Below are positions 1-64,000 of a DNA stretch of 64,000 bases, one piece after another. Below the pieces are notes generated by a model. It saw only the letters and a program-made list of their open reading frames with translations. It searched no databases and was not told the origin of the DNA. The number at the start of each line of letters is the position of its first letter. Within the stretch, counting starts at the first letter, position 1. The stretch comes from Candidatus Dojkabacteria bacterium (GTDB lineage Bacteria > Patescibacteriota > Dojkabacteria > SC72 > JAHDCA01), in contig CP129478.1 in the NCBI GenBank assembly GCA_030583845.1, forward strand, positions 279,175-343,174. The letters run 5' to 3'. The position numbers and the translations under genes were made by a program.

Positions 1-16
1 CTTGCCTTCGGCAAGA

Positions 17-250
17 GGGTTCTCAGATACTCTCCTCCGTCCGACCACTAACCTTTGGTTAGTGGTCGGACGGAGGGACAGGGATATCTACGTGTGCCAC
101 TTCGTGGCAACTTCGCTGTCCGTCATGCTTGCCGCTCACGTTGCTCGCGGAGCATGTCCGCTCGAACCCCTGCTTTGCAGTGGGTTCTCAGATACTCTCC
201 TCCGTCCGACCACTAACCTTTGGTTAGTGGTCGGACGGAGGGACAGGGAT
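17..250. repeat. 69-bp perfect direct repeat (17-85 and 182-250). The second copy contains the last 15 nt of tRNA-Ser plus the downstream hairpin CTCCTCCGTCCGACCACTAACC/GGTTAGTGGTCGGACGGAGG.
   Basis: Seen directly: identical 69-mer GGGTTCTCAGATACTCTCCTCCGTCCGACCACTAACCTTTGGTTAGTGGTCGGACGGAGGGACAGGGAT at both positions. Copy B ends in the tRNA 3' acceptor/T-stem. Confidence 0.8.
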
Positions 251-322
251 TCGAACCCTGGGTACGGTTGCCCGCACAACGGTTTTCAAGACCGTCCCTT
301 TCGACCGCTCAGGCATCCCTCC
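236..322 (-). tRNA. tRNA-Ser (anticodon TGA), long variable arm, no encoded CCA
   Basis: Reverse complement reads GGAGGGATGCCTGAGCGGTCGAAAGGGACGGTCTTGAAAACCGTTGTGCGGGCAACCGTACCCAGGGTTCGAATCCCTGTCCCTCCG. It has an acceptor stem, a GGTTCGAATCC T-arm, anticodon loop CTTGAAA and an extra arm. The six-frame ORF 2..334 across it is spurious. Confidence 0.8.
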
Positions 323-371
323 AATCTGACGTGAGAATTATATCATAGCTACACCGATTTAGCTCTCGCGG

Positions 372-1355
372 CTACCGTTCCTCGTAGATAGTACGCACGA
401 TATCATCTAGCTCAGGCTCGCGAATATCGAGATCCTCTACATCAAACTCTTTCAAAATCCTCGCCGCCACCTGTGGCACATCTTTGCGTGGGACCTTTAC
501 TGCAATCAGGTTACGGCTCAAATTTTCAACCTCGCCATATTTCTCTAGACCACTCTTATTACTACTTTTACCAAGGGAAATTGTGACTGTTTTATACTCG
601 GCATATTTTCGAGCCAGCTCGCTGATCGAGCCGTCATACAGCTTCTCACCTGAGCTAAGCAGAATAACCCGCCTACACATCTCCTTTACATCGTCCATAT
701 AGTGACTGCTCATTATTATTGTCGCCCTGGTCTTTTTATTGTAATCGAGAAGGAAATCTCTCAGCTTCTTCTGGACTATCAGATCTAGCCCCAAAGTTGG
801 CTCATCAAGGAAAATAAGCTTTGGTGAATGAAGCAACGCCAGAGCCAATTCGCACCGCATCCTTTGACCCAGTGAGAGCTTACGCACTGGTGAGTCTAAA
901 TATTCTGAGATATTGAGCATATCAACCAATTGATCATAATTTTCTTTATACTGATCCGCACCTATTTGATAGATCTCTTTCTGCAGCTCAAACGAGTCGA
1001 CCACAGGAAGGTCCCACCATAGCTGACCACGGTTACCCATCACAAATGATATCTGCTTCAGATATGCTCGTTTGCGCTCCCAAGGGCTATAGCCGAGGAC
1101 TTTCGCACTTCCAGAGGTTGGCTTTAGGATACCAGATAGCATCTTCAAAAAGGTGCTTTTGCCAGCTCCATTTTCACCTATCAGTCCGACCACCTCGCCC
1201 TCATCGATATTCAATGATAGCGATTTAATTGCATGCACAGAGTGCCTCTCCCTGCTAAGCAGCGAACGAACTGAGCCTTTGACACCAGGCTTCTTTCTAT
1301 ACTTTTGAAACTCTTTGCTTAATTTGATTGCCTCGACGGCTAAAACTCTCCCCAT
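372..1355 (-). CDS. ABC transporter ATP-binding protein
   Basis: Walker A GENGAGKST, ABC signature LSLGQRMR, Walker B LIFLDEPTLGLD. Confidence 0.85.
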   Translation of the reverse strand: MGRVLAVEAIKLSKEFQKYRKKPGVKGSVRSLLSRERHSVHAIKSLSLNIDEGEVVGLIGENGAGKSTFLKMLSGILKPTSGSAKVLGYSPWERKRAYLKQISFVMGNRGQLWWDLPVVDSFELQKEIYQIGADQYKENYDQLVDMLNISEYLDSPVRKLSLGQRMRCELALALLHSPKLIFLDEPTLGLDLIVQKKLRDFLLDYNKKTRATIIMSSHYMDDVKEMCRRVILLSSGEKLYDGSISELARKYAEYKTVTISLGKSSNKSGLEKYGEVENLSRNLIAVKVPRKDVPQVAARILKEFDVEDLDIREPELDDIVRTIYEER

Positions 1356-1360
1356 TCTGC

Positions 1361-2248
1361 CTACTGATTCAAAACCTTAGCGGTTATTGAGAAACTTACC
1401 TTTGCCACTTCTCTTAGCTTATCCTCACCATACATGAGCACGAAGCGTCGCGCCGCCTCAATGACATTGCTTGAGCCCTTGGGGAATTCAAACTCATACT
1501 CCTTCTCCATCACCTCCCACTCGGATAGAAAGACCGCCCTCGCTATCATCGACGCCGCAGCTACGGCGATATCACTCTCACCTTTATGGAACTGCACAAT
1601 TTTGACATTCTCACTTCTAAGGAATTTTTTCCCTGCAGTCTCGAGTCGATCTTTTCTAGTTGAGAACTGGTCAATTACGACGGTATCGCACTCTATACCC
1701 TCGTCTGCGAGTTCTAGCATTAGCTGATTTACGTTTTGCATATGCACATCTGAAAGCATGATATTAATATTTCCTGTGCTATTAATGTTTTCTGCATACT
1801 CGAGAGGCTTCACAACTTTCGAGCTATACTTGCAAAGCTCGGCTAGCTTTGGGAAATCATTCAAAATCCGTTCATCTGAAAGCTTCTTTGAATCCGATAC
1901 CGTGATCTCTTTCAATGCCTGAATATTCTCTGCGGGAATATATGCCGCAGCTACAACCAATGGGCCAAAGTAGTCTCCCTTCCCTACCTCGTCTGCTCCT
2001 ATATGGGGAGTATATGGGCTATTTTCGGATATAGCACCATCATTTAAGCGATTAGCAAACTGCGTGACATCCTTACCTTGTAGCAGGATTTTGCCGGAGC
2101 TATAGATGATTGCAGTCACTCCCATGCCTCGATATCGGTGAGTTTCATACTCGCTCTTGGTTGTCTCTGGCTGCAGGCCCTGGTCTTGGATAATTTGGGC
2201 ATACTTATTGATTTCAGTTTTATTGATCTCTTTGGTGTAGCTTGTCAT
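1361..2248 (-). CDS. rnhC: Ribonuclease HIII-like
   Basis: Catalytic motif GADEVGKGDYFGPLVV typical of RNase HIII, with an N-terminal extra domain. Length 295 aa. Confidence 0.65.
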   Translation of the reverse strand: MTSYTKEINKTEINKYAQIIQDQGLQPETTKSEYETHRYRGMGVTAIIYSSGKILLQGKDVTQFANRLNDGAISENSPYTPHIGADEVGKGDYFGPLVVAAAYIPAENIQALKEITVSDSKKLSDERILNDFPKLAELCKYSSKVVKPLEYAENINSTGNINIMLSDVHMQNVNQLMLELADEGIECDTVVIDQFSTRKDRLETAGKKFLRSENVKIVQFHKGESDIAVAAASMIARAVFLSEWEVMEKEYEFEFPKGSSNVIEAARRFVLMYGEDKLREVAKVSFSITAKVLNQ

Positions 2249-2254
2249 TGCTTG

Positions 2255-3721
2255 CTAGATTTTCCTTAATTCTTGTGATCCATCAGGTTTGTCCAAGACC
2301 TCATATCCCATAGATTTTAGCTTATCGCGCACCTCATCCGACTTAGAGTAATCTTTATTAGCTCTGGCGGCTTCTCGCTCAGACATCAATGATTGCAGCT
2401 CTTCAGTAATCTCGACTTTAGAGAAGGCATTTTCTATAAGCCTTAGCCCGAGCACCTCATCCATATGCCTTACTGTGGCTAACAGGTCGGCACTTTCGGC
2501 ATCAATTTTCAGAAGGTCACTCAGTACTGCTAGCGCGACTGGTTTATTGAGGTCGTCATTCAACGCAGCTTTGAACCTATCTAAATACTCGTCCAATGGT
2601 CGGCCTGCGTCTAACTCCGCCACATTAATAGTCGAAGCGAGATGAGTTATCTTATTTTGAAGGCTGATCCTCGAATCTTTAGCACTATCCAATCCCTCCA
2701 AGCTAAAGTACAAAGGCTGGTTATACTTAACGGTAAGATAGTAGTAACGGAGATCTAGCGGGTCATATCCGAGCTCAACTAACTCAGGAATCGTGTAGAT
2801 ATTCCCTAAGCTCTTGCTCATCTTGGCACCCTTCTTCCCTACCAGGTGCTCGTTGTGTACCCACATATCAACTACATCATGGCCAAACGCGCCGAAATTT
2901 TGCGCCCTCTCATTGGTATGGTGTACTGGGATATGCTCGATACCACCAGTATGAATGTCGATAGCATCGCCAAGCTCAGCACAGCCCATGGCTGTACACT
3001 CGATATGCCAGCCAGGAAATCCCTCTCCCCAAGGCGATGGCCAATGCATTATATGGTTGGCATACTTCCCTGTGAGTTTCATCCATAGCACGAAATCAGC
3101 TGGGTGCTTCTTATTCGTGTCTACTGCAACCTCATCCCGCACCCCAATTTCTTTCTCGTCTAATTTCTGTCTGGAAAGCTCTGTATATTTATCGTATTTG
3201 GTCACATCAAAGTACACAGCCTGCTCGGTCTCGTAGGTCAATCCGGCCTCTTCAATCTTTTTCACACTGTCGACCATCGCCTCAATGTAGTCAGTCGCTC
3301 GAGTCCAGCTGTGATCTGCGACATTTGTATGATTGTCTTTGCTCAGGTCAATCTCGGTGCCATCTGGGTGTCGGATATTCAGCTTGCTAAGATCCTCGAG
3401 AAAAGTATCTATTACTTCATTTGCGATGTCGATCGGCTGCTTGCCCGATTTTGCGGCAGCCTTATCCATCTTATCCTCACCGAAATCCTCATCGGTGGTC
3501 ATATGACCCACATCGGTGATATTTGTGACTCGTTCAACGCAATATCCCAAGTATAGTAGCGACCTATGGAGCACGTCCCACTCTGCGAAAGCGCGGTAAT
3601 TTCCAATATGCTGCCTCGAATACACTGTTGGTCCACAGTTGTACATTTTCAAACAATCGCCGTGGCGCGGCTTAACTAATTCTTTCTGGCGCGTGAGGGT
3701 GTTGTACAGCTGCAGCTCCAT
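2255..3721 (-). CDS. cysS: Cysteinyl-tRNA synthetase
   Basis: MYNCGPTVY...HIGN and KMSKSLGN class I motifs. The ORF extends to 3751, but the alignment-like start MELQLYNTLTRQ at 3721 is preferred. Confidence 0.9.
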   Translation of the reverse strand: MELQLYNTLTRQKELVKPRHGDCLKMYNCGPTVYSRQHIGNYRAFAEWDVLHRSLLYLGYCVERVTNITDVGHMTTDEDFGEDKMDKAAAKSGKQPIDIANEVIDTFLEDLSKLNIRHPDGTEIDLSKDNHTNVADHSWTRATDYIEAMVDSVKKIEEAGLTYETEQAVYFDVTKYDKYTELSRQKLDEKEIGVRDEVAVDTNKKHPADFVLWMKLTGKYANHIMHWPSPWGEGFPGWHIECTAMGCAELGDAIDIHTGGIEHIPVHHTNERAQNFGAFGHDVVDMWVHNEHLVGKKGAKMSKSLGNIYTIPELVELGYDPLDLRYYYLTVKYNQPLYFSLEGLDSAKDSRISLQNKITHLASTINVAELDAGRPLDEYLDRFKAALNDDLNKPVALAVLSDLLKIDAESADLLATVRHMDEVLGLRLIENAFSKVEITEELQSLMSEREAARANKDYSKSDEVRDKLKSMGYEVLDKPDGSQELRKI

Positions 3722-3760
3722 GCTATTAGAAATAAATATTAGTTGAGTCAATTATATCAT

Positions 3761-3977
3761 GCCGCTAACCTATAAGCCGTCAAGAGAAAGGCGGATTTAG
3801 CTTGGCGGTACAGTCTTTGCAAATTTAATGAAAATCACGGTGAAATAGCTATTGAGGTGAGTATCGAGCTACTTTACGGATATTTAGCCATCTAACATAC
3901 ACAGGGCCGCGGGCTATACTTGCTCATTAATGATGCGTAGCGAGCCGTGAAATGCTTCGCATTATAGGTTAGCGGCC
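3761..3977. repeat. REP-like element: inverted arms GCCGCTAACCTATAA (3761-3776) and TTATAGGTTAGCGGC (3962-3977) flanking about 185 bp
   Basis: Seen directly. Arms share the CCGCTAAC(Y)TATAG core of an 8-copy family. It lies in the divergent cysS/ybaB intergenic region. Confidence 0.7.
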
Positions 3978-4046
3978 TAGTTAATTGCTAGTTAAGCCAT
4001 ACCAGTGATACAATCAGCAAGTTTCTAATTTAATGAAATTTACAAA

Positions 4047-4352
4047 ATGGCAAACTCATTTGGACAGATGAAGGATCTATACAAGATGCAGCGAGAGGCA
4101 AAGAAGATGCAGGCAAAGCTTCGCGAGAAGATAATTAGCGGAGAATCAAAGCAGGGAGATGTTAAAATTTTCATGAATGCAGCCCAAGAATTCGAAGATA
4201 TCAATATTGACGACGCGCTCCTCTCACCCGACATGTATGACCAGCTGAAGAGGTCGATGAAGGAAGCATTCAAAGATTACCAGAAGAAGCTGCAGAAGGA
4301 GATGATGAAAGAGTTCGACATGGACTCGCTCAAGGGTATGCTTGGAAACTAG
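4047..4352 (+). CDS. ybaB: Nucleoid-associated protein YbaB/EbfC
   Basis: About 100 aa coiled-coil protein (KMQREAKKMQAKLRE...) directly upstream of recR, the conserved dnaX-ybaB-recR neighbourhood. Confidence 0.8.
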   Translation: MANSFGQMKDLYKMQREAKKMQAKLREKIISGESKQGDVKIFMNAAQEFEDINIDDALLSPDMYDQLKRSMKEAFKDYQKKLQKEMMKEFDMDSLKGMLGN

Positions 4353-4392
4353 CCCTGCTCTAGAGCCACAACTAAATTAGCACACAATCATT

Positions 4393-5016
4393 GTGTCCTA
4401 TCTTCCGAAATCAGTACAAAAGGTGATTGAAGAGTTTGAGCGCCTACCAGGTGTAGGTGCCAAGTCTGCCGCACGGATGGCCTACCACTACATCCGATCA
4501 AGCAACCAAGACGCCGTACGGCTGGCAGATGCATTGAAAGAGATGGATGAGAAGGTGGTTAATTGCTCAAAGTGCTACAACGTGGCGGAGAAAGAGGTGT
4601 GCGACATCTGCTCAAATAGCCTAAGAGAGCAGAATAAGCTTTGCATTGTTGAGGAGCCGCTAGATGTGGTCGCCTTTGAAAGCTCAGCCATATTTAACGG
4701 CCTATATTTCGTAATTGGTGGTGTAATCTCCCCGGCTGACGGTATTGGACCAGACGAGCTACGCTTCAAAGAGCTACAGCAGCGCGTCAATCAGCTAGTC
4801 AGTGAAAACGAGAGTATCGAGATCATCGTGGCTACGAACCCAAGCCTTGAGGGCGAAGCAACGGCAAACCATATACAAGAGGTACTGCAGAAGCTTATCT
4901 CTGAGGAGAAGGTGAAGATTACCAGACTTGCGACTGGGCTTCCTACCGGTGCTGACTTGGAGTATGCGGATAGGTTAACACTCAAGAGAGCCCTCGAGGG
5001 CAGGAGAAACATGTAG
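4393..5016 (+). CDS. recR: Recombination protein RecR
   Basis: HhH motif RLPGVGAKSAARMA, C4 zinc finger CSKCYN...CDIC, Toprim region. Likely GTG start. Confidence 0.9.
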   Translation: MSYLPKSVQKVIEEFERLPGVGAKSAARMAYHYIRSSNQDAVRLADALKEMDEKVVNCSKCYNVAEKEVCDICSNSLREQNKLCIVEEPLDVVAFESSAIFNGLYFVIGGVISPADGIGPDELRFKELQQRVNQLVSENESIEIIVATNPSLEGEATANHIQEVLQKLISEEKVKITRLATGLPTGADLEYADRLTLKRALEGRRNM

Positions 5017-5045
5017 CTTTGCTCACAGCGTAGCGCCCCACACCT

Positions 5046-6848
5046 CTATAGGCCAGCAAATATTGCCTCTATCTTCTTATTCATCTTCCTTGGTTTCTGG
5101 TCACCATTACCACCTTCAGACTTTGCTCCATCTGCCTTCTTCGCATCCTTTGGCTCTGGCTTTGGGATGCTCTTCAGGATCACATCAGCTGCAACCGGTC
5201 GCTTTGTCTGTGCCGACTCGTTTACCACGCACCTATATGCCAATACTCCACCAAATACATCAGCGAATACCGAAGAGATGATCTCTCGGCTCTTTGGTGA
5301 CTCAATTCTATCTTTGTGAAACTCAAAAGGCACCTCGATATTTACCGTGCCCTTCTCCAATCCCTGCAGCTTGCTCGCTTTCAAGAATGCATATAGGTGG
5401 CCGTTGTGCTGCTGTAGTCGGTTGATAATCTCGCCCCACTTTGATTCGACATCTTTCATGGAGAGATCAGCATTGCCTCCCTTCGTTTCTGCCTGTGAAA
5501 CTGGATCGACTACTGCGGTTTCACTCTTTTTTGCTGCCTTTGACTCGGCATTATCCTTACCACTGTCCTTGCTTACGACCTTCTCGCCTTCCTTCGACTG
5601 ACTCACCTCTGCGACTTCGCTCTTACTTTCTGCAACTGCTTTCGCCTTCTTCTCACCCGACTTGGCCGCAGGCTTTTCTACAGGCTTCTCACTATCCTTG
5701 CTAGAGCTGGATTCTTTCTTAGGGCTAGCGGAGTTGCCACCACCCTGCCTATCGCTGCCAGAAACCGCACCACTTCCATCATCGAAACAGATCTCTGCAA
5801 CTACAACCTCGATGATCAGCTTTGGCAAATGAGCTGAGCGCAGTTTACGATCGGCATCAAGGAAGAGATTGATCATCTTTATCACATCTCGCTTGCTCAT
5901 CTGCTTGATGAAACCGTACTCGCTCTGCTCTTCACGGCTGCGCATCTTATCGACCAAGATCTGCCTCAGGGAATTAAGCACGTAGCGGACAAATTGCTGT
6001 AGATCAACACCTTTAACATCTAGCTCGTCGATCAGGTTTAGTGCCTTCTCCGGGTCGCGATTGACCAGATTTTCAAGCAGGTAGTAGACCATAGTAGAAT
6101 CTGGAACACCAAGAATGAGGCGTACCTCATTCTCACTCACCTCGTCGGGCTTATCGCTTGCCGCTTGTCCGCTTACAACCACGTCAAGCAGTGAGAGGGC
6201 ATCTCTATAGCTTCCCCTAGAATTCTCAATTAGCAGCCTAAGCGCACCCTCTGAGAGTGTGACACCCTCATCGCCAGCCACATTTAGGATAAGCTGCTCA
6301 ACATCTTTCTCTGTGCCCAAGCGGAAATCATATCGCTGACACCTCGAAAGAATTGTCGCTGGAAGCTTATGAACATCGGTAGTAGCCAGCATAAAGATCA
6401 CATGCTCTGGCGGCTCCTCAAGCGTTTTCAGAAGTGCGTTGAACGCCTCAGTAGTAAGCATATGAACCTCATCGATGATGTAGATCTTGTACTTTCCCTC
6501 GGTTGGGGAGAATTCGATCTTCTCTTTGAGATCGCGAATCTGGTCAATACCTCGATTAGATGCGGCATCTACTTCTATCAGATCAAGAAATGTGCCAGAG
6601 GTGATTGACTTGCAGGCATTACACTCATTGCATGGATTGCCCTCTTTGGTGAGCTTTTCACAATTAATTGCCTTGGCAAGTATGCGAGCGGTGCTTGTTT
6701 TTCCCGTGCCACGTGACCCAACAAAGAGATAGGCATGCGACAAACTATCTGTCAGCACAGCATTTTTCAATATTCGGGTAATATGTTCTTGACCCAGAAG
6801 GCTGTCGAAGGTTTGTGATCTATATTTTCGGTAAAGGACGTCTGCCAT
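5046..6848 (-). CDS. dnaX: DNA polymerase III subunit tau/gamma
   Basis: AAA+ Walker A GSRGTGKTSTARILA, zinc module CNECNAC, acidic Lys-rich C-terminal region. Confidence 0.9.
   Translation of the reverse strand: MADVLYRKYRSQTFDSLLGQEHITRILKNAVLTDSLSHAYLFVGSRGTGKTSTARILAKAINCEKLTKEGNPCNECNACKSITSGTFLDLIEVDAASNRGIDQIRDLKEKIEFSPTEGKYKIYIIDEVHMLTTEAFNALLKTLEEPPEHVIFMLATTDVHKLPATILSRCQRYDFRLGTEKDVEQLILNVAGDEGVTLSEGALRLLIENSRGSYRDALSLLDVVVSGQAASDKPDEVSENEVRLILGVPDSTMVYYLLENLVNRDPEKALNLIDELDVKGVDLQQFVRYVLNSLRQILVDKMRSREEQSEYGFIKQMSKRDVIKMINLFLDADRKLRSAHLPKLIIEVVVAEICFDDGSGAVSGSDRQGGGNSASPKKESSSSKDSEKPVEKPAAKSGEKKAKAVAESKSEVAEVSQSKEGEKVVSKDSGKDNAESKAAKKSETAVVDPVSQAETKGGNADLSMKDVESKWGEIINRLQQHNGHLYAFLKASKLQGLEKGTVNIEVPFEFHKDRIESPKSREIISSVFADVFGGVLAYRCVVNESAQTKRPVAADVILKSIPKPEPKDAKKADGAKSEGGNGDQKPRKMNKKIEAIFAGL
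5495..5537 (-). promoter_or_regulatory. Putative dnaX programmed -1 ribosomal frameshift cassette (A_AAA_AAG then UGA in the -1 frame, followed by a hairpin)
   Basis: Minus-strand RNA is GCA GCA AAA AAG AGU GAA ACC, in frame with dnaX (…AAKKSET…). The -1 frame reads GAG UGA. Hairpin GUGAAAC(N16)GUUUCAC follows at 5495-5524. The heptamer and post-slip stop are identical to the E. coli dnaX signal. Confidence 0.55.
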
Positions 6849-7174
6849 ATGGCCATCATAGTTTCAAATATTTCAGAGAGCAAACAAATGTAGTGAGGTG
6901 ATATAGTTGCCCTTCCCTAGGGGTATATTCGCATTTAACAAAGCTCTAATTAAAACAGCCCCCACTCTACAGCTGATTAATGCTTTCTCAGAGGGATTTT
7001 AAACAAGAGCATTGGAATAGTTGAAGGCAAATTCACAGAGATCGCGGCCACAGCACACTAGAGGCTAATAGTTACTTCCACCTGCCTGAACAAACTGTTC
7101 TGATAATACGCCAGCTGCCATCGTGCAAATAATTTGAACATGGATTTGTGAAACCCACTTCCATGTTCCACAGC

Positions 7175-9682
7175 TTAAGCTGGCTTAGCGCGCATCTCTT
7201 CGATCTTGTCCTCAAGCATTTTCATGAACAATCCATACCCAACAGTATCGATTGAGCCCGACTGTTCTCGTCCGAGCACATTTCCAGCGCCTCGTATTTC
7301 GAGATCTCGATTTGCGAGAAGCAACCCAGAGCCCAGCTCTTCAGATTCAGACAAAGCATCGAGGCGATTGCCTGCATCACCACGGAGATTCTTATATGTG
7401 AAATAAGCGTAAGCTTGCTTATCGGAGCGCCCTATTCGACCACGGATCTGATAGAGCTGTGAGAGTCCGAAGTTCTCGGCGTCGTTGACGATGAGACAAT
7501 TTACATTAGGGAGGTCGATACCGTTCTCAATAATCGTACTGCAAACCAGCACATCTATATCTCCTGCCGCAAACTCTCGCATCACCATTCCCAGCATATC
7601 GTCATCCATCTGCCCATGCGCCATCTCAATCTTTATCTTCGGTCCAAGCTTCTCAGCCATCTGAGCTTTGATAGAAGCCATATTTTTCACATTGTTGTGC
7701 AGAAAGTATACCTGACCACCTCTATCTACCTCGCCCTTTACAGCTTTCTCCACTAGACTCCATGAAAATTTGGCAAAGTGATTACGAATTGGCTTCCTAC
7801 CTGATGGTGGTGTTGAGATTACGCTAATATCACGAATACCGGAGAGAGCCATATTGAGCGTGCGCGGTATCGGAGTAGCGCTCATTGAGAGCACATGTAC
7901 ATCTACTCTATGCGCTTTTAGCTTCTCCTTATGCTTAACACCAAATTTCTGTTCCTCATCGATCACTACAAGCCCAAGTTTATTAAATTTCACCTGGTCG
8001 CTCAGGAGAGAATGAGTACCCACAACAATTTGCACCTCACCCTTTGCCACTCCATCTATAACCTCCTGCACCTCTCCTTTCCCAAGGAAGCGCGATATAG
8101 AGGCAATGCTAACGTCAAAATCTTTAAATCGTTCCCTTAGCACGGCAAGATGCTGCTCAACGAGTATCGTCGTAGGTGCCAGGAATGCTACTTGGTGTCC
8201 CGAGTCTACTGCAGCAAACATTGCCCTCATTGCCACCTCTGTCTTGCCGAAGCCGACATCCCCTACGATTAGCCTATCCATCGGTACACCACTATATAGG
8301 TCACTCATTATCTCTTCTGTAGCCGCACTTTGATCATCTGTATCCGTAAACTGAAATGCGTCGATAAACTTCTCGACATCCCTGCTACCACTGTCTACTA
8401 TTATTCCCTTATCCTTATTCATCTTCCTCAGTGCATAGATTCTGAGCAGGTGCCTTGCCAATTTCTCGGCATCCTCCTCAACCTTATGTTTCACCCTTCT
8501 CCAGGCTCCACTGTTAAGAGTCGTAAGCTTAGGTACTCGCCTACCTGTCCCTAGATATCGTGTGAGCCGGGAGATTTGATCTAGCGGCACATAGAGCCTA
8601 TCCTTCCCTGCATATTTAACCAGCACAAACAGCTCCTCGCCCCTATCAACGATTCCCACATACTCACCGATTCCATGATCCTCATGCACCACAAAATCTC
8701 CAGGCAGCAAGTTGCGCAAAAACTCATCACTCGTATTCACGCTGCTCTTAGATCGCCCAGCCAGCTTAGCAAATTTCTGCGTATCGATGCTCCCAAATAG
8801 CTCAAAAGGTGTCACATATAGCTCTTTGTTGAGAGAAGATATAAACCCTTTCGATGTGGTGAAAGGCAATGTGCGGCTATATACTACATTGCCGACTTTC
8901 TTCAGCTCTTCAGGCAGCCTGCCCTCTTCCGACTTTCCATTAACTATGAGATCCACCTTATACCCGTCAGCAATATATTTGTTTAATAATTTCCCAATTA
9001 CCTCTGCGTTGTTCTTGTAGATCTCCTTAATTGGCAGCTGCCTAAATCCTATATCGATCGAAGGTAGTCGTATCTCTCCCCTCTCAATATTCGAGAGGCT
9101 CTCAATCACGACAAATATAGGCGGCTGGATATTTGCCTTTTCTTTGTCCGATACCAAAGACTCCCCGATAATTACAGAAGCAAACGACAGCCCACTCTCA
9201 TTATTTATCAGTTCGAAGCTCTTCAACTCCTCGCTCTTCTTCCGGGTCACAGGATCGAGCAACGATATCGACTCGACCTCATTGCCGAAATAACTCACCC
9301 TCACTGGATGAGATCCATCTTTGGGCCAGCATATAACCACATCGCCAAATAGTGAGAATTCTCCAGGCTCCCAGACTCGACTGACTCGCATATAGTTGTA
9401 AGATACCAGTCTCTCGGCTAACTGTAGCTCTTTTCCAACAGCTATCTTAACCGAATCGACCTTTAGCTTATCGATATTCTCCATAAGCTCCTCGAGTGAC
9501 TCTTTGTCGGCAATTTGGACTAGTTCAACTCGCTGACCATAATGTGAGGCAAGTAGATTTGCACCTACCTGGTTGAGAAATTTAGGCAAGCCAGTGACCA
9601 GCACGAGCTGCTTATCATTGGCTCGGCCCTCTACAGGCTGGATATTATCAAGCTCGTTTTTGAAAATTGAATGGTCAAGCAT
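7175..9682 (-). CDS. mfd: Transcription-repair coupling factor Mfd (short form)
   Basis: Superfamily-2 helicase motifs GDVGFGKTEVA, DEEQKFGV and helicase-C, plus a CarD/TRCF-like RNAP-interacting region. 835 aa. Confidence 0.85.
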   Translation of the reverse strand: MLDHSIFKNELDNIQPVEGRANDKQLVLVTGLPKFLNQVGANLLASHYGQRVELVQIADKESLEELMENIDKLKVDSVKIAVGKELQLAERLVSYNYMRVSRVWEPGEFSLFGDVVICWPKDGSHPVRVSYFGNEVESISLLDPVTRKKSEELKSFELINNESGLSFASVIIGESLVSDKEKANIQPPIFVVIESLSNIERGEIRLPSIDIGFRQLPIKEIYKNNAEVIGKLLNKYIADGYKVDLIVNGKSEEGRLPEELKKVGNVVYSRTLPFTTSKGFISSLNKELYVTPFELFGSIDTQKFAKLAGRSKSSVNTSDEFLRNLLPGDFVVHEDHGIGEYVGIVDRGEELFVLVKYAGKDRLYVPLDQISRLTRYLGTGRRVPKLTTLNSGAWRRVKHKVEEDAEKLARHLLRIYALRKMNKDKGIIVDSGSRDVEKFIDAFQFTDTDDQSAATEEIMSDLYSGVPMDRLIVGDVGFGKTEVAMRAMFAAVDSGHQVAFLAPTTILVEQHLAVLRERFKDFDVSIASISRFLGKGEVQEVIDGVAKGEVQIVVGTHSLLSDQVKFNKLGLVVIDEEQKFGVKHKEKLKAHRVDVHVLSMSATPIPRTLNMALSGIRDISVISTPPSGRKPIRNHFAKFSWSLVEKAVKGEVDRGGQVYFLHNNVKNMASIKAQMAEKLGPKIKIEMAHGQMDDDMLGMVMREFAAGDIDVLVCSTIIENGIDLPNVNCLIVNDAENFGLSQLYQIRGRIGRSDKQAYAYFTYKNLRGDAGNRLDALSESEELGSGLLLANRDLEIRGAGNVLGREQSGSIDTVGYGLFMKMLEDKIEEMRAKPA

Positions 9683-9696
9683 ATGTGAAAAGGAAG

Positions 9697-10266
9697 CTAG
9701 AATTCAACGAGGGTTCTTAGACTCTTCGTGGCGTCAGTGCCGATCTCTTTCAGGGTGTCGAGCTCTTCCTGGCTCATCTTGTTAAGTACATAATCTTCGC
9801 CGGGGATCCGATTGTTTTCACTACGGTTTTCGACACCGATTCTGAGTCGGAGGAAGTCGTTTGTGCCGAGAGATAGCTCGACGCTTGTGATTCCGTTATG
9901 AGCTTTGGGGCTTTTTGCCCTTTGGAGCTTATACTGTCCGAGCTTGATATCTAGGTCATCATGTACAACCACCAAGCCGCTTGAGACTCTCACCTCAAAT
10001 TTCTTAACTATCTTGCTCACTGCTCGCCCAGACGCATTCATGAATGTAAGAGGCTTTACCAGCATCACCTTTGTCTCTCCGCCGACACGTGCCTTACAGA
10101 TCTGGCTCTCAAACATCTTATCTTCTTCCCAATCTCCTACAGAATAGAGTGTGTCCCACCCGAGGAATTCCCTCAGCTGATCCAAGAAAAGATAGCCGGC
10201 GTTGTGCGGCGTATTTTCATATTTAGATCCTGGGTTGCCCAATCCTACAATTAGAAGCATGCTCAA
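9697..10266 (-). CDS. pth: Peptidyl-tRNA hydrolase
   Basis: N-terminal LIVGLGNPGSKYENTPHNAGY signature. Confidence 0.9.
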   Translation of the reverse strand: MSMLLIVGLGNPGSKYENTPHNAGYLFLDQLREFLGWDTLYSVGDWEEDKMFESQICKARVGGETKVMLVKPLTFMNASGRAVSKIVKKFEVRVSSGLVVVHDDLDIKLGQYKLQRAKSPKAHNGITSVELSLGTNDFLRLRIGVENRSENNRIPGEDYVLNKMSQEELDTLKEIGTDATKSLRTLVEF

Positions 10267-10305
10267 TAATCAACAACTTATTTCAGGCAGCAAAGCCACT
10301 TTATA

Positions 10306-10770
10306 CTATTTGGGTAATTTCTCCATGAACTCACCCAACATATCTTCCTGCATTCTATACATTATTTCAAGATCGTCGCGATTCTCGTCAAAATAATCCT
10401 CATGCTGATATCCAAAAAGATGCAGGATGCCATGCATAATCATCCTGATACACTCCTCCTTCACCGAAGAGACACCATTATCAACTACATTTTTCCTTAC
10501 ATCCTCAAGCGAGATATACACTTCGCCAAAGACATCGCTTCCCTCTGGCATATTGAACGCAAGCACATCAGTGCTACTGTCCGTGTCTCTGTTCTCCCTA
10601 TTTATCCGCTGCATCTCCTCTTCATCTACGAAGACAATATTTACCAAATTTTTCTGTTTGGCGAATTTGCTCTCAACTACTTCAGAGAGCATTTTAGCGA
10701 ACTGCTCTTCTTTCACTCCGAAGCTACTTTCAAGCTGATCTTTTGCCAATCCAAGTATCTCAAATTTCAT
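10306..10770 (-). CDS. ybeY: Endoribonuclease YbeY
   Basis: HGILHLFGYQHED zinc-binding motif. 154 aa. Confidence 0.85.
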   Translation of the reverse strand: MKFEILGLAKDQLESSFGVKEEQFAKMLSEVVESKFAKQKNLVNIVFVDEEEMQRINRENRDTDSSTDVLAFNMPEGSDVFGEVYISLEDVRKNVVDNGVSSVKEECIRMIMHGILHLFGYQHEDYFDENRDDLEIMYRMQEDMLGEFMEKLPK

Positions 10771-11222
10771 AATGCTGCCAATTTCTGCTCAACTACACTT
10801 TTTACTACACCACCATCGGCCTGACCTTTCAGCCTGCCCATTGCCTGACCCATCACCCTCCCCATATCTTGAGGCCCAGCGGCTCCGCTCTCTTTGATAA
10901 CAGCATCAACAACCGCACCGACCTCCTCTTCGCTCATCATTGCTGGCAAGAAACTATTCAGATAATCAAGCTGACCCTGGGTCGCTGAGACTAACTCCTC
11001 CCGCCCAGCGGCATTAAACTGCTCAATCGAATCCGAGAGCTTCTTTGCCTCTTTCCGCAGGACATTCTGCACCTCTTCATCGGTGAACTCCGAGCCTTTC
11101 TCAATCTCCGCATTCTTAACTGCCGCCATAGCGAGACGGGCAATTCCTGCCTTCATCTCATCTCCATCCTTCACTGCTTGAAATGTATCTGTCCTTAACT
11201 GGTCGATTATCCCTGAAGCCAT
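10767..11222 (-). CDS. yqeY: GatB/YqeY domain protein
   Basis: YqeY-like sequence (…AVKNAEIEKG…DEEVQNVLRKEAKK…) adjacent to rpsU, as in many Gram-positives. Confidence 0.65.
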   Translation of the reverse strand: MASGIIDQLRTDTFQAVKDGDEMKAGIARLAMAAVKNAEIEKGSEFTDEEVQNVLRKEAKKLSDSIEQFNAAGREELVSATQGQLDYLNSFLPAMMSEEEVGAVVDAVIKESGAAGPQDMGRVMGQAMGRLKGQADGGVVKSVVEQKLAAL

Positions 11223-11328
11223 GTTTGGAACCTGCTCAATTTAGCTCGCACTCAATAAATAGTAATCCTACACCCTGAAAAAGGCAAATTCACAGCTCTC
11301 AAAATTACAAAATCCAGCCAAAATCGGC

Positions 11329-11538
11329 CTATCTCTTTGACCTAGCTCGGCGGGCTGCGCTTCTTCTTCGGCGCTTCATCTTAGCCCATTCTCGCCTCTT
11401 ATCTGCTGCAAGCTGAGACTTCTTTACGAAGTATACGCGGTCACGGTAGGTCTCGAGAATCTTCTCTCGCAATACCTCTCTGTGCAATCTTTTCAGTGCG
11501 CTATCAACATTTTCGTTTGAGTGTACGATAACAGCCAT
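11329..11538 (-). CDS. rpsU: 30S ribosomal protein S21
   Basis: MAVIVHSNENVDSALKRLHREV…KRRRRSAARRARSKR, a basic C-terminus typical of bS21. The ORF's first five codons are probably not translated. Confidence 0.8.
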   Translation of the reverse strand: MAVIVHSNENVDSALKRLHREVLREKILETYRDRVYFVKKSQLAADKRREWAKMKRRRRSAARRARSKR

Positions 11539-11617
11539 TCTGCTTTCCAACAAGCTTATATCTTAAAACGGTGTGATTATAACACCCGGTTACCAGGGAA
11601 ACAAGTGACCAAGGGCT

Positions 11618-14257
11618 TTATTTGCCACCCTTTCGCTTCTTTTCTACACCCTTCTCAAATTTCTCCTTGGTGTAGTCAAGTCTCTCATCCTTGCTCATTA
11701 ATCTCAGGAACCACACATCATATCTATCTGACCTAAGGTAAGCCACACTACCTACCACAATTACCAATCCGATAAGTACTTTCACTGCAGCACTTGGGCT
11801 AATGATTGCTGTATCAGGTAGATCTGGGTCTGTAGGCGTGCCTGTCTCAGGACAGAATATACCAGTAACATCCACTGTATCCTCTGCTGTGAACACGGTA
11901 TCATCACCGCCACCACCATCTCCAGGGAATGCCTCTACATTATTATCGTAAGTTGCATAGTACTGCTCAGGGAATACAACTGTATAGGTAAATTCTCGGG
12001 TCTCACCTGGATCAAAGGTCTGCTCAGCCAATGGGATCTCCCACACAATTGTCTGACCTACTATAGTACCGTAGCTTGGGGTAATCGAGCTAGCGTCTAC
12101 CCATGACATATCTACATCAGGATCAAGTGTGTCAATTACCTGCTCCAATACTCCCTCACCATCGCCTGTATTGCTTACCGTGATAGTATAGTTCACAACT
12201 GCTGATGAAGCTGTCCCGTCTGCTTCACATGTGATATCGTGGTTCTTGGCCATATTCCAGTCTGGATTCTCTGTCTCACATAGACACTGTTCATCCTGGT
12301 CATCAACACTACATGCGTCGTTGACACACATTCCGCCAGAGCAGATCAGATCACCAGCACAGTCATTATCAGTCGAGCATTCCTCCATACACTCGTTCTG
12401 TGTTGGGGCTGCACAGTTAGTAAATCTAAAGTCTAGACCGCCTACCTCGGTACCAGCAGCAACACCGCAGCTAGAGTAAGTACCGCTACCACCGACTGAA
12501 TCATTTGGACCACACACCTCACCTGTATCTGTACATTCAGTGCCACTGTTACAATTTACGGCGAAATTGTCACCAGTTGCAGGGGTAGTTGAATTTGGGT
12601 TCATACTTGAGAACGGCTGTCCTGTGGAGAGAGTTCCTGTTGGTAGATTTGTTATCGAGGCATCTACGTTAAACTCCTCATCCTCAGCAGTTGGTACATC
12701 AATTGTATAGTTACCGTTGGCATCAGTTGTTACATTTACGTTTGTACATGCTTCATCGGGAGGACATACACGTGCCCTGACTGTGACCCCAGCTACAGGA
12801 TATGTAGTCGACGATCCTGTATCCTGACAATATACTCGTCCTGTTGCGGTTGCCTCATCCTCTTGTGGTGTACCCTGGCCACAGGTAAAGTTACCAACAT
12901 CTACTCGACATCCATTCGCCTGATCCTGGATTGACCATTGATAGGTCTCACCTGGCTGTATTGTGACTGTATGGCTTCTTGTTGCTGGATTTGAGCCCAC
13001 CTGAGTACCCTGAGATACCAGATATTGGTCGTACAGCTCACATGAGGTATTTGCTAGACAGTACCTATTGGCTACACAAGCCCATCCGACAGGACAGCCA
13101 ACTACACAGCTGGTGTTGCCGTTTGGACATACTGAGACACCCTGGCATGTATAGCCGTTAGGGGCGCTTGAGTTTGCGATTGCCGCTGCTTCCTGGTCAG
13201 TACTTGGGTTGTAACACATAACTGTCTGACAACCTACATATCTTGGGAGACTTGGATCGGCTAGATGCTCTGGACCAACACCCATGCACTGGAATTCATT
13301 TGTAGGATCGCTATTTAGTCTCAAGATCTGGCTAACCGGAGTGGTCGTTGGATTTGTCCAGTTGAATCGCACCTGGTTTGTACCTACACAGCTTGCTGTA
13401 AGGCTACTTGCACACTCAGGAGGATCGTTATCACAATCCCAATCTAGCTCGTCTGGGTCACATGGGTTGCCCTGGTCATCTCTATGTGTCCTTCCACCAT
13501 TGCCATCATCCACCTCTGCACAGATCTCGCCGTTATCACCAATATATACAATTGAATAAGCACCGTTAGGAGCATTGCTGTCCGCCTGTACCGTTGAGCA
13601 CCAGGTCGAAGTGGTTACATTGATCGTTGAACCGCCCTCTGGTGTATAGCTTAGGTCAACGCTTTCGCCAACCTCAACATTGCTGCCACCATTGCCGATA
13701 AACGGTCCGTCTGGATCAAGGGTTGGGAATACTTCTGGGTCGAAGCCCATTGCTGAGTTGCAACCGTCACCACGCTGTCCGCGGCAGTAATCTGTTCCTG
13801 AGAAAAATCCACATTCATGAGGGTCTATTCCATCACACTGTACATTACAGCCAGTATGACCACAGCTTCCTACACATGTGTTGCATTGCTGCTGATTGCC
13901 ACCACCTGATGGGCATTGATTTTCCGGGATACAGCTACCTGTGTTTGAGCAGTGGAAGAGACTATCTTCACAACCACCATTCGTTGGGACATTGCCGTTA
14001 CAAGGTGCACCTTCTGGGTATGGCTCTCCATCATCTCCTCTACAAGCCGCATTCTGAGTACAAGCGTTCTCATCACACCAGCCCTCATTATATCCACCAC
14101 AAGGACAATCTTCTGAACTTGCACTAGACCCACCAAGACCGATCTGCTCTTCTAGATCAGTGAGCATGACTAAAGCAACAATTACAGCTGTAGTTACAAG
14201 CAGAAATCCTACAATCCCTGTTATTATCTTTGCACCTCTGGACATTCGTACAGCCAT
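11618..14257 (-). CDS. Large Cys-rich secreted/surface protein with N-terminal signal anchor, C-terminal DUF11-like domain and C-terminal TM anchor
   Basis: N-terminal TM IITGIVGFLLVTTAVIVALVML and more than 60 Cys in repeated CxxxC/CNxxC modules. The C-terminal domain VNYTITVSNTGDG…VWEI…TYTVVF resembles the DUF11 conserved repeat. A terminal TM LIGLVIVVGSVAYL is followed by a basic tail. Confidence 0.6.
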   Translation of the reverse strand: MAVRMSRGAKIITGIVGFLLVTTAVIVALVMLTDLEEQIGLGGSSASSEDCPCGGYNEGWCDENACTQNAACRGDDGEPYPEGAPCNGNVPTNGGCEDSLFHCSNTGSCIPENQCPSGGGNQQQCNTCVGSCGHTGCNVQCDGIDPHECGFFSGTDYCRGQRGDGCNSAMGFDPEVFPTLDPDGPFIGNGGSNVEVGESVDLSYTPEGGSTINVTTSTWCSTVQADSNAPNGAYSIVYIGDNGEICAEVDDGNGGRTHRDDQGNPCDPDELDWDCDNDPPECASSLTASCVGTNQVRFNWTNPTTTPVSQILRLNSDPTNEFQCMGVGPEHLADPSLPRYVGCQTVMCYNPSTDQEAAAIANSSAPNGYTCQGVSVCPNGNTSCVVGCPVGWACVANRYCLANTSCELYDQYLVSQGTQVGSNPATRSHTVTIQPGETYQWSIQDQANGCRVDVGNFTCGQGTPQEDEATATGRVYCQDTGSSTTYPVAGVTVRARVCPPDEACTNVNVTTDANGNYTIDVPTAEDEEFNVDASITNLPTGTLSTGQPFSSMNPNSTTPATGDNFAVNCNSGTECTDTGEVCGPNDSVGGSGTYSSCGVAAGTEVGGLDFRFTNCAAPTQNECMEECSTDNDCAGDLICSGGMCVNDACSVDDQDEQCLCETENPDWNMAKNHDITCEADGTASSAVVNYTITVSNTGDGEGVLEQVIDTLDPDVDMSWVDASSITPSYGTIVGQTIVWEIPLAEQTFDPGETREFTYTVVFPEQYYATYDNNVEAFPGDGGGGDDTVFTAEDTVDVTGIFCPETGTPTDPDLPDTAIISPSAAVKVLIGLVIVVGSVAYLRSDRYDVWFLRLMSKDERLDYTKEKFEKGVEKKRKGGK

Positions 14258-14337
14258 ATCTAGTTCTGTAAAACAGTTAATGAGAAATTAAGATTTCCTT
14301 ATATCAAATTACATGATCTATACGAAATAATCAAACT

Positions 14338-14437
14338 GTTGCGCTGACCTATAGATCCGCCCACGTCCGGTTAGGCAAACATTCGATGCAGCAAGTCTGA
14401 AACCACCAAGTAGTCGGCTTATAGGTCAGCGCAACAA
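14338..14437. repeat. REP-like element: arms TTGCGCTGACCTATAG and CTTATAGGTCAGCGCAA flanking about 65 bp
   Basis: Seen directly. It is a variant (GCTGACCTATAG) of the family core and lies between the two Cys-rich surface-protein genes. Confidence 0.6.
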
Positions 14438-14453
14438 AAGGTGCGTTGTGGTT

Positions 14454-16095
14454 CTACCAGTCTCGCTCAAATCTCTTTCGAGACTTGCTTACCTTCGCCT
14501 CTTTGCCATATCTCTTATTGATTCCACCCTTTGCCGAGTGCAATGCATTGACAGAGATGATGTCGAATTTCTCAAAGGCTAGGTATGCACCGCTGATTAT
14601 GATCATCAGCACTCCAGCGACAACCTTTGACCTTGTCGAGTCGAAGATTCCTGTCACAGGAGTTGTGCATGAGACCATTACAGTACTCTCATCTGTGAAA
14701 GGCTCACCCTCCTCTGGAGTTGCAGTTACCAAGTTCTCAATCTGTCCGAAGGCTGACCTAGGCACACGCAATGTATAACTCAAAGTCATAGAATCACCTG
14801 GCTCAAACACCTCATTTATCTCCCAAGTGATGGTATTACCATCGACTACTCCAGGAGGAATGATGCTGCTCTGTATAATCCAATCTGGCTGCACAGCTTC
14901 ATCTAAGCTGATCAACTACTGTCTCAAGCGTACCCTGTGTCGTACCGTTATTACTTACTTCAATTACATACTCGACGTCTGCATATGGATCACCTGTAGT
15001 GGAACAGCTTGGCGTACCGACTTTCTCAATCTCCCATCCAGGATTTGGATCTGGGCAGAGACAATCAGACTGACAAGCACCATATGTACATGAGCCTGCA
15101 TTCATATCACACTCTTCACCCTCATCTTCATCGACTACTCCATCTCCACAGCTTGGAGGTGGCTCTTGAGGGCAGGTACAGTTCGTATTGCAAGCTCCAA
15201 ACTCACATGTATTTGCAGCTTCAGGGTCACAAGCCTCCCCTGGATCTACTGTCCCATCACCACAGTATGGATCTGGCTCAGGGACACAAGCTGATACGTC
15301 AAAATCATCTCTTGCGAGACACCATGCCAAGTAGTCACTCGCGCCAGCCTGGCTGGCATCGTTTGAGCTACAGCGAGTCCCATCAGCATCAATCCACACC
15401 ACATTAGCGTTTGTACCTCGACAGCCGGTCACATCATACTGCATAGTCACACAATATCCACGACCGCTACCTGAGCTGCCGTTTGCGTCGTTGCATGACA
15501 CAGGGATCTGCCCCTGGACATCTGTATCAAACGGGCAGTTAAATTCAGCTGTTTGGTATGAACAATTTTCGCTATTTTCACAGCTGAGCAGCCGTTATTG
15601 TTACAGGTTGGGGTTCCTTGACACTCCGTACCACCGATATGAGCCACATGTACCCTGCTCGTTCGGTGCTGCCTGATTGTTACCAGAGGCGTCTAGACAT
15701 TGTAACGGCGGTGTTACATCCGTGATCCCAGGAGCCGATTGTGGCCTTGGCCATCTGCATCACAACAAGGCTCTCCGAGGCGCCACCAGCGAATCTCCGG
15801 GATCTGCATCACACTCGTTGCCATTGCTGAAACCGGAGGAGTTATCCATGCCACAAAACTCCCTCCATCTGTCATTCACAATCTCCCGTGTAGCCTGCTG
15901 GACAATTCACACCAGGCGTACAGGGATTGTAAGAGTCAGTCCTGCACCAGCCGCATCGACCATCAGGACAGGTAAATGAGTTACAACATATCGAAGCCGC
16001 ACTATCATCTGGAGCGACCTGCTCGGTTCTATTAATAAGCCAAATAGCCACACCCGCAACAGCTGCCAGAAGAAAAAGCCCTCCTAGAGGAGATA
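14454..16095 (-). pseudogene. Second Cys-rich/DUF11 surface-protein gene broken into at least three reading frames (frameshifts near 14899-14915 and 15501-15650); pseudogene or sequence errors
   Basis: ORFs 14454..14915 (DUF11 plus C-terminal TM anchor), 14899..15501 and 15447..15647 are collinear pieces. The VVDQL|ISLDEAVQPDW junction aligns to VIDTLDPDVDMSW of the neighbouring intact gene. A signal-peptide-like segment (LGGLFLLAAVAGVAIWLI) is encoded near 16030-16090 in yet another frame. Confidence 0.45.
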
Positions 16096-16213
16096 AACAT
16101 ACCTTTCTTGCTCAGACGGAAACGGACAGCCACTTTGCATTCCCCAGCTTCAAGTTAATGCGGTATTCATACCGAATGTACGACAAATATGCCGCACCTT
16201 CATCTAATCTACA

Positions 16214-17386
16214 TTAACCGAAAAGATTCTGCAAATTTTCTATATAAATAATGTCTTTAAGGATGATGGCAAGCATCAGAAGCATCATCATCACAAAGCT
16301 TATCCTGATCAGCCACGCCTCCACTCTCTTGCTGAAGTATCGTCCCATTGTCGATTCTGCAACCGCCAAGACAATCCTTCCCCCATCAAGCGCAGGGATC
16401 GGCAGCAGGTTAATTACAAACAGGGTCAAGCTCAGGTTAGCAATAAGATCAAGAACCCCCATCCAGCCGAGCCCTTTAATGAAATCAATCACATAGTAAA
16501 GTCCGAGAGGGCCAGATACCACATTCAGTGCAGTCGAGTAATCGCCGGTGGCCGCAGACTGTGAGAAGATTTTCCCCATCTGGGCTATGCTGACATAGAT
16601 CACATTTATCGAGTGCACAAACCCACCAAGGTACACCTCTAACCCGTAATACTGGATATATTGGAGCGAGTTGAAGCCGAGCAGTATGCCTACCCTACCT
16701 TCATCACTCACCAGTGTTGGGTAAAGCTCACAGCTGTCATCCTCTTCTATCGATTCGCAAATCTCTACAACTATCTCTTCCCCTGCATTGTCAGCAATCA
16801 CTTCTCGGAATTCAAAGTCGTACTCGATTGGACTCATATCATGGCCATCGCCAACAGCGATAATATAGCCGCTCTCAGGCCACCCAGCCTCCTCCGCAGC
16901 ACCATCTTCAATCAGCTCGCTATATGAGAGATCACCTAGCTTCTCTACCTGCGCCTCACCAAATGGTGGTGTAATGCCTAGCTCTGCCGCTGGGAATGGG
17001 AATCGAAAACCTGACATGCCAAGGAAAGCGTAGTAGATCACCACCGCAGTCATTAAGTTCATGAAAACACCCGCAAAAAGTATCACAATCTTCTGCCACA
17101 ACTTCTTGCTCTGGAAGCTGCTTGGATCTTTCTTTAAGGCTGTATAGCTCTTGCCCGGCTCATCACCCTCACCATAGATTCGGACGAAACCACCGATTGG
17201 GAGCATGCGGATCGCATACAGGACACCTCTGAACTCTTTGCCTATCACCTTTGGCCCCATACCGAGCGCAAATTCATCAACTCGCACCTTCATGATCTTT
17301 GCGGCGATGAAATGCCCCAGCTCATGCAGGAAAATCAGCAGGTTTAATACAACAATTGTTAATACGATGTTTATAAAAATTTCCAT
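16214..17386 (-). CDS. rseP: RIP zinc metalloprotease RseP (site-2 protease)
   Basis: HELGHFIAA HExxH motif, LNLLPIPALDGGRIV motif, multiple TM segments and a PDZ-like middle. Confidence 0.85.
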   Translation of the reverse strand: MEIFINIVLTIVVLNLLIFLHELGHFIAAKIMKVRVDEFALGMGPKVIGKEFRGVLYAIRMLPIGGFVRIYGEGDEPGKSYTALKKDPSSFQSKKLWQKIVILFAGVFMNLMTAVVIYYAFLGMSGFRFPFPAAELGITPPFGEAQVEKLGDLSYSELIEDGAAEEAGWPESGYIIAVGDGHDMSPIEYDFEFREVIADNAGEEIVVEICESIEEDDSCELYPTLVSDEGRVGILLGFNSLQYIQYYGLEVYLGGFVHSINVIYVSIAQMGKIFSQSAATGDYSTALNVVSGPLGLYYVIDFIKGLGWMGVLDLIANLSLTLFVINLLPIPALDGGRIVLAVAESTMGRYFSKRVEAWLIRISFVMMMLLMLAIILKDIIYIENLQNLFG

Positions 17387-17428
17387 ATTGATGAATTCTT
17401 TACTCGAGACAATCTATCAGAATCAAAG

Positions 17429-17974
17429 TTACACTTCCATTAAGGAGGCCTCTTTCTGCTCCCTAACTTGCTCAATCTCGTCATTGCACTTCTTTGCGGC
17501 CTTCTCGACGCTCTCTTTCTGCCTCTTCCCTTCATCCTCTGACATGCCGTTCTTGACGGCATCCTCGATCGCCTCCATATATTCATGCCTTACACTCCTT
17601 ACTGCTACTCTCGAGGCCTCTACCCGTTCCTTCATTACTTTGACCAAGTCCTTTCTCCGCTCCTCTGTGAGATCAGGAAGGCTAACCCTTACAAAATCAC
17701 CCTCTTCTACTACTGAGAAGCCGAGGTTAGCGGCGCTGATTCCTTTGGCTATCTCTGCCACTATGGACTTATCCCACGGCTGAACGACCAAGGTCTTCGA
17801 ATCTGCCACCGCTACATTTGCGATGCTTTTGATCGGGTTTTCAGCTCCGTATGCCATTACTTTGACTGGCTCAAGCAACTCAACAGTTGCCCGTCCTGTC
17901 CTTAGCTGTGCCAAATCATCCCTTAAGTGATCGACACATTTACCCATATCAGCAGTTAGCTTCGCTTCATCCAT
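17429..17974 (-). CDS. frr: Ribosome recycling factor
   Basis: 181 aa. Characteristic RRF sequence VSLPDLTEERRKDLVK…, at the end of the rpsB-tsf-frr cluster. Confidence 0.9.
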   Translation of the reverse strand: MDEAKLTADMGKCVDHLRDDLAQLRTGRATVELLEPVKVMAYGAENPIKSIANVAVADSKTLVVQPWDKSIVAEIAKGISAANLGFSVVEEGDFVRVSLPDLTEERRKDLVKVMKERVEASRVAVRSVRHEYMEAIEDAVKNGMSEDEGKRQKESVEKAAKKCNDEIEQVREQKEASLMEV

Positions 17975-18083
17975 TTATTAGATATTGCTAGAGATTAGTT
18001 TGCAAATTCATTAATCCCACAGGCATTATCTCAATAATGCACTCCTAACGAATTCGCTTCTCTAGTATATCAGATCCAACAAG

Positions 18084-18258
18084 TCACCCCGCTAACTTAT
18101 AGTGTGCGGCATTTCACAACACCTTAACCATGATTAGACTGCCAGTTTAACGAGAACCTCACAGATCAATATCCCAACCATGAACTCGAGATTTAACGGA
18201 GCTTTACAACCAGTATTGCATGAGCATCGAGGACCACACTATAAGTTAGCGGGGTGAC
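18084..18258. repeat. REP-like element: perfect 24-bp inverted arms GTCACCCCGCTAACTTATAGTGTG / CACACTATAAGTTAGCGGGGTGAC flanking 127 bp
   Basis: Seen directly. The right arm abuts the tsf stop codon. The element fills the tsf-frr gap where pyrH is usually found. Confidence 0.8.
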
Positions 18259-18995
18259 TATTTGCCAAATTCCCAGAGGAGAATCCTCTTTATGACGAGA
18301 GCCTCGCCCATCTGTGAGATCGCTTCGTCGAAAAGATTCTGCATCGTCTTTGAGTCATCCTTGAACCATTTCTGCTGCATTAGACAATTCTCTTCGAAAT
18401 ACTTTGCCATCTTACCCTCAATAATTTTCTCAAGGATATTCTCCGGCTTGCCCTCTTCCTTAGCCTCTCTGGTGAAAAGCTCGCGAAGCTCGGCTACCTT
18501 ATCTTCAGGGATAGACTCCTTCGATACAAACTTCGGCTTCATTGCTGCCACCTGCTTAGCAAGCTCATTTGTAAGCTCGATAAATTTCTCGTTTCGGGCT
18601 ACGAAATCTGTGATGCACTGCACCTCAACCAGAGCTACAGTCTTGCGGTCTGTACCGTGGTGGTATACACCGATTGCACCCTCGCCTACTTTCTCGTTGC
18701 TGTCGTCGACTGGATCAGACTCCCAACCTCGCTCCTTGATAATCTGCAAAGCCTTCTCAAAATCTTGCTCTGCGTCTTGCAATGCGATCTTACAAAGACC
18801 GATCTTTGCGCCAGTCATATTGTGGAGCCTGCTAACTGCATCACTTTTCTCGTTGATATAGGCGATTGCCTTTTCTATATCTCCACCAGTGACTTCTAAT
18901 GCCTCTCTACAAAGCCCGATTCCAGCCGATGTCTTATTACGCAGAAACATAATATCTTTTGCATCAATCTTTACTTTCGTATCTGCTTTTGCCAT
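18258..18995 (-). CDS. tsf: Elongation factor Ts
   Basis: Duplicated UBA-like N-terminal motifs (TSAGIGLCREALE / TGAKIGLCKIALQ) and position downstream of rpsB. Confidence 0.85.
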   Translation of the reverse strand: MAKADTKVKIDAKDIMFLRNKTSAGIGLCREALEVTGGDIEKAIAYINEKSDAVSRLHNMTGAKIGLCKIALQDAEQDFEKALQIIKERGWESDPVDDSNEKVGEGAIGVYHHGTDRKTVALVEVQCITDFVARNEKFIELTNELAKQVAAMKPKFVSKESIPEDKVAELRELFTREAKEEGKPENILEKIIEGKMAKYFEENCLMQQKWFKDDSKTMQNLFDEAISQMGEALVIKRILLWEFGK

Positions 18996-19054
18996 TTCTT
19001 TTAATTATTTAGCTTAATTTAGGAAATGCCAGACCGGATCGGGCATTTATTTGG

Positions 19055-20263
19055 CTATTTAACAGCCTTTAATATATCTTTTGCAGCTTTCTCGCCGATA
19101 CCCTTGATATCCATGAGCTGCTCAGCAGAGAGCTTCTTGATCTTTGCTGCGGTGCTGTAACCTGCTGCTTCGAGGGCTTTAACTGTCCTTGCTGGCAGTC
19201 CGAGGTCACCAAGTGCCGAAGCTTTCTCTGTCTCCTTCTTCACAGCTGCCTTCTTTGGCTTTGCTGCTTTTGGTGATACCTTTGGCTTCTCTGCCTTAGC
19301 TACCTCTGCCTTTGGAGCTTCTTTCTTCACTACTCTCACAACTGAAGCCTTTGTTACTTCTGGAACTGCTTCACCTGTTCGCATTCGTTTCAATTTCTCG
19401 CGATCCTGCTCCTCCATTGCAGCTTTTCTCTCCGTCTCCCGCTCGAACTCTGTAGACAATGCATGCAATTTTGCCTCATGCGACTGCCTGAGTGAGATTA
19501 CTGCTTCCGATCGCTTACCACCCTTTAGAGCCTTACCAAAGAGCTCAATAAATAGTCGGATGCTCTTGATCGAGTCATCGTTGGCTGGGATCGGGTAAGT
19601 TACGAGCTCTGGATCACAGTTGGTGTCAATCAATGCGACTACAGGGATCTTCATGTTTGCTGCCTCACGGATGGTGTTCATCTCGACCTTGCTGTCGATT
19701 ACAACAACCAATTCTGGGAGACGGTCCATAAACTTGATACCACTGTAAAGCTTGTTCAATCTTTCAACATCACGTGCGAGCATTAGCTGCTCTTTCTTTA
19801 CTAGACCCTGTGCGCCGGCTGCAAGCTGCTCTTCCATAGATACAAGCTTGTCGACACTCTTCTTAATCATTGAGAAATTTGTGAAAAGACCACCTGGCCA
19901 TCTGTTATTGATGTAAAACGCACCATTCTCTATCGCGATATTCTGCACCAAAGTAGCTGCCTGACCCTTTGTACCTACAAAGAGCACTGAGCCCTTTTCT
20001 ACTGCATCTTGAATCTTCTCGAGTGCGGTATCAAGCATCTGCATCGTCTTTACGAGGTCGATGATATGCACTCCGTTTCGCGAAGTATAGATATACTGCT
20101 GCATCTTTGGATGCCAGCGGCTGGTCCTATGACCAAAATGAACACCCGCATTCAGAAATTCGTCGAGTGATGGAATTTGCACCTTAGCTTTCTTAGGTGC
20201 TGCAGCCTCTGTCTGGACTGCCTGCGCTCCTTTAACTGGAGCTGCTTTCTTAGCTTCTGCCAT
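19055..20263 (-). CDS. rpsB: 30S ribosomal protein S2 with about 150-aa Lys/Ala-rich C-terminal extension ending in an HhH-like module
   Basis: uS2 core VHFGHRTSRWHPKMQQYIY…. The extension ends in …LGLPARTVKALEAAGYSTAAKIKKLSAEQLMDIKGIGEKAAKDILKAVK, a helix-hairpin-helix resembling the RNAP alpha C-terminal domain. Confidence 0.9.
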   Translation of the reverse strand: MAEAKKAAPVKGAQAVQTEAAAPKKAKVQIPSLDEFLNAGVHFGHRTSRWHPKMQQYIYTSRNGVHIIDLVKTMQMLDTALEKIQDAVEKGSVLFVGTKGQAATLVQNIAIENGAFYINNRWPGGLFTNFSMIKKSVDKLVSMEEQLAAGAQGLVKKEQLMLARDVERLNKLYSGIKFMDRLPELVVVIDSKVEMNTIREAANMKIPVVALIDTNCDPELVTYPIPANDDSIKSIRLFIELFGKALKGGKRSEAVISLRQSHEAKLHALSTEFERETERKAAMEEQDREKLKRMRTGEAVPEVTKASVVRVVKKEAPKAEVAKAEKPKVSPKAAKPKKAAVKKETEKASALGDLGLPARTVKALEAAGYSTAAKIKKLSAEQLMDIKGIGEKAAKDILKAVK

Positions 20264-20466
20264 AAAATATTTCCTTACTATAATTTATCTACCTCTCCGA
20301 GCTTTCTAGCTTCGGGTTGAGGCCACCTACTCCGAAGGGCAATGCCCAGGAAACTTTCGAAGTATGCGAGATTTACGTCGGGATGATAACAAATTTATTA
20401 TCTCGGCGCAAGCCGAGGGTGCTGCTATACAGAAGGATATTACTTAGGCACGTGGGAAGATTAAAA

Positions 20467-20790
20467 CTAATCTAGCACCGCTAGCGTCTTCATTTCAATA
20501 ACATCAACTGCTGGAGTTTCATATGGATGTGAATTCTTTATTGCCTCTAGTACAGCACCCAATCTATCCTCCGGACACACCATTTCGATTTTATTCTCAG
20601 GCTCTCTGCTCATCTTTCCGACTTCACCGATCGCTGGCTTTGCACCAGCCTTACTTAGCCAATTTCCATGTCCAGAAGTAATGAATGCGCAATGAGAATA
20701 GTTGCCAATAACTCCAGCTCCAGCTTCTGCCATTGCTTGAATTACTTTATCAGTGCTATCTTGTGGAACGAATACGTATATCTTATACAT
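20467..20790 (-). CDS. CutA-like / PII-superfamily small protein (tentative)
   Basis: 107 aa. C-terminal SHPYETPAVDVIEM resembles the CutA HHPYxxPE motif. Assignment is weak. Confidence 0.4.
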   Translation of the reverse strand: MYKIYVFVPQDSTDKVIQAMAEAGAGVIGNYSHCAFITSGHGNWLSKAGAKPAIGEVGKMSREPENKIEMVCPEDRLGAVLEAIKNSHPYETPAVDVIEMKTLAVLD

Positions 20791-20813
20791 CCGAATATTT
20801 ACTTACTTATACT

Positions 20814-21920
20814 TTACGCTCGAATCTTCTCCCAAGGGAAATCTTCTCTCCCGAAATGCCCGTATGCCGCTGTAGCTAGATAGATTGGGTTTCTCAGCTC
20901 AAGAAAGTCAATCACCTCAGAGACCGAAAGATTGCCCACTAAACTCTTTACAAAATCTACAATCACATTATTAGGTGACTTGCTTGTCCCAAAAGTATCA
21001 AAATCACTCATAAGAGGATAATGCCCTCCAAAAGTAAACGCAAGCCTAGTCTCAACCTTGTCGGCCAATCCATGAGCTACAATATTCTTGGCTATGTACC
21101 TTGCAAAATAAGCCATCGAACGATCAACTTTGGTTGGATCTTTGCCGCTAAAAGCGCCACCTCCAACTCGTGCAAACGAGCCGTAAGAATCAACAATTAT
21201 CTTGCGCCCCGTTACACCTGTGTCTGAAGCTGGACCACCGATATACCATGGACCACCATTCACGTAAACATTCTCTCTAGAGATTAATGCAAACCCGAAT
21301 TTATCACTCATCGGGACAATAATATTTTCATAGAAGTCCTCTTTTACCTGGTCGGGAGTTACATTTTCTTTGTGCGGCGCTGCTAAAACAATGTTTAAGA
21401 TTTTGTATGGTTTTCCATCTTTATACTGAATAGTCACTTGTGTTTTTCCATCAGGTCTCAAATATGGGATCTTTTTGGATTCCCTGAGCCTGTCAATTTC
21501 ATGTGCAAAGGTGTGTGATAATACAATGGGGGTTGGCATGAATTCTGCTGTTTCATTAGTCGCATATCCATACATAATACCCTGATCCCCTGCACCAGCC
21601 TTATCTACTACATCCGAAATTGTCTGAGATTGTTTATGGATGAATACTGATATTGGGGATCGATCCGAATACCCCAGTTTATCGTCAGTGTACCCAAGCT
21701 TACGGATTACTCCTTTAGCAACATTCTCATAATCAATTTCACCTGCAAGTGTGACCTCACCTGCAAGAATTGTCTTATCTCTAGTGACGAGTGTCTCAAC
21801 TGCAACCCGAGCGTACTTGTCTTGCGATAAGGCGGAATCAACTATCGCATCGCTTATCTGATCACAGATCTTATCTGGATGCCCTGCACAAACCGATTCC
21901 GAAGTGAATGTCTGATTCAT
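20814..21920 (-). CDS. metK: S-adenosylmethionine synthetase
   Basis: FTSESVCAGHPDKICDQISD and GGGAFSGKDPTKVDRS motifs. ATG at 21920 is preferred over the TTG-extended ORF to 21938. Confidence 0.9.
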   Translation of the reverse strand: MNQTFTSESVCAGHPDKICDQISDAIVDSALSQDKYARVAVETLVTRDKTILAGEVTLAGEIDYENVAKGVIRKLGYTDDKLGYSDRSPISVFIHKQSQTISDVVDKAGAGDQGIMYGYATNETAEFMPTPIVLSHTFAHEIDRLRESKKIPYLRPDGKTQVTIQYKDGKPYKILNIVLAAPHKENVTPDQVKEDFYENIIVPMSDKFGFALISRENVYVNGGPWYIGGPASDTGVTGRKIIVDSYGSFARVGGGAFSGKDPTKVDRSMAYFARYIAKNIVAHGLADKVETRLAFTFGGHYPLMSDFDTFGTSKSPNNVIVDFVKSLVGNLSVSEVIDFLELRNPIYLATAAYGHFGREDFPWEKIRA

Positions 21921-22139
21921 TACAATTTGGTAATTCAAATTATTAGGGTGTTATAGCTAGATTCGAACTAGGTACAAGCCCGACTACATACAAAATCACA
22001 CTCTTTAAATATGGGTGCGATGATACTATAAGTCCACCTTGGTGTGAAGTGTTAGCCGTTAAATATTACATAGTCACGTAACACATCAATCCGAAGTTGC
22101 TCATAGATCTATACGCAGAATCAGACTGATGTGTCTGGC

Positions 22140-22862
22140 TTATTTGCTTGCAATGCCCAACTCTGTGAGTAGCTCAGGATAATCTTTTATCGTGAAATCT
22201 GCCTGTACGCCTGCATCCTTCCCCTCTACATTACCGTCGGTTGCTGGGTCGTAAATTCCTGCTCTGATCCCGATTAGCTGCGCACCACGGATATCGTTCT
22301 TATAGTTGTTCCCAATCATCACAGCCTCATTTGGCTCAATCTTGAGTCGCGAGAGAGCCAGGGTAAATATTGCACTAAACGGCTTCTCAAAGATCACCTC
22401 TTCCGAGGCGATTATCTGGTCGACATAATGCAATAGCCCCGCAGCCTTCACCTTACGGATGCGCAGGCTCAGGCTACCATCTGATACGATTGCCACTTTC
22501 ATCCCGGTATCACGGATCCGCATAAGTACATACTCTACATTTGGGAATAGCTCAATATTGTTCATGAAAAATTCCCAGTACATATCCTCAACATCTGGAA
22601 GCAGCGAGAGATCATACTTCCCAACCATCTCATCTAGCGCCATCCTGAATACAAGTATCCTGCTGTGTCGCGTGTGCACCGTCGGGAAATTGCGCTGAAC
22701 GATCAGATGCTTCTCTGCAACCAGGCTATAGAATTCATCTGTATCAAGTGAATACTTCCTCGCCAAGAAATTGGATGCAAACCTGAGTGCACGGTCATAT
22801 ATCTTGCCAGATTTGGTCAATGTATCGTCCAGGTCAAAGAGGACGGCTTTATATTTCAGCAT
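22140..22862 (-). CDS. HAD-superfamily hydrolase
   Basis: Motif I VLFDLDDTL, motif III K…, motif IV GNNYKNDIRGA. Confidence 0.7.
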   Translation of the reverse strand: MLKYKAVLFDLDDTLTKSGKIYDRALRFASNFLARKYSLDTDEFYSLVAEKHLIVQRNFPTVHTRHSRILVFRMALDEMVGKYDLSLLPDVEDMYWEFFMNNIELFPNVEYVLMRIRDTGMKVAIVSDGSLSLRIRKVKAAGLLHYVDQIIASEEVIFEKPFSAIFTLALSRLKIEPNEAVMIGNNYKNDIRGAQLIGIRAGIYDPATDGNVEGKDAGVQADFTIKDYPELLTELGIASK

Positions 22863-22914
22863 GGGCAGCCACAAAACTATCTAAATCAGAATCATTGTAG
22901 CACCTCACTCGGAT

Positions 22915-23565
22915 CTATACGAGATCTGAACCCTTCTGTACTATCCTGCGCCATCCATTCTTGGCAACTATTAAATGGTCGAGCAACACAAAGCCGAGCT
23001 CTTTTGCTACCCTACCCACCCTATCGGTAAGCTCAATATCTTGCCTGCTTGGATCAAGTACTCCTGACGGATGGTTATGTGCCATCACTATATAGAGTGC
23101 GTTCTTCTCTAGCGCCGGCAATAATATATCGCGCGGCTGAATAAAAAGTGAATCTATATTCCCAACCCCGATCACCTCCTTATGGAGCAGCTCAAATCTG
23201 GCGTTCAAGTAGATCGCCTTCAGATATTCGCGCTTTTTATATTTAATATCTTCAAATTGAGCGACTGATTCTTTCGTCGATGAGATGCGAGGCTTCTCGC
23301 TGCTATATAGCTGGTAAAGACGCCTACCAAGCTCTATCCCAGCTAGAACCTGCATTGATTTCACACGGCCAAGCCCGCGGACTTGCGAAAGAGTTTCAAG
23401 ATCTACGGGTCGATCTGGGGAGCCTTTCCTTAGCTCTGTGACTAGATTATTGGCTATATCACGATAGTGCACACCACGACTACCGCTAGAGATCACGATT
23501 GCAGCAAGCTCTCTATCGGAGAGAGACTCTAATCCGCGGGATTCATATTTTTCACGAGGCTTCAT
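22915..23565 (-). CDS. radC: RadC-like JAB/MPN domain protein
   Basis: HhH N-terminal region and JAMM motif HNHPSG…D. Confidence 0.85.
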   Translation of the reverse strand: MKPREKYESRGLESLSDRELAAIVISSGSRGVHYRDIANNLVTELRKGSPDRPVDLETLSQVRGLGRVKSMQVLAGIELGRRLYQLYSSEKPRISSTKESVAQFEDIKYKKREYLKAIYLNARFELLHKEVIGVGNIDSLFIQPRDILLPALEKNALYIVMAHNHPSGVLDPSRQDIELTDRVGRVAKELGFVLLDHLIVAKNGWRRIVQKGSDLV

Positions 23566-23639
23566 TGCTTAATTATAATGAAGGAATGTGAAAAATATCT
23601 TAAACAGTTACAGGCTAAGGGTCTTCGGTTTGCTAACGA

Positions 23640-25763
23640 CTACTCATCATCACCATCTTCATCTTCCGACTTCTTCTCTGCTTTGACCTTCTTAATAAAT
23701 TTGCACTCCGGATAGCCGCTACAACCGATGAAGTTCTTGCCCCACTTGCCTCGGCGTTCGACTAGATGATGTCCAGATTCAGGACACTTCTCGTGTAGAA
23801 GCATCGGGACGATCCCCTTGCACTCTGGATAGCGCTCGCACGCCCAAAATTGCCCATATTTACCGTTCTTGAGCAGCATCTTTGCACCGCATTCTGGGCA
23901 TTTTTCTGGCTTTTTATACTTCTTAAGGTCGATGCTCTCCTCACCGCCGTCGATGCTCTTCATCCCTTTGCACTCTGGGAATTTCGAGCAGCTTAGGAAT
24001 TTTCCATACCGACCTAGCCTAATTACCATCTTTGAACCGCACTTGTCACACTTCTCGTCTGATTTGCCTAGAATGACGACGTCGTTTTTCTCAACGCTCT
24101 TGTCAGCAGCTTTGATATCCTTTACGAGAGGCTTGTACTCTTTATCGAGGAAAGGTGCATACTCGACCTTGCCTTCTGATATTAGGTCAAGCTTCTCCTC
24201 TACCTCGGCTGTATACTCGTAGTCAACTAGGCTCGCGAAGTTCTTCATCAAAAATTCATTTACTACCCTGCCGACGTCGAGCGGGTGAAGGAAACGCGCC
24301 TTCTTCTCTACATAGCCACGACTCTGAACTGTGCTGATGATGGTTGCATAGGTTGAAGGTCGACCAATTCCGTAATGCTCGAGTGCTTTGACCAAGGATG
24401 CGTCTGTGTATCTTGGCTTCGGCTTGGTAAAGTGCTGCTCAGCATCTAGCTTCTTGTTCTCCAATTTCTCTCCTTTCTGGACCTCGCTGATCTGCTGTAG
24501 CTGCTCCTCATCCTTCTCACTTGAGGCCTTCCACACCTTGCGGAAGCCATCAAAGAGCACCTTCTCACCACCCATTCTGAATTCATACTTTGCCTTTGAC
24601 TTGCCAACCACCTCACAGGTCACGGTTAGCACCTCGGTCTGCTGGTTCTTCATCTGACATGCCAATGTGCGGTCATAGATCAATTTGTACAGCTTCGCCT
24701 CCGCTGGGCCTAGATCTGCTTTCACCTGTATATCTGAAGTGTTGAAATCGGTTGGACGGATCGCCTCGTGCGCCTCTTGGGCATTTCGGCTTCGGCTCTT
24801 GTAGTAGTTTGGCTGCTCTGGGAGATATTTCTCGCCGTACTGCTCTACGATCTTGTCTCGTGCTGCATCTATCGCCTGCTGGGCGAGATTAAATGAGTCA
24901 GTTCTCATATAGGTGATGTAACCGGCCTGGTATAACGCCTGAGCCAATCCCATTGTGCGCTTGGCAGTAAATCCAAAAAGATTGTTGGCTGCCTGCTGTA
25001 GAAGCGAGGTCGAGAATGGCGGATATGGCTTCTTCGACTTGGCAGTTGTCTGCACGTCGATAACTTCTAAATCGTTTTTGCCGATATCTTTCTTGATTTT
25101 CTCTACGTCATCCTTGCTGCCAGGTATATTTTTCTTCCCATCTTTCTTGGTGAATTTCGCCTTTAGCTCGTTCTTCTTGTGCTGAACGATTGCATACAGA
25201 TCCCAATACTCATCAGGCACAAATGCCTCGATCTCCTTCTCTCTTTCAACAATTAGCCTGAGAGCTACTGATTGCACACGACCTGCGGATAGTCCGTACC
25301 AGATCTTCTTCCACACAAGCTCAGACACTTTGTATCCGACCAACCTGTCTAGAGCACGACGCGCCAGCTGTGCCTCGACGAGGTTGTCGTCGATCTTCCG
25401 CGGTGCCAATATTGCTTCGTTTACTGCCCCTTTGGTAATTTCGTAGAAAACAACACGCTGCGGCTTCTTTAATTTCAATGCTTTCGCTACATGCCATGCG
25501 ATAGCCTCCCCCTCACGATCCGGGTCCATTGCCAGAAACACTTTCTTCCCTTTAGCTGCTGTACCGAGCTTCTTGATGATGTCGGCTTTGCCTTTAATCG
25601 TGGTAAATTCAGGCTCATACTTGTTGTCAACGTCGATGCCCAGCTTGCTTTTTGGTAGGTCAATTATATGACCAACCGTGGCCATCACCTTGTAATCTTT
25701 TCCTAGATACTTGCTTATTGTCTTCGCCTTAGACGGAGACTCTACGATCACTAAGTTCTTCAT
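23640..25763 (-). CDS. topA: DNA topoisomerase I
   Basis: Toprim N-terminus LVIVESPSKAKTI, active-site Tyr region, three C-terminal C4 zinc ribbons. Confidence 0.9.
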   Translation of the reverse strand: MKNLVIVESPSKAKTISKYLGKDYKVMATVGHIIDLPKSKLGIDVDNKYEPEFTTIKGKADIIKKLGTAAKGKKVFLAMDPDREGEAIAWHVAKALKLKKPQRVVFYEITKGAVNEAILAPRKIDDNLVEAQLARRALDRLVGYKVSELVWKKIWYGLSAGRVQSVALRLIVEREKEIEAFVPDEYWDLYAIVQHKKNELKAKFTKKDGKKNIPGSKDDVEKIKKDIGKNDLEVIDVQTTAKSKKPYPPFSTSLLQQAANNLFGFTAKRTMGLAQALYQAGYITYMRTDSFNLAQQAIDAARDKIVEQYGEKYLPEQPNYYKSRSRNAQEAHEAIRPTDFNTSDIQVKADLGPAEAKLYKLIYDRTLACQMKNQQTEVLTVTCEVVGKSKAKYEFRMGGEKVLFDGFRKVWKASSEKDEEQLQQISEVQKGEKLENKKLDAEQHFTKPKPRYTDASLVKALEHYGIGRPSTYATIISTVQSRGYVEKKARFLHPLDVGRVVNEFLMKNFASLVDYEYTAEVEEKLDLISEGKVEYAPFLDKEYKPLVKDIKAADKSVEKNDVVILGKSDEKCDKCGSKMVIRLGRYGKFLSCSKFPECKGMKSIDGGEESIDLKKYKKPEKCPECGAKMLLKNGKYGQFWACERYPECKGIVPMLLHEKCPESGHHLVERRGKWGKNFIGCSGYPECKFIKKVKAEKKSEDEDGDDE

Positions 25764-25779
25764 ACTTCCCCCACTTCAG

Positions 25780-26955
25780 TCATCTGATTAGATAGTAATT
25801 ACCGTTGTCATAACGCCCCAAAATACCTGTCATTTCATTCCTTGTCAACATAGCGGCCGTCTCGCCGATGCTTTGCATTGTTAATTTTTGGACATCCAAA
25901 AGGCTGAACCCATGAGGATAATTTTGGAGCAGCTTAGCCGCTATCTGCGCAAGCTCTGGTGGGTAGTTTCGGCCATTTTCTGCTTGCACTTCGATGCCAA
26001 GGGCATCTATTAAGTCTTCTAACGAAGCAGCATGTGTAGCACCCTCACTAATTAGCTTGTTGCAACCCTCTGACTGCTTTGAAAATACCGAGCCCGGGAA
26101 AGCGATCACCTCCCGCCCATACTCGGCTGCCAATCTTGCCGTAATCATTGACCCACCATGGATTGCCGACTCCACCACTATTGTGTGGCTCGATAATCCT
26201 GCCATTATTCGGTTGCGCATCGGAAACATCCCCTTAACTATTGGCCTACCTGGCGGGAATTCCGCTACAATAAGCCCCTTTGTCCCTAGATCGCCGTAAA
26301 TCCTCCTCGACGAGGCAGGGTAGCCCTGCCCTAGCCCACCCGCCACCACACCTACCGAAGCGATCCCAACCTCGAGGCATATACGATGCACAGTGGCATC
26401 TACACCATATGCCAATCCACTCACAATTGCATGTGTATTTTTGATCTTCTCGAACAGCTTTGCCAGTACCTCGTGGCATATACGTCTGCCATATTCGCTC
26501 ATCCTCCGTGTGCCAACCACAGTGATCAGCTTCTTATTTAGTATCCCTGGCTCACCTTCGTAGAAAAGGAAGGCTGGGCAATCTGTGAGCTCTTTGAGCT
26601 GAGGCGGGTACTCTTTCTCCCAGAAAGCTATGCTTGGCTGGCCGGGCTCTGTAGTGGGATATTTAGATGAATGGTATCTAGGGTGGGAGGTTGAGATCCT
26701 CGCAGTGGGATATTTAGCCAAATGGTAAGTGTTCGAGATCCTCGCATACTCAAGCTTAGCAGCCTGGCTGCCATAACCTGGCTTGAGTAGCTTTGAGATC
26801 AGGTAGCTCTTAAAATCTTTGTGATCGGGCATACTCCGATTGTAGCGCCCAATCATTAAATATTTCTGAAATTCTCCGTCAATGTGTACTGGCAGATGCA
26901 CCGGCCGAGTGCGATCACCGGGAAAGGCTATTTGAATAGGACAAACCCAATTCAT
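25780..26955 (-). CDS. dprA: DNA processing protein DprA/Smf (start uncertain)
   Basis: Rossmann-like DprA core …FLFYEGEP…VVGTRRMSEYG…IVSGLAYGVDA…IAVLGGGL-like, and conserved dprA-topA order. The ORF extends to 27036, but its first 27 codons run through the 25-bp palindrome and are unlikely to be real. Candidate starts are at 26955, 26850 or 26826. Confidence 0.75.
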   Translation of the reverse strand: MNWVCPIQIAFPGDRTRPVHLPVHIDGEFQKYLMIGRYNRSMPDHKDFKSYLISKLLKPGYGSQAAKLEYARISNTYHLAKYPTARISTSHPRYHSSKYPTTEPGQPSIAFWEKEYPPQLKELTDCPAFLFYEGEPGILNKKLITVVGTRRMSEYGRRICHEVLAKLFEKIKNTHAIVSGLAYGVDATVHRICLEVGIASVGVVAGGLGQGYPASSRRIYGDLGTKGLIVAEFPPGRPIVKGMFPMRNRIMAGLSSHTIVVESAIHGGSMITARLAAEYGREVIAFPGSVFSKQSEGCNKLISEGATHAASLEDLIDALGIEVQAENGRNYPPELAQIAAKLLQNYPHGFSLLDVQKLTMQSIGETAAMLTRNEMTGILGRYDNGNYYLIR

Positions 26956-26988
26956 GACTGCTCTCGTGAAACCAACTCCGCCTTCCCC

Positions 26989-27013
26989 AAGTCGCACTTT
27001 GCAAGTGCGACTT
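26989..27013. repeat. 25-bp palindrome AAGTCGCACTTTGCAAGTGCGACTT, copy 1, overlapping the PBP2 stop
   Basis: Seen directly: 11-bp arms and a 3-nt centre, identical at 30387-30411 and 53921-53945. Confidence 0.9.
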
Positions 27014-28964
27014 AGTAGCCCTCGCTTACCATCCAATCGATATACTCGCGCGCCATCTGCGCAGCATAGAAGCTCTCCCCACCATCCTCGAGTAGTATGA
27101 CAAAGGCATATTTCGGATCATCATACGGGAAGAAGCCAGTTACCCACCCGTGAGCATGCTCATATTGCCCCTTCGAGTTAATTGCACCGAACTCGGCTGT
27201 ACCAGTCTTGGCGGCAACCGCAACTTTCGCATCAGTCAAAGCCGAGATGCTCTTCTTTGGACCAGCTACTGCCTGGCGCATCGCATAGCGGGTTGTTTCT
27301 AAAGCCTCATCGGATATAAAATCGGCTCGAATTGGTTTGAACTCCAGCATCTCCTCACTTCCATCAGCATCCTTGAATTTCATACCAACATGCGGAGTAG
27401 TCAAAGTACCTCCATTGGCAATTGCCGCGATCCAGTTTGACATCTGAAGAGGGGTAACCAAACCAATACCCTGCCCTATGACCGTGTTGCAGCTGTCTCC
27501 CTCCGGATACCAGATCTCATCGAGCCATGTGACGCCTGGAGTATTGGCAAGCTCCTTCTTATGAGCAGGAGATGGTAATCGTCCTGGCTGCTCGCCATAC
27601 AGATCAACCCCTGTATAATCACCAATTCCGAATTTCTCATAATATGGCACCAGCTCATTGATACTCCAGTCTCGGATCGTCTCGCAGAAGAAAATGTTAG
27701 ACGACCGAGCAATAGCGTCTATGATATTAAGCGAACCGTATGAGTTGTTGCGGTACTCCTGAAATGGCGCGCCGTTAGAGAAAGTATAGCCAGTGCGGCT
27801 TACATAGATTGTATCCAGGTCGATCACACCAGCATCAAGTGCGGCTGCCGCAGCGATAGTCTTAAATGTCGATCCGGGCGGAAACTGCGCACCGATCGGC
27901 CTATCCAGCAGTGGCAAGCGCTTATCATTAAGCAATTTATCATAATCCGCTTGAGAGATTCCGCCAATAAACTGATTGTTGTCGTAGGTCGGGAATGTTG
28001 AGAGGACAAGCAGCTCACCTGTCTTGATATCTTGGATGATCCCCGCACCACCAGTAGCGTTATATTTCTCAACTCCGGCATCAATGACCTCCACCATCTT
28101 TTTCTGCGCCTTACTGTCGATCGTGAGATACAGGTTCTTGCCACTGTTAACCGGCTGTAGCTCATGGCTTGTGTCAGTCACTACATTGCCGTAGCCGTCG
28201 ATTTCAAGCGCAATAAGGCCTCGCTCGCCTATCAACTGCTCGTCATATACTTTTTCCACACCTAGCCTTCCAACAATATCGTTATAGCCATTTCGTGCTA
28301 CAAATTCATCGTAATCAAGATAGTCAAGCTCGTCGAGATCTTCAGCAGTTACAATACTTGTGTAGCCAAGAATATGTGTGAACTCATGACCGCCTGGGTA
28401 ATTTCGCTTGCTCCCTTCTCTTACAGCGAGACCTTCGACGGTGTCACTTAGAGATTTCAGCTTAATTGTCGTCTCATTATCTACATCCTCAGAGATCAAT
28501 ACCTCACTTAGTAGCTCCACAGTCATATCTTCCTCCCTCTTATCGAGAGATTTCTGCATCTGATCTACTAGCCAAGCAGCTAGGCTTTCCGTGTCCTGAT
28601 CCTCGATTTGGGTGCGCCACTGGTCGCCTATCACGGCAACAATCTGCTCTGCCGCTTCGCTCACCTTCTCCTTATCTACCCCCTCCTTTGTGTAGTAATC
28701 ATCAAGCACTAGGTAGAGGTTATTTGCTGCAACATTTTCGGCCAAAATCTCACCGTTTCGATCTAAGATCACTCCACGGTTTGGATATTTATAGCTTAGC
28801 ACTACACTATTTGCTGCAGAGGTTTGTGAATACTCCCCACCCTCTACTATCTGAAGCCCTACTAGCGCGACTGCTAGCCAGACAAAAAGCACTATCATAA
28901 TTATGAATAGATAGGTGAAGTTCCAAGAGGAGGTTTTGATTTTTTCTTCTTCGTGCCAGACCAA
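27012..28964 (-). CDS. mrdA: Penicillin-binding protein 2 (peptidoglycan D,D-transpeptidase)
   Basis: N-terminal TM, SxxK (STFKT), SSN and KTGT (AKTGTAE) motifs. Lies downstream of mreBCD. Confidence 0.85.
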   Translation of the reverse strand: MVWHEEEKIKTSSWNFTYLFIIMIVLFVWLAVALVGLQIVEGGEYSQTSAANSVVLSYKYPNRGVILDRNGEILAENVAANNLYLVLDDYYTKEGVDKEKVSEAAEQIVAVIGDQWRTQIEDQDTESLAAWLVDQMQKSLDKREEDMTVELLSEVLISEDVDNETTIKLKSLSDTVEGLAVREGSKRNYPGGHEFTHILGYTSIVTAEDLDELDYLDYDEFVARNGYNDIVGRLGVEKVYDEQLIGERGLIALEIDGYGNVVTDTSHELQPVNSGKNLYLTIDSKAQKKMVEVIDAGVEKYNATGGAGIIQDIKTGELLVLSTFPTYDNNQFIGGISQADYDKLLNDKRLPLLDRPIGAQFPPGSTFKTIAAAAALDAGVIDLDTIYVSRTGYTFSNGAPFQEYRNNSYGSLNIIDAIARSSNIFFCETIRDWSINELVPYYEKFGIGDYTGVDLYGEQPGRLPSPAHKKELANTPGVTWLDEIWYPEGDSCNTVIGQGIGLVTPLQMSNWIAAIANGGTLTTPHVGMKFKDADGSEEMLEFKPIRADFISDEALETTRYAMRQAVAGPKKSISALTDAKVAVAAKTGTAEFGAINSKGQYEHAHGWVTGFFPYDDPKYAFVILLEDGGESFYAAQMAREYIDWMVSEGY

Positions 28965-28975
28965 GAAAGCTCTAT

Positions 28976-29464
28976 TTATAGTTTAATCGTAGAATGACTA
29001 CTTTCCGATATCTTAGAAACAACAGTCTTAAGAGCGAAATAAATTGCCACCTCAATCAAGGAGAACTTAACCGCCGAAAATAGCTCTCTCCAACTCAAGC
29101 CTATCTGGCCCTGCTCCAGCACACCAGCAGCCATAAAGAAGAGGAGGTGAAATCCAATGAATAGAAAAATTAATGTAATTATTTCTACTGGGATATTGCT
29201 CATAGGGAGAAAGCGACACACCAATTTGAAGAGTAAGCAAGCAATAATAAGTAACAAAAATGTAAACCCGATCGGGTATGAGAAATATATGTCATTTAAC
29301 AAGGTTGCAGGCAGGATTAAGCCTAAAAACGCAACCAGCCTCATCCTGCTATAGGCGAAAACAGCCACTACCAGTAGCAAACTAAAGACACTTAATGTGT
29401 TCAATATTGCCTGGATAAAGACAAGCAGCAGGGAGCCTATTATTACAGCAATGATCAATCCCAT
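28976..29464 (-). CDS. mreD: Rod shape-determining protein MreD (by position and hydrophobicity)
   Basis: 162-aa polytopic membrane protein between mreC and PBP2. Its start overlaps the mreC stop. Confidence 0.55.
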   Translation of the reverse strand: MGLIIAVIIGSLLLVFIQAILNTLSVFSLLLVVAVFAYSRMRLVAFLGLILPATLLNDIYFSYPIGFTFLLLIIACLLFKLVCRFLPMSNIPVEIITLIFLFIGFHLLFFMAAGVLEQGQIGLSWRELFSAVKFSLIEVAIYFALKTVVSKISESSHSTIKL

Positions 29465-30324
29465 TATTCAATAACCACAAATAAGTAATTTATATTGTCA
29501 TACACAAAAGCTGGTCTAACTTTGGCACGCTTCACCGGTGCAGCCGGATCATCGATCACCTCACTTACGCTTCCGATGTAGAGCAGCTCCTGAATCTCGG
29601 GGTCATTCACTACAACAGCATATCCAGCCTGCACCGTATCGTTCCTGGATATATTGTCGACCTTGATAGCTGAATTTTCGCCTAGGGCGAGACCATTTGC
29701 TAAATCGTCGCGGTTGCTAAACTCCTCTTTTAGTTGCTCAATTCCCTTGTCAAGATCAGGATTATCGATTAGCAACACCTCGAGGGTGCTTGTCTCGTTA
29801 TTTGGCAAGATCACCTTTGAGGTAAGCTCGCTCACGGCGCCTATGTAGCCAATATATATGCTCCCAATCCGTACAATATCGCCCTCTTCTACTCCATCCT
29901 TCTTGCCGGCATCAATTATCATCGAGTCATCTACTCCTATATCTGAAGCCAATACATTGGCCTCCAACAACTTATCCTCTCGCTTGCCTAAATCTATCTC
30001 CTTGCGCAATGCAGCATTCTCTTCTAATAGTAGCTGTAGCTTACGATTTTCAGCCTCTAACTCTGCCGATGTTATCTGCAAGACTGCATTTTCAGAGCGG
30101 ATGTATGGGATTGAGAAGAATGCTTCAACTGAGTCGTCAATTGCCTTGCCTACAGCCACACCACCCTTCATCAAAGGCGACCCGGCATATGCAATCGGCT
30201 TTCTCAGGCTCTCTGCGGGCAATATATAGTTGGCCGAAAGCAGCAGCACCGCCACCGCCAGGGCAATAAACTCTTTGGGAACTTTTGAGCTTTTCTCATT
30301 GAGAGAGAGGTCAGTAACTTTCAT
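29464..30324 (-). CDS. mreC: Rod shape-determining protein MreC
   Basis: N-terminal TM, coiled coil LQITSAELEAENRKLQLLLEENAALRKEI, beta-rich C-terminal domain. Confidence 0.8.
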   Translation of the reverse strand: MKVTDLSLNEKSSKVPKEFIALAVAVLLLSANYILPAESLRKPIAYAGSPLMKGGVAVGKAIDDSVEAFFSIPYIRSENAVLQITSAELEAENRKLQLLLEENAALRKEIDLGKREDKLLEANVLASDIGVDDSMIIDAGKKDGVEEGDIVRIGSIYIGYIGAVSELTSKVILPNNETSTLEVLLIDNPDLDKGIEQLKEEFSNRDDLANGLALGENSAIKVDNISRNDTVQAGYAVVVNDPEIQELLYIGSVSEVIDDPAAPVKRAKVRPAFVYDNINYLFVVIE

Positions 30325-30383
30325 CGGTTGATTGTAGCAATTTTCCCGATTTCTGTCTTAAGAGGGTCTTATGGCGAGCGGGA

Positions 30384-30414
30384 GAAACGCCACGCCAAGT
30401 CGCACTTTGCAAGT
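30384..30414. repeat. 25-bp palindrome copy 2 (extended to 14-bp arms: CGCCAAGTCGCACTT TGC AAGTGCGACTTGGCG) between mreB stop and mreC start
   Basis: Seen directly. Confidence 0.9.
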
Positions 30415-30477
30415 GCGACTTGGCGAAGTCCGACTTCGTGAAGGCGGAGTTTGTGAAACGGTTTGTGCAACTTGCAA

Positions 30478-31527
30478 TTAGGCCAGCTCCTCCCAGGACT
30501 TCTGTACTCTCTCGAGCAGCTCGATGTGGTCGAGCATAGCTGAGGTTCCGCGCGCTACAGCAGAGAGTGGCTCGTCTACGATATTTATCGGAAGCTTTAG
30601 CTCCTGCTCCCAAAGCTTATCGAGCCCTCGAATCAGGGCGCCACCACCTGCAATATATGCACCTGAGGTCACCAAGTCTGAGAGTAGCTCCGGAGGCGTC
30701 TCTTCGATGGCGTCCTTCACAGCATCGGTGATCTTGTCCAGCGAATTCATGATAGCCTCACGACATTCGATGCTTGAAAATTCAACTGATTTTGGGAGGC
30801 CAGTCAGCAGGTTGCGACCCTGGATGATCACCTTCTTTTCTTCTTCCTGCGGCACAGCTGAGCCGATCGCTATCTTCACATCTTCGGCGGTTCTCTCCCC
30901 TATCAGCAGGTTATATTTCTGACGCACATAATTGATGATATCCTGATCCATTTCATCACCAGCTACTCTCAAGGTCTTGTCTACGACAATATCGCCAAGC
31001 GAGAGCACTGCAATGTCAGAGGTTCCACCACCAATATCTATAATCATGCTACCCGACGCCTGCTCGATTGGCAGCTCGGCACCGATCGCGGCGGCCATTG
31101 CCTCTTCTACGATGAATACTTGGCGCGCTCCTGCGCTCTTAGCAGCGTCCATGACGGCTTGGCGCTCTACTTCGGTCACCGATGAGGGTACGCCCACAAT
31201 CACACGTGGACGAGGGATTTTGAAGCTTCCAGAGCTGTACCGATGCACCTTACTGATAAAGTAATGAATCATCGCCTGGGTCATATCGAAGTCTGAGATC
31301 ACACCATCTTGCAGGGGCTTAGCGGCAACTACCCGGGCTGGAGTCCTACCGATCATCTGGCGAGCCTCAGCTCCTACGGCAAGCACTCGCTTCGTCTTCT
31401 TATCTATCGCAACCACTGAAGGTTCTGAGATTACGATACCCTTCCCTCTGAGGTACACCAAAGTATTCGCGGTACCGAGATCAATTCCGATATCGTATGT
31501 GACTAGATTCCAAAGTTTGTCGAACAT
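30478..31527 (-). CDS. mreB: Rod shape-determining protein MreB
   Basis: Actin-fold motifs IGIDLGTANTLVY, DIGGGTSD. Confidence 0.9.
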   Translation of the reverse strand: MFDKLWNLVTYDIGIDLGTANTLVYLRGKGIVISEPSVVAIDKKTKRVLAVGAEARQMIGRTPARVVAAKPLQDGVISDFDMTQAMIHYFISKVHRYSSGSFKIPRPRVIVGVPSSVTEVERQAVMDAAKSAGARQVFIVEEAMAAAIGAELPIEQASGSMIIDIGGGTSDIAVLSLGDIVVDKTLRVAGDEMDQDIINYVRQKYNLLIGERTAEDVKIAIGSAVPQEEEKKVIIQGRNLLTGLPKSVEFSSIECREAIMNSLDKITDAVKDAIEETPPELLSDLVTSGAYIAGGGALIRGLDKLWEQELKLPINIVDEPLSAVARGTSAMLDHIELLERVQKSWEELA

Positions 31528-31597
31528 TTCTTCAATATGATAATTACACTTTCAGGGTGATTATACTCTACAGGACTGTAACTGTGGAACAAAATAG

Positions 31598-31721
31598 CTC
31601 CCGCTAACTTATAGTATGTACTCAACCCTTAGTACTGCACTGTTTTCTCAAGATTCATTAAATCCGGGCTGGGCAATTGGTCACAGTGGACAGTGATGCA
31701 CGAACTATAAGTTAGCGGGAG
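31598..31721. repeat. REP-like element: arms CTCCCGCTAACTTATAGT / ACTATAAGTTAGCGGGAG flanking 88 bp
   Basis: Seen directly. Lies between the mreB start and rpmB stop. Confidence 0.8.
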
Positions 31722-31727
31722 GGATAA

Positions 31728-31979
31728 TTAGTTTGCTGAAGCTGCTTTGGCTGCAGGAGCTACTACTGCTGCATCTTCTTTGCGAAGTCGCTTGTAGCAC
31801 TTCATACATACCGAGATAGACTGCACTTTGCCATCAACGCTGGCCTTAATTTTGCGGACATTTGGCTTAAAGACGCGATTCTTGCGAGGAGCTTTAAACC
31901 TCCAACCGATGGAGTGATGGTGCTGAATTCGCTTGCCTGCGACTGTTGATTTTCCACAAATTTCACATTGACGTGCCAT
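31728..31979 (-). CDS. rpmB: 50S ribosomal protein L28
   Basis: MARQCEICGK…H…C…C pattern of bL28. 83 aa. Confidence 0.75.
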   Translation of the reverse strand: MARQCEICGKSTVAGKRIQHHHSIGWRFKAPRKNRVFKPNVRKIKASVDGKVQSISVCMKCYKRLRKEDAAVVAPAAKAASAN

Positions 31980-32112
31980 TTCGATGACTCAATAAATTTT
32001 CTTAAGCGATTAAAGGGTTCATTAACTTCTCTTGTGTTAACAACCTTCAATGTTTAAAATTACAAGCGTGATATTATCAGAAAGTAAATTATTTGACAAG
32101 GATTAACAAGGC

Positions 32113-32757
32113 ATGGTTCCCGACCTCCAATGGATTTTAGTAGGACTCCCAGCATTCATATTAGCCGGTACAGTTCACGAGTATATGCACGCCTGGACAG
32201 CCAAGAAACTGGGAGATTACACCGCCACTATAGAAGGCAGGCTCACACTGAATCCCTTAGCCCATCTCGACCCGTTCGGCCTGCTACTTATGATAATTGC
32301 CAAGTTCGGCTGGATGAAGCCCGTTCCGGTGAATTCATACAATTTTAAGAATCCTGTTGTAGGAATGGCGATCACAGCACTTGCTGGTCCTGCTTCCAAC
32401 CTGGTAATGGCAACAGCTGCTGCGATTGTATACAACGCTCTCTTTGCACAGCAATTTCTCGCACTACTACCATCATCTAGCCCTGTCCTTGGAGTGCTCA
32501 ACTCTGCACTGATATCATTTATATATGTAAATATTGTGCTGATGCTTTTCAACCTTATTCCAATCCCACCGCTCGATGGTTCAAGGATTGTGAAAGTGAT
32601 AATGCCAAAGAGCCTCCAGTACTACTGGGATCTAATGGAGAACTACTCAGGGATACTGCTGCTATTAATTCTGCTTCCTTTCTCCCCTTTGAGCCAGGTA
32701 ATCGGGACATTTCTGACAAGTGGAATTCTCTACTTTATGAACCTTTTAATCCTGTAA
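32113..32757 (+). CDS. M50-family (site-2 protease-like) zinc metallopeptidase
   Basis: HEYMH HExxH motif in a TM segment and LFNLIPIPPLDGSRIV motif. Confidence 0.7.
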   Translation: MVPDLQWILVGLPAFILAGTVHEYMHAWTAKKLGDYTATIEGRLTLNPLAHLDPFGLLLMIIAKFGWMKPVPVNSYNFKNPVVGMAITALAGPASNLVMATAAAIVYNALFAQQFLALLPSSSPVLGVLNSALISFIYVNIVLMLFNLIPIPPLDGSRIVKVIMPKSLQYYWDLMENYSGILLLLILLPFSPLSQVIGTFLTSGILYFMNLLIL

Positions 32758-32845
32758 ATCTGTTCGCTTTTCAAGGGCGGGAAAAGTAACGTCACTAGGC
32801 GCTTTTCAACCTATTTAAGGATTTATTAACAGTCGCTTGAAATTG

Positions 32846-33104
32846 TTGTACAACAGTTTTGGCAATTGTATAATAGGTTACCCTAGCACGTTACAAGAGG
32901 AATTCTTAAGCCCCTTAGTTTAAGAATGGGACTCCGAGATCGCACTTGCCCTTGGGCTTGTGTTGAGGAGGTGACCCACCCTAAATATTCTTTAGGGCTC
33001 TTAAGTTTCTCTGGTGCTAGGGTACTTTATCCCCGTGTGTAATGAGTGCTCTATAAGATCGATTCTTTCACGAGCCGGTATCTTGTAACTAGACTACATC
33101 TGCC
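32846..33104 (+). promoter_or_regulatory. Sigma70-like promoter (TTGTAC-17-TATAAT, 32846-32874) followed by about 225-nt structured leader with an enclosing helix TACCCTAGCAC (32879-32889) / GTGCTAGGGTA (33014-33024)
   Basis: Seen directly: promoter hexamers with 17-bp spacing, an 11-bp long-range helix enclosing about 125 nt with nested helices (CTTAAGCCCC/GGGCTCTTAAG, CCCTAAA/TTTAGGG), then the ORF at 33105. No match to a riboswitch class I can recognise. Confidence 0.4.
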
Positions 33105-33635
33105 ATGCACGATGAGTTCTCTTATGACACTCGAACAAAATCAAAGATCTCTACTAAGATAGCCGACGCAGTGGATGGTTTCTTGGACCAAAGCTCACCT
33201 CTCACTGATGTGATTAGCTGCATACATCAAGCCGCCGGAGTAGATTCATTTCGATCAGCCTATCTTGAATCCATGCATTCAGACGCACCAGATCTTGAAA
33301 AGCTCGGTGCCGCAATAGCGCTACTTATATCCTACAAACCAGATTATTATGAGTATGACACGGGCGAATTGAATGCAATTAGAGCACTTCAACATTACGT
33401 TATCTGGAACTATGCAGTGTACTCGAACAGTGACAGCAAGATAGTCCCACTTGAGGCTATTCGAGCAGTTATCGAACCCTCGTTCAACCCAGCAAGATCA
33501 ATACCTAATGAGCTCTACAAACAGGTTCGAAAAGAGCATTTTATAGCATTGCAAAACTATGAGCAGCTCCTCTACCTAATCGGTTGCATACAAAAGTCTT
33601 TATGGCACTTCCTCTACGAGGAGCCTACCAAATAG
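33105..33635 (+). CDS. Hypothetical protein
   Basis: 176-aa ORF with no motif I recognise, preceded by the structured leader. Confidence 0.4.
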   Translation: MHDEFSYDTRTKSKISTKIADAVDGFLDQSSPLTDVISCIHQAAGVDSFRSAYLESMHSDAPDLEKLGAAIALLISYKPDYYEYDTGELNAIRALQHYVIWNYAVYSNSDSKIVPLEAIRAVIEPSFNPARSIPNELYKQVRKEHFIALQNYEQLLYLIGCIQKSLWHFLYEEPTK

Positions 33636-33749
33636 AAATAGAATCCCCACTAGCAGACATTTGACTATCCTATTACTCTATATTAAACTCTCAACCGATT
33701 TCGGATTGTGGCGATTTTGTGTAGAATAATAGTGCTCTTTTAAATAATC

Positions 33750-33826
33750 GCTGGAGTAGCTCAGTTGGTCAGAGCAACGGTTTTGTAAACCGTGGGTCGA
33801 GGGTTCGAATCCCTCCTCCAGCTCCA
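33750..33826 (+). tRNA. tRNA-Thr (anticodon TGT), CCA encoded
   Basis: GCTGGAGTAGCTCAGTTGGTCAGAGCAACGGTTTTGTAAACCGTGGGTCGAGGGTTCGAATCCCTCCTCCAGCTCCA. Confidence 0.85.
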
Positions 33827-34029
33827 TGTTTTAGGAATCTCTCGAACTCAGTCCTCGCTGCGCTGCGGAAGAATACTCCAAATGGCCGCAAAAGCATGCT
33901 TATGGTGAGGCGAGTTCTCAAACTCCCTAAAACATGGCATGATATGAATCACAACCATGAGGTGATGTTAAATAAAGCTTCGCACGCAGCGTAGCGAGTA
34001 TTAGAAGCTTTATTTAACATCACCGAGAA

Positions 34030-34115
34030 GCAGGGGTGGCAGAGCGGTCAAATGCATTGGACTGTAAATCCAACGTCTTCGGACTACACAGGTTCAAATC
34101 CTGTCCCCTGCACCA
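34030..34115 (+). tRNA. tRNA-Tyr (anticodon GTA), long variable arm, CCA encoded
   Basis: GCAGGGGTGGCAGAGCGGTCAAATGCATTGGACTGTAAATCCAACGTCTTCGGACTACACAGGTTCAAATCCTGTCCCCTGCACCA. Confidence 0.85.
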
Positions 34116-34176
34116 TTTCAAAATTTAATAGCTGTAGTTGAAACCAGTCCCAAACTTAAGATTTCAATTTACAGTC

Positions 34177-34737
34177 ATGATTCTTTCAGACAAAACTATC
34201 CGCGACCGCGTCAAGAGCGGCCAATTAGTCCTCGAGCCATTTAATGAGGATCATCTTCAGCCTGCCTCATATGATCTTACTTTGGGAAACAAATTTCTGA
34301 TTTTCGACACTCCGAACAACTTGGTAATTGATGTGAAAGAAGACTCAAGCGCCCTGATGCGCGAGGTGGTCGTAAATGACGGTGATTTCTTCGTGCTGCA
34401 CCCAGGAGAATTTGCCCTCGCAAACATTGCCGAAGTTACAGGTGTAGACGATAAGCATGTTGGTCGACTTGAAGGCAAAAGCTCACTCGGCCGCATCGGG
34501 ATAATTATCCATGCGACCGCAGGCTTCCTCGACCCAGGCAATAAGCTTCGCATGACTCTCGAATTCAGTAATATCGGCACTCTGCCGGTCAAGCTGTATC
34601 CAGGGATGAAAATTGCCCAGATGGCATTTGAGGAGCTCGATCAGCCATGTGAGAAGCCTTATGGCCACAAGTCATTAAACAGCAAATATTATGGCGACAT
34701 GGATGTACAGGCGAGCAAGATGCACAAGAATTTCTAG
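34177..34737 (+). CDS. dcd: dCTP deaminase
   Basis: MILSDKTIRDRVKSGQLVLEPF… and dUTPase-fold motifs. The ORF begins at 34138, but the conserved start is MILSDK. Confidence 0.85.
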   Translation: MILSDKTIRDRVKSGQLVLEPFNEDHLQPASYDLTLGNKFLIFDTPNNLVIDVKEDSSALMREVVVNDGDFFVLHPGEFALANIAEVTGVDDKHVGRLEGKSSLGRIGIIIHATAGFLDPGNKLRMTLEFSNIGTLPVKLYPGMKIAQMAFEELDQPCEKPYGHKSLNSKYYGDMDVQASKMHKNF

Positions 34738-34814
34738 GCCTCTCCTATAGCGGCGTTGACTGAGCACCCTTGCTATATTAAACTCTCGTGCACTGCTGTA
34801 TCATTTGGATATAG

Positions 34815-34891
34815 GCTGGATTAGCTCAGTTGGCCAGAGCGCATCCATGGTAAGGATGAGGTCCCGGGTTCGACCCCCGGATCCAGCTCCA
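34815..34891 (+). tRNA. tRNA-Thr (anticodon GGT), CCA encoded
   Basis: GCTGGATTAGCTCAGTTGGCCAGAGCGCATCCATGGTAAGGATGAGGTCCCGGGTTCGACCCCCGGATCCAGCTCCA. The 3' end lies 4 bp from the stop of the giant minus-strand gene. Confidence 0.8.
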
Positions 34892-34895
34892 TTTA

Positions 34896-37800
34896 TTAAG
34901 CGGTAATTTGTGTTGGAGAAACCGATTGCGGACTATCAACTCTCCTCATCACTCCACTCTCAGTACTCCCGGTCCAATTATCCTCGGGAGGCTGCAGCTT
35001 GAAATTACCCGTTATCAGATCCAATTTCTTATTAATTGTGTACTTTACCTTCCCTTTGACCACTTTATGCTCACCGTTGAATTCCAATCTGTAAATCCCG
35101 GCGAATGAGACAATCCTATACCTTCCCTGCTCGTCAGTAATCACCTTCTGAACAGTTTTATCCGTCCCCTCTTCGATTAAAGTAATCTCCACACCGGCCA
35201 ACCTATTCCCTTTAACAGACCTTACCACACCATATGTATAGCCACTCTTAAGCATGCTCTGAATGATTAAAAGGCTTACAGGTATTAGATATAGCAGGAA
35301 GAATGTGAAGTTCAACCACGATGGAGAGGTAATAAGTACAAGGCCAGAGAGCACCATGCCTAGAACTAATAGTATCCTCAAAACAATAAATAGTGCATTC
35401 ACAAAACCGCTCTGTGCGACATTTACTAATACTGTGCTCCACCCGCTCTCAGCTCTATCTAGCGGCACTGCTCTATCTACCGAGTAATCCTTTTTGTGAC
35501 TAAATACTCCACCAAGGTAAAGGCTTTGATAGATCCCATCTGTAGAGGTCTTGATCGTCCTTGCAGGGAATCGGTAGCCAGTCTTAACTGCATCGATCCT
35601 ATATCTACCATTATCAAGGTATAGGTTATACACACCGTTATATCTGGTCACATCTGTATCAACCAACCTGCCAAAATCGTCGTAAACACGTACTATCACA
35701 TTATTTAGTGGGGCTTTGTCTTGAGCATCGTAGACGATACCGAACGACTCACGTTTGCGCGATTTCAAGAAGTTCAGCAGTGCGATCCAGAACCGCAAGG
35801 CCATGCCAGGGATCTCTGGTATGAAGAGTAATATGTAGCCCGCAGAAGCGGCTGTAGCCACTCCAGAAGTTACCAGATCGTACTCTCCCTCCTCCCACTC
35901 CTCCACCACCCGTCCAGTGGTCTCAACGATAGCTTCCCCAGCCCTACCTATTATCGACTGTGGTTGCGAGGTAGTCTGCCTTCCGCTACCATTATTTGCT
36001 GGTGCGGCTGGCTCCTCTCCGTCGTCTGGTTCTGCGCCTGGTACAGGCTCAGGTTCTGGTTCGGGTTCAGGATCCTGTTCTGGTTCAGGCGGTAAAGGTT
36101 CACTATTAGATATCAGCACCGTCTCTGAATAAACCTCCGAAAGGTTACCAACGGCGTCTCTAAGCCTCACATTTATTGTTACCGAGCCAGTTGCCGTAGT
36201 CCTGTATTCAAGATTTGCTTCGTACTGCTCCCACTCAGTTTCAATAAATTCTTCGCCTTCCGATATCATAATCTCGGCAACGCCAGAACCAGTATCGATC
36301 GCAGGTATCAAAATTACTATATCTCGAATATTACTACTGCCCGAATTGTCTGTAATAAATAGTTCGCCCACAGGAGGGATAGTGTCAACTCCGAAGGCAA
36401 CCTCTCCTTCGTTTGCAGTACTATAAACGACTGGGTAAAGGGTTGGATCATAGCCACCAACGCGCCAGTAGTAAGTAGAATCACCTAGAACTTGCCCTTC
36501 GTTACCTACAGCATATGTGCCGCCTGAAGGAGCCTGACCAACGGTGAAGGTATAACTACCTTGTGCTAGTGGTGCCGATGTGAAATCAACGACAGGGGTT
36601 GAGAAATCTTCGCTGTCATCAATCTGAATTCGATACTGGACTGTGTCCGTACTGTCCTCATCAGATATAGCAAATGCAAATACAGGGGCTGTATTAACGC
36701 TAAACTCTCCATCTATTACGGCACCCTCACCAAGATCGGTCGTCACCGGAATTCCGAAGTTCCAACCAACATTATTACCTAGGTTAGACCCAGTACCAAG
36801 TAGCTGAATAGCAGTCGGACTATTATTTACGCTATCGCTAACATCCACATACTGTATATTCCTTGAACCTTGAGGATCAATGTACCAAGGCTGACCTGGA
36901 GTTACAGAGACCAAATCAATATGATTGTTTTCTGTCCCCGCAATCGTAGTCATACCTTCTACTGTTATCACACTTCCTTCTAACACCTGGAAAGTAGCGA
37001 TGTTTGGCAATACCTCAATATTATTAAACTGATAGTTTCCTGTAAGGATCGTTGCACCACCGTCGAAGATCACTGTACCGTTATTATGATTAAAAATACC
37101 ACTATTGGTTAAGTCACCTGTGACAATAAGCTCATCAGATGGTGCGGTTAATGTACCGTTATAGTTAATGACCAATTGCGAAACCGTTGAAGTAGCAGGT
37201 AGCATCAGGTGACTCGAGACTTCAACCATAACATCACTATTAAAGCTCGTTGACCCACTTAGGTCAGTAACAGTTGTAGTTGAAACAGTAAGGTTGTCAA
37301 TGTTAAGAGAGTCAAATCCTGAGAAAAAGCCACCAGGATCCTGGGATAACTCAGCTAGGTAAAGTGTATCTCCTCCCTTCGTGAGCGTTCCCGTGCCAGT
37401 CAAACTGGCACCGCCCAGGTCATACCTGTACAGATTTATTGCTCCATTTGGAAGTACTGGATCGTTACCGACTGGAAGGCTACAGTTATTTGCGATTCCT
37501 AGAATAGAGTCTAGGCCGAATGTCACATGGTTAAACACGAAGTTTTCACAGTCTATTGGCTCATATGCGGTATTATCAAAGTGGATTGTTCCATTGTTAT
37601 GATCAAATGTTGTCGTGCCAGTCACCTGCATCTGGCCACGTAATGTAGTTGTGCCGGCGGAAGCGATCAGGTTTCCGCCAGAAAAGGTGAAGTCGCCAAA
37701 AGCGGAGTTCTCAGCAAGTGTGAGTGTGCCCGAACTAAAGGTCAGAGTTCCTGCAATGTCCAAACCGCTGTATCCAGATAGGTTTAATGTTGGACCTGAG

Positions 37801-40685
37801 ACTATCATATCCTCCAGTATATATAGACTCTCAAAGCCGCTAAGAACGCCTGTGCTATTTACAGTCAAATCACCCTGAATGGTCAGATCACCACTGCCCG
37901 AGAGAGTCCCCTGCAGTGATATTGCTGCTGTGACGACTGCATCGCCCCCGAGTGGTAATGAACAGCTAGACGCTACGGTTTTCGTACTCGTGTGATTAAA
38001 GCTCACGAGATTGAAAGTTGAATTATTACAATTAATACTGCCTGAGATTCCGTCAAAGGTAAGTACCCCTCCGTTATGATTAAATGATCCAGACCCACTT
38101 ATGGTGAAAGAACCGGAGACGGACATTGTATTTGAAGATGCTGTCATACTCCCACCACTGACTGATACCGAGGTAAGATCAGCAATCGGCGGCAAGGTTA
38201 TGCTTCCAGAGCTTACTGCAACAGTAGTCGCTGCTATACCTGTCATTATCGATGTGTTAAACGTCCCACCTGCGATGGTAATAGAGTTCATCGAACCATT
38301 ACTGAAACCGCTTACCACTCCACCACTATTCACTGTGAGTATCCCCATTGCTGTAAGCGTACCACTCCCACTCACATTACCGTTGACTGTCAAACCGCCG
38401 GAGTTGTTTACCCCAACGGTGGGATTATTTCCTAATGCAATAGTGCAGGTGGAGGATATAGTCTTAACCCCTGTATTGCTAAAAATTACCTGATTAAATG
38501 ACACACTGTTACAGTTGAGTGTTGCAGTGCTGCCATCAAATATTATCGTCCCACTATTGTGGTTGAATACAGCACTACCTGAGATGGTAAGCGCGCCTGC
38601 TAAGTTAAGTGTCGAGGATGAGGCTGTAAAGGTTCCGGCGCTCATGGAAAGAGTTCCATTTATATCTGCAACTGGGGGTAAAGTTACGCTACCTGAAGTC
38701 ATAAGCAGCTGACCTGAGAGGGTCAAACTACTTATCCCGCTGAGATTCAGAGTGGCACCAGATACAGTCAAGCCGCCACCTGAGATGCTAGAGAATCCAC
38801 TAAAACTAGCGCCACTGTTGAGAGTAAATAGTGAACCAGTAGGAAAGGTCAAAGTACCAGTTCCACTTAAGGTACCTGCCACCGTTAGCCCTCCGTTTCC
38901 GAGTAGAGTTGGGTTGTTCCCAAGTGGTATTGTGCAACTTGATGAAATAGTCTTACTGCCACTATTGTTAAACGTCACAAGGTTAAACAGTTTCCCTCCG
39001 CAGGTTACTGTCCCAGAGCTACCCGTAAAGCTTACTGTACCGTTATTGTGATTAAAGGTTGAGCTAGCGTTAAAGTTTATACCTCCAGTAATAGTCATAG
39101 TCCCAGATGGGGCGGTAACATTTGCAGCTGCATTTAGGTTCAGTGTACCGAAACTCGTCCCAGACGGTGGTAACACGATTGTCCCATTAACTATTAGCGA
39201 CGAGGTGGAAACAAACGATGTGTAGCTACTAAAATCGCCGTCTACAACAATTAACGATGCTATGGCAAGTCCACTAAAGCCACTGAAAACTGAACCTGCA
39301 GAAGCAGTCATACTCCCATTGTTTTTAGTAAAAGTTCCAGTGCCACTCAAAGTACCATACAACTGGATAAATCCAGATGCTGTGGTTGTGTAATTGTTTC
39401 CTACTGGTAGGGTACAATCACTGTTGAAAGTCCGGCTTGAGCTACTTGTGATTTGCACAGTGTTGAAGGTTACATTTCCACACGCAATCACAGCTGATGA
39501 CGACCCATCAAAAATTACAATTCCACTGTTGTTATTAAATGTTGCAGCGCTGTCGATTGTTACCGCATTGCCTAGGTTCGTATTACCGGACGAGGCAGTA
39601 AAAATTGCGCCACTATTAAGCGTAACCGTACTATTTGCATCAAAGTTGAAACTGTTCGCACTATATGTACCTGCGGACTGAGTATAGGCACCATTCATAA
39701 TCAGGGCTCGTCCCTGGGTTACTACTCCGCTATACCCAGCATTAATACTTACAGCCGTTATAGTACCACCAAAAGAGCTGTCTACCGTAGAATTTTTACT
39801 GCTTGTACCATCAAATATTACTGAGTCCGCTGAGGTAGGACACACATCGGTGCTCCAGTTAGTACACTCGCTCCAGTTCTCCGTAGCTCCACCACCATCC
39901 CAGGTGTAGGTAGCCGCTTTCGCCGGAGATCTAAAAAAATTAAAAAACTCATACGAGGATAACGATACTAGAACAACCTGCGCACAGAGGAAAAGAGTGA
40001 AGGTGAGGGTGACAGCTAACGCCGGATAGGCTCGAACTCTGGATAGCCTTAGATCGTCTTTGCGCTGAGGGACATTGAGATCCTTGTCGCCCCGGGAGAT
40101 CAGAAAGTAGAGTATCGAGAGAAAGAAGGTCGTTATTACCTGGTAGAAAATCCAATTCGCTCGCAGGATAGCTTTGGAGATAGGACCGTTACCCTTCTGC
40201 GCCATGTCAGCGGACTGATTTGAGAGGTGAGCATACCTGTATGCTTGCGAAGCAATATACTTAACAAATCGGAACCATCTCGAGCCATCCTCCACTCTGC
40301 CCTCTACTAGTGAAGAGATCTCATTGATAAGCCTGTCGAGAAAATCGGAGTCGTCTTTATCCAGTACTACATAATCGCTGGGAAGATCACCCAGTTTCTG
40401 ATTTGCCGCGGTCAGTACTACCACCTTTTTTGATGACTCGTTAAGTACCTTGTTGGTTCTCACATACTCTATTATTTCTAATCCACCATACTGAGGGAGT
40501 GTCGCATCGATTACTATGATCTCTGGATGGACTACATATAGATAGCCGAGACCGTCCATGCCGTTAGAGCATGTATAGATATTTAACTTCTCCTTGCGAA
40601 ATGAGGAGTAGAGCAGGTTTTTCAGTACAAGCCGTATGACAGAATCGTCTTCTATTAATACTATATTTACGGAATCCCTTCCCAT
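34896..40685 (-). CDS. Giant 1929-aa protein: N-terminal CheY-like receiver domain, TM segments, about 1300-aa tandem beta-helix-like repeat region, Pro/Glu linker, further TM segments and two PEGA/CarboxypepD_reg-like domains
   Basis: REC residues in place (IEDD, VIDATLP, VVLTAAN, LDKDD). TM candidates ILRANWIFYQVITTFFLSILYFLI and AYPALAVTLTFTLFLCAQVVLVSL. Six or more repeats of about 150 aa around FNHNNGT[VI]xFDG…C…N…C…LP[LV]GN. EPEPEPEPEP linker. Later TM helices and domains such as VRVYDDFGRLV…GVYNLYL…GRYRIDAVKTGYRF and GVEITLIEEGTDKTVQKVITDEQGRYRI. Confidence 0.6.
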   Translation of the reverse strand: MGRDSVNIVLIEDDSVIRLVLKNLLYSSFRKEKLNIYTCSNGMDGLGYLYVVHPEIIVIDATLPQYGGLEIIEYVRTNKVLNESSKKVVVLTAANQKLGDLPSDYVVLDKDDSDFLDRLINEISSLVEGRVEDGSRWFRFVKYIASQAYRYAHLSNQSADMAQKGNGPISKAILRANWIFYQVITTFFLSILYFLISRGDKDLNVPQRKDDLRLSRVRAYPALAVTLTFTLFLCAQVVLVSLSSYEFFNFFRSPAKAATYTWDGGGATENWSECTNWSTDVCPTSADSVIFDGTSSKNSTVDSSFGGTITAVSINAGYSGVVTQGRALIMNGAYTQSAGTYSANSFNFDANSTVTLNSGAIFTASSGNTNLGNAVTIDSAATFNNNSGIVIFDGSSSAVIACGNVTFNTVQITSSSSRTFNSDCTLPVGNNYTTTASGFIQLYGTLSGTGTFTKNNGSMTASAGSVFSGFSGLAIASLIVVDGDFSSYTSFVSTSSLIVNGTIVLPPSGTSFGTLNLNAAANVTAPSGTMTITGGINFNASSTFNHNNGTVSFTGSSGTVTCGGKLFNLVTFNNSGSKTISSSCTIPLGNNPTLLGNGGLTVAGTLSGTGTLTFPTGSLFTLNSGASFSGFSSISGGGLTVSGATLNLSGISSLTLSGQLLMTSGSVTLPPVADINGTLSMSAGTFTASSSTLNLAGALTISGSAVFNHNSGTIIFDGSTATLNCNSVSFNQVIFSNTGVKTISSTCTIALGNNPTVGVNNSGGLTVNGNVSGSGTLTAMGILTVNSGGVVSGFSNGSMNSITIAGGTFNTSIMTGIAATTVAVSSGSITLPPIADLTSVSVSGGSMTASSNTMSVSGSFTISGSGSFNHNGGVLTFDGISGSINCNNSTFNLVSFNHTSTKTVASSCSLPLGGDAVVTAAISLQGTLSGSGDLTIQGDLTVNSTGVLSGFESLYILEDMIVSGPTLNLSGYSGLDIAGTLTFSSGTLTLAENSAFGDFTFSGGNLIASAGTTTLRGQMQVTGTTTFDHNNGTIHFDNTAYEPIDCENFVFNHVTFGLDSILGIANNCSLPVGNDPVLPNGAINLYRYDLGGASLTGTGTLTKGGDTLYLAELSQDPGGFFSGFDSLNIDNLTVSTTTVTDLSGSTSFNSDVMVEVSSHLMLPATSTVSQLVINYNGTLTAPSDELIVTGDLTNSGIFNHNNGTVIFDGGATILTGNYQFNNIEVLPNIATFQVLEGSVITVEGMTTIAGTENNHIDLVSVTPGQPWYIDPQGSRNIQYVDVSDSVNNSPTAIQLLGTGSNLGNNVGWNFGIPVTTDLGEGAVIDGEFSVNTAPVFAFAISDEDSTDTVQYRIQIDDSEDFSTPVVDFTSAPLAQGSYTFTVGQAPSGGTYAVGNEGQVLGDSTYYWRVGGYDPTLYPVVYSTANEGEVAFGVDTIPPVGELFITDNSGSSNIRDIVILIPAIDTGSGVAEIMISEGEEFIETEWEQYEANLEYRTTATGSVTINVRLRDAVGNLSEVYSETVLISNSEPLPPEPEQDPEPEPEPEPVPGAEPDDGEEPAAPANNGSGRQTTSQPQSIIGRAGEAIVETTGRVVEEWEEGEYDLVTSGVATAASAGYILLFIPEIPGMALRFWIALLNFLKSRKRESFGIVYDAQDKAPLNNVIVRVYDDFGRLVDTDVTRYNGVYNLYLDNGRYRIDAVKTGYRFPARTIKTSTDGIYQSLYLGGVFSHKKDYSVDRAVPLDRAESGWSTVLVNVAQSGFVNALFIVLRILLVLGMVLSGLVLITSPSWLNFTFFLLYLIPVSLLIIQSMLKSGYTYGVVRSVKGNRLAGVEITLIEEGTDKTVQKVITDEQGRYRIVSFAGIYRLEFNGEHKVVKGKVKYTINKKLDLITGNFKLQPPEDNWTGSTESGVMRRVDSPQSVSPTQITA

Positions 40686-40826
40686 TGCATTGTAGGCAGA
40701 TTATTTTGGTTATACAGGATAATGTATTTCCTTGATGAATTCAACGAATCATACAGTATGATCTTGGGCATATTCGCGTACACGACAACCAACTTTATCA
40801 CCACAGATTAAAGCAGAAAAAATTGT

Positions 40827-40855
40827 TTGACCAGCGCCGAAATATCACCTATAAT
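40827..40855 (+). promoter_or_regulatory. Sigma70-like promoter TTGACC-17-TATAAT upstream of rpmG
   Basis: Seen directly. Confidence 0.5.
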
Positions 40856-40886
40856 CACTCACGAATCATTTTTCACGATATTCCCA

Positions 40887-41060
40887 ATGGCTAAGAAAAC
40901 AAAAAAGACCGTTCTCGGCTTGAAATGTGAGGGTTGCGGGAAGAGACATTACACTATCTACAAGCCGAACAACCAGGAAAACAACGAAAAGTTGAAGATT
41001 AAAAAGTATTGTCCTGAAAGCCAGAAACACGAGTGGCAGACAGAGACAAAGCTTAGTTAG
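40887..41060 (+). CDS. rpmG: 50S ribosomal protein L33
   Basis: MAKKTKKTVLGLKCEGCGKRHYTIYKPNN…KYCPESQKH, the bL33 zinc-ribbon pattern. Start at MAKK is preferred over the extended ORF. Confidence 0.8.
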   Translation: MAKKTKKTVLGLKCEGCGKRHYTIYKPNNQENNEKLKIKKYCPESQKHEWQTETKLS

Positions 41061-41155
41061 TCAGTTTGCTCTTTAATTTAAGAACCTAAGCCCCCCCGAC
41101 CACTTGACGGTAATGGTTACACCGTATTTGGTAGAGATTGGGTCAAGTGGTCGGG

Positions 41156-41229
41156 GGGCCCATAGTTTCAATCGGTTAAAACAGCGGTCTCCAAAACCGT
41201 AGTTCTCCGTTCGAGTCGGAGTGGGCCTG
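41156..41229 (+). tRNA. tRNA-Trp (anticodon CCA), discriminator G, no encoded CCA
   Basis: GGGCCCATAGTTTCAATCGGTTAAAACAGCGGTCTCCAAAACCGTAGTTCTCCGTTCGAGTCGGAGTGGGCCTG, preceded by a 17-bp-stem hairpin. Classic position upstream of secE-nusG. Confidence 0.8.
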
Positions 41230-41339
41230 TATTTTAGTAGGCTCAATCGATGAGAGCTGGGCGTACTAGAGGTTTTTGGAGTTAGATTGCTAAGCCGGAG
41301 TTAACAATAAGTCAGTTACAGTTAATTAAGAGTCTAATT

Positions 41340-41516
41340 ATGTTACAGAGAATTAAAAATGTAGTTGCAGAGTTGAGAAAGGTAACCTGGCCTACGAGGC
41401 GAGAGACATTCTTCCTACTCGTGTACACAATGATACTCTGTGGTATAGTTGCACTCATAATCTTGGGTCTGGACGTGGTATTTTTTAACATCAGAGAGAC
41501 CTTACTAAAGTTATAA
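41340..41516 (+). CDS. secE: Preprotein translocase subunit SecE (58 aa, below the ORF-track cutoff)
   Basis: Own translation: MLQRIKNVVAELRKVTWPTRRETFFLLVYTMILCGIVALIILGLDVVFFNIRETLLKL. It has the SecE consensus (E…KVxWP…E) plus one TM and lies between tRNA-Trp and nusG. Confidence 0.65.
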   Translation: MLQRIKNVVAELRKVTWPTRRETFFLLVYTMILCGIVALIILGLDVVFFNIRETLLKL

Positions 41517-41525
41517 TTGAGAGAG

Positions 41526-42188
41526 ATGGCAAATAAGAAAGTGAAAAACGAAGTAGAAATGGAAAATGCAGGTGATCTGCAGATTGTAGATAATTCTGCA
41601 GCAGTCGATCAGGCAGTTGAAGCACCTGCAGCTGAGGCAGAGCCAGCAGCCAAGAAAACAAATCCAAAGTGCAAATGGTATGTATTGAGCACAAGGACAG
41701 GCTATGAGAATAGCGTGTCAGAGGCTCTAAAGCAGCGTGTCGAGGCTTCTGGCCTTGACGACATGGTTGAGCAGATCCTAGTACCAGTACAGAAGAAGAT
41801 CGTCGTAAAGAAGGGCAAGCAGACAGTTAAAGAAGAGAAGATCTTCCCAGGCTATGTGCTTATCAAGATGGAGTTGAACCAGAATACATGGAGCATCCTT
41901 TCAAATACTGAAGGTGTACGCGGCTTCGTAAAGACTGACAAGCACCCTCGCCCACTCCCAGAGAAAGAAGTCGAAGCAATCATGAAATTCATGGAGGTTG
42001 AGCAGCCTGCTTACCAGGCATCGTTCAGCGTCGGTGAGGCCGTTAAGATTGTGGATGGAGAATTCACAGACTTTATCGGTAGCGTGAAGGAGATCGACGA
42101 GTCGAAGGGTAAGGTGAAGATAATGATCACATTCTTCGGCCGCGAGGTGCCAATTGAATTAGAATTCTCGCAGGTAAGCAAACTTTAA
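41526..42188 (+). CDS. nusG: Transcription termination/antitermination factor NusG
   Basis: NGN domain (WYVLSTRTGYENSV, FPGYVLIKM) and C-terminal KOW (KIVDGEFTDFIGSVKEID). Confidence 0.9.
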   Translation: MANKKVKNEVEMENAGDLQIVDNSAAVDQAVEAPAAEAEPAAKKTNPKCKWYVLSTRTGYENSVSEALKQRVEASGLDDMVEQILVPVQKKIVVKKGKQTVKEEKIFPGYVLIKMELNQNTWSILSNTEGVRGFVKTDKHPRPLPEKEVEAIMKFMEVEQPAYQASFSVGEAVKIVDGEFTDFIGSVKEIDESKGKVKIMITFFGREVPIELEFSQVSKL

Positions 42189-42193
42189 GCTCT

Positions 42194-42236
42194 ACCGCTA
42201 ACTTATAGTGCGCTTCGCACTATAAGTTAGCGGTAA
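42194..42236. repeat. REP-like tight hairpin ACCGCTAACTTATAGTGCG ctt CGCACTATAAGTTAGCGGT just after the nusG stop
   Basis: Seen directly. No U-tract follows. Confidence 0.8.
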
Positions 42237-42275
42237 GCGATTGTAGTAGTTAAATATTTTATACATAAAACAGAA

Positions 42276-42710
42276 ATGGCAAAAGAAATAGTAAACAAAA
42301 TGAAGTTCACGATCCCAGCCGGACAGGCCACTATGGCTCCTCCGCTCGGACCTGCGCTTGCTCCTACAGGTATCAACACCCAGGAGTTCATCACCAAATT
42401 TAATGAAGCAACTCGCGAGGGTCAGGGAGTCCTCACACCAGTAATCATCACAATCTACGATGACAGGACATTCACACTCGAGTATAAGACACCTCCTGTA
42501 TCTGAGCTGATCAGACGAGAATTGAAGCTTAAGAGTGGCTCAGCCACACCAAACTTGAAGAAGGTTGGTAAATTGAGCAAAGAACAGGTTCTCAAGATCA
42601 TCGAGATAAAGAAGCCCGACCTGAACAGCATTAGCGAAGAGAGCGCCTACAATATTATTGCGGGAACAGCTAAGCAGATGGGCGTAGAAGTAGCACCATA
42701 CTCGAATTAA
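42276..42710 (+). CDS. rplK: 50S ribosomal protein L11
   Basis: MAKEIVNKMKFTIPAGQATMAPPLGPALAPTGIN…. Confidence 0.9.
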   Translation: MAKEIVNKMKFTIPAGQATMAPPLGPALAPTGINTQEFITKFNEATREGQGVLTPVIITIYDDRTFTLEYKTPPVSELIRRELKLKSGSATPNLKKVGKLSKEQVLKIIEIKKPDLNSISEESAYNIIAGTAKQMGVEVAPYSN

Positions 42711-42781
42711 TACTCCTTCGCTAAAGCTACGGAGTATTGTTAACATAATTAGCGGCATAAATTTTAGACAGATTTACAAAA

Positions 42782-43477
42782 ATGGCAACAAGAAGCAAAC
42801 AGTACCAGAAAATGAAGAAGGCAGCCCCAGCTCCAGACCAGGAGTTTGCACTTAAGGATGCAGTGGCAGCAGTAAAGAAGCTTTCATACTCAAAGTTTGA
42901 CGGCACAGTAGAGCTGCACATCACCCTTAAGCTCCCTAAGGATACAGACATGAAGTCGCTTAAGGGCTCAGTCTCACTCCCCCACTCTACAGGCACCAAG
43001 GATGTTAAGGTCGCAGTTTTCTGCACACCAGATAACGAAGCAGCCGCAAAAGAGGCAGGTGCGGACATGTACAACATGGAGCAGCTGATCAAGGATGTAA
43101 AGGGTGGAAAAGTTGATTTTGATGTTGCAATCGCAACTCCAGATGTAATGCCTCAGATCGCTATGCTCGGTAAGGAGCTTGGACCTCGAGGATTGATGCC
43201 AAACCCTAAGACAGGCACAGTAACCGACGATGTCGCAACAGCAGTATCAGAGTATAAGAAGGGTAAGCTAACATTCAAATGCGACGACAGCGGCAACATG
43301 CATTTCCCAGTCGGCAAGATCTCGATGGAGGACGAGCAGATTGTGGAGAATATAATGGCAGCAGTCGCAGCAGCCTCCGATGTGGTTGGTCGCCGACCAG
43401 CCCAGCTCGTATCGAAAGCTCACCTCGCCCCTACCATGGGAGCAAGTGTGAAGGTTCGATTTGAGTTTGAGGATTAG
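42782..43477 (+). CDS. rplA: 50S ribosomal protein L1
   Basis: uL1 motifs …GSVSLPHSTGTKDVKVAVF…. Confidence 0.9.
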   Translation: MATRSKQYQKMKKAAPAPDQEFALKDAVAAVKKLSYSKFDGTVELHITLKLPKDTDMKSLKGSVSLPHSTGTKDVKVAVFCTPDNEAAAKEAGADMYNMEQLIKDVKGGKVDFDVAIATPDVMPQIAMLGKELGPRGLMPNPKTGTVTDDVATAVSEYKKGKLTFKCDDSGNMHFPVGKISMEDEQIVENIMAAVAAASDVVGRRPAQLVSKAHLAPTMGASVKVRFEFED

Positions 43478-43664
43478 TTAGCCCGATTCCGCTGAATTAA
43501 CACTTTACGATTAGGCAGATCAGTGCTATACTCCCTTCAGCCAAAGACGTAAGGTATTTCGCAGCTGGCAGCTAGACTCCAGCCCGAATATAAAACCATA
43601 CCAGGCTAACGCAGTACCCTACTCGGGAGCTGCACAAAGATTCAAATTTACAAAATAAATAATA
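43478..43664 (+). promoter_or_regulatory. rplJ leader region (possible L10 autoregulatory leader)
   Basis: 187-nt non-coding gap between rplA and rplJ, the position of the L10(L12) leader in other bacteria. Structure not verified. Confidence 0.3.
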
Positions 43665-44195
43665 ATGGCAAAGAGTAAAGACCAGAAAACGGCTCTTTTA
43701 GAGCAGTACAAATCACTCCTTACAGAGAATAAGGGATATATCGCCGTCGACACCGAGGGTGTAGATACAACAGCTGTAACTGAGCTCAAGAAGAAGCTCA
43801 GAGAGATCGGCTCAACCGTAACTGTTGTTAAGAACAATATCTTCAAGATCGCACTTGATGAGACCAAATCACCTGTTGAGACAAAGGATTTCGACTTCCA
43901 GACAGCTGTCATCACCTACGATGCCGACCCTACCGTTGTTGCCAAGCTTATCAAGGATGTCCAGAAGGACACTGAGAAGTTTGAGGCACGATTTGGTGTG
44001 GTTGAGGGCAAATTTGTTGAGAAATCAAAGGTCATGGGTCTTGCAGAGATCCCTTCGAGAGAAGAACTACTCGCAAAGATGCTTGGTTCTATGATTGCAC
44101 CTGTATCTGGCGTGATGAATGCAGTGACTGGTAATGTTCGAGGGTTTGCTCAGGTATTGAGCCAGCTCGGTGAGAAGGGCGAGCAGAAAGCGTAG
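43665..44195 (+). CDS. rplJ: 50S ribosomal protein L10
   Basis: uL10 N-terminus MAKSKDQKTALLEQYKSLL…. Confidence 0.9.
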   Translation: MAKSKDQKTALLEQYKSLLTENKGYIAVDTEGVDTTAVTELKKKLREIGSTVTVVKNNIFKIALDETKSPVETKDFDFQTAVITYDADPTVVAKLIKDVQKDTEKFEARFGVVEGKFVEKSKVMGLAEIPSREELLAKMLGSMIAPVSGVMNAVTGNVRGFAQVLSQLGEKGEQKA

Positions 44196-44205
44196 CATTT
44201 AACAC

Positions 44206-44250
44206 TGTCCGCTAACTCATAGTGAGATACTCGCTATGAGTTAGCGGACA
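44206..44250. repeat. REP-like tight hairpin (GTCCGCTAACTCATAGTGAG / CTCGCTATGAGTTAGCGGAC) after rplJ
   Basis: Seen directly. One mismatch in the stem. Confidence 0.75.
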
Positions 44251-44283
44251 AAAGCTAATAATTTAATTTATTTACACATTAAT

Positions 44284-44685
44284 ATGGCAGACGAAGTAAA
44301 GAATCTTCCAGAGCTTTCAGAGAATGGCCAGAAAGTGCTCGAAATGGTTGAGAAAATGACCGTTCTTGAGCTTGCTGACCTCGTGAAGGTTATGGAGGAC
44401 AAATTCGGTGTAAGCGCAGCAGCTCCAGTAGCAGTTGCAGCAGCTCCAGCAGCAGCTGGTGAGGCAGCCGAGGAGAAGTCTATCTTCAATGTTGTCCTCA
44501 AGGATGCAGGTGCCAATAAGATTGAGGTTATCAAGGTTGTGAAAGATGCAACCGGCCAGGGTCTTATGGAGGCAAAGCAGCTTGTTGAGGCTGGTGGTAC
44601 CATCAAAGAGGGTGCACCAAAGGAAGAGGCTGAAGCTCTCAAAGCATCTCTGGAAGCAGCAGGTGCAACAGTTGAGCTTGCTTAA
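44284..44685 (+). CDS. rplL: 50S ribosomal protein L7/L12
   Basis: Ala-rich hinge and C-terminal domain …[27 protein letters not shown]…. Confidence 0.9.
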
Positions 44686-44699
44686 TAGCACAATACTAG

Positions 44700-44750
44700 A
44701 TCACCCCGCTAACCTATAAGTCGATGCGACTTATAGGTTAGCGGGGTGAT
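44700..44750. repeat. REP-like tight hairpin ATCACCCCGCTAACCTATAAGTCG atgc GACTTATAGGTTAGCGGGGTGAT after rplL
   Basis: Seen directly. Confidence 0.8.
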
Positions 44751-44826
44751 TCCTTAGTTGCAACCTCTACCCTTCTATCCTACAATGCATTTAGCTATTT
44801 ATTAATTTCCTTACACATAGCCGTAA

Positions 44827-45486
44827 ATGATGGATTTCACACAGTGGGTTACAGACATTGGAATGACAGAGCAGATGCTACTTATGCTGCTCTATATTCC
44901 TGTGATCGTCACTCTTATTAACTTCACCAGGTATGTGGTTGGATTTAAGACTTTGGGAATCTATGCCCCAATGGTTCTAGCATATGCCTATATCTTCACC
45001 GGGATACGTTTCGGTTTACTTATCACCGCTGCGGTAATCGCTGGAACTCTCATCACCTACTCTATCTTCAAGAAGGTGAGAATGCACTATATCTCCAGAA
45101 TCTCTGTCAACTATATATTGGTAACCTTTTTCATTATCTTCGTGATTGCTTTTAATGAAATTTCGCCATTCCCCATCACTACTGAGAACCATAACGTTGC
45201 TACAATTCCACCACTTGGTGTGATCTTGATCGTAACTCTTTCTGACTTCTTCATTAAACAGTATGTTAAGAAGGACCTGGGTAGCTCACTTAGAGCTGTG
45301 GCCGAGACTGTAGTCATCGGTATTGCTGGCTGGGCACTCCTAAGACTCCCATTTCTACAGGTATTTATCCTAGATAACCTATGGCTGCAGCCGATCCTCT
45401 TAGGGGTAAATATTGCACTTGGTAAATATACAGGGGTAAGATTTAAAGAGCTCTTCAGATTTCAACGGGTTATTAAAGACGAGTAA
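44827..45486 (+). CDS. Seven-TM integral membrane protein (no catalytic motif), first gene of the ATP-grasp locus
   Basis: 219 aa with about seven hydrophobic helices. Its position immediately upstream of a RimK-like ATP-grasp mirrors the 7TM partner of RLAN-type amidoligase systems (family assignment unverified). Confidence 0.5.
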   Translation: MMDFTQWVTDIGMTEQMLLMLLYIPVIVTLINFTRYVVGFKTLGIYAPMVLAYAYIFTGIRFGLLITAAVIAGTLITYSIFKKVRMHYISRISVNYILVTFFIIFVIAFNEISPFPITTENHNVATIPPLGVILIVTLSDFFIKQYVKKDLGSSLRAVAETVVIGIAGWALLRLPFLQVFILDNLWLQPILLGVNIALGKYTGVRFKELFRFQRVIKDE

Positions 45487-45536
45487 GCGTCTAAAGCATA
45501 TTTAACCTTTTCACTTAATCATTTCCATCTACAAGC

Positions 45537-46997
45537 ATGATAGCCACAGCCATTTTTGGGCAGAAAGAAAAAGAGGTGTTGGGGATCAACAGGCGCAACC
45601 AGAACTATATCCGTGCCTTCAATCCCCCATCAGCTCGTGGTAAGGCCGACAACAAGCTCACGACCAAGAAGATTCTCAATCAGGTTGGCATCAAGACACC
45701 TGAACTGTACAAAGTAATCCGCAGCAAGCAGCAGCTCAAATTCTTCGACTGGAACTCATTGCCCAAGAGCTACGTCATCAAGCCAAACCGCGGCTCTCAA
45801 GGAAGCGGCATCATAGTCTTCTACGGCCAGAAGAAGAATAGCCTCGAATGGATCCGACCGAGCGGCCAGACCATGGATCCACACGAGATCTCCCTGCACA
45901 TGGAGAAGATTCTGGACGGCCGTCTATCTATGGGTAACCGCAAAGATATTGTGATAATAGAGGATAGAATTCGAACCCATAGTGAATTGAAGCGCTACTC
46001 ATACAAGGGTGTTCCCGACATTCGCCTCATCGTCTTCAACAGAGTGCCTATCATGGCCATGGTACGCCTGCCCACCCGTCGCTCCGACGGTAAAGCCAAC
46101 CTACACGCTGGTGCGATCTGTGCTGGTATCGACATAGCATCAGGCGTCACTACAAATGCAATGCACCTTCGCAAGCAGCCGCTGATTGAGGACACATATG
46201 AAGACCTCGAATTTACCCTAGACCAGAATCCTCCCCTACCCCTGAGAGGTATCAAGATCCCATTTTGGGAAGAGATCCTACAGATAGCAGTAAAATGCCA
46301 AGAGGTTAGCGGCCTAGGCTATCTAGGCGTCGACATCGTAATCGACCAAGAGCATGGCCCAATGGTGCTTGAGCTGAACGCACGTCCCGGGCTAGGCATC
46401 CAGACAGCAAACAAGACAGGTCTACGGGCTCGATTAGAGCGAGTCGCTGGGCTGCAAATCAAGAGCAATAAGCATGGAATCCGCGTGGCTAAGAGCCTAT
46501 TCGGTGGTGAGGTCGAGGAAGAGATCGAGGTGATCAGCGGTAAGCGGGTAGTCAATCTTGTAGAGAAGGTAAATGTATACCACTCCGAGCATGCAGACAA
46601 GAAGGAGCTGGTGAGTGCAATGTTGGACACAGGAATTACTACATCTCGAATCGACGAGGGGCTCGCCTCTCGGCTTGGTTTCACAGACGCTCTGAAAAGC
46701 TTTTCCGAGCATAAACCACCCCGTGAGTTCGGTAGTTTCACAGAAGCCCAACAGTACATAGATGCCCATGAGGAAGAGATTACCTCACACCCACAGATTT
46801 TACGTCTCGCTAAGATATCAGAAGATGGCAAAATCAATGTAAAGCCTGTTATTAGCCTTGAAATCAAGGTCGCAGGTGAAAGACGCGCGATGGACTTTGT
46901 TGTAAGCACTCAAAGTGATATGCTCTATCCAGTGCTGATCGGTCGCGCAGAGCTGAAGAGCTACCTGATAGACGCCAGCAAGACCTTCACACGCTAA
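45537..46997 (+). CDS. RimK-like ATP-grasp amidoligase with N-terminal INRRN region and C-terminal retropepsin-like (PF05618-type) peptidase domain
   Basis: N-terminal GINRRNQNYI (the motif of alpha-L-glutamate-ligase-related proteins). Central ATP-grasp elements (…IIEDRI…RLIVFNRVPIMAMVRLP…DGKANLHAGA…LGVDIVID…VLELNARPG). C-terminal …MDFVVSTQSDMLYPVLIGRAELKSYLIDASKTF matches the LLGRraL…VDps signature of the ATP-dependent-zinc-protease/retropepsin-like family. Confidence 0.6.
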   Translation: MIATAIFGQKEKEVLGINRRNQNYIRAFNPPSARGKADNKLTTKKILNQVGIKTPELYKVIRSKQQLKFFDWNSLPKSYVIKPNRGSQGSGIIVFYGQKKNSLEWIRPSGQTMDPHEISLHMEKILDGRLSMGNRKDIVIIEDRIRTHSELKRYSYKGVPDIRLIVFNRVPIMAMVRLPTRRSDGKANLHAGAICAGIDIASGVTTNAMHLRKQPLIEDTYEDLEFTLDQNPPLPLRGIKIPFWEEILQIAVKCQEVSGLGYLGVDIVIDQEHGPMVLELNARPGLGIQTANKTGLRARLERVAGLQIKSNKHGIRVAKSLFGGEVEEEIEVISGKRVVNLVEKVNVYHSEHADKKELVSAMLDTGITTSRIDEGLASRLGFTDALKSFSEHKPPREFGSFTEAQQYIDAHEEEITSHPQILRLAKISEDGKINVKPVISLEIKVAGERRAMDFVVSTQSDMLYPVLIGRAELKSYLIDASKTFTR

Positions 46998-47016
46998 CCT
47001 AACTCTTCATTTGAAT

Positions 47017-48006
47017 ATGAGCCAGTACAATATGGATCCCAAATATCTAGAGCAAGGCGGCAATGTCCACCTCGCTTACTATCTAGAAGCAGCCGACCAG
47101 CTTGGCATCAAATATGATGTCATCATCCGCTCGCTCACAGCCCGCATGGAGAAAGATGGGAAGATCTGGTTTATGATGAACGCCTCGGTTCCTATTAACG
47201 GCGAGCCCAGCTCTACACTATCCCGCATCAAGAGCTATACATACAAAGTTTTCCAGCACGCTGGTATCCCAGTGGCTGAGCAGGCTGAGTTATTCAGTGA
47301 GCAAGATGCATTAGGATTCTTCAACCAGTATAAGAATATCGTCATAAAGCCTGTCCGCAATATCGGAGGCACCGGCATCACTATCCTGCCACAAAGCGAA
47401 GATGAGGTGCGTCAGGCATATGTCCTCGCCCGCGACAAGAATATGGCAAGCACAAAGGTCGAGGCTTTGGCCGAACGATTCGCTATCGGCTCTAATTATA
47501 GACTGTTAGTACTTGGTGATGAGGTAATTGGTGCCGTACATAGAAGGCCAGCCCATGTCACAGGTGATGGAGTCTCGACAGTTGCACAGCTGGTCGAAGC
47601 AAAAAATGCAGCACGCAAGGCAGAGCTGATGAAACCGATCAAGCTTGATGCCCAGAGCATGCTGAAGCTGAGGTCCAACGGATTTACCGAGGGCTATGTG
47701 CCTCAAGCGGGCGAAGAGGTCGAGCTGAGATTCAACTCGAATCTCTCAACTGGAGGCACGACTGAGGAGTGCATGTCGAGAATTCACCCTAGCTATCTGG
47801 ATCTAGCCATACGCGCTACTAAGGAGCTCGGCTTAAAACTAGGCGGCGTAGATCTGATTGCCGAGGATGTGACCACTCCTGGTGCTGCTGCAGTTATTAA
47901 CGAGATAAACACAAATCCAGGGCTAAGGGTGCATTATAAGGTGGATAAGGGCGAGGTTGTGCCAGTTGCTACGAAGATTCTCTCCTACATAGTGGCCAAT
48001 ATATAG
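47017..48006 (+). CDS. Cyanophycin-synthetase-like ATP-grasp domain protein (short, 329 aa)
   Basis: …IVIKPVRNIGGTGITIL…NYRLLVLGDEVIGAVHRRPAHVTGDGVSTVAQLVEAKN…STGGT…GVDLI… resembles the CphA central ATP-grasp block. Confidence 0.6.
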   Translation: MSQYNMDPKYLEQGGNVHLAYYLEAADQLGIKYDVIIRSLTARMEKDGKIWFMMNASVPINGEPSSTLSRIKSYTYKVFQHAGIPVAEQAELFSEQDALGFFNQYKNIVIKPVRNIGGTGITILPQSEDEVRQAYVLARDKNMASTKVEALAERFAIGSNYRLLVLGDEVIGAVHRRPAHVTGDGVSTVAQLVEAKNAARKAELMKPIKLDAQSMLKLRSNGFTEGYVPQAGEEVELRFNSNLSTGGTTEECMSRIHPSYLDLAIRATKELGLKLGGVDLIAEDVTTPGAAAVINEINTNPGLRVHYKVDKGEVVPVATKILSYIVANI

Positions 48007-48028
48007 TTTGAGCTCACAGAAGGGATCC

Positions 48029-48223
48029 TTAGCGTACCCAGAGCTGCCACACTACTACTGAGCTGAGGACTGCAATAACTGCAATTAGCATGAACACAAG
48101 GTATGTATTTGCCCTCATAAGCCTTCGTGATTTAGCGAGCTGGAGCTTCTGGTTTACAGTGCTACCACTCTTCTTTGCAGTTGTAATCTTCATCTCTTTT
48201 GCCATATCGCCAGTATACCACAA
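48029..48223 (-). CDS. Small hypothetical tail-anchored membrane protein (doubtful)
   Basis: 64-aa ORF with a C-terminal hydrophobic helix YLVFMLIAVIAVLSSVVVWQLW. It overlaps the glyQS promoter region. Confidence 0.2.
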   Translation of the reverse strand: MWYTGDMAKEMKITTAKKSGSTVNQKLQLAKSRRLMRANTYLVFMLIAVIAVLSSVVVWQLWVR

Positions 48224-48226
48224 GCA

Positions 48227-48557
48227 AAAGCGAAATTTGCATTGCCTGCCTGCTTAGAGCTATAATACCAGCAGAAAGAGATCTTTGAAGCAAACACAGA
48301 GAGTCGACCCAAGGCATGAATTGCCGGATTTGAGAGGTTGGCGAGCTTACAAATTGGCACTCTTTTCGCTTGAGAAAGCAGCGTGATAAAAGAATATCGA
48401 GAGATTATCGCAGCTTATATGGCGCGGTAATAATGCGGGTGGAACCGCGGTAGTACATTTTTGAAATATACCGTCCCGCTAACTTATAGTCCATAGCCTC
48501 GGCGACGGAGTATAAGTTAGCGGGACGGTTTTTATTTATATATAATCATTTAAGAAT
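48227..48557 (+). promoter_or_regulatory. glyQS T-box riboswitch leader: promoter TTGCAT-18-TATAAT (48227-48256), AGAGA and GGC specifier region, T-box sequence AATGCGGGTGGAACCGCGG (48432-48450), terminator hairpin (48470-48529) plus U-tract (48530-48540)
   Basis: Seen directly: 17/19 match to the AAUUAGGGUGGNACCGCGG consensus, with UGGA (N=A, matching the tRNA-Gly discriminator U). Antiterminator pairing GCGGG/CCCGC and CGGUA/UACCG around a UGGAACC bulge. The terminator is a REP-family hairpin followed by TTTTTATTTAT immediately before the glyQS start. Confidence 0.7.
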
Positions 48558-48575
48558 ATGGAAAAAGAGAAAAGC

Positions 48576-49973
48576 ATGACAATAGAGACGCTTGCGGCAT
48601 TTGCAAAAAGGCGCGGCTTCGTATTTCAATCATCAGAGATCTATGGTGGATTTGCCGCTGTATACGACTACGCACATTACGGTGCGCTTATGCGCGAGAA
48701 TATCAAGCAGGCGTGGGTCAAAGAGATGATCCGCCGAGATGATGTGAAGCTTCTCGATTCAGCAGTATTTATGCACCCAACCACCTGGAAGGCCAGCGGA
48801 CATGTTGATTCATTCGCCGATCCTGAGATCGATTGCAAAAGCTGTAAGAACCGATTTAAAGCCGACCACCTCTTGGAGCCACTTGGATATACCGATGTCG
48901 ACCGCATGGAGATTTCAGAAGCAAACAAGATCGTAGAGCAGGTCAAAGCAGAAGGGAAATTGAAGTGTCCAGTATGCGGAGGCAAAGATCTCACAGATAT
49001 TAAGCGATTTGACCTGCTGGTTAAATCAAACTTAGGCTCCCCTACTTCAGAGCTTTCAGAAGAGAATGTTGTCTACCTACGAGGTGAGACCTGCCAAGGT
49101 ATCTATCTCAACTATAAGAATTACCTGCAGAATATGCGGGTGAAGGTTCCGTTTGGTATAGCTCAGGTTGGTAAAGCTTTCCGAAACGAGGTGGTCGCAC
49201 GACAGTACACTTTCCGTATGCGCGAATTTGAACAGTGCGAGATGCAATATTTCGTTCACCCAACTGACGAGCAGCCGAAATATGACTATTGGAAAAAGGA
49301 GCGAATGAGGTGGTGGAAAGAGGAGTTGGGCGTGCCTGCAGAGATGCTTAGATTTAAAGATCACGAAAAGCTTGCCCACTACGCGAAAGCAGCATGTGAT
49401 GTAGAGTACGACTTCAATGTACTTGGGAAATTTGCCGAGGTTGAGGGTATCCATCAGCGAGGTGATTGGGATCTCTCACAGCATCAGAAATTCTCAGGCG
49501 AGAATCTCGAGTATTTCGACCAGGATAAGAACGAAAAGTATATCCCACACATAGTAGAGACTTCGGGTGGACTCGACCGAATGTTCCTTGCCGTACTCGA
49601 TAGCGGCTATACAGAAGAGACGCTTGAAGATGGTAGCGAAAGAGTTGTGTTGAAGGTGAAGCCATCATTGGCACCAATAAAGGTGGCAGTATTCCCACTT
49701 ATCAAGAAGCCCGAGCTCACAAAATTGGCTAAAGATATCTATCAATACTTGCTTTCACAGCACATGGTCGAATATGATGAAACAGGATCAATCGGTAAGC
49801 GATATAGAAGACAGGATGAGATCGGTACACCTTTCTGCATCACTGTCGACTTCGAATCACTCGAGGACAACATGGTGACATTGCGCAACAGAGATACGCT
49901 AGAGCAGGAAAGGATCAAGATCGACGATATGCCACAGATTATTAACTCAAGGTTGTATCCGGAGAAGGCTTAA
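48576..49973 (+). CDS. glyQS: Glycyl-tRNA synthetase (single-chain alpha2 type)
   Basis: Class II motifs (…FRNE…, …GGLDR…) and N-terminal …FVFQSSEIYGG…. An alternative ATG lies at 48558. Confidence 0.9.
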   Translation: MTIETLAAFAKRRGFVFQSSEIYGGFAAVYDYAHYGALMRENIKQAWVKEMIRRDDVKLLDSAVFMHPTTWKASGHVDSFADPEIDCKSCKNRFKADHLLEPLGYTDVDRMEISEANKIVEQVKAEGKLKCPVCGGKDLTDIKRFDLLVKSNLGSPTSELSEENVVYLRGETCQGIYLNYKNYLQNMRVKVPFGIAQVGKAFRNEVVARQYTFRMREFEQCEMQYFVHPTDEQPKYDYWKKERMRWWKEELGVPAEMLRFKDHEKLAHYAKAACDVEYDFNVLGKFAEVEGIHQRGDWDLSQHQKFSGENLEYFDQDKNEKYIPHIVETSGGLDRMFLAVLDSGYTEETLEDGSERVVLKVKPSLAPIKVAVFPLIKKPELTKLAKDIYQYLLSQHMVEYDETGSIGKRYRRQDEIGTPFCITVDFESLEDNMVTLRNRDTLEQERIKIDDMPQIINSRLYPEKA

Positions 49974-50011
49974 AACCAGGGTAATTGTTAAATTTATTGC
50001 CAGCTGCCAAT

Positions 50012-51694
50012 ATGGAAATCAAAGTATTACAGGGTGTGAACTTTGAAGCACCGCACACGCTTATTAAGATCAGCCTAGATGGTGATGCTGGTAAAGTAAC
50101 TCCCCTACTCGACCTAGTTAAATCTTTCCACCATGTCTTGTTAAAGGAGTATGTGGTGGACGGCTCGACGGTGATATTGAATTCGAAGCTAACGCACTTG
50201 TGGAAGAGTTCAGCAGAGCATCTGAACAAACTATCTTTAGGCGAACTCTCACAAGAAGAGGTTGAAGAATACGTTATAGGATATACTATCAAGAATCAGA
50301 TCTACTCGATGTCGACACTGTTTATGCTGGAAGGCGCGATCGAGTTAGGTGAAGAAGTCACCCAGTCTCTCTTTAACGGCCCTGTATTCGATGACCCTTC
50401 TTATGAGAAGCCTGGTGGTGCATGGAATCGTGTCTATACGATCGGAGCCGGCTCGGCCGCAATGCTTACAAAATCAACTGGCTCTACTGGTGACCCGATC
50501 ATGGCTTTGAATATCCAGCGAGACAAGTGGGTAACCAACACATATGCCGATCGATTGAAGCTCCCTGTAGCCAAATGGGACTTACTTCGATCCGAAGAAG
50601 AGGTTGAGCGACTTTTTGAGGAGTATGAGAAGCCCGTGGTTATAAAACCGACAGGATTGGTAGGTGGCAATGGGGTCACCACCAATATTAATACTCTCGA
50701 GCAAGCTAAAAAGGCATACAATTATGCCTACGACATCGTCCATGAGAAAAACCGATCGGCGTGGCAGCAGAAGATTATGATCCAGCAGCAGGTCGCAGGT
50801 GAAGATTATCGACTACTGGTCGTTGGTGGAATCTTGGAGATTGCTACCAAGCGCATCCCAGCCTTTGTGACTGGCGATGGGAAATCCACTCTGGAGCAGT
50901 TGATCGAAGAGACAAACAGAGATCCACGCCGAGACATGCGCAACCCCGCCCATATCTTGAAGCCGATAGCTTTCGATGAGAAACTGGACGAGTATCTTGC
51001 TGAGCAGAATCTATCGCTCGACCATATCCCAGGTGAGGGTGAGAAGATCTTCGTGCGCAAGGTTGCAAGCATGAGCCAGGGTGGGATCACAGAAGATTTC
51101 ACAGATAAAGTACACCCACAGATTAAGTATCTTGCAGAATCAATGGCCAGCTCGATCCACGCACATGTGGTTGGCATCGACGTGATCTGCAAAGATATCT
51201 CGAAGCCTTTGACCGCAGACAACGGTAGCTTTATCGAGATGAACACAATGCCCGAAGCATACCTCAACACCTTCCCGGTGATCGGCAAGCAGTATCCCGA
51301 GACAGGTCAGGTAATCATTAAGCGACTGCTGGAGAAGATGAAGCCAGTAACCCGTATCGTGGCTATAGGGTTGGGATTACCAGAGCTGTTTGAGAAGTTG
51401 GAGAACGAGGGTGTGATTGTCGATGATGCAATTGTAGGTACAGTGTCGGGTGGTAGCATCTATATCGACAGCGAGATTATGCATGAGGATGTAGAGACCT
51501 GGGAGGCAGTAGAGGCACTCAAATTGAATGCCCTACCCTCGGTGCTAGTGCTGCACTATAAAGATGCTGACGAAGTTGAGGAAGTGGGACTTGGGTTTGA
51601 TAAGGTAGACTATCTAATCGCCAATGATGAGGTAAGTGAGAAGCTGAGTGGCGAGGGATATAAGAGTAAGGTGTTGAATTTCATTAAAATCTAA
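50012..51694 (+). CDS. Cyanophycin-synthetase-like ATP-grasp protein lacking the Mur-ligase half (561 aa), with about 120-aa unknown C-terminal region
   Basis: …VVIKPTGLVGGNGVTTNI…DYRLLVVGGILEIATKRIPAFVTGDGKSTLEQLIEETNRDPRR…SMSQGGITEDFTDKVHPQ…HVVGIDVICKDISKPL…FIEMNTMPEAY closely follows the CphA ATP-grasp block (…HRVLVV…AVAERVPAHVIG.GKSTI.ELIE.VN.DPRRG…). No MurE-like domain follows. Confidence 0.65.
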   Translation: MEIKVLQGVNFEAPHTLIKISLDGDAGKVTPLLDLVKSFHHVLLKEYVVDGSTVILNSKLTHLWKSSAEHLNKLSLGELSQEEVEEYVIGYTIKNQIYSMSTLFMLEGAIELGEEVTQSLFNGPVFDDPSYEKPGGAWNRVYTIGAGSAAMLTKSTGSTGDPIMALNIQRDKWVTNTYADRLKLPVAKWDLLRSEEEVERLFEEYEKPVVIKPTGLVGGNGVTTNINTLEQAKKAYNYAYDIVHEKNRSAWQQKIMIQQQVAGEDYRLLVVGGILEIATKRIPAFVTGDGKSTLEQLIEETNRDPRRDMRNPAHILKPIAFDEKLDEYLAEQNLSLDHIPGEGEKIFVRKVASMSQGGITEDFTDKVHPQIKYLAESMASSIHAHVVGIDVICKDISKPLTADNGSFIEMNTMPEAYLNTFPVIGKQYPETGQVIIKRLLEKMKPVTRIVAIGLGLPELFEKLENEGVIVDDAIVGTVSGGSIYIDSEIMHEDVETWEAVEALKLNALPSVLVLHYKDADEVEEVGLGFDKVDYLIANDEVSEKLSGEGYKSKVLNFIKI

Positions 51695-51701
51695 GGATGT
51701 A

Positions 51702-52661
51702 ATGCAGATGCGATACCTATACATAGAAAAGCCCCAAAGAGTCAAAATGTCCGGTGAATACCCGAAGCGTGCTATACGCATAATGGAGGAGCTTGAGAAG
51801 GCCGGTCTTCCTTATGATTTCGCATACAACGATCAGATATCAATTTCATTAAATAAAAGCGAGCTCCAGATTAAAGTTAATGGAAAAGATGTTAGAGAGT
51901 ACACACATATTATCTTTGGTGGTCACCACCTCCATAGCCAACGAGATTACGAGATAAAGAGACTGATCGTCGACGTTGTCGATGAGCATAACCAGGATAG
52001 CGGTAACTCAGAGCCCATAAGAGTTCAGAACTCTCGATTCATTAAACGAATGACATTCTACTCAAAGCTGCACATGGCAAAGATCTGCGCAGACTATGGC
52101 CTACCGTTCCTCGCAACATATTACGACCGCTCGGGTAAGTATCAGCAGTCCAACCTACCCTTCCCCTACCCTCTGATTGCAAAACATGTCGATGGTCGCA
52201 ATGATCTGGTGATGATCGACGGTGAGAAGAAAGTTAAAAAGAATGTATACAAGCTTGATAATGAGAACGGTTGGAAGCAGGACAGGCTGGCCACCAAGAG
52301 CCCAGCGCTCTTCTTCATACAGGAATTCGCCGACTCAGGAGAAGATTTCCGATATTTTGTATCCAAGGGCGAAGTGATAGGAGGCTGGAAGCGTGTCGCG
52401 GGCGACAGCTTTATGACCGTGAACCGCAAAGAGGGTGCCAGATATTTCTATGCCAACGAGCCAGACAAGAAGATTCGAGATATCTGTAAAGCCGCCGCGG
52501 ATGGCTGGGGAGTCGACTTTATGGCATTGGACTTCATGTATAAGGATGGTGAGCCTCACATTTTGGAGTTCAGCATGAACCCTGGCTTCGATGCCTATGA
52601 GAAGAAGTGCGAAGATGGCGAGCCAACAAATATCGCCGAGGCGATCGTTAAATCTTTTTAA
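51702..52661 (+). CDS. RimK-like ATP-grasp ligase (alpha-L-glutamate ligase family)
   Basis: …FFIQEFADSGEDFRYFVSKGEVIGGWKRV…MALDFMYKDGEPHILEFSMNPGF… parallels RimK (…DIRCFVVGD.VVAAMKR…EVNSSPGL). Confidence 0.6.
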   Translation: MQMRYLYIEKPQRVKMSGEYPKRAIRIMEELEKAGLPYDFAYNDQISISLNKSELQIKVNGKDVREYTHIIFGGHHLHSQRDYEIKRLIVDVVDEHNQDSGNSEPIRVQNSRFIKRMTFYSKLHMAKICADYGLPFLATYYDRSGKYQQSNLPFPYPLIAKHVDGRNDLVMIDGEKKVKKNVYKLDNENGWKQDRLATKSPALFFIQEFADSGEDFRYFVSKGEVIGGWKRVAGDSFMTVNRKEGARYFYANEPDKKIRDICKAAADGWGVDFMALDFMYKDGEPHILEFSMNPGFDAYEKKCEDGEPTNIAEAIVKSF

Positions 52662-52709
52662 TGAAATTCAGATAAGCCTGCGAGGTGTCTAGGTGACTAC
52701 AGGATGCGA

Positions 52710-53870
52710 TTATAGCCCTGCTACCTTGAAAGCATCATCAAACATCTTCTTGCTGTAAACAAGCTTTGGCTTAGGGATGAGCCCTTCATCCACCCACTTT
52801 ATCTGGCTAAATCCGATCTTGCCAGCATATAGCTTCTCATAGATTGTAGGATCCTTCTCTACTTTATTCCTGACCCTTCTAAAGCCTTTAAAGTAGTTAT
52901 AGTCCCGCGAGTATATACCCGGCATATTTGTATCCCCTAGCCCACGCTTGACTCGATATACGATGTGGAATGCCTCGATCCTAGGAGCAAAAGCCTGTGT
53001 AGCATTATAAAGCTCACGGAACGACATCTGCTCACCAACCCGGATAGCCCACACCTTGACTGCTCGGCCTACCAGATCTTTCTTCTTCAATACGCCAACC
53101 ATCTCCTCATTATATGTAGCTAATCCCTCCTCTGCCTCAAGATATGAAGGGAGGTTTGAATTTGCCAAGGCAGGCACTTTAGTCTGCTCTCCATTATAGG
53201 CCCTGGCTATATGCGTGAATTCATGCACAATTGTCTTCCGTAGATCTACGGCACTCTTCTCAATCTCTGGATCCATCAATATCTCCTTCTTCTTGATACC
53301 AACCTTCACCCCGTTCTTGTCGATGTTCTTTGACTTGCCTGCTTTCCAATCACTCAGTCCAAGCTCCTCAAGGACGATTGCCATAGTTTCTGCAATCTCT
53401 TCGTACCTCAGCTTTCTCTCAACTTTCTTACTCCCCTCATCCATCAGTTTGTAATTTTTCACCTTGCCCCGTAGCACTCTTGTGGCATTCCTAAAAAGGA
53501 TATCGCCAGGCATTCCAAATCTCTCCTGCGAGAGTCTTGTGAATCTAAAATTCTGGCCGACTGAATGTAGAAGCTCATTGAGCTGGTGCTTCGAATCGAT
53601 CAGTTCTAGGTAGAATTCTGAAATTCGAGGATCTACATCGGTGACAACTTTTACACTACTCAGCTTTGCTAAGATGTCGGCATTTTTATTTTTTACAACT
53701 GTATAAGTGAAAAGCGGGTTGTAGCTGCTGGACTCAAAGAATCTCTTGCGCTCTTCTTTTAGGTTGGTTGGGGTGAACACTAGGGATGTAGGGGCGCGGA
53801 ATTCTTGCAGCAGCTCTGTTAGTTCCTTGAGCTTAATTTCGCTCTTTCCTTTTTTGGCGAATATCGTCAT
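52710..53870 (-). CDS. DUF1704 / QEGLA-motif zincin-like protein
   Basis: HExxH IVHEFTHI and EEGLATY (QEGLA-like) motifs. The ORF's first 23 codons (to 53939) run through the 25-bp palindrome, so the ATG at 53870 is preferred. Confidence 0.5.
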   Translation of the reverse strand: MTIFAKKGKSEIKLKELTELLQEFRAPTSLVFTPTNLKEERKRFFESSSYNPLFTYTVVKNKNADILAKLSSVKVVTDVDPRISEFYLELIDSKHQLNELLHSVGQNFRFTRLSQERFGMPGDILFRNATRVLRGKVKNYKLMDEGSKKVERKLRYEEIAETMAIVLEELGLSDWKAGKSKNIDKNGVKVGIKKKEILMDPEIEKSAVDLRKTIVHEFTHIARAYNGEQTKVPALANSNLPSYLEAEEGLATYNEEMVGVLKKKDLVGRAVKVWAIRVGEQMSFRELYNATQAFAPRIEAFHIVYRVKRGLGDTNMPGIYSRDYNYFKGFRRVRNKVEKDPTIYEKLYAGKIGFSQIKWVDEGLIPKPKLVYSKKMFDDAFKVAGL

Positions 53871-53920
53871 ATGGTTACCATATTCAATCTTACCGCCGAT
53901 TCTAACAGAAATATTAGCCT

Positions 53921-53945
53921 TAACCAAGGGAAGTCGCACTTTGCA
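53921..53945. repeat. 25-bp palindrome copy 3 between the mreB-paralogue stop and the DUF1704 gene start
   Basis: Seen directly. Confidence 0.9.
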
Positions 53946-53971
53946 AGTGCGACTTGGTTCGCGCTTCGCGC

Positions 53972-54982
53972 TTATTCTTTCGCGATGCTAGTCACGCCTG
54001 CTGCGAGCAGCTCCAAGGCTGCACCAGTACCCTTTGCCACACAGTACATCGGCTCATCAGCAACGTATGCAGGCACGCCGGTCGCCTTCGTGAATAGCTT
54101 GTCCAGATTCCGAAGCATTGCTGTACCCCCACTCATCGCCATGCCACGATCAATAATATCGGCCGATAGTTCAGGCGGTGTCTTTTCTAACACAGACTTG
54201 ATAGCCTGAATAATTTGCGCCAGCGGCACTCGCAAAGCCTCTGCGACCTCATTCGAATTTATCTCCATCGAGCGAGGCATTCCGCCTGCTGCATCACGAC
54301 CACGAATCTCCATCGATTGTGGATTCTCCACCTTCATCGCTGAGCCAATCTTAATCTTGATCATCTCGGCTGTTTGCTCACCAACCAGCAACCCATGTCG
54401 CTTACGCAGGTATGACACAATAGCATCATTAAGCGCATCTCCTGCGACACGCAAGGATGAGTACTCTACAATTCCACGGAGCGAGATCACGGCAATTTCA
54501 GAGGTACCACCACCCATATTTACGATCATGCTTCCGGTCGAGGTCTCAATTGGCAAGCCGGCGCCAATCGCTGCGAGCAACGGCTCGGGCACCAGATAGA
54601 TCTTACGGGCTCCAGCAGCCGTAGCCGCCTTGAGCACAGCACGCTTCTCTACAGAGGTGATTCCGGCAGGCACGCTAATCATCACATCCGGTTTGAAAAA
54701 TCGAGAAGGACCTCCAAGTGCTTTGTTGAAGAAATACTTAAGCAGAGCTTCGGTCACGCGTGAGTCTGCAATAACACCGCTTCGCATTGGCCTGCGAGCT
54801 ACGATGTCATCGGGAGTCTTGCCGATCATCTCCTTTGCCTCCATCCCTACGGCTAGGACCGACATATTGTTTACATCAAGGGCGACAACTGTGGGCTCTG
54901 TTAGCACCACACCCTTGCCCTCGAGAAATACTATTGAATTGGCTGTTCCTAGGTCGATGCCTAGCTTCTTTCCTCCTATCAT
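53972..54982 (-). CDS. MreB/Mbl-like actin homologue (second copy)
   Basis: LGIDLGTANSIVF…, NMGGGTSE… actin-fold motifs. About 50% identical by eye to the mreB at 30478..31527. Confidence 0.8.
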   Translation of the reverse strand: MIGGKKLGIDLGTANSIVFLEGKGVVLTEPTVVALDVNNMSVLAVGMEAKEMIGKTPDDIVARRPMRSGVIADSRVTEALLKYFFNKALGGPSRFFKPDVMISVPAGITSVEKRAVLKAATAAGARKIYLVPEPLLAAIGAGLPIETSTGSMIVNMGGGTSEIAVISLRGIVEYSSLRVAGDALNDAIVSYLRKRHGLLVGEQTAEMIKIKIGSAMKVENPQSMEIRGRDAAGGMPRSMEINSNEVAEALRVPLAQIIQAIKSVLEKTPPELSADIIDRGMAMSGGTAMLRNLDKLFTKATGVPAYVADEPMYCVAKGTGAALELLAAGVTSIAKE

Positions 54983-55122
54983 TGGTCTGATTATACTTGT
55001 GGGCTGGTAAATTTCAAAGCTTATGGGCTCAATTAATTAATGAATCGGCAATATTAAGCGGCCGGGCGACTTCATGAAAGCTGCTTATAGTAATTTCCCT
55101 CGCTATTCGCTATTATGAATTC

Positions 55123-56004
55123 ATGAAAGCACTCTTCTATTTTCATGAAAATAGCCGAAAGGCACCTTGGCAGCCTGCTGAAGACAGGTCTATGATCGAC
55201 CTTGAGAATAACTTGCTCGCACTAGCCGACGGCGCTACCAGAAACATCGTCAAAGAGAAGCACAACTACCCTAAAGATTTCTATGCGGCTGCAACTGCTG
55301 AGCTATTCGTGAAAAGCGCTCAGGAGCTACAGGAGCAGTTTGATTTCGCAAGTGGTGAAATGGATGACATGCTTCATGAAATTAATAAGAGAATATATGA
55401 AAACAACCAGACTCTAGGCTTCGATTATGAGAAGCTGGAACAGTATTGGAAGCCAGAATGCGTAGGTGCTGTTGTAAAAGTAGTTGAGGGGGTCCTCTAC
55501 TACGGCGTGATGGAGGATGTCTATCTGAATGTGCTTCGTGGCGAGGAGCTATCCGACCAGGTTAATATGAGCTACACATTGATGAAGGCATTTCAATATG
55601 CCCAGCACGAGAAGGAGAAAGATCCTACTCTAGACTTCGAGAAATTTTGGTGCACCAAGCTGCGCAACAACCCCGATGCGAAAGACGCCGAGGGCAATAA
55701 AACTGGATGGGGCTCATTTAACGGCGAGCAAGGCGCGTCGGCTTTCTGGCAAACAGGCAAAGTAGAGCTAAAGCCAGGCGATATTATCCTGCTACTGACC
55801 GATGGTGCACTGGATCTGTTTAATGATTCTCCGTTTAATAAGCAAGCTGAGGAGATCATCTTCAAGAGCGGAGTCACTGAAGGGGTGAAAAGCCAAGAAG
55901 AGCTATCTGGCCTAATTACCCAGATGGTTAATGCTGGCAACGAAAGGCTGCTCAAAGAGAAAAGCATCATCCGCACTCTTTGGAATCTGCCACCTATTGG
56001 CTAG
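55123..56004 (+). CDS. Hypothetical protein, possibly a divergent PP2C-like fold
   Basis: Weak resemblance only: …LLALADGATRN… and …GDIILLLTDGALDLFND… echo PP2C motifs (ADGMGG, GDrlLLcSDGL.D). Confidence 0.3.
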   Translation: MKALFYFHENSRKAPWQPAEDRSMIDLENNLLALADGATRNIVKEKHNYPKDFYAAATAELFVKSAQELQEQFDFASGEMDDMLHEINKRIYENNQTLGFDYEKLEQYWKPECVGAVVKVVEGVLYYGVMEDVYLNVLRGEELSDQVNMSYTLMKAFQYAQHEKEKDPTLDFEKFWCTKLRNNPDAKDAEGNKTGWGSFNGEQGASAFWQTGKVELKPGDIILLLTDGALDLFNDSPFNKQAEEIIFKSGVTEGVKSQEELSGLITQMVNAGNERLLKEKSIIRTLWNLPPIG

Positions 56005-56041
56005 CTCCCAATCATCTACCTGACCCACGTCAGACACTTCA

Positions 56042-57025
56042 TTAGATCTTCATTGCATCCATCACTCGTCCTATAACATCATCTGCAACCTTATTTGCAC
56101 TTTTCTCACCCTCCTCTAATAGCTCAACTATATACTTGTCTCCAAGCTTATCTACCTCAGCCCTCTTCTCTCGTACAGGCTGAAGCATCTTCTCAATTGC
56201 TGCGTATAGTTTCTCCTTCACCTCTACATCGCCTACAGTTCCCTTAACATATCTTTCTTTCAGATCGTTAATTTCATCTTTATCTTCATTAAAGTAGTCA
56301 TGATAGATGAACACAGGATTACCCTCTACGCGACCAGGGTCGGTAGCACGGATTCGGTTAGGATCTGTATACATGCCCATTACTTTCTTACGCACATCTT
56401 CTGGCGAGTCACTAAAGAAGATTCCACCCGTCGATTTCCCTGCCTTCCCTTGTCCATCCAGTCCTACCAGTATCTCCCCTATCAAACCTGCAGGAACTTT
56501 CAAAGCCTTTCCATAAGTCTTATTAAATTTGTTCGCCAAGTCGCGTGTGATCTCAATATGCGCCTCCTGATCCTTACCAACTGGGACTACGTCGGAATCT
56601 ACAATCAATATATCGGATGCCATCAGAACTGGATATCCCAAAAGACCATATGTTAGGTCATGCCCACCCTGCAGCTTCTCCTTCAGTGCAGGCTGCCTCT
56701 CGAGCTCAACCATTGGAGTCAGCATAGAGAGAATTAGATGCAATCTAAATGTCTGAGCCAACCTAGACTGCCTGTAGAACGTAACTTTCTCCGGGTCCAT
56801 TCCGAGGCTGATCTGCGTCTTTATCAAATCGATCGCGTTTTGATGAATTATATCGGCCTGATTATAATGAGTAGTCAAGGTATGATAGTCTGCAGAGAAG
56901 ATAAAGGTATCGTACTCATCTTGCCTTGCGATTCTGTTTTTGAGCGTGCCAATATAAGCACCGATTACATATGAATTTCCAGATGCCCTATCCCCTGTCA
57001 GTAGCCTTTTCTTTTTTTCCATCAC
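56042..57025 (-). CDS. trpS: Tryptophanyl-tRNA synthetase
   Basis: Class I HIGH-region …SGNSYVIGAY… and KMSKS-variant …GQGKAGKSTGG…, size 327 aa. Confidence 0.9.
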   Translation of the reverse strand: MMEKKKRLLTGDRASGNSYVIGAYIGTLKNRIARQDEYDTFIFSADYHTLTTHYNQADIIHQNAIDLIKTQISLGMDPEKVTFYRQSRLAQTFRLHLILSMLTPMVELERQPALKEKLQGGHDLTYGLLGYPVLMASDILIVDSDVVPVGKDQEAHIEITRDLANKFNKTYGKALKVPAGLIGEILVGLDGQGKAGKSTGGIFFSDSPEDVRKKVMGMYTDPNRIRATDPGRVEGNPVFIYHDYFNEDKDEINDLKERYVKGTVGDVEVKEKLYAAIEKMLQPVREKRAEVDKLGDKYIVELLEEGEKSANKVADDVIGRVMDAMKI

Positions 57026-57413
57026 TTTTCTTCATTAAATTTAATCTATCTTACTTGGGGACCTCGTTTACAGCCTAAGCCATAAAACAAAAATCCCCGA
57101 ACAAGAATGAACCAAAATTCACTCTTGCCCGGGGACGTTACTCACGTGTTGCCACCCCTTCTTTGCGAGTACATCGCTGCACCCACCTTGTCGACTGACT
57201 TCCGGTGTAGAAACTAACTTCCACCACTTATCTCATCAGTCCGAATCTATTACGTGATTCGCTACGTCGCACATACTCAATCATGCCTTCGTGTGACAGA
57301 CCTTTCTGATTGCTGCTCCCTGGCCCATTCTCCAGATCACGGCATTTCATACCTTCGCAAAATCATTTACAAGGGTATGATTACATTATACTACAGCCTT
57401 ATTGATTTGTTAA
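57026..57413 (-). promoter_or_regulatory. trpS T-box riboswitch leader: promoter TTAACA-17-TATAAT (plus coordinates 57385-57413), candidate T-box GGGGUGGCAACACG with UGGC bulge (57146-57166), terminator hairpin (57096-57135) plus U-tract (57085-57095)
   Basis: Minus-strand RNA: …AAGAAGGGGUGGCAACACGUGAGUAACGUCCCCGGGCAAGAGUGAAUUUUGGUUCAUUCUUGUUCGGGGAUUUUUGUUUU…. Antiterminator architecture A1 GGGG/CCCC, 7-nt bulge UGGCAAC (UGGC complementary to the G-CCA end of the tRNA-Trp found in this window), A2 ACGU(GAGUA)ACGU. A strong terminator lies about 30 nt upstream of the start. Several UGG triplets are candidate specifiers. Confidence 0.55.
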
Positions 57414-57437
57414 TTGCACTCTGATATCTTCAGATTG

Positions 57438-59072
57438 ATGAAAAAGCAATTCAGAACGAAAATCCTTCCGGTCATTACAAGCATATTCGGAGCGCTAATA
57501 ATTATATCGGGTACTCTTATTGTCTTCCTCTACGCTAACGGCTATAGATTTAATAGAGAGGAAGGGACACTAGACAAGACTGGTGTCATAAGTATAAGTG
57601 CAAGCCCATATAGAAGTGAGATCTATCTCGATGGCAAACCAATCGGTAGGACCCCGAAGACGGTCTCCTCCCTTAAAGCAGGTGTCCACACAGTGAGGAT
57701 TACCAATGATGGGTTCCATGATTGGTACAAAGAGGTTGATGTAAAAGTTGAAAAGTCTACACCTATCAGTGCCATTCTTTTGAGGTCTGAGCTCAAAGCA
57801 GAAGAGGTATTTAAGGTCGACGATGAGATAGTAAATGTGAGCCATGACCAGCTGTACAACTATGTCTTCATCACCACCAAGAAAGAGCTGACCACCTCAC
57901 CCACACCAACAGCTCCATTGGCTCAAGATCAGGCACTCTATAAAATATGGCGGTACAACATAAATCCTAATTTTTGGGAGCTAGCCCAGAACCCAGTGCT
58001 CATCTACGAAGAGGAGATAGCAGCAGTAGAGGAATTTGAATTGCTCGTATCACCAAACGGCCAGAAGGCGCTCCTGACGCTAACCACACCTGTCGCCGGC
58101 CCAGAAGAGCAAACCAAAGCCTACTCACTGCTCAACACTGGCAGCAAGAATGATACCCCGACCCCATTAAATCTCGAGGCCTTTACGGAGGGCTACGAGA
58201 TCGAATGGGCAATGGACAGTCAGTTCCTTATGCTTCAATCTGACACCGAGCTGGTCACCCTTAACACCAGAGACGAGACCAAGTACATCATCCGCAGAGA
58301 CAATCTACCAGCCGCATGGAGCACCAACACCGACGGCCATCTATACCTAATTGATGAGGTTAGCGAGGCAGCTGAGGACGAGCAGGTTCAGCAATCGAAA
58401 TTTCAGATCGCAAGATCAAGCATGGAAGGAAATGACAGCACTGTCTTTATCGATGATATTTTCACTCTGCCTGAGTCGGAGATATTGGTAGAGCAGTTCC
58501 AGGATCCTGTCACCAAGAGTGAGCTACAGACACCATTTGAGGTTAGTGAAGTTGGAGATAAATTGGCAGGAGATATTACTGGGATCTTAGAGATGGAGGA
58601 TTTCCCTGGCTTTGTTATATTCACCACTCTTTCGACCTATTTCTATGACCCTGAGGATAACAGGTACACGCTCATGCTACCGGAAGCTGCTACAGTTGTC
58701 GGCTCAGACAGTGGCAACACCGAGCTAGGACTTTATGGGACTACCGTTACAGCAGTCTATACATATGATAAGGAGGAAGCGGACCATACGGTAGAGATCG
58801 GCACACTGGTGCTAACTCACCATTCTGAGGGATCAAAGAATGAGCAATTCAGATGGGTCCCTTCGACAGATTATCTTTCAACATTGGTCGACAGTAGCCT
58901 CTATGTGATCGATGATGAGGGTGATAATTATCTAAAGATTCTTGATGATAAGGCAGCTCTAGATTTCTACATGATAAACAGATCAGGCGAATACTTATAT
59001 ACATTCGCTCCTGAATCTGACAGCGAGGGCGAATCAGGCAGCTACAGCCTAGTACGTTACGAGCTAAGATAA
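57438..59072 (+). CDS. PEGA domain-containing membrane protein
   Basis: N-terminal TM ILPVITSIFGALIIISGTLIVFLY, then a PEGA-like segment …SASPYRSEIYLDGKPIGRTPKTV…GVHTVRITNDGFHDWYKEVDVKV. The rest is unassigned. Confidence 0.55.
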   Translation: MKKQFRTKILPVITSIFGALIIISGTLIVFLYANGYRFNREEGTLDKTGVISISASPYRSEIYLDGKPIGRTPKTVSSLKAGVHTVRITNDGFHDWYKEVDVKVEKSTPISAILLRSELKAEEVFKVDDEIVNVSHDQLYNYVFITTKKELTTSPTPTAPLAQDQALYKIWRYNINPNFWELAQNPVLIYEEEIAAVEEFELLVSPNGQKALLTLTTPVAGPEEQTKAYSLLNTGSKNDTPTPLNLEAFTEGYEIEWAMDSQFLMLQSDTELVTLNTRDETKYIIRRDNLPAAWSTNTDGHLYLIDEVSEAAEDEQVQQSKFQIARSSMEGNDSTVFIDDIFTLPESEILVEQFQDPVTKSELQTPFEVSEVGDKLAGDITGILEMEDFPGFVIFTTLSTYFYDPEDNRYTLMLPEAATVVGSDSGNTELGLYGTTVTAVYTYDKEEADHTVEIGTLVLTHHSEGSKNEQFRWVPSTDYLSTLVDSSLYVIDDEGDNYLKILDDKAALDFYMINRSGEYLYTFAPESDSEGESGSYSLVRYELR

Positions 59073-59150
59073 GGCCACGATTGGGTATTTACCATCTGCT
59101 CACTCCTCATTGGGGAAATCATTAGCTCACGCATTCCAACCCTACTAAAT

Positions 59151-59224
59151 CGCACCCGACCGGAATCGAACCAGTAACCTACTCGTTAGGAGTGAGTTGC
59201 TCTATCCAATTGAGCTACGGGTGC
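59151..59224 (-). tRNA. tRNA-Arg (anticodon CCT), no encoded CCA
   Basis: Reverse complement GCACCCGTAGCTCAATTGGATAGAGCAACTCACTCCTAACGAGTAGGTTACTGGTTCGATTCCGGTCGGGTGCG. One mismatch at the base of the anticodon stem. Confidence 0.7.
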
Positions 59225-59389
59225 AAATTGCTTACGGAGACAATTGTATCTTAAATAGTGTCGCTTGAAAACCTCTCATAACTGCGAGTGAAACAGTGTC
59301 GAAATCAAGTGAAACATTGAAATTTTGCGATGGAGGCCAGGTTCACAATAATTACCCGAATACTGAGAATTCCGCTCTATGAGAGGCTT

Positions 59390-60205
59390 CTAGCTCTTGC
59401 CTAGGTAGCTAACCTCTTTCAGGTTGCCTCCGAAGCTCCTCTTCCGAGTCGCATACTCCAAGACAAGCTCCTCAAATCGATCAGGAGTAAGCTCGGGGAA
59501 TTTTTCATCGACGAAGAACAGTTCTGCATACGCACTCTGCCATAGGAGGAATCCACTCAGCCTTTGCTCCCCACCAGTTCGTATAATCATATCCGGGTAA
59601 ATGAGTCCGGCTGTGTCCAGATGTGAGGAAATAAGGTCGGTGTCGATTTCATCGGCTGGGATACCCTTTTCCACTATCTGTTTCACAGCCCGGACGATCT
59701 CATCTTGTGACCCGTAGTCGAGCGCGATTGAAAAAGTAGTCGCAGTATTGTTCTTTGTTCTTTCCTCTAGGTCATGAAATATATCAAGCAACTTCTTAGG
59801 CAGTCGATCTTTCCTACCAATATGCCTAAACTTCACATTGTTATCTAAGAATTTGCGCTTAAATCGTCTCGAGACCTGGATGAACAGCTGCATAATGAAC
59901 TTCACCTCATCCTTGCCGCGCTGCCAGTTCTCGGTTGACCACCCCCACAGGGTGACATCCTCTATACCAAGCTCAATACCTCGCTCGGCTAGCATCAGGA
60001 CGTTCTCTGCCCCTGCCTTATGGCCCTCAAAGGCTGTCAGGCCGCGTTCCTCGGCCCATCGCCTGTTTCCATCGCAAATAATTGCAACGTGCCTTGGACC
60101 TCCTTCAATCTTCCGAGCGCCAAACTGTATTTTCTTCCCATTTTCGCCAGTAAACAGCTTCTTTTTGGTTTGTTTCTTGCTACTTGTCTTGCTCATAGTT
60201 GCCAA
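59390..60205 (-). CDS. uppS: Undecaprenyl pyrophosphate synthase
   Basis: HVAIICDGNRRWA…, …RTGGEQRLSGFLLWQSAYAELFF… cis-prenyltransferase motifs. Confidence 0.9.
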   Translation of the reverse strand: MATMSKTSSKKQTKKKLFTGENGKKIQFGARKIEGGPRHVAIICDGNRRWAEERGLTAFEGHKAGAENVLMLAERGIELGIEDVTLWGWSTENWQRGKDEVKFIMQLFIQVSRRFKRKFLDNNVKFRHIGRKDRLPKKLLDIFHDLEERTKNNTATTFSIALDYGSQDEIVRAVKQIVEKGIPADEIDTDLISSHLDTAGLIYPDMIIRTGGEQRLSGFLLWQSAYAELFFVDEKFPELTPDRFEELVLEYATRKRSFGGNLKEVSYLGKS

Positions 60206-60313
60206 ATTTTATAAGGTATGTGCTCGTAATTATACGCAAATAGAACACAAATGGAACCCCGACAATACCATACGGTTAAGAGAGATTCCAGTTGTATCTA
60301 AGAGATTAATTAG

Positions 60314-62071
60314 CTACTCTGCGGTCAGCTCAGACTCTAGGTTCTTTTTTATCTCCTGCAATCGACCCAAAAGCTTATCAAGTGCAACCACCTCACTACT
60401 ATCTTCTCTGCGCTGCTTTACCTCTGCCCCGCCATTCTCTAGGCTCCTCTTACTGATCACTACACGAATTGGATTGCCTATCAGGTCTGCGTCGGCGAAT
60501 TTCACTCCAGGCGATGCATCCTCTCGGTCATCCCACAACACCTGAAGTCCTGCACCTATCAGCTCGTCGTATGCTGCCTCTGCTTTCTTCAAAATCTGCT
60601 CATCCTTATCTAGCGTGATCAGCTGCATATGATATGGCGCAACGCTTATAGGCCAAATTACCCCATTCTCGTCATTAAATAGCTCCGCAATTATGCCCAT
60701 CATTCTGCTAATACCGATGCCATAGCTCCCCATATATATAGGCTTGCTCTTTCCTGCCTCATCTACCACTTCATATTTGAATGCCGAGGTAAATTTAGTC
60801 TCGAGCGGGAAGATATTACCTGCCTCGGATGACTTGAACAGCTCATACACCTCACCGCTCTCAGGGTGGATATCACCCTCTTTGGCAAGCTTGATGTCGT
60901 AGAACTGCTCAGGCTTATCGATATCGCGCCCCCAGTTCACATTTATAGTGTGATAGTTAGTCTTATTTGTACCGCACTCGAAGTTTCTCATCGGCTCGAT
61001 CGAGTCATCAAGATACAGCTCCACACTATCGGGCAGATTTATAATCCCTGCGTACCCGATTTCTGCTCCTGTGACCTCTTTGACTGTGGCTTCATCAGCC
61101 AGCTCCAACTGCTTTGCACCGACGACCTTCTTCAGCTTTATCTCGTTCACGTCGTAGTCGCCACGAACAGCTGCGACGATTACTCGATCGTCAGCCTTAT
61201 ATATCAATGTCTTTACGCACTTCTGTGCTGGCACATCTAAGAATTTCACAAGCTCCTCCATCCCTGTGATCTCCTCACCATACACATCCTCAAGCTTTCG
61301 TTCTGACTCCTCTGCGTTGCCCTCAAATTCAGGCGCTTTGCTAGGCGCAACCTCTCTATTATATGTAACCCCAGTGCTCTCAACGTGGAAAAGCCAATCC
61401 TCACCTGTCTCGAGCCTCACCTGGAACTCATGCGAGAAGTTCTCAGTGAAGTCACCGCCTGATGCGAGCGCTAAATATGTATAATTACCGATACCAACCC
61501 TCTTCATCACATTCATATAATATTTCTTCGATTCTTCGTAATACTGCTCAAAGTCCTCCTTCGATGCATGGAAACTATACAGATCTTTCATCCTGAACTC
61601 TCTCATGCGGAGCAGTCCCGATTTGGCCCTCGGCTCATTTCTAAATTTGGTCTGGATCTGGTACAACGCTATGGGTAAGTTCTTATAGCTATTCCCGTAC
61701 TGTTTTACGATCGAGGTTGTCACATCCTCGTGGGTCGGGTTTAGGATATATTCGGAGCTATTCTTGGCCTTAGACACCTCATTTGCAGGAGATGTCTTCA
61801 TCAGTACGTCTACTGTATTGAGTCGGTTGGTAGTCTGCCAGGTCTCTTTCGGAGCGAGTGCGGGCATCTGCATCTCCTCACCTATCTTATCCATCTCGTC
61901 TCGTACAATTGTCTCGATATTTCTAATCACCCTTAACCCTAGTGGCAGGTATGCATACACGCCTGACATTACCTGGCTTACGAAGCCCCCTCTTACTAGG
62001 TATGTTGCATTCTTAGAGTCGTACTCTTTTGATCCTTTACTGGTTTTGAAAAGCGTATTTGAATATTTCAT
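60314..62071 (-). CDS. proS: Prolyl-tRNA synthetase
   Basis: Class II bacterial-type ProRS with insertion domain. N-terminal …YLVRGGFVSQVMSGVYAYLPLGLRV…. Confidence 0.9.
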   Translation of the reverse strand: MKYSNTLFKTSKGSKEYDSKNATYLVRGGFVSQVMSGVYAYLPLGLRVIRNIETIVRDEMDKIGEEMQMPALAPKETWQTTNRLNTVDVLMKTSPANEVSKAKNSSEYILNPTHEDVTTSIVKQYGNSYKNLPIALYQIQTKFRNEPRAKSGLLRMREFRMKDLYSFHASKEDFEQYYEESKKYYMNVMKRVGIGNYTYLALASGGDFTENFSHEFQVRLETGEDWLFHVESTGVTYNREVAPSKAPEFEGNAEESERKLEDVYGEEITGMEELVKFLDVPAQKCVKTLIYKADDRVIVAAVRGDYDVNEIKLKKVVGAKQLELADEATVKEVTGAEIGYAGIINLPDSVELYLDDSIEPMRNFECGTNKTNYHTINVNWGRDIDKPEQFYDIKLAKEGDIHPESGEVYELFKSSEAGNIFPLETKFTSAFKYEVVDEAGKSKPIYMGSYGIGISRMMGIIAELFNDENGVIWPISVAPYHMQLITLDKDEQILKKAEAAYDELIGAGLQVLWDDREDASPGVKFADADLIGNPIRVVISKRSLENGGAEVKQRREDSSEVVALDKLLGRLQEIKKNLESELTAE

Positions 62072-62297
62072 ATCTTATAAGCTCAAATTATATTTACTAG
62101 TTCAGCTATTCTATAAAATTTTACCCCTAACGGGGTGGCATCAACTGCCATGTGGGATTCTTGAAGCAATAAGAGTCGGAGGATTGTAAAAACAAACCTA
62201 AGTTATCTGTGAACGATTTTTCTGTCTTCCACGATGAAATATCCATCTCAAAACAATTCTATCACCTTTATTCATAAATTCTACCCCTGATACCGAG

Positions 62298-63941
62298 CTA
62301 CATCTGCTCTAGTGGCTTCATGCCGAGCAGCTTCATACCGTCTGCGAGCACCTGAGTTACCAGATCTACTGCGAGAAGCCTTACAGCCTTTTCGCTCTCA
62401 TTTGCGTTCTGTATGGACTCTCTTTCATAAAAGTTGTTGAATAGCTTGGCCAGATCATAGATATACTCTGCGACGATGCTTGGTGCATAATTATTTGCTG
62501 CCGATACAAACCTCTCCTGATACTCTAACGCCTTCATTAGCAATTGGTGGTCTAGCTCTGTCATCGAGTCACTAATATTGCCCATATCGACAGGTATAGT
62601 GCCCGGCTCATAGTTCTGACCTCTCAGAATGCTCTTGCCTCTTGCATATGCATACATTATATATGGGCCGCTCTTACCGGTGAATGAGACAGCCTTCTCA
62701 ATATCAAATCGCATATCCTTGAACGGGTCGGTCACCAAGAATGCAAACTTCAATGCATTCACAGCAACTACTTCAGCGATCTCCTCCTCACTCATGCTGG
62801 ACTCCATCTGCACATTGCGCTCCTGCACTGCCTTCACTGCGGCCTCGTGCATCTTATCCAGCAAACCATCGCCCGATAGAGCCTGGCCATCTCGCGAAGA
62901 CATCTTCTTTCCATCCTTGCCATACACATAACCGTAGGCATAATGGTAAAGATTATCGATCGGGATAAGCTCAAGCATGTCGAGCAGAGAGAACAGCCTC
63001 TGGAAATGCATGATCTGCTCATTGCCCACAACCCACATCGCTCTCCACGGTTTGAATTTCTCGATCTTCAGCGTAGTCAGGTGAATATCTTGGGTGTGAT
63101 ATAGAGATGTTCCATCCGACTTAAGCAGCACAACATCTGGAACACCATACTCATCCTCTATACGACCGACAATAGCACCGTCCTCTAGTTTCTCAATCTT
63201 GGTGCCGTCGAGGTAGTTCATAATAGTATCTCGACCGCTTGTATAGATCTCGCTTTCATACCACCTATGTCCGAAATCTTCCCACACTCTGCCTGCTGTA
63301 GCTAACTGACCTTCAAGTACCCAGTCGATCATCTTTCTCCAGGTCGCTCTTATTTCTGGATCTCCCTGCTCCCACTTGGCCAGCATGCCCTTGATCTGCT
63401 CTTTTACATCGTTGTCATCTTTATATTTCTGAGATCCTAACACATAGTATTTACCGACAAACTGGTCAGGCTTCAGCCCTTCACTATCGGGCGTGCCTCC
63501 TTGGGCTAGATTATCGAGTGCCCAGATCGTCTTAACGATCGGCATGCCGCGGTCATTGATGATGCTGTCTTGCTCTCCCACAAACCCAACCTTATCAAAC
63601 ATCCTCAATAGTGAAGTGCCTAAGAACAGGTTGAGAAGGTGTCCTATATGAAGTGGCTTGTTTGGGTTGGGTGATGGAGATTCAACAAGTATCACACGCT
63701 CCTGGCCTGCTGTTGCTGTTGAGAATTTTGCAAAATTGAGCCCAGCTTTGGCTGCATTCTCTATAAGCCATGCGTTATTTACTTTCAGATTAATGAAATT
63801 GTTAGGAGCAACTGTAAGTTCTGATATCCAATCGAGGTTGGCATCGTTAATTATGCGTGCCAGCTCTTCGGCAATCTCTTTAGGGCTTTTCTTCAATTCG
63901 CCCGCTAGCCTCATAGCCGCAGTGCTTGAGAAATCTCCCAT
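62298..63941 (-). CDS. argS: Arginyl-tRNA synthetase (the reading frame stays open to the window edge, so the true start may lie beyond 64000)
   Basis: HIGH motif PNPNKPLHIGHL, KMSK-variant KMSSRDG, DALR anticodon-binding C-terminus. Confidence 0.9.
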   Translation of the reverse strand: MGDFSSTAAMRLAGELKKSPKEIAEELARIINDANLDWISELTVAPNNFINLKVNNAWLIENAAKAGLNFAKFSTATAGQERVILVESPSPNPNKPLHIGHLLNLFLGTSLLRMFDKVGFVGEQDSIINDRGMPIVKTIWALDNLAQGGTPDSEGLKPDQFVGKYYVLGSQKYKDDNDVKEQIKGMLAKWEQGDPEIRATWRKMIDWVLEGQLATAGRVWEDFGHRWYESEIYTSGRDTIMNYLDGTKIEKLEDGAIVGRIEDEYGVPDVVLLKSDGTSLYHTQDIHLTTLKIEKFKPWRAMWVVGNEQIMHFQRLFSLLDMLELIPIDNLYHYAYGYVYGKDGKKMSSRDGQALSGDGLLDKMHEAAVKAVQERNVQMESSMSEEEIAEVVAVNALKFAFLVTDPFKDMRFDIEKAVSFTGKSGPYIMYAYARGKSILRGQNYEPGTIPVDMGNISDSMTELDHQLLMKALEYQERFVSAANNYAPSIVAEYIYDLAKLFNNFYERESIQNANESEKAVRLLAVDLVTQVLADGMKLLGMKPLEQM

Positions 63942-64000
63942 CTCAGAGTTCGCACAGTATTGGAAATATAGACTCTCGGCTGCCAGCCCTGCTTCACTAA

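Follow-up and report, generated by a model that had tools for sequence, protein, structure and literature searches.

A conserved cassette of four ATP-grasp ligases, two peptidase types and a 7TM protein in Candidatus Dojkabacteria, a probable relative of the rloABC system

Gene content and domain architectures

Candidatus Dojkabacteria, the host of the DNA studied here, is an uncultured CPR bacterium with a genome of about 1 Mb. In a 64,000-nucleotide stretch of contig CP129478.1 (the window), the segment directly downstream of rplKAJL encodes a 7TM membrane protein, four ATP-grasp ligases (G1 to G4) and two types of peptidase, one of which is a retropepsin-like domain fused to G1 (Table 1). 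All open reading frames named in an initial annotation of this DNA are present where it placed them, and its family assignments are borne out by profile and structure matches: G1 is RimK-like with a C-terminal retropepsin-like fusion, G2 and G3 are cyanophycin-synthetase-like, G4 is RimK-like and the DUF1704 protein is convergent to the last ligase. None of the four ligases is a housekeeping enzyme: models of Ddl, PurK/PurT, CarB and GshB score far below those of CphA, RimK and RloC.

Table 1. Features of the locus (positions in the window)
Feature	Position	Strand	Remarks
Cassette as a whole	44827-53870		7TM, G1 to G4, MATCAP
7TM membrane protein	44827..45486	+	219 aa; PF14402 7TM_transglut, E 6e-17
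G1, RloC-type (RimK-related) ATP-grasp + retropepsin-like aspartic peptidase	45537..46997	+	
G2, stand-alone cyanophycin-synthetase G-domain-type ligase	47011..48006	+	331 aa
Small single-TM ORF inside inserted segment	48029..48205	-	58 aa; gene call in same-species contig L001
Divergent glycine T-box leader with intrinsic terminator	48276..48535	+	Rfam 30.1 bits, sub-gathering
glyQS, dimeric-type glycine-tRNA ligase	48558..49973	+	NF003211, E 2.5e-177
G3, CphA2-like: N domain, ATP-grasp G domain, truncated inactive M domain	49985/50012..51694	+	569/560 aa
G4, divergent RimK/LysX-family ATP-grasp ligase	51702..52661	+	319 aa; PF08443, E 1.8e-5
MATCAP/DUF1704 zinc metallopeptidase, convergent with G4	52710..53870	-	386 aa; PF08014, E 2e-26
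mreB2, second MreB paralogue	53972..54982	-	PF06723, E 2e-131

The 7TM protein is predicted to span the membrane about seven times with the N-terminus outside and the C-terminus inside (positive-inside rule). It matches the NCBIfam RloB model at positions 310-508 only and is 23% identical to residues 309-505 of Legionella RloB, so that it corresponds to RloB's C-terminal 7TM half and lacks the inactive transglutaminase domain. G1 comprises a ligase (residues 1 to ~305; PF14397/TIGR02291), a helical linker and a C-terminal retropepsin-like domain (residues ~335-486; PF05618) bearing a two-helix insertion. As it shares 40% identity with Legionella RloC and reaches only 67.7 bits against RimK proper (TIGR00768, cut-off 143.4), we assign its ligase to the RloC type rather than to RimK itself. 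G1 does not keep the K-x-D lysine with which RloA touches poly-Glu.

The best matches of both G2 and G3 are the G domains of cyanophycin synthetases. G2 aligns with PRK14016 over CphA positions 210-471 (1e-58) and with CphA1 in the PDB (2.6e-35), and in 72 orthologues the equivalents of K220, K261, R309, R323, N394, D431, E450, N452, G456 and R458 are invariant and S396 is S or T, while E215 and H267 are not kept; the aspartate-recognition residues of CphA1 are preserved. G3, which probably starts at M10 (50012) as in the NCBI record, was modelled with AF2 at a pLDDT of 92.5, and Foldseek matched the model over its full length to CphA2 (7ta5, TM 0.71/0.69) ahead of CphA1 structures. All 62 orthologues keep the catalytic K, R, D, E and N unchanged, and three changes at acceptor positions (N394->S, G456->E, R458->Y) are just as invariant; inspection of its N domain found no HxxEH motif. 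By model and alignment, G3 has a CphA2 architecture with a remodelled acceptor pocket. The single-sequence match of G4 is weak (E 1.8e-5), and profile searches against the PDB retrieved RimK (5.5e-7) and LysX (5e-6); K161, D277 and E289 are invariant in its orthologues, and its Mg2+ motif is E-x-S where E-x-N is usual.

The convergent peptidase, predicted to trim C-termini, matches TIGR02421 (E 1e-30; 107 bits against a cut-off of 339) and human MATCAP (7z5g, 4e-9), and its EEGLA motif is invariant among orthologues. Its zinc motif is HE[VI]G[TA]H in 50 of 51 orthologues and one residue shorter (HEF-TH) in the studied genome, so this copy may behave differently. Across those 51 orthologues the protein is strongly basic (net charge +16.2 +/- 4.0), as is the ligase domain of G1 across its own (+15.8 +/- 2.8).

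Conservation of the cassette and versions in other lineages

The locus had been described as wrapped around glyQS, but in a functional sense it is not: among 80 species loci glyQS lies between G2 and G3 solely in the studied species and its closest relative (L033), and is hence a lineage-specific insertion that does not belong to the system. The T-box proposed upstream of glyQS is sound in its features and weak in its score. It carries a GGC-A specifier, the T-box motif AAUGCGGGUGGAACCGCGG with a UGGA bulge, the motif GGGUGGAACCGCG and a 19 bp terminator hairpin, and a sub-threshold counterpart with the same features precedes glyQS in L033; however, at 30.1 bits against an Rfam gathering threshold of 93 it gives no match in gathering mode. 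The T-box belongs to the insertion, and the 58-aa ORF in the same segment probably also lies outside the system. As the terminator separates G3 and G4 from G1 and G2, co-expression is not guaranteed in this lineage. A second sub-threshold T-box precedes a Trp/Tyr-tRNA ligase gene elsewhere in the window.

Setting glyQS and its T-box aside leaves a cassette of six genes that is conserved across Candidatus Dojkabacteria. In a set of 80 species-level genomes, the six genes are colinear in 44 of the 45 relatives with enough sequence, a very strong synteny in which the order of G2, G3, G4 and the MATCAP gene is likewise kept (44/45 loci), and in 71/71 loci the 7TM gene immediately precedes G1. Median gaps at the junctions are 13-78 bp, with gaps above 500 bp at any one junction in just 4-8 of 44 loci. 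Catalytic residues are conserved in each enzyme, those of the four ATP-grasps across 56-80 orthologues with the sole exception of the E-x-S motif of G4. Genes for three other proteins (GT4 glycosyltransferase, Wzy_C, C45/NTN hydrolase) turn up sporadically within the cassette in some Dojkabacteria.

Other CPR and archaeal sequences contain fused or minimal versions (for example L087, L088/L089, L091, L092, and a Peregrinibacteria record in the cluster of P0273), in which the 7TM gene is likewise followed by an RloC-like ligase carrying a retropepsin domain, a MATCAP domain or both. The 7TM protein and the ligase are fused in Halobacterium sp. DL1 and in metagenomic sequences (P0352/P0372); among 150 representative relatives, about 41 have the ligase fused to MATCAP (confirmed in 12/12 sampled proteins); and a single 916-aa protein, adjoining a 7TM gene, combines ligase, retropepsin and MATCAP. 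These fusions show that the four components form one unit, and with them the supposition that both peptidase classes beside a ligase are peculiar to this locus falls away. In minimal versions the RloC-like ligase is the only one; other CPR clusters have extra ATP-grasp ligases beside the core, one of them distantly G4-like. CphA-type ligases are absent from all the fused and minimal versions examined. G2, G3 and G4 are the Dojkabacteria-specific additions, tied to the core by synteny inside one class where gene order is generally conserved.

A proposed pathway and its alternatives

We favor, with moderate confidence, a joint reading in which the cassette is an enlarged and compacted relative of systems that combine a 7TM protein, an RloC-type ligase and a trimming peptidase, comparable to rloABC, and in which it builds and trims an acidic, membrane-associated oligo- or poly-amino-acid; the latter part had already been suggested by the initial annotation and is still the best reading. 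Substrate, product chemistry, order of steps and export we infer as follows. All five enzymes would be cytoplasmic, with G1 docked to the 7TM protein from its cytoplasmic side. The RimK-like ligase domain of G1 would extend an acidic chain, most likely of alpha-linked glutamate, by ATP-dependent activation of its C-terminal carboxylate. Further residues could be contributed by G2 with its preserved Asp pocket, by G3 with its CphA2-like polymerase scaffold and changed acceptor pocket, and by the RimK/LysX-like G4, in which case the product would be a hetero-oligomer or polymer rather than simple poly-Glu. G1's own retropepsin domain would cut the chain internally and the MATCAP-like zinc peptidase would trim it from the C-terminus, the end at which the ligases extend it; together they might determine chain length or recycle the product, which the 7TM protein could anchor at the envelope or pass to it. 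In favor of a polymer, G3 retains the N and truncated M domains of a dedicated polymerase, and the consistently basic G1 ligase domain and MATCAP fit a polyanionic substrate. Points against the reading are the missing K-x-D lysine in G1, the E-x-S motif of G4, the shortened zinc motif of the studied MATCAP copy, the terminator between G2 and G3, and the dependence of the tie between G2-G4 and the core on synteny within a single class.

It is conceivable, though we give it limited weight, that the ligases instead attach amino acids to one specific protein, at its C-terminus or on acidic side chains, and that the two peptidases remove them, in parallel with RimK and RimB on ribosomal protein S6 or with TTL/TTLL and MATCAP on tubulin. 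The nearest relatives of G1 and G4 are RimK and LysX/ArgX, which act on protein C-termini, and characterised MATCAP-family enzymes work on protein tails, although the one proteobacterial homologue examined (Vibrio) is fused to the small-molecule amidase FGase. Very basic G1 and MATCAP proteins would also be expected of acidic-tail binders. By position the candidate targets would be the neighboring MreB paralogue or a ribosomal protein. In 43/45 loci mreB2 immediately precedes the MATCAP gene and shares its strand, and the canonical mreB-mreC-PBP2 operon is located elsewhere, at 27012-31527 of the window; yet the C-terminal tail of MreB2 varies among the orthologues compared (RR, IT, KE, N and others), and we consider mreB2 a conserved neighbor whose membership in the system is uncertain. 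Likewise, rplKAJL precedes the cassette in 51/53 loci, but the gap after rplL exceeds 500 bp in 18/51 genomes and holds other ORFs in the one locus examined (L010), and rpsF was not found near the cassette. Moreover, ligases of the CphA type, to which G2 and G3 belong, are not known to work on anything other than free polymers and small molecules, and a dedicated 7TM partner, sometimes fused to the ligase, is hard to reconcile with a ribosomal or cytoskeletal target.

Storage of a cyanophycin-like poly-amino-acid, a cytoplasmic reserve that would buffer the amino-acid supply of an auxotrophic episymbiont with the peptidases as depolymerases, we hold to be unlikely. The full CphA2 architecture of G3, which among cultured organisms is most similar to true cphA genes (27-29% identity), and the Asp pocket of G2 would suit such a role, as would the clustering of synthetase and peptidase genes; cphA and cphB are clustered in other bacteria. 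The altered acceptor residues of G3 speak against it, and the residues contacting the Arg side chain of cyanophycin (E215/D212) are not conserved, which together with the lack of an active M domain indicates that the product is not cyanophycin. Storage also leaves unexplained both the 7TM partner and the minimal systems in which the RloC-like ligase stands alone.

Equally doubtful, in our view, is a short peptide built on a carboxylate-bearing envelope precursor, such as a peptidoglycan stem or cross-bridge or, as in teichuronopeptide, a sugar acid of a surface glycopolymer, and handed across the membrane by the 7TM protein. PF14397 is a "sugar-transfer associated" ATP-grasp family, in one relative the ligase carries a fused YdjC-like carbohydrate deacetylase domain, the conserved neighbor is an MreB paralogue, and Pseudomonas rlo mutants show cell-shape and beta-lactam phenotypes. 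The GT4, Wzy_C and C45/NTN hydrolase genes point the same way but are sporadic, the cassette has no constant lipid-carrier or nucleotide-sugar enzyme, and models of Ddl and other cell-wall ligases fall far below those of CphA and RimK.

That only the 7TM/G1/MATCAP core is a system, with G2, G3 and G4 adjacent through class-wide frozen gene order, would agree with the similar synteny of rplKAJL, mreB2 and a tRNA-ligase gene and with the lack of CphA-type ligases in the core versions examined in other lineages, but is highly improbable given four consecutive ATP-grasp amino-acid ligases on one strand of a ~1 Mb genome with median gaps of 13-78 bp and the recruitment of extra ATP-grasp ligases, one distantly G4-like, by other CPR cores.

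Comparison with known systems

To our knowledge, rloABC of Pseudomonas aeruginosa is the sole studied system of a 7TM protein, an RloC-type ligase and a trimming peptidase; the triad was reportedly predicted earlier, in 2009, by Iyer, Abhiman, Burroughs and Aravind. Known from Gammaproteobacteria including P. aeruginosa (Lormand et al. 2025; PMC12239564), the operon is a poorly understood stress-tolerance system in Pseudomonas, and we also observed a canonical rloA-rloB-rloC operon on a Legionella plasmid. RloA and RimB cleave poly-glutamate, and mutations in rloB or rloC suppress the loss of RloA (PMC12239564, PMC11957791). The present locus was first taken to be undescribed, which holds in part: its 7TM/G1/retropepsin core corresponds to the rloB/rloC/rloA triad (PMC12239564) and ligase-retropepsin hybrids have been published as RimBK (Little et al. 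2025; PMC11957791), whereas we found no description of such a core joined by two ligases of CphA-G type plus another RimK-like one, or of conservation of the whole cassette throughout one CPR class. The cassette and rloABC both encode the RloC-type ATP-grasp, the PF14402 protein and the PF05618 peptidase together. Unlike rloABC, the Dojkabacteria cassette has a 7TM protein devoid of the periplasmic inactive transglutaminase domain, a peptidase that is fused to the C-terminus of a cytoplasmic ligase and lacks the signal peptide of the secreted rlo enzyme, a MATCAP-like peptidase, three more ligases and a CPR host.

RimB cuts poly-alpha-glutamate and modulates its ligase (PMC11957791). As in RimK/RimB and RimBK, a RimK-lineage ligase is here coupled to a cytoplasmic retropepsin-like protease, but G1 has the order ligase-protease where RimBK has protease-ligase, its ligase is RloC-type with a 7TM partner, and S6 as a target is without support. 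With respect to cyanophycin synthetases, G2 resembles a stand-alone CphA1 G domain and G3 the N, G and truncated-M architecture of CphA2 (TM ~0.7 to 7ta5), both keeping the ATP, Mg2+ and acyl-phosphate residues. They differ in identity (21-23%), in NCBIfam scores (186-237 bits against cut-offs of 850-877), in the Arg-binding residue, kept in neither, in the invariant S/E/Y of G3 at N394/G456/R458, and in the Arg-adding M domain, absent from the entire locus.

Eukaryotic MATCAP/TMCP enzymes strip C-terminal Tyr and Glu from acidic tails (PMC10499314) and oppose TTL/TTLL, much as the Dojkabacteria MATCAP is paired with an ATP-grasp ligase. With these and the QEGLA proteins it shares PF08014, a metal-binding His-Glu motif, (E/Q)EGLA and a basic surface, but its substrate cannot be tubulin, the studied copy has HExxH spacing where the family has HExxxH, and the Vibrio QEGLA protein (~24% identity), fused to FGase, stands alone. 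Compared with the other CPR and archaeal versions, which share the 7TM gene followed by the peptidase-bearing ligase, Dojkabacteria encode MATCAP as a separate, convergent gene.

Gene content and conservation of the locus

Profile searches resolved window positions 44827-53870 into eight closely packed genes with secE-nusG-rplKAJL immediately 5' of them; the four ATP-grasp ligases are termed G1 to G4 in gene order. None of the housekeeping ATP-grasp models (Ddl, PurK/T, PurD, CarB, GshB) came near its cut-off on these ligases, and the families assigned match those which the initial annotation had read from the sequence, whose description of the genes is therefore correct.

Genes of the cassette and its 3' flank, with window positions
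Gene	Positions	Strand	Assignment
7TM protein	44827-45486	+	PF14402, 219 aa
G1	45537-46997	+	486 aa; PF14397/TIGR02291 'alpha-L-glutamate ligase-like' ATP-grasp, C-terminal PF05618/RloA-like domain
G2	47011-48006	+	331 aa; cyanophycin-synthetase G-domain type
Dimeric GlyRS (glyQS)	48558-49973	+	
G3	49985/50012-51694	+	560-569 aa; cyanophycin-synthetase type
G4	51702-52661	+	319 aa; RimK-like, weak
MATCAP/DUF1704/QEGLA-type zincin	52710-53870	-	
MreB (MreB2)	53972-54982	-	

G1 has an identical counterpart in a Candidatus Dojkabacteria (WS6, CPR/Patescibacteria) MAG with a 1.04-Mb contig. Scanning a single genome for each species recovered 302 relatives, of which the best 80 were used for locus mapping, the window proteins being placed on their loci by tblastn. 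These 80 are labelled Dojkabacteria, Saccharibacteria, Patescibacteria-group or unassigned bacterium, and all were taken as Dojkabacteria because of their 53-67% identity to G1 and common gene order. The 7TM gene stands directly 5' of G1 in 71 of 71 loci, and of the 45 loci whose downstream sequence reaches 7 kb or more, 44 contain G2, G3, G4 and the convergent MATCAP gene in colinear order, so that the synteny of the locus is upheld in relatives. The 45th (L067) was considered as a genome without the G2-MATCAP stretch; there, two genes for ~1200-aa proteins (a 7-kb insertion) follow G1, and a G2-like gene comes next before the sequence ends at the flank limit, and it is therefore not a true exception. 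The MreB gene is next after MATCAP in 43 of the 45 loci. Median intergenic gaps within the cassette are 13-78 bp, and the orthologues are 38-67% identical to the window proteins, which points to deep conservation and not to recent common ancestry. Throughout the class, ~7.5 kb of a ~1-Mb genome is devoted to the four ligases and the two peptidases, which points to an important product.

Some Dojkabacteria have extra genes within the cassette (L007 12519-13496, 15173-17391, 19621-20877; L010 14192-16424). Among these extra genes, one for a C45/NTN-hydrolase (PF03417) is placed between G2 and G3, and one for a GT4 glycosyltransferase between G3 and G4, with an adjoining ORF that has an alpha/beta hydrolase match in L010 and no Pfam match in L007; a further gene, for an O-antigen-ligase-like protein (Wzy_C), is situated between MATCAP and MreB. 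Elsewhere in the window, a 1929-aa ORF directly 5' of secE-nusG (34896-40685, minus strand) has Response_reg as its sole precomputed Pfam match, positions 57414-59072 encode a PEGA-domain protein, and four aminoacyl-tRNA ligase genes (GlyRS, a Trp/Tyr-type class I enzyme, a ProRS with an editing domain and ArgRS) fall within 16 kb (48558-63941).

The view of the locus as "wrapped around" glyQS does not hold across the class. Of the 80 species loci, those of this species and its closest relative (L033) alone have glyQS between G2 and G3, which in all others are ~40 bp apart; the gene is part of an insertion that also contains a leader RNA and a minus-strand ORF of 58 aa, and the absence of glyQS from this position in 78 of the 80 loci led us to reject it as a member of the pathway. 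The 58-aa ORF (48029-48205, minus strand), with one hydrophobic helix and situated between G2 and the T-box, is also a gene call in a contig of the same species (L001). The glyQS leader scores 30.1 bits on the Rfam T-box model RF00230, below the gathering threshold of 93. Inspected by eye, without a covariation test, it displays a GGC-A specifier that fits a glycine tRNA-ligase gene, GGGUGGAACCGCG with a UGGA bulge, and a 19-bp terminator whose 5' arm overlaps the 3' arm of the antiterminator. The UGGA bulge of its T-box motif, AAUGCGGGUGGAACCGCGG, would pair with the U73-CCA end expected of bacterial tRNA-Gly. The same features recur in the L033 leader. A second T-box (57128-57349, minus strand), 5' of the Trp/Tyr-type tRNA-ligase gene at 56042-57025, scores 28.9 bits (gathering 93); its GGGGUGGCAACACG, UGGC bulge, UGG-UGG specifier region and terminator suggest that it probably senses tRNA-Trp. 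The Rfam model seems to under-score Dojkabacteria leaders, and from its features, their recurrence in L033 and the second leader, the glyQS T-box is probably a genuine, if divergent, one. For the cassette it is of secondary importance; in this lineage transcription under T-box control may run on from glyQS into G3 and G4, which begin 38 bp further on.

The Rlo-type core and its fusions

G1 scores 232 bits against PF14397 (cut-off 31), as expected of an RloC-type ATP-grasp, and 282 bits on TIGR02291, slightly below the equivalog cut-off of 314. In NCBIfam the 7TM protein corresponds to the C-terminal half of RloB, and RloA is the match of the G1 tail; a Legionella adelaidensis plasmid with the canonical three rlo genes was used to confirm the correspondence. 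Its RloC shares 40% identity with G1 over G1 residues 10-322, residues 309-505 of its RloB align with the 7TM protein, and the C-terminal half of its RloA aligns with the G1 tail. On the RloB model the 7TM protein matches positions 310-508, its 58 bits against a cut-off of 900 reflecting the 7TM half only, and the inactive transglutaminase domain of RloB was not found in its 219 residues. Nor does the cassette have a separate secreted RloA-type gene, the retropepsin being fused to G1 with no signal peptide; its residues D364 and T365 are at least 95%, and G366 at least 90%, conserved in the 80 orthologues. The 7TM protein has a predicted N-out/C-in topology and a conserved basic cytoplasmic loop, R85-M-H-Y-x-x-R91-x-x-x-N95-Y96, and a strongly basic character (+16) is a consistent trait of both the G1 ligase domain and MATCAP. 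On the curated RimK model (TIGR00768/NF007764; cut-off 143.4) G1 and G4 reach 67.7 and 39.4 bits respectively; despite these sub-cut-off scores, RimK and LysX are their nearest solved structures.

The convergent gene product falls below the QEGLA equivalog TIGR02421 (107 bits; cut-off 338.65), but scores 93 bits on PF08014 (cut-off 27), with an invariant EEGLA, as expected of the MATCAP family, in which MATCAP/TMCP enzymes trim Tyr and Glu off the C-terminal end of acidic tails (PMC10499314). Its zinc motif is HEFTH (HEF-TH), with one residue lost relative to the HE[VI]G[TA]H of 50 of 51 orthologues, and other assemblies of the species are 100% identical over the part of MATCAP that each covers. 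HExxH was accordingly rejected as the spacing of the Dojkabacteria family, which is HExxxH in all but this genome. The copy here is atypical, and may still work as an enzyme since HExxH also occurs in a triple fusion (P0249). Outside this group, the "QEGLA motif protein" of a Vibrio sp. HDW18 plasmid (L084 7056-9047) is a 663-aa fusion of FGase (N-formylglutamate amidohydrolase) to MATCAP, and its gene stands alone with no ATP-grasp neighbour.

A HMMER scan with G1 over 1.84 billion representative proteins gave 403 matches at E <= 1e-30, selected ones of which were scanned with Pfam. Fusions of an RloC-like ligase to MATCAP, 750-820 aa in length, account for ~41 of the best 150, and Pfam recovered this architecture in 12 of 12 sampled. 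P0249 unites ligase, retropepsin and MATCAP in one protein, P0265 combines ligase and retropepsin with a second ATP-grasp, the P0246 fusion includes an additional YdjC-like domain, and P0380 joins a transglutaminase core, a 7TM domain and the ligase; the 7TM domain is also fused to the ligase in P0352 and P0372 (and in a Halobacterium sp. DL1 plasmid protein), which places the ligase at the cytoplasmic C-terminus of the 7TM protein. The gene-neighborhoods are comparable: a PKD-7TM gene precedes a ligase-MATCAP gene (L087), a 7TM gene precedes a triple fusion of ligase, retropepsin and MATCAP (L092) or a G1-like gene and a further ATP-grasp gene (L091), and in L088/L089 a 7TM gene is followed by genes for a 926-aa fusion, a RimK-like ligase, a DUF3541 protein and another ATP-grasp. 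The named fusion and context members come from Patescibacteria-group and Peregrinibacteria MAGs. These fusions and contexts together indicate that the 7TM protein, RloC-like ligase, retropepsin and MATCAP form one functional unit recurring in CPR bacteria, and coincidental synteny of these core modules is unlikely. The presence of both peptidase classes beside the RloC-like ligase, which the initial annotation had counted, together with the four ATP-grasps, towards an undescribed arrangement, is hence a family trait and not peculiar to this locus. No CphA-type ligase was found in the other-lineage contexts examined (L087, L088/L089, L091, L092).

The DUF3541 gene (L088 10844-11779 and L089 10970-11905, both minus strand) lies between two RimK-like ligase genes, and its product may be a further partner in this other CPR version of the system. 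In the ligase-MATCAP fusions (L087 4990-7377) an interdomain stretch of ~170 aa aligns with G1 residues 306-439, that is, the linker and part of the retropepsin region; a Pfam match to PF05618 was not found in this stretch, and it may represent a degenerate retropepsin remnant.

The added ligases

Mapping of G2 and G3 on the substrate-bound Trichodesmium CphA1 structure (residues from PMC9427784) showed that the ATP, Mg2+ and acyl-phosphate residues K220, K261, R309, R323, D431, E450 and N452 are kept in both. G2 retains the aspartate-recognition residues N394, S/T396, G456 and R458; in G3 three of these positions are altered (N394 to S, G456 to E, R458 to Y), all invariantly. The arginine side chain of cyanophycin is held by E215, which neither protein keeps; in G3 this position varies. 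The predicted model of G3 (pLDDT 92.5), based on an alignment of database homologues, aligns end to end with cyanophycin synthetase 2 (7ta5; TM 0.71/0.69), with CphA1 structures next; G3 therefore has the build of a dedicated polymerase, namely the N domain, ATP-grasp G domain and truncated, inactive M domain of CphA2; the C-terminal remnant is 120 aa with no P-loop. G3 does not conserve the residues by which beta-Asp-Arg or cyanophycin is bound (E215/D212, N394, R458), reaches 228 bits on cya_phycin_syn (curated cut-off 850), and has no HxxEH primer-generating motif in its N-domain sequence. An active, Arg-adding Mur-ligase-like M domain, as in CphA1, was found in neither protein: G2 is without N or M domain and G3 has none that is active. 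A profile built from G4 matches RimK and LysX (5.5e-7), and G4 has E-x-S where E-x-N is usual. All four ligases look catalytically competent and chemically distinct from each other.

Possible function and comparison with known systems

CphA G domains and RimK extend chains via phosphorylation of the C-terminal carboxylate. Retropepsin-like RimB and RloA, for their part, cut within poly-Glu (PMC11957791, PMC12239564). The best-supported reading, with substrates and product that we infer, is that the ligase set, docked at the membrane, would assemble an acidic hetero-oligomer or polymer to which G1 and G4 supply Glu, G2 supplies Asp and G3 some other unit; the endopeptidase and the C-terminal exopeptidase would set its length or turnover, and the 7TM protein would anchor or export it. 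More specifically, we tentatively propose, as a possibility that we rate somewhat doubtful, that Dojkabacteria and, in a simpler form, other CPR bacteria make a new kind of non-ribosomal hetero-poly(amino acid) by means of four ATP-grasp ligases, two length-setting peptidases and an RloB-like 7TM protein handing it over to the envelope; that the acceptor pocket of the G3-type CphA2-like polymerase no longer fits aspartate; and that the ligase-MATCAP fusions are a prokaryotic writer-eraser pair older than the eukaryotic TTL(L)/MATCAP tubulin-tail cycle.

Less likely still is a cycle acting on a protein tail, RimK/S6-like or TTL/MATCAP-like. In its favor, a canonical mreB-mreC-162-aa ORF (possibly mreD)-PBP2 operon lies at 27012-31527 (minus strand), so that the MreB beside MATCAP is a second paralogue apart from it, both paralogues being conserved across Dojkabacteria; however, the MreB2 tail is not conserved and the linkage to rplL is loose. 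MreB2 itself was retained only as a low-probability candidate for the modified protein, there being no conserved acceptor residue in the C-terminal tails of 43 orthologues, and rpsF, encoding S6 as a target, was not found in the window or the related loci. A cyanophycin-like reserve polymer agrees with G2 and G3 but leaves the 7TM partner and the minimal systems unexplained, and we consider it improbable. We give equally little weight to a cell-envelope conjugate: the glycosyltransferase, Wzy_C protein and C45/NTN hydrolase genes of some Dojkabacteria clusters and the YdjC fusion agree with it, but all these occurrences are sporadic. A coincidental synteny of G2-G4 with the core keeps a very low probability.

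The initial annotation took the arrangement as undescribed, which stands in part: the components and the triad of 7TM protein, ligase and retropepsin are already known, and no description of the class-wide six-gene cassette was found in the searchable literature, including that on DUF1704, bacterial MATCAP and Dojkabacteria ATP-grasp or cyanophycin. The same searches found no description of a CphA2-like ligase with a non-aspartate pocket, or of how common ligase-MATCAP fusions are among CPR bacteria. The product could be a new biopolymer, and the fusions bear on the origin of the eukaryotic tubulin-tail carboxypeptidase.

The closest known system is rloABC of Pseudomonas aeruginosa (Lormand et al. 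2025, PMC12239564), in which RloA, a secreted retropepsin, cuts runs of eight or more glutamates, RloB is an inactive transglutaminase fused to seven TM helices, and RloC is a cytoplasmic ATP-grasp. In Pseudomonas the Rlo system influences how antibiotics are tolerated, biofilm formation and cell shape, with a role in hypo-osmotic stress tolerance; loss of the three RloA paralogues gives osmotic, shape, biofilm and antibiotic phenotypes, which mutations in rloB or rloC suppress (PMC12239564). These genetics fit an RloB/RloC product that is harmful unless trimmed by RloA. The cassette and its fused relatives place new constraints on the function of the Rlo system: its conserved core is the 7TM protein, the RloC-like ligase and a chain-trimming peptidase, with a retropepsin, a carboxypeptidase of MATCAP type or the two together able to fill this place, whereas the transglutaminase domain and protease secretion are dispensable. 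The module of RloC-type ligase, 7TM protein and retropepsin is common to both systems, but the Dojkabacteria 7TM protein is without the transglutaminase domain of RloB and, unlike the secreted RloA, the protease is fused to a cytoplasmic ligase and has no signal peptide. In this it resembles the cytoplasmic RimB and the RimBK hybrids (PMC11957791), relative to which the domain order of G1 is reversed.

Follow-up and report, generated by a model that had tools for sequence, protein, structure and literature searches.

The window analysed here, a 64,000 nt stretch of a Candidatus Dojkabacteria contig, carries on its forward strand two neighboring ORFs that a first-pass annotation had already placed exactly: one for a seven-helix (7TM) membrane protein of 219 aa (44827..45486, +) and one for a bifunctional protein of 486 aa (45537..46997, +). 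The latter consists of an RloC-type ATP-grasp ligase, an acidic linker and a retropepsin-like peptidase. As part of the best explanation that we offer below, and at the same moderately high probability as the whole of it, these two ORFs would be the core of a CPR-type Rlo-like module. Family hidden Markov models (HMMs) run across the window found no second retropepsin and no second 7TM copy.

The gap from rplL to the 7TM ORF is only 141 nt. One promoter-like site (TTGCAA-17-TACAAT; 44758..44786, +) is plausibly placed in this intergenic region, its position being all that recommends it; it is weak evidence, since promoter-like sites were no commoner in the scanned region than in shuffled sequence. 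Promoter and terminator scans gave nothing above chance, and no terminator was found after rplL.

Domains of the 486-aa protein

The ligase domain spans aa 10–305 (45564..46451, +) and is recognized by PF14397, TIGR02291, an INRRN motif and the ATP-grasp signature residues. PF14397 (ATPgrasp_ST) matches residues 19–303 with 232.5 bits (E 7.4e-69; cut-off 31.4). The best NCBIfam match is TIGR02291, which over residues 10–305 reaches 282 bits (E 4.5e-84); as the equivalog cut-off is 314, the protein is a member of this family and not a curated equivalog. The motif is present as LGINRRNQ at aa 14–21. The ligase is of the RloC/TIGR02291 ‘INRRN’ type, which upholds the earlier reading of an INRRN-type RimK-like ATP-grasp. 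The RimK family model TIGR00768 scores far below its cut-off (67.7 versus 143.4 bits), and PRK10446 (S6 glutamate ligase) is matched at E 3e-4 only.

Conservation was read from two alignments, A1 of 44 close homologues and A5, full-length, of 18 diverse fused relatives. K82, D266, E279 and N281 are invariant in both, while R283 is invariant in A1 and R or H in A5. Foldseek places ArgX, LysX, RimK and Ddl at the top for the ATP-grasp domain, whose fold is nearest to ArgX/LysX/RimK. Homology and fold show the N-terminal domain to be an RloC/RimK-type ATP-grasp amino-acid ligase. The whole protein (AF2 full-length model: pLDDT 87.3, pTM 0.70) is predicted to be cytoplasmic, since it has neither a signal peptide nor a transmembrane (TM) segment.

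The C-terminal domain (aa 336–484; 46542..46988, +) is a retropepsin-like aspartic peptidase of the RloA/RimB/PF05618 type. The retropepsin fold proposed for it from the sequence is present, but the proposed length of 130 aa is not: a two-helix insert of ∼50 aa (aa 374–415) behind the DTG strand brings the domain to ∼150 aa. The string quoted in the first-pass annotation, VLIGRAELKSYLIDASKTF, is aa 466–484. That annotation had left it to be checked whether a D[TS]G motif was intact or degenerate. It is intact: SAMLDTGITTSRI, encoded at 46614–46652, is the catalytic-motif segment, and the D364-T365-G366 codons (46626..46634, +, by translation) specify residues conserved in A1 and A5. T365 is invariant in A1, G469 and L473 are invariant across the 18 diverse fused proteins, and a C-terminal h-h-G-R motif (L467-I468-G469-R470) is conserved in both alignments.

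Direct HMM matches of the C-terminal part are weak: PF05618 gives 21.4 bits (cut-off 27), the RloA3 model gives 33 bits with the 486-aa protein (E 4.5e-8; cut-off 210), Asp_protease_2 weakly covers the DTG segment, and for every RloA model the window protein scores below the curated cut-off. The PF05618 threshold is passed by fused relatives (P0218, 38.1 bits; P0266, 39.5; P0177, 34.7). A single-sequence search of the C-domain against PDB was marginal (E 0.016), and profile and fold searches were required. A profile match of the C-domain to RloA has E 1.8e-11, RloA and the window domain (162.5 bits) are connected through the family-level C-domain profile A4, and the best structural and profile matches are RloA, RloA2 and Lpg0085. 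The profile and fold matches have E-values far beyond chance; homology and fold show this domain to be an RloA/RimB-type retropepsin with an intact DTG.

The score below the PF05618 cut-off, along with two close homologues that read NTG (P0003) and DTN (P0068), could be taken to mean that the retropepsin domain is non-catalytic, with a regulatory or substrate-holding role, or that the fusion is an artefact of assembly or gene calling. Against the former, D364 is invariant in the diverse fused proteins of A5 and present in at least 90% of A1, and DTG is kept in more than 90% of close homologues. The latter is effectively refuted, since ligase and peptidase share a single ORF in 88 of the 88 loci examined, which come from independent assemblies; the C-terminal fusion first noticed in the window is thus no frameshift. 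We regard this pair of alternatives as extremely improbable.

A conserved acidic linker, LFGGEVEEEIEVISGK (aa 321–336; 46497..46544, +), immediately precedes the first strand of the peptidase domain. In A1 three of its residues (F322, G323, G324) are invariant and four others (E327, I330, E331, S334) nearly so, and the consensus LFGGExEEEIExIxGK is kept across A5. This position, the lower confidence of the model here (pLDDT 71–74) and the ability of RimB and RloA to cut internal Glu runs would all suit a self-processing polyprotein, in which the retropepsin would cut the Glu-rich linker (GGEVEEEIE) and free a ligase and a RimB/RloA-like peptidase, the fusion being a means of co-expression, as for the retroviral protease in Gag-Pol. 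Yet the linker never has the 5–8 consecutive Glu that RimB and RloA need; the RimBK hybrid of Desulfotalea psychrophila (DP2392) has been purified and is proteolytically active on polyglutamate tails as a hybrid (Little et al. 2025, PMC11957791); and triple fusions, with MATCAP or YdjC as third partner, argue for stable multidomain enzymes. Self-processing therefore seems very unlikely. That the linker might serve as a pseudo-substrate or be a site of processing is no more than an idea.

The membrane partner

The 219-aa protein matches PF14402 (7TM_transglut) with 62.4 bits (cut-off 25; E 5.8e-17), in agreement with the proposal of a 7TM family whose members normally carry an inactive transglutaminase. 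Its alignment with the 508-position RloB model NF052267 is limited to positions 310–508, which are the membrane half; positions 1–309 find no match in the ORF. By hydropathy, seven hydrophobic segments occupy the entire ORF and leave no space for a transglutaminase domain, whose apparent absence from this ORF had been remarked on in the first-pass annotation. Homology and fold show the protein to be a predicted seven-helix partner, equivalent to the membrane half of RloB without any extracellular domain.

Stand-alone 7TM homologues of 217–226 aa share contigs with the fused ligase. Longer CPR relatives have an N-terminal signal peptide, a PKD domain and an unknown domain in the transglutaminase's stead; this N-terminal arrangement points to an N-out, C-in topology, which is predicted for the 219-aa protein as well. 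Its conserved residues cluster in basic loops predicted to be cytoplasmic (R35/Y36/G39/K41, R85-M86-H87-Y88, D140/F142/K144/Y146/K148 and R211-F212). The C-terminal tail of the 7TM protein was considered as a glutamylation acceptor and rejected, the tails not being consistently acidic.

Distribution of the fusion and the wider cluster

A genome scan with A5 found relatives encoded in at least 576 species-level genomes. The best 80 of these at least 576 are all full-length fusions, from Dojkabacteria, Moranbacteria, Paceibacteria, Falkowbacteria, Kerfeldbacteria and Woesebacteria. Some of these 80 carry doubtful non-CPR labels, from metagenome-assembled genomes assigned to Bdellovibrionales, Gammaproteobacteria and Fimivivens. 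The labels are doubtful because most such proteins, including all those labelled Bdellovibrionales or Fimivivens, are 65–93% identical to Moranbacteria, Paceibacteria or Dojkabacteria proteins; the two labelled Gammaproteobacteria have only ∼46–47% identity to their nearest CPR-labelled neighbor. The best 80 of at least 576 matches thus give no sign of the fusion beyond CPR. In 87 of 88 loci the gene immediately before the fusion encodes the 7TM protein, and it often overlaps the start of the ligase. The ligase–retropepsin fusion is the standard architecture across CPR bacteria and is not confined to the window locus. No description of it was found in the literature searched, and neither was the label ‘RLAN’ that the first-pass annotation used.

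The 7TM–fusion pair is part of a larger conserved cluster; its other members, which the first-pass annotation had left out, are a MATCAP/QEGLA metallopeptidase and a further three ATP-grasp ligases. The second ligase (331 aa; 47011..48006, +) is like the cyanophycin-synthetase G-domain and the GshAB C-domain (PRK14016 positions 210–471, E 1e-58) and is the next gene after the fusion in all Dojkabacteria loci and many others. The third (569 aa; 49985..51694, +) is cyanophycin-synthetase-like and the fourth (319 aa; 51702..52661, +) distantly RimK-like, both being conserved cluster members. The metallopeptidase, of the MATCAP/DUF1704/QEGLA type (409 aa; 52710..53939, −), has HEFTH and EEGLA motifs and is matched by PF08014 (93.2 bits) and TIGR02421 (E 1.2e-30). 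Ligase, retropepsin and MATCAP are found in one protein, as Rosetta-stone triple fusions, in P0218, P0266 and L079. PADLOC matched none of the six cluster proteins, and an anti-phage defence system is unsupported.

Such a cluster could also be a biosynthetic pathway rather than a write/erase system: the four ATP-grasp ligases would build a defined small peptide, or a cyanophycin-like or other poly-amino-acid polymer for the envelope or osmoprotection, the 7TM protein would export or anchor it, and the retropepsin and MATCAP would be maturation peptidases, releasing or trimming the product a single time and not antagonizing the ligase. In two of the additional ligases there is similarity to builders of free peptides, namely the cyanophycin-synthetase G-domain, GshAB and N-acetylglutaminylglutamine synthetase, and reduced CPR genomes keep the cluster together as a unit. 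On its extracellular side the 7TM partner is variable (no domain, PKD plus the unknown domain, or inactive transglutaminase; PMC11957051), which suggests an interface with the outside, and the Rlo phenotypes concern the envelope and osmotic tolerance. On the other hand, many loci have only the 7TM and fusion genes within 7 kb, so that the core pair can apparently work without extra ligases nearby; the 7TM family is not known to have transport activity; and RimB and RloA, as endopeptidases that cut polyglutamate tails, counteract the ligase. On balance we think a purely biosynthetic role rather unlikely.

The surroundings of the cluster raise a further alternative, namely that a ribosomal protein is glutamylated and de-glutamylated as in the RimK/RimB system, where RimK modifies S6 (PMC11957791). 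The cluster follows rplKAJL, directly after rplJ-rplL, in the window and in ∼20 Dojkabacteria loci, and rplL is near it in two Woesebacteria loci. This synteny is however missing in Moranbacteria, Paceibacteria, Kerfeldbacteria and others, a ribosomal target would sit badly with a membrane partner that is obligate, and the low RimK family score given above does not favor such a target. Neither RplL nor RplJ has an acidic C-terminus. Modification of a ribosomal protein is thus highly improbable. RplL, RplJ, MreB and the cluster proteins were all considered as acceptors and are unsupported, none having an acidic C-terminus.

Comparison with RloABC, RimBK and tubulin enzymes

That an unfused three-gene system of this kind exists, as the first-pass annotation had it, is confirmed by RloABC, studied in Pseudomonas aeruginosa and P. 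fluorescens (Lormand et al. 2025, PMC11957051; NCBIfam NF052262-4, NF052267; TIGR02291). RloA cleaves runs of at least eight Glu (PMC11957051). Genetic evidence, from Pseudomonas only, connects the system with hypo-osmotic tolerance. There the ligase and the 7TM protein are epistatic to the protease, and the effect of losing the RloA proteases is suppressed when RloB or RloC is lost as well (PMC11957051); by implication, the 7TM protein and ligase together produce what RloA takes away. The window locus is like RloABC in its ligase subfamily (PF14397/TIGR02291 is the best-scoring model), in its 7TM family (PF14402, RloB positions 310–508), in the fold and DTG motif of its peptidase, and in having its genes adjacent and co-oriented.

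RloA is a separate, secreted protein with a signal peptide and a periplasmic disulfide pair, whereas the window peptidase lacks these and is fused to the C-terminus of the ligase, and hence cytoplasmic. The window 7TM protein lacks the periplasmic inactive transglutaminase domain of RloB, and its host, a CPR bacterium, has no outer membrane. The two-helix insert, a helical hairpin, takes the place of the long flap of RloA. Three RloA residues reported to bind polyglutamate, K46, R114 and R137 (PMC11957051), correspond to M362, K436 and Q459 in the window protein. The K46 and R137 equivalents are changed in the window's own Dojkabacteria clade, so substrate specificity may differ there; most fused proteins outside Dojkabacteria keep ‘AKIDTGA’, ‘RP’ and ‘DRS..Y..IIGR’, including the K, R and R. 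All window scores fall below the curated RloA, RloB and RloC cut-offs, and the window cluster adds its three ATP-grasp ligases and MATCAP/QEGLA peptidase.

A ligase and a retropepsin in one polypeptide have a published precedent in RimBK (2025), in the opposite order and from the RimK branch. The hybrid is known from D. psychrophila and also from Flavobacteriales and Rhodobacterales (PMC11957791). Like RimBK, or the tight complex of RimK and RimB, the window protein joins an ATP-grasp ligase of the alpha-L-glutamate type to a cytoplasmic retropepsin-like endopeptidase, and since the RimBK peptidase domain is experimentally active on polyglutamate tails, RimBK serves as a working model for it. 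RimB both cleaves such tails and stimulates RimK, although RimBK, the only tested hybrid, did not glutamylate RpsF (PMC11957791). The domain order RimB(1–163)-RimK (PMC11957791) is reversed in the window protein, where the retropepsin is C-terminal; the RimBK ligase is of the RimK branch (TIGR00768), the window ligase of the RloC/ATPgrasp_ST branch; and RimBK has a different taxonomic range and no 7TM partner. The window-type fusion event was probably independent of that of RimBK.

ATP-grasp ligases encoded together with a MATCAP-family (PF08014) metallopeptidase, and in some CPR relatives fused to it, recall the TTL/TTLL ligases and MATCAP detyrosinase of tubulin, with the same write/erase logic on carboxyl termini. 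This parallel is a resemblance only: the TTL profile gives a marginal 19.7 bits (E 5e-4), under its cut-off, and no cytoskeletal target is indicated, the MreB C-termini not being acidic. We raise as a speculative and rather improbable extension that the CPR-wide cluster (7TM protein, ligase–retropepsin, MATCAP-type carboxypeptidase and as many as three other ATP-grasp ligases, in some cases all one polypeptide) might be a membrane-anchored machine for reversible C-terminal peptide tagging or poly-acidic chains, adding and removing acidic tails whose carrier would be a protein of the envelope or cytoskeleton or an exported peptide, and a prokaryotic counterpart, possibly the evolutionary source, of the TTL/TTLL-MATCAP ‘tubulin-code’ enzymes.

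Proposed activity and significance

Our preferred reading, which we consider more probable than its negation by a moderate degree, is that the locus specifies membrane-associated, ATP-dependent synthesis of an acidic chain, probably poly-alpha-glutamate, trimmed by a built-in dimeric endopeptidase. At the expense of ATP, the ligase would extend the carboxyl terminus of an acceptor, either a free peptide or a protein tail, processively by amino acids, most likely alpha-linked L-glutamate. Two C-terminal domains would pair to form a two-aspartate active site, and this paired retropepsin site could cut the growing acidic chain endoproteolytically, setting its length or releasing the product. Stimulation of the ligase by the peptidase domain, as known for RimK and RimB, may occur too. 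On the 7TM side, the conserved cytoplasmic loops may bring the enzyme to the membrane, where they would either offer it the acceptor or move the product outwards. The three further ATP-grasp ligases and MATCAP/QEGLA probably add and remove other residues of the same product. We infer that a single polypeptide would couple addition and removal. In favor of this explanation we count the domain identities, the conserved active-site residues, the linkage and fusions of the genes, the precedents of RimB, RimBK and RloABC, and the predicted topology. We count against it that the window protein falls under the PF05618, TIGR02291 and RloA cut-offs, that the RloA flap is replaced, that two of the three polyglutamate-contact residues are changed in the Dojkabacteria clade, that no acceptor candidate ending in acidic residues turned up among the 7TM tails, RplL, RplJ, MreB and the cluster proteins, and that RimBK did not glutamylate RpsF.

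Among the Rlo/Rim polyglutamate systems, which were described only recently, the window fusion represents a real and widespread fused variant. The Rlo system was first described in 2025. Its CPR version is stripped-down, with no transglutaminase domain, no periplasm and both ligase and peptidase in one cytoplasmic chain, hence in the same compartment, and it is conserved in hundreds of reduced genomes. By this version the invariant core is the 7TM domain and the ligase. Beside RimBK it is a second, apparently independent ligase–retropepsin fusion, and gene fusions tie the Rlo-type system to MATCAP/QEGLA metallopeptidases and further ATP-grasp ligases. It offers a simpler, two-protein system for working out Rlo-type chemistry. 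If the tagging-machine extension were true, the cluster would have an important part in how ultra-small bacteria keep envelope and osmotic state in balance.

The ligase-retropepsin fusion and its membrane partner

In this Candidatus Dojkabacteria genome (WS6, candidate phyla radiation, CPR), the forward-strand genes rpmG, nusG, rplK, rplA, rplJ and rplL, in that order and with rplL ending at 44685, are followed on the same strand by ORFs for a 219 aa seven-transmembrane (7TM) protein (44827–45486) and a 486 aa protein (45537–46997), both at the positions and of the kinds given in the first-pass annotation. The N-terminal part of the 486 aa protein is the RimK-like ATP-grasp ligase described there: in profile searches residues 19–303 match PF14397 (ATPgrasp_ST, E 7.4e-69) and residues 10–305 match TIGR02291 (RloC family, E 4.5e-84), and this part of an AF2 model of the whole protein (pLDDT 87.3) structurally resembles ArgX, LysX, RimK and Ddl.

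The C-terminal part gives weak direct profile matches (PF05618, 21.4 bits; RloA3, E 4.5e-8; Asp_protease_2 across the DTG segment). It was modelled alone with pLDDT 91.5; Foldseek places it closest to RloA (9g58), RloA2 (9g59) and Lpg0085 (2pma), then to Ddi1 and retroviral proteases, and a profile of the fused C-terminal domains matches RloA at E 1.8e-11, confirming the proposal that a retropepsin-like domain is fused to the ligase. The RloA match is split into two blocks by a two-helix insert of ∼50 aa, standing in place of the RloA flap region. The retropepsin D[TS]G motif, flagged for checking as present or degenerate, is intact (SAMLDTGITTSRI); in alignments D364 is invariant among 18 diverse fused proteins, as are T365, G469 and Y464 among 44 close fused homologues. 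Of the three residues with which RloA contacts polyglutamate, two are altered in the Dojkabacteria clade (M362 and Q459 in this protein); most fused proteins outside Dojkabacteria retain them. A conserved Glu-rich linker, LFGGEVEEEIEVISGK (46497–46544), lies between the two domains, directly ahead of the protease domain; as an idea only, it could be a pseudo-substrate or (self-)processing site.

The 219 aa protein scores 62.4 bits against PF14402 (‘7TM_transglut’; cut-off 25 bits) and aligns only with positions 310–508 of the 508-position RloB model. Seven hydrophobic segments occupy the whole ORF, which therefore has no room for a transglutaminase domain, as first suspected. Its homologues are stand-alone proteins of 217–226 aa, on contigs shared with homologues of the 486 aa protein. 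A longer 7TM partner, of 520–590 aa, is encoded upstream of the fusion in Kerfeld-, Falkow- and related lineages (loci L053, L055, L057, L059, L064, L076, L079 and L085); it carries a signal peptide together with a PKD domain and a further, unassigned domain of ∼170 aa. Transglutaminase is absent from these long partners also, the PKD and ∼170 aa domains taking the place of the inactive transglutaminase of proteobacterial RloB-type proteins. The signal peptide and PKD arrangement sets the predicted topology as N-out, C-in, and the residues conserved in the short form then lie in basic cytoplasmic loops.

Spread of the fusion

The best 120 database homologues all have 483–524 aa, with query coverage of 97–100%; one NCBI protein, from a metagenome-assembled Dojkabacteria genome, is 100% identical to the 486 aa protein. 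In a one-genome-per-species scan at least 576 genomes had relatives; the best 80 of these all aligned across residues ∼7–482, and their hosts are Dojka-, Moran-, Pacei-, Falkow-, Kerfeld- and Woesebacteria and unclassified Patescibacteria. Metagenome-assembled genomes (MAGs) labelled as non-CPR are doubtfully so, since their proteins are mostly 65–93% identical to Moranbacteria or Dojkabacteria ones; those from two MAGs labelled Gammaproteobacteria are only ∼46–47% identical to their nearest CPR-labelled neighbours. Six-frame analysis of 88 related loci found ligase and retropepsin in a single ORF in every one, with the 7TM gene immediately upstream in 87 (the remaining locus ends at a contig edge) and the two genes overlapping by a few bases in many. 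The fusion is the normal form in CPR bacteria. Loci L059 and L088 have an extra stand-alone retropepsin-like ORF (∼160 aa) adjoining the fused gene.

Further ligase and peptidase genes

Beyond the fusion, at 47011–53939, lie three more ATP-grasp ligases, making four within 9 kb, and a MATCAP-type metallopeptidase. The ligases, all on the forward strand, have 331 aa (47011–48006), 569 aa (49985–51694) and 319 aa (51702–52661), with glyS, for glycyl-tRNA synthetase, between the first two of these (48558–49973, forward). The MATCAP/DUF1704/QEGLA-type protein (52710–53939, reverse) retains HEFTH and EEGLA motifs, and mreB follows (53972–54982, reverse). A 64 aa ORF with one TM segment (48029–48223, reverse) separates the 331 aa ligase gene from glyS. 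Elsewhere in the window, a 711 aa ORF (23643–25775, reverse) has a C-terminal acidic tail, KKSEDEDGDDE. A 1929 aa ORF (34896–40685, reverse) begins, as judged by eye, with a response-regulator receiver-like segment, followed by TM segments, long Ser/Thr/Gly-rich repeats, an acidic PEPEPEPEP stretch and, at the C-terminus, TM helices; this looks like a giant surface protein, encoded divergently from the ribosomal-protein operon.

Across Dojkabacteria the order rplJL, 7TM, fusion, the 331, 569 and 319 aa ligases, then MATCAP and mreB on the reverse strand is constant, and the ATP-grasp/MATCAP block is conserved in part in other CPR lineages. The glyS gene lies inside the cluster in the window's sublineage (the window, L005, L006 and L018); L001 and L002 lack the insertion, their ligase genes being contiguous. 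After rplL comes the cluster rather than rpoB/rpoC (44284–44826 in the window), a synteny held in ∼20 Dojkabacteria loci. Two Woesebacteria loci (L086, L087) have rplL nearby on the opposite strand, and among the 88 loci its proximity is absent from other lineages. Outside Dojkabacteria the companions of the 7TM-fusion pair vary, with ATP-grasp genes at ∼40 of the 88 loci and MATCAP within 7 kb at 18. In some relatives MATCAP too is part of the fused chain, giving ATPgrasp_ST, retropepsin and MATCAP in one protein of 820–961 aa, as in proteins P0218 (916 aa) and P0266 (961 aa) and at L079 (∼3480–5940); P0182 (688 aa) has a C-terminal YdjC-like carbohydrate deacetylase domain in place of MATCAP.

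The MATCAP-like gene adjoins mreB in all Dojkabacteria loci long enough to include both; MreB as a target is unsupported, its C-termini not being acidic. A search for an acceptor with an acidic C-terminus among 7TM tails, RplL, RplJ, MreB and the cluster proteins found none.

Relation to Rlo and Rim systems

The same three families form RloABC of Pseudomonas, there as separate proteins (PMC11957051), whereas here ligase and peptidase share one chain. RloA is secreted and dimeric and cuts runs of at least eight Glu, and the defects of a triple protease mutant are suppressed when rloB or rloC is deleted (PMC11957051). The cytoplasmic analogue is RimK-RimB, in which RimB stimulates RimK as well as cutting polyglutamate tails; Desulfotalea, Flavobacteriales and Rhodobacterales have a natural hybrid, RimBK, which begins with the RimB domain and is active as a protease (PMC11957791). 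Ligase-retropepsin hybrids as such are thus already published, and the CPR fusion, with the opposite domain order, is a new variant. By this comparison the protein has Rlo-type parts in a Rim-type cytoplasmic topology.

The finding is real, and the analysis supports its first interpretation. Sequence and models show a ligase and a retropepsin that both look active and a 7TM partner that is obligately linked. By analogy with Rim and Rlo, the enzyme would use ATP to build acidic, probably poly-alpha-glutamate, chains, which dimerised C-terminal domains would trim or release, possibly stimulating the ligase too. The cytoplasmic loops of the 7TM protein would bring this activity to the membrane, and the extra ligases and MATCAP would act upon the same product. 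As a minimal system, the CPR pair is of interest mainly for learning what product Rlo-type modules make.

Follow-up and report, generated by a model that had tools for sequence, protein, structure and literature searches.

To our knowledge, every G domain of the CphA type described so far belongs to a polymer synthetase, GshF is a ligase of small molecules, and no enzyme of either kind modifies a protein. Both cyanophycin synthetases, CphA1 and CphA2, have solved structures, and the pocket residues discussed below were assigned from the papers on TeCphA1 and StCphA2 (PMC9427784, PMC10273328), in which the N393A variant of StCphA2 was inactive. Two described peptidase families act on the products of ligation or on protein ends: retropepsins of the RimB type trim the products of RimK (PMC11957051), and enzymes of the MATCAP family remove C-terminal residues and take glutamates off acidic tails (PMC10499314).

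The locus compared with these systems lies in a 64-kb window (the whole stretch of DNA analysed) of a 1.04-Mb genome of Candidatus Dojkabacteria, in which domain scans were run on ORFs of at least 200 aa. A preliminary description had reported two ORFs with CphA-type ATP-grasp motifs here, and both proved to be real and intact on the + strand. The first, g3 (signature NYRLLVLG...RPAHVTGDGVSTVAQLVEAKN), opens at 47011 and ends at 48006; its start had been placed at 47017, but the ATG at 47032 agrees better with the consensus of the family and with NCBI's call for the gene, QY318_01470 (324 aa). The second, g5 (50012..51694, 560 aa; signature DYRLLVVG...IPAFVTGDGKSTLEQLIEETN), is identical to NCBI QY318_01485, a 'hypothetical protein' of Candidatus Dojkabacteria, and some automated pipelines label its family 'cyanophycin synthetase'. 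Rather than a stand-alone pair, g3 and g5 are the core of a ligase/peptidase cluster of six conserved genes, the features of which are as follows.

44827..45486, + strand: g1, membrane protein with seven transmembrane segments (7TM; PF14402, 7TM_transglut, E = 6e-17)
45537..46997, + strand: g2, RloC-like ATP-grasp with C-terminal retropepsin-like domain (PF14397, E = 7e-69)
47032..48006, + strand: g3, free-standing complete CphA-type G domain, 324 aa (NF010623, E = 1e-58)
48029..49973, no strand assigned: lineage-specific insertion outside the system, with glyS, a T-box-like leader and a small TM ORF
48029-48223, - strand: small TM ORF in the insertion
48276-48481: weak T-box-like leader in the insertion (T-box, 30 bits; gathering score 93)
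48558-49973, + strand: glyS in the insertion (NF003211, E = 3e-177)
50012..50356, + strand: g5 N-terminal region, residues ~1-115 (whole-chain Foldseek match to GcCphA2 7TA5)
50357..51340, + strand: g5 G domain, ATP-grasp, residues ~116-443 (CphA alignments, invariant catalytic residues)
51341..51694, + strand: g5 vestigial M-domain stub, residues ~444-560 (profile alignment to CphA1/CphA2)
51702..52661, + strand: g6, RimK-like ATP-grasp ligase (PF08443, 24.9 bits; TIGR00768, E = 5e-10)
52710..53870, - strand: g7, metallocarboxypeptidase of the MATCAP/DUF1704/QEGLA family, 386 aa, ORF to 53939 (PF08014, E = 2e-26)
53972..54982, - strand: second MreB paralogue (MreB2), directly upstream of g7 on the same strand, 48% identical to canonical MreB
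30478-31527: canonical MreB

The six genes (g1, g2, g3, g5, g6 and g7), which comprise four ATP-grasp ligases, two peptidases and one membrane protein, occur together at protein identities of 37-60% in ~80 species genomes of Dojkabacteria, a group of very small, uncultured bacteria. Median intergenic gaps in the cluster range from -14 to +10 bp, too tight for a gene encoding a precursor or carrier to fit in. The stop of g1 overlaps the start of g2 at all 63 of the 63 loci compared (median -14 bp), g3 and g5 are at most 20 bp apart in 66 of 75 other loci, the gap between g5 and g6 is 7 bp here (median 2 bp), and g7 is convergent on g6. The only separator of g3 and g5 at this locus is a lineage-specific insertion with glyS, which is found between them solely in the near-duplicate loci L002 and L003; the contig of L004 begins inside glyS, directly upstream of g5. 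At a rearranged locus from a divergent lineage (L085) the six genes are still clustered in a changed order, with different neighbours at the positions of rplJL and mreB. Elsewhere the cluster usually lies downstream of rplJL, and the second mreB is within 100 bp of g7 in 46 of 51 loci and absent at L085; its membership in the cluster is doubtful. Neighbouring genes include mreB and uppS. As the linkage evidence all comes from one candidate phylum, some of it may be synteny passed down by descent. None of the six proteins matched the anti-phage defence models of PADLOC at E ≤ 1e-3.

By fold and residues, g3 and g5 are intact ATP-grasp ligases of the CphA G-domain type, with predicted activity, and their similarity to CphA is well above chance level. 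The NCBIfam cyanophycin synthetase models matched them at E = 1e-58 (g3) and 4e-70 (g5), with scores (186 and 199 bits for g3, 228 and 237 bits for g5) that lie below the curated cut-offs of TIGR02068 (850) and NF010623 (877), and solved CphA1/CphA2 chains were matched at E = 3e-35 and 6e-41, respectively. The g3 match covers positions 210-471 of NF010623, and the family profiles align to CphA1 residues 171-478 for g3 and StCphA2 residues 188-580 for g5. An AF2 model of g3 (pLDDT 91) had substrate-bound TeCphA1 as its best Foldseek match (TMq 0.86, rmsd 2.8 Å), and the best PDB fold match of the g5 model (pLDDT 91.5) was GcCphA2 7TA5 (E = 1e-39, TMq 0.71, TMt 0.68). It had been stated that g5 follows CphA very closely; the alignment is indeed continuous, but the wording was too strong because G-domain identity of g3 and g5 to CphA is just 31-36%. 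Kinship with D-Ala-D-Ala ligases (Ddl), raised earlier as the competing placement, was rejected: Ddl models matched at E values of at least 8e-9 with scores far under cut-off, and Ddl structures gave TMq values of 0.43-0.46 (about 0.45) vs 0.82-0.86 for the CphA1 G domain. In a single neighbour-joining (NJ) tree of 240 G-domain columns, drawn without support values, g5 branches outside the CphA1+CphA2 clade, which provisionally contradicts descent from the cyanobacterial CphA2 lineage.

As the preliminary description had observed, no MurE-like domain follows either ORF: g3 stops at the G domain, and g5 keeps a stub of ~117 aa that has no P-loop. A missed MurE-like gene nearby was likewise not found, as no Mur-ligase Pfam domain was present in any ORF of at least 200 aa in the window, and a tblastn search of the entire window with the M domains of 12 CphA1 sequences gave a best E of 0.45. 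With no working M domain, canonical arginine addition is therefore not encoded in the window. The 120-aa C-terminal region of g5, previously described as unknown, can be assigned by profile alignment to the degenerate start of the CphA M domain. This alignment reaches SuCphA1 residue 599 and StCphA2 residue 580, and hhalign of the stub alone against the start of the CphA1 M domain gave E = 0.016 with 91 columns in register (controls 0.37-0.49). It has lost GTNGKT, the P-loop of Mur ligases, as well as the VLE glutamate, and with a dead M stub g5 would thus have one active site. At its other end, g5 carries a region of ~115 aa N-terminal to the G domain, whilst g3 has no N domain. This region has an L-[RQ]-G-x-N-x-x-S motif in common with the CphA N domain and aligns to it by hhalign at E = 0.07 over 50 columns; the Pfam scan found no match to PF18921 (the CphA N domain) in g5. 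On the strength of the global fold match, which is better than the ATP-grasp part alone yields (TMq 0.71 vs 0.50 for GshF), it is probably the counterpart of that domain. Cyanophycin synthetase 2 is matched along the full 560 aa of g5, whose modelled architecture, an N region, a G domain and a truncated, inactive M domain, is CphA2-like. Since g5 falls outside the CphA1+CphA2 clade in the NJ tree, the truncation seems to be a separate event from that in cyanobacterial CphA2.

The catalytic residues K220, K261, R309, R323, D431, E450 and N452 (TeCphA1 numbering) are invariant in 77/77 g3 and 81/81 g5 orthologues, the latter being K172, K212, R267, R281, D390, E409 and N411 in g5 itself. When the substrate loops were aligned to CphA structures, as had been proposed, the incoming-amino-acid pocket appeared ancestral in g3 and derived, yet family-invariant, in g5. 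Thus g3 retains N394 and G456 (77/77 each), R458 (76/77), T or S at 396, and also H460 and R323. Its 'Asp pocket' would nonetheless be ancestral rather than diagnostic of Asp use, because N394 is near-universal across the wider clade. The g5 family carries N394S, G456E and H460N in 81/81 orthologues and R458Y in 80/81 (S353, E415, N419 and Y417 in g5), and these substitutions recur in four divergent representatives (515-543 aa), of which two are annotated as Dojkabacteria. At the acidic site that binds arginine (E215/D212), g3 has Thr (68/77) and g5 has K, E, T or N, and His267 of the G-domain P-loop is Gly in both families. Among the residues found essential by mutagenesis of CphA2, D362, S395 and R308 are kept in g5, N393 is Ser in 81/81, and D212 is variable; K391, V392 and an aromatic residue at 458 are common to g5 and CphA2.

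The partner proteins resemble components of other ligase systems. The match of g1 to NF052267 (RloB) is confined to positions 310-508 of 508 (58 bits vs a cut-off of 900); it corresponds to the C-terminal 7TM half of RloB, the transglutaminase domain being absent. In g2, the ATP-grasp domain (residues ~1-305) matches TIGR02291 with 282 bits (E = 5e-84; cut-off 314), and the retropepsin-like domain (~335-486) matches PF05618 and RloA3 weakly over residues 397-486, with a D-T-G motif near residue 364 that is kept in 68 orthologues. No signal peptide was apparent in g2 by inspection, and the retropepsin domain cannot carry an N-terminal one because it sits C-terminal to the ATP-grasp domain. The RimK-like g6 exceeds the PF08443 cut-off of 21 and scores 39 bits against TIGR00768, under the cut-off of 143; its Mg motif is E-x-S, not the usual E-x-N, by which it may be impaired. 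Finally, g7 scores 93 bits against PF08014 (cut-off 27) and 107 bits against TIGR02421 (E = 1e-30; cut-off 339), and matches human MATCAP (7Z5G) at E = 3.5e-9. Neither its zinc site, H239-E240-x-x-H243, nor the EEGLA motif varies among 60 orthologues, and judged by their motifs both peptidase active sites, HExxH plus EEGLA in g7 and D-T-G in g2, are intact.

The explanation that we favour, with about even confidence, is that these genes specify a Dojkabacteria-wide pathway whose ligases are all ATP-grasp enzymes, with g3 and g5 as a core derived from cyanophycin synthetase; it would lengthen and trim back a poly- or oligo(amino acid) of non-canonical make-up. We infer its substrates, step order and product, and what g1 does, as follows. 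Like a CphA G domain, g5 would phosphorylate the C-terminal carboxylate of the growing chain with ATP and then join the incoming amine to it. As its pocket has been re-tooled and the acidic residue that holds arginine is not conserved, its building block would not be the Asp of CphA1 and is probably not the beta-Asp-Arg of CphA2. The most likely role of g3 is to ligate a free alpha-amino acid such as Asp, either making the unit that g5 polymerises or decorating the chain, and so standing in for the lost function of the M domain. Further residues, probably Glu, would be added by the RimK-like g6 and the RloC-like g2, and the C-terminus would be trimmed by the retropepsin domain of g2 and by the MATCAP-like g7, whilst g1, translationally coupled to g2, may put the machinery at the membrane. 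The poly- or oligo(amino acid) so made would be non-canonical and probably acidic, and not Arg-decorated cyanophycin. Outside Dojkabacteria, the nearest relatives of the g5 G domain are giant multi-ATP-grasp proteins (P0251-P0278) of uncultured Gram-negative bacteria; the two examined adjoin genes for an ABC exporter and an HlyD-like protein, and by analogy these neighbours, together with PGA_cap fusions, may count toward a theme of polymer and export. Thus, the non-canonical backbone suggested in the preliminary description is our best explanation, and the peptide or protein acceptor that it also suggested is the main rival.

That rival places the same activities on a protein: the four ligases would add Glu, Asp and other residues to a protein's C-terminus, and the retropepsin and g7 would remove them, in the way that RimK/RimB act on ribosomal protein S6, or TTL/TTLL and MATCAP on tubulin. 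We regard this as a tentative possibility only. By analogy, the components all have well-known counterparts that modify protein C-termini and would fit it equally well: g2 amounts to a RimB-like protease joined to a RimK-like ligase, g6 is RimK-like, and g7 belongs to the tubulin carboxypeptidase family with its active site intact. Candidates for the modified protein would be g1, through its cytoplasmic tail, MreB2, encoded next to g7, or a ribosomal protein. Also in favour of this reading are the overlap of g1 and g2 at every locus, the g1 tails, which mostly end charged and acid-rich after an FRF motif (e.g. ...FRFRLINKEDDK; the final residue is K in 47/67), the second mreB directly upstream of g7 in most lineages, and the rplJL that usually precedes the cluster. 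Against this, the adjacency of mreB and rplJL is gone at L085 while the six genes stay together, the C-termini of MreB2 are variable and not acidic, g5 retains the flanking regions specific to CphA, and neither a CphA-type G domain nor GshF is known to us as a protein modifier.

Alternatively, each ligase might act once, in sequence, to build a defined short peptide that the peptidases recycle, for example a glutathione- or NAGGN-like osmolyte or thiol, or else a cross-bridge or side chain of peptidoglycan. In favour of this, ATP-grasp modules from GshAB match g3 at E = 3e-48 and g5 at E = 3e-42, and those from N-acetylglutaminylglutamine synthetase do so at E = 1e-36 and E = 5e-32, respectively; the related Rlo system affects osmotic tolerance and cell shape, mreB and uppS lie near the cluster, and stand-alone G-like ligases found elsewhere pair with one RimK-like neighbour. 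However, g5 matches CphA over its whole chain (TMq 0.71) and GshF over the ATP-grasp part alone (0.50), a carboxypeptidase and an endopeptidase-type retropepsin fit chains better than di- or tripeptides, and no GNAT, glutamate-cysteine ligase or Mur ligase partner was found in the cluster, making this reading unlikely. Ordinary cyanophycin metabolism, with g5 as a CphA2 orthologue that re-polymerises beta-Asp-Arg taken up or recycled, would agree with its CphA2-like architecture, with the shared K391, V392 and aromatic 458 and with the name that some pipelines give the family, but is highly improbable given that the essential N393 of StCphA2 is Ser in 81/81 and G455 is Glu, that the arginine-binding D212 is variable, that g5 lies outside the CphA1+CphA2 clade and scores 228-237 bits vs cut-offs of 850-877, that the partner genes are unrelated to cyanophycin metabolism, and that the 64-kb window contains no cyanophycinase or isoaspartyl dipeptidase among its ORFs of at least 200 aa and no CphA1 detectable by domain scans.

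Among known systems, CphA2 (PDB 7TA5, 8FXH/8FXI), the top whole-chain structural match of g5, is alike in its N region, G domain and P-loop-less M stub with a single active site, in an RKV motif ahead of the large loop and in the aromatic residue that replaces R458 of CphA1. It differs in that G-domain identity is just 35%, the stub is ~117 aa in g5 vs ~150 aa and is without the C-terminal strand-helix that makes hexamer contacts, and g5 has Ser for N393, Glu for G455 and Asn for H459, with a variable D212; moreover, the host is a candidate-phylum bacterium and not a cyanobacterium, and the gene partners are wholly different. With the CphA1 G domain (PDB 7WAE, 7LG5), g3 has the complete core, lid and omega subdomains in common, together with K220, K261, R309, R323, N394, D431, E450, N452, G456, R458 and H460, but it lacks the N and M domains, has Thr at the primer-arginine site E215 and has Gly for His267. 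The giant P0251-P0278 proteins each contain two or three CphA-like G domains, but differ in their fusions to PGA_cap, Mur-ligase M+C, acylphosphatase, LPG_synthase_C, AMP-binding or TPR domains. The zinc peptidase g7 shares the fold signature and HExxH...EEGLA zinc site of MATCAP/TMCP tubulin carboxypeptidases and bacterial QEGLA proteins (TIGR02421/DUF1704); there is no tubulin in its setting, and the Vibrio homologue that was examined carries a fused N-formylglutamate amidohydrolase domain and lies apart from any ligase gene. Lastly, g1 and g2 hold the same modules as RloABC of Pseudomonas aeruginosa and RimK-RimB, namely an RloB-type 7TM protein, an ATP-grasp of the TIGR02291/RloC type and a retropepsin-like protease. 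The inactive transglutaminase domain of RloB is missing from g1, and the protease is fused to the ligase in g2, whereas RloA is separate and secreted; as g2 has no signal peptide, its protease is predicted to be cytoplasmic like RimB. In the Dojkabacteria cluster this module is joined to three further ligases and a MATCAP-like peptidase.

The two CphA-like ATP-grasp ORFs belong to a cluster of six genes (g1–g3 and g5–g7), which combines four carboxylate-extending ligases with two enzymes that shorten peptides at the C terminus, beside a membrane protein. The preliminary description had singled out g3 and g5, and both stand as relatives of the cyanophycin synthetases (CphA1 and CphA2), but with g2 and g6 the number of ligases rises to four. 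In the window, which derives from Candidatus Dojkabacteria (candidate division WS6, Patescibacteria), the genes on the + strand sit 3′ of nusG-rplKAJL, and the cluster and its neighbours are arranged as follows.

44827–45486 (+): g1, 7TM_transglut family protein
45537–46997 (+): g2, ATPgrasp_ST/TIGR02291 ATP-grasp with a C-terminal retropepsin-like domain
47032–48006 (+): g3, CphA-like (identical to NCBI QY318_01470)
48558–49973 (+): glyS, between g3 and g5
50012–51694 (+): g5, CphA-like (identical to NCBI QY318_01485)
51702–52661 (+): g6, RimK-like
52710–53870 (−): g7, MATCAP/QEGLA metallopeptidase, convergent on g6
53972–54982 (−): second mreB, directly upstream of g7 on the same strand

Cyanophycin synthetase models matched both CphA-like proteins (g3, E = 1e-58; g5, E = 4e-70), with scores of 186–237 bits against curated cut-offs of 850–877. 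Their top sequence matches among solved structures were CphA1 and CphA2 chains (E = 3e-35 to 6e-41), followed by the ATP-grasp module of GshAB, with RimK (~1e-6) and Ddl/VanA (~3e-4) much weaker. In terms of the N, G (ATP-grasp) and M (Mur-ligase) domains of CphA, g3 is a free-standing G domain: the profile of its family aligns with residues 171–478 of CphA1, and its model (pLDDT 91) superimposes on substrate-bound TeCphA1 with a TMq of 0.86 and an rmsd of 2.8 Å over 320 columns. D-Ala-D-Ala ligases reached a TMq of only ~0.45 on the same model, and kinship of g3 and g5 with Ddl, the phylogenetic placement named beforehand as the alternative to the CphA assignment, was rejected on both model and fold scores. 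The lack of a Mur-ligase half, likewise noted at the outset, was borne out: Pfam scans found no Mur-ligase domain in window ORFs of ≥ 200 aa, and 12 CphA1 M domains searched by tblastn against the six frames of the window gave a best E of 0.45, so that a Mur-ligase gene or domain overlooked in the window was rejected.

For g5, an AlphaFold2 model was generated from a 37-sequence family alignment (mean pLDDT 91.5). In the PDB it most closely matched Gloeothece citriformis cyanophycin synthetase 2 over the entire chain (7TA5; E = 1e-39, with a TMq of 0.71 and a TMt of 0.68 across 615 alignment columns); CphA1 structures and Stanieria CphA2 came next, whilst GshF had only the ATP-grasp part in common (TMq 0.50). 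The g5 family profile aligns without a break to SuCphA1 190–599 and StCphA2 188–580, running far beyond the G/M boundary (~residue 487), and the Mur-ligase P-loop AVTGTNGKTTT and VLE glutamate of CphA1 are replaced by unrelated residues in g5, as they are in CphA2. As such, the C-terminal 120 aa, which the preliminary description had left as a region without assignment, represent the vestigial start of an M domain. Aligned profile to profile, this stub alone gave a weak match in register (E = 0.016 over 91 columns; controls 0.37–0.49). In CphA2, the truncated M domain has no catalytic activity but forms part of the dimer and hexamer interfaces (PMC10273328); by analogy, the g5 stub may have a structural role. 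The first ~115 residues of g5 are probably the counterpart of the CphA N domain, judging from the global fold score and a common N-terminal L-[RQ]-G-x-N-x-x-S motif; the Pfam model for this domain (PF18921) gave no match in g5, and hhalign to the CphA N domain gave a weak one (E = 0.07). When 1.84 billion representatives were scanned with g5 using HMMER, full-length matches (515–590 aa) occurred in only about a dozen cluster representatives, and all those with a named source were Dojkabacteria. Over 240 G-domain columns, g5 shares 33–36 % identity with CphA1, 35 % with CphA2 and 31 % with g3. A neighbour-joining tree built from these columns, without support values, places g3 and g5 in two distinct deep clades, each branching outside CphA1+CphA2, and from this position of g5 we argue that its M-domain loss appears independent of the cyanobacterial CphA2 event.

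Residue roles established from TeCphA1 and StCphA2 structures and mutants (PMC9427784, PMC10273328) were mapped on 77 g3 and 81 g5 orthologues.

Active-site and pocket residues (TeCphA1 numbering) in the g3 and g5 families
K220, K261, R309, R323, D431, E450, N452 (ATP/Mg/catalytic): kept in 100 % of both families
N394: g3, N in 77/77; g5, S in 81/81
G456: g3, G in 77/77; g5, E in 81/81
R458: g3, R in 76/77; g5, Y in 80/81
H460: g3, H in 77/77; g5, N in 81/81
S396: g3, T or S; g5, S in 81/81
E215 (D212 in CphA2; binder of primer arginine): g3, T; g5, variable (K/E/T/N)
His267 of the G P-loop: g3, G; g5, mostly G

In g3, the CphA1 residues binding the incoming aspartate are preserved. Two features are common to g5 and CphA2, namely K-V ahead of the large loop and an aromatic side chain at position 458; however, N393 of StCphA2, an enzyme that takes a dipeptide, for which this residue is essential (N393A is inactive; PMC10273328), is Ser in g5. 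The S/E/Y/N set recurs in four divergent representatives of 515–543 aa, two of them annotated as Dojkabacteria. Because N394 is near-universal across the wider clade compared, the g3 pocket is best described as ancestral and that of g5 as derived. From residue conservation we conclude that g3 and g5 are both likely to be active ligases, that neither appears equipped to make cyanophycin decorated with arginine, and that g5 would have a specificity unlike that of any characterised CphA. The single-site, CphA2-like architecture with a different, strictly conserved pocket in g5 points to an uncharted product.

In order to assess gene linkage, 185,579 species genomes were scanned for the gene pattern, yielding 105 loci, of which 80 were kept; these are labelled Dojkabacteria/WS6, 'uncultured Candidatus Saccharibacteria' or generically (Patescibacteria, Microgenomates, unclassified bacterium). 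The order g1-g2-g3-g5-g6 was found in every locus with enough flanking sequence, and in most loci g7 and then mreB follow, convergent on g6. Given that the cluster proteins are 37–60 % identical to those of the window, this linkage does not stem from recent common descent alone. Spacing is operon-like: g1 and g2 overlap in 63/63 loci (median −14 bp), and the other median gaps are 9 bp (g2/g3), 10 bp (g3/g5), 2 bp (g5/g6) and 3 bp (g6/g7). Furthermore, in L085, the rearranged cluster of a divergent lineage, the order is g1 g2 g3 / x / g6 / g7 / x / g5, with the six genes still clustered, rplJL on the other strand and no mreB nearby. The six-gene association thus survives rearrangement, whereas that with rplJL and mreB does not, and MreB2 and rplJL were rejected as obligatory partners. 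The cluster occupies ~7 kb of a ~1-Mb genome (the contig with g5 is 1,036,382 bp), and at least 80 species genomes of Dojkabacteria contain it; this retention in so small a genome suggests that it likely matters for the cell.

In the window, g3 and g5 are split by a lineage-specific insertion that holds glyS, a weak T-box-like leader upstream of it (48276–48481, +; 30 bits vs a gathering score of 93), a 64-aa single-TM ORF (48029–48223, −) and a promoter-like site (48461–48490); promoter and terminator scans did no better than on shuffled sequence. Elsewhere glyS lies between g3 and g5 in only two loci (L002 and L003), and with its own leader it was rejected as a member of the system. A precursor-peptide or carrier-protein gene in the operon was also rejected, the gaps being too short and the 64-aa ORF belonging to the insertion. 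The window encodes two MreB paralogues, 48 % identical: one (30478–31527, −) sits with mreC and PBP2, and the other, directly upstream of g7, lies ≤ 100 bp from it in 46/51 Dojkabacteria loci. Further features are a 1,929-aa protein (34896–40685, −) with an unusual combination of an N-terminal response-regulator receiver domain (PF00072, E = 6e-9) and, by inspection, hydrophobic segments, a very long Ser/Thr/Gly/Asn-rich repeat region, a Pro/Glu-rich linker and more hydrophobic segments near the C terminus; a 402-aa ribosomal protein S2 (19055–20263, −), whose C-terminal extension matches the RNA polymerase alpha C-terminal/helix-hairpin-helix domain (PF03118, E = 1e-7); and an 879-aa ORF (11618–14257, −) with no Pfam match at E ≤ 1e-5.

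The partner proteins can be related to known systems. Together, g1 and g2 resemble the rloABC module of Pseudomonas (7TM protein, ATP-grasp and retropepsin), which affects hypo-osmotic tolerance, antibiotic resistance and cell shape (PMC11957051). The cluster version is compact and soluble: the transglutaminase domain of RloB is absent, and the g2 protease, with its D-T-G motif kept, is fused to the ligase and therefore cytoplasmic, as is RimB. The g7 metallopeptidase has HExxH and EEGLA in 60/60 orthologues and matches human MATCAP (E = 3.5e-9); MATCAP/TMCP enzymes deglutamylate and cut C-terminal residues off acidic tails (PMC10499314). The g6 product is a divergent RimK-like ligase with the Mg-binding motif E-x-S in place of the usual ATP-grasp E-x-N, Ser being present in at least 90 % of 77 orthologues. 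The g1 tail is usually charged and acid-rich after an FRF motif (e.g. ...FRFRLINKEDDK), with a final K in 47/67 sequences (L001–L083); more speculatively, it is a candidate site of C-terminal trimming and extension. A defence system was rejected, with no PADLOC match for any of the six proteins.

Beyond Dojkabacteria, the next-best g5 matches were proteins of 1,100–2,400 aa that contain CphA-like ATP-grasp domains in two or three copies; in five that were scanned, the fusion partners vary and comprise PGA_cap, Mur-ligase M+C, acylphosphatase, LPG_synthase_C, AMP-binding and TPR domains. Two directly adjoin genes for an ABC exporter and an HlyD/AprE-like adaptor, one also an outer-membrane factor, which suggests exported peptides or polymers. 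Giants of 1,253–1,752 aa with several such domains occur in uncultured Gram-negative bacteria (L089, 8001–13259; L090, 3971–12476), where their genes appear to share operons with an ABC exporter and HlyD/AprE-like adaptor, and in L090 also OEP. PGA_cap is the fusion partner of the 1,752-aa giant (L089); in L090, the 1,491-aa giant has TPR repeats plus acylphosphatase, and the 1,253-aa protein beside it has MmgE/PrpD; these loci look like an uncharacterised exported peptide/polymer system. In metagenomic organisms, stand-alone CphA-G-like ATP-grasp genes of ~330 aa overlap a RimK/GSH-S-like ATP-grasp gene (L086, 1665–3637; L088, 730–2660), and such ligase pairs thus recur outside Dojkabacteria. 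A MATCAP–ligase fusion or neighbourhood in Proteobacteria was rejected: the Vibrio homologue examined (L084, 7056–9047; Vibrio sp. HDW18 plasmid NZ_CP049914.1), annotated 'flavohemoglobin expression-modulating QEGLA motif protein', fuses N-formylglutamate amidohydrolase (PF05013) to MATCAP (PF08014, E = 6e-102) and has unrelated neighbours.

The comparisons above demonstrate the folds, active sites, M-domain loss and gene linkage. With evenly divided confidence, we favour an all-ATP-grasp pathway derived from cyanophycin synthetase, for which we infer substrates, step order and product as follows. The chain would be elongated by g5 with a non-canonical unit, g3 would provide or attach an amino acid and so stand in for the lost M domain, further residues, probably acidic, would be added by g6 and g2, and the peptidases (g2 retropepsin and g7) would set length or recycle the product. 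We tentatively suggest a novel, membrane-associated poly(amino acid) of Dojkabacteria, an arginine-free relative of cyanophycin made by a split synthetase in which g3 replaces the Mur-ligase domain; for this arginine-free polymer, dedicated erasers (the retropepsin and the MATCAP-like carboxypeptidase) would control chain length. Somewhat doubtful, though the strongest alternative, is a reading in which these enzymes would add and remove a tail at the C terminus of a protein, as do RimK/RimB and TTL/MATCAP; candidate targets are g1, at its acid-rich end, and the MreB paralogue nearby, yet the evidence singles out neither. A defined short peptide or cell-wall side chain as the product is improbable, and an ordinary CphA2 function is very unlikely.

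Each component of the cluster belongs to a known superfamily. Single-site CphA2-type enzymes have been treated as a cyanobacterial speciality (PMC10273328, PMC10206079), and here the architecture seems to have arisen separately in a candidate-phylum bacterium. Literature searches on Dojkabacteria with cyanophycin, and on DUF1704, found nothing relevant; as far as the searchable literature shows, an N-G-stub enzyme outside cyanobacteria with a re-tooled pocket, its pairing with a free G domain, and the fixed association of g3/g5 with an Rlo-like module and a MATCAP-like peptidase are all undescribed. Novel synthetases of poly(amino acids) are of practical value as biopolymer sources, and heterologous assays are feasible, all six proteins being small and both CphA-like ones having confident structure models. 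Moreover, the cluster physically joins the Rlo module of Pseudomonas with bacterial MATCAP/QEGLA peptidases, and could clarify both. In a bolder version of the polymer proposal, the chain may be built onto either the 7TM protein or the MreB paralogue, at the C-terminal tail; if true, this would be a bacterial counterpart of the tubulin glutamylation/detyrosination cycle.
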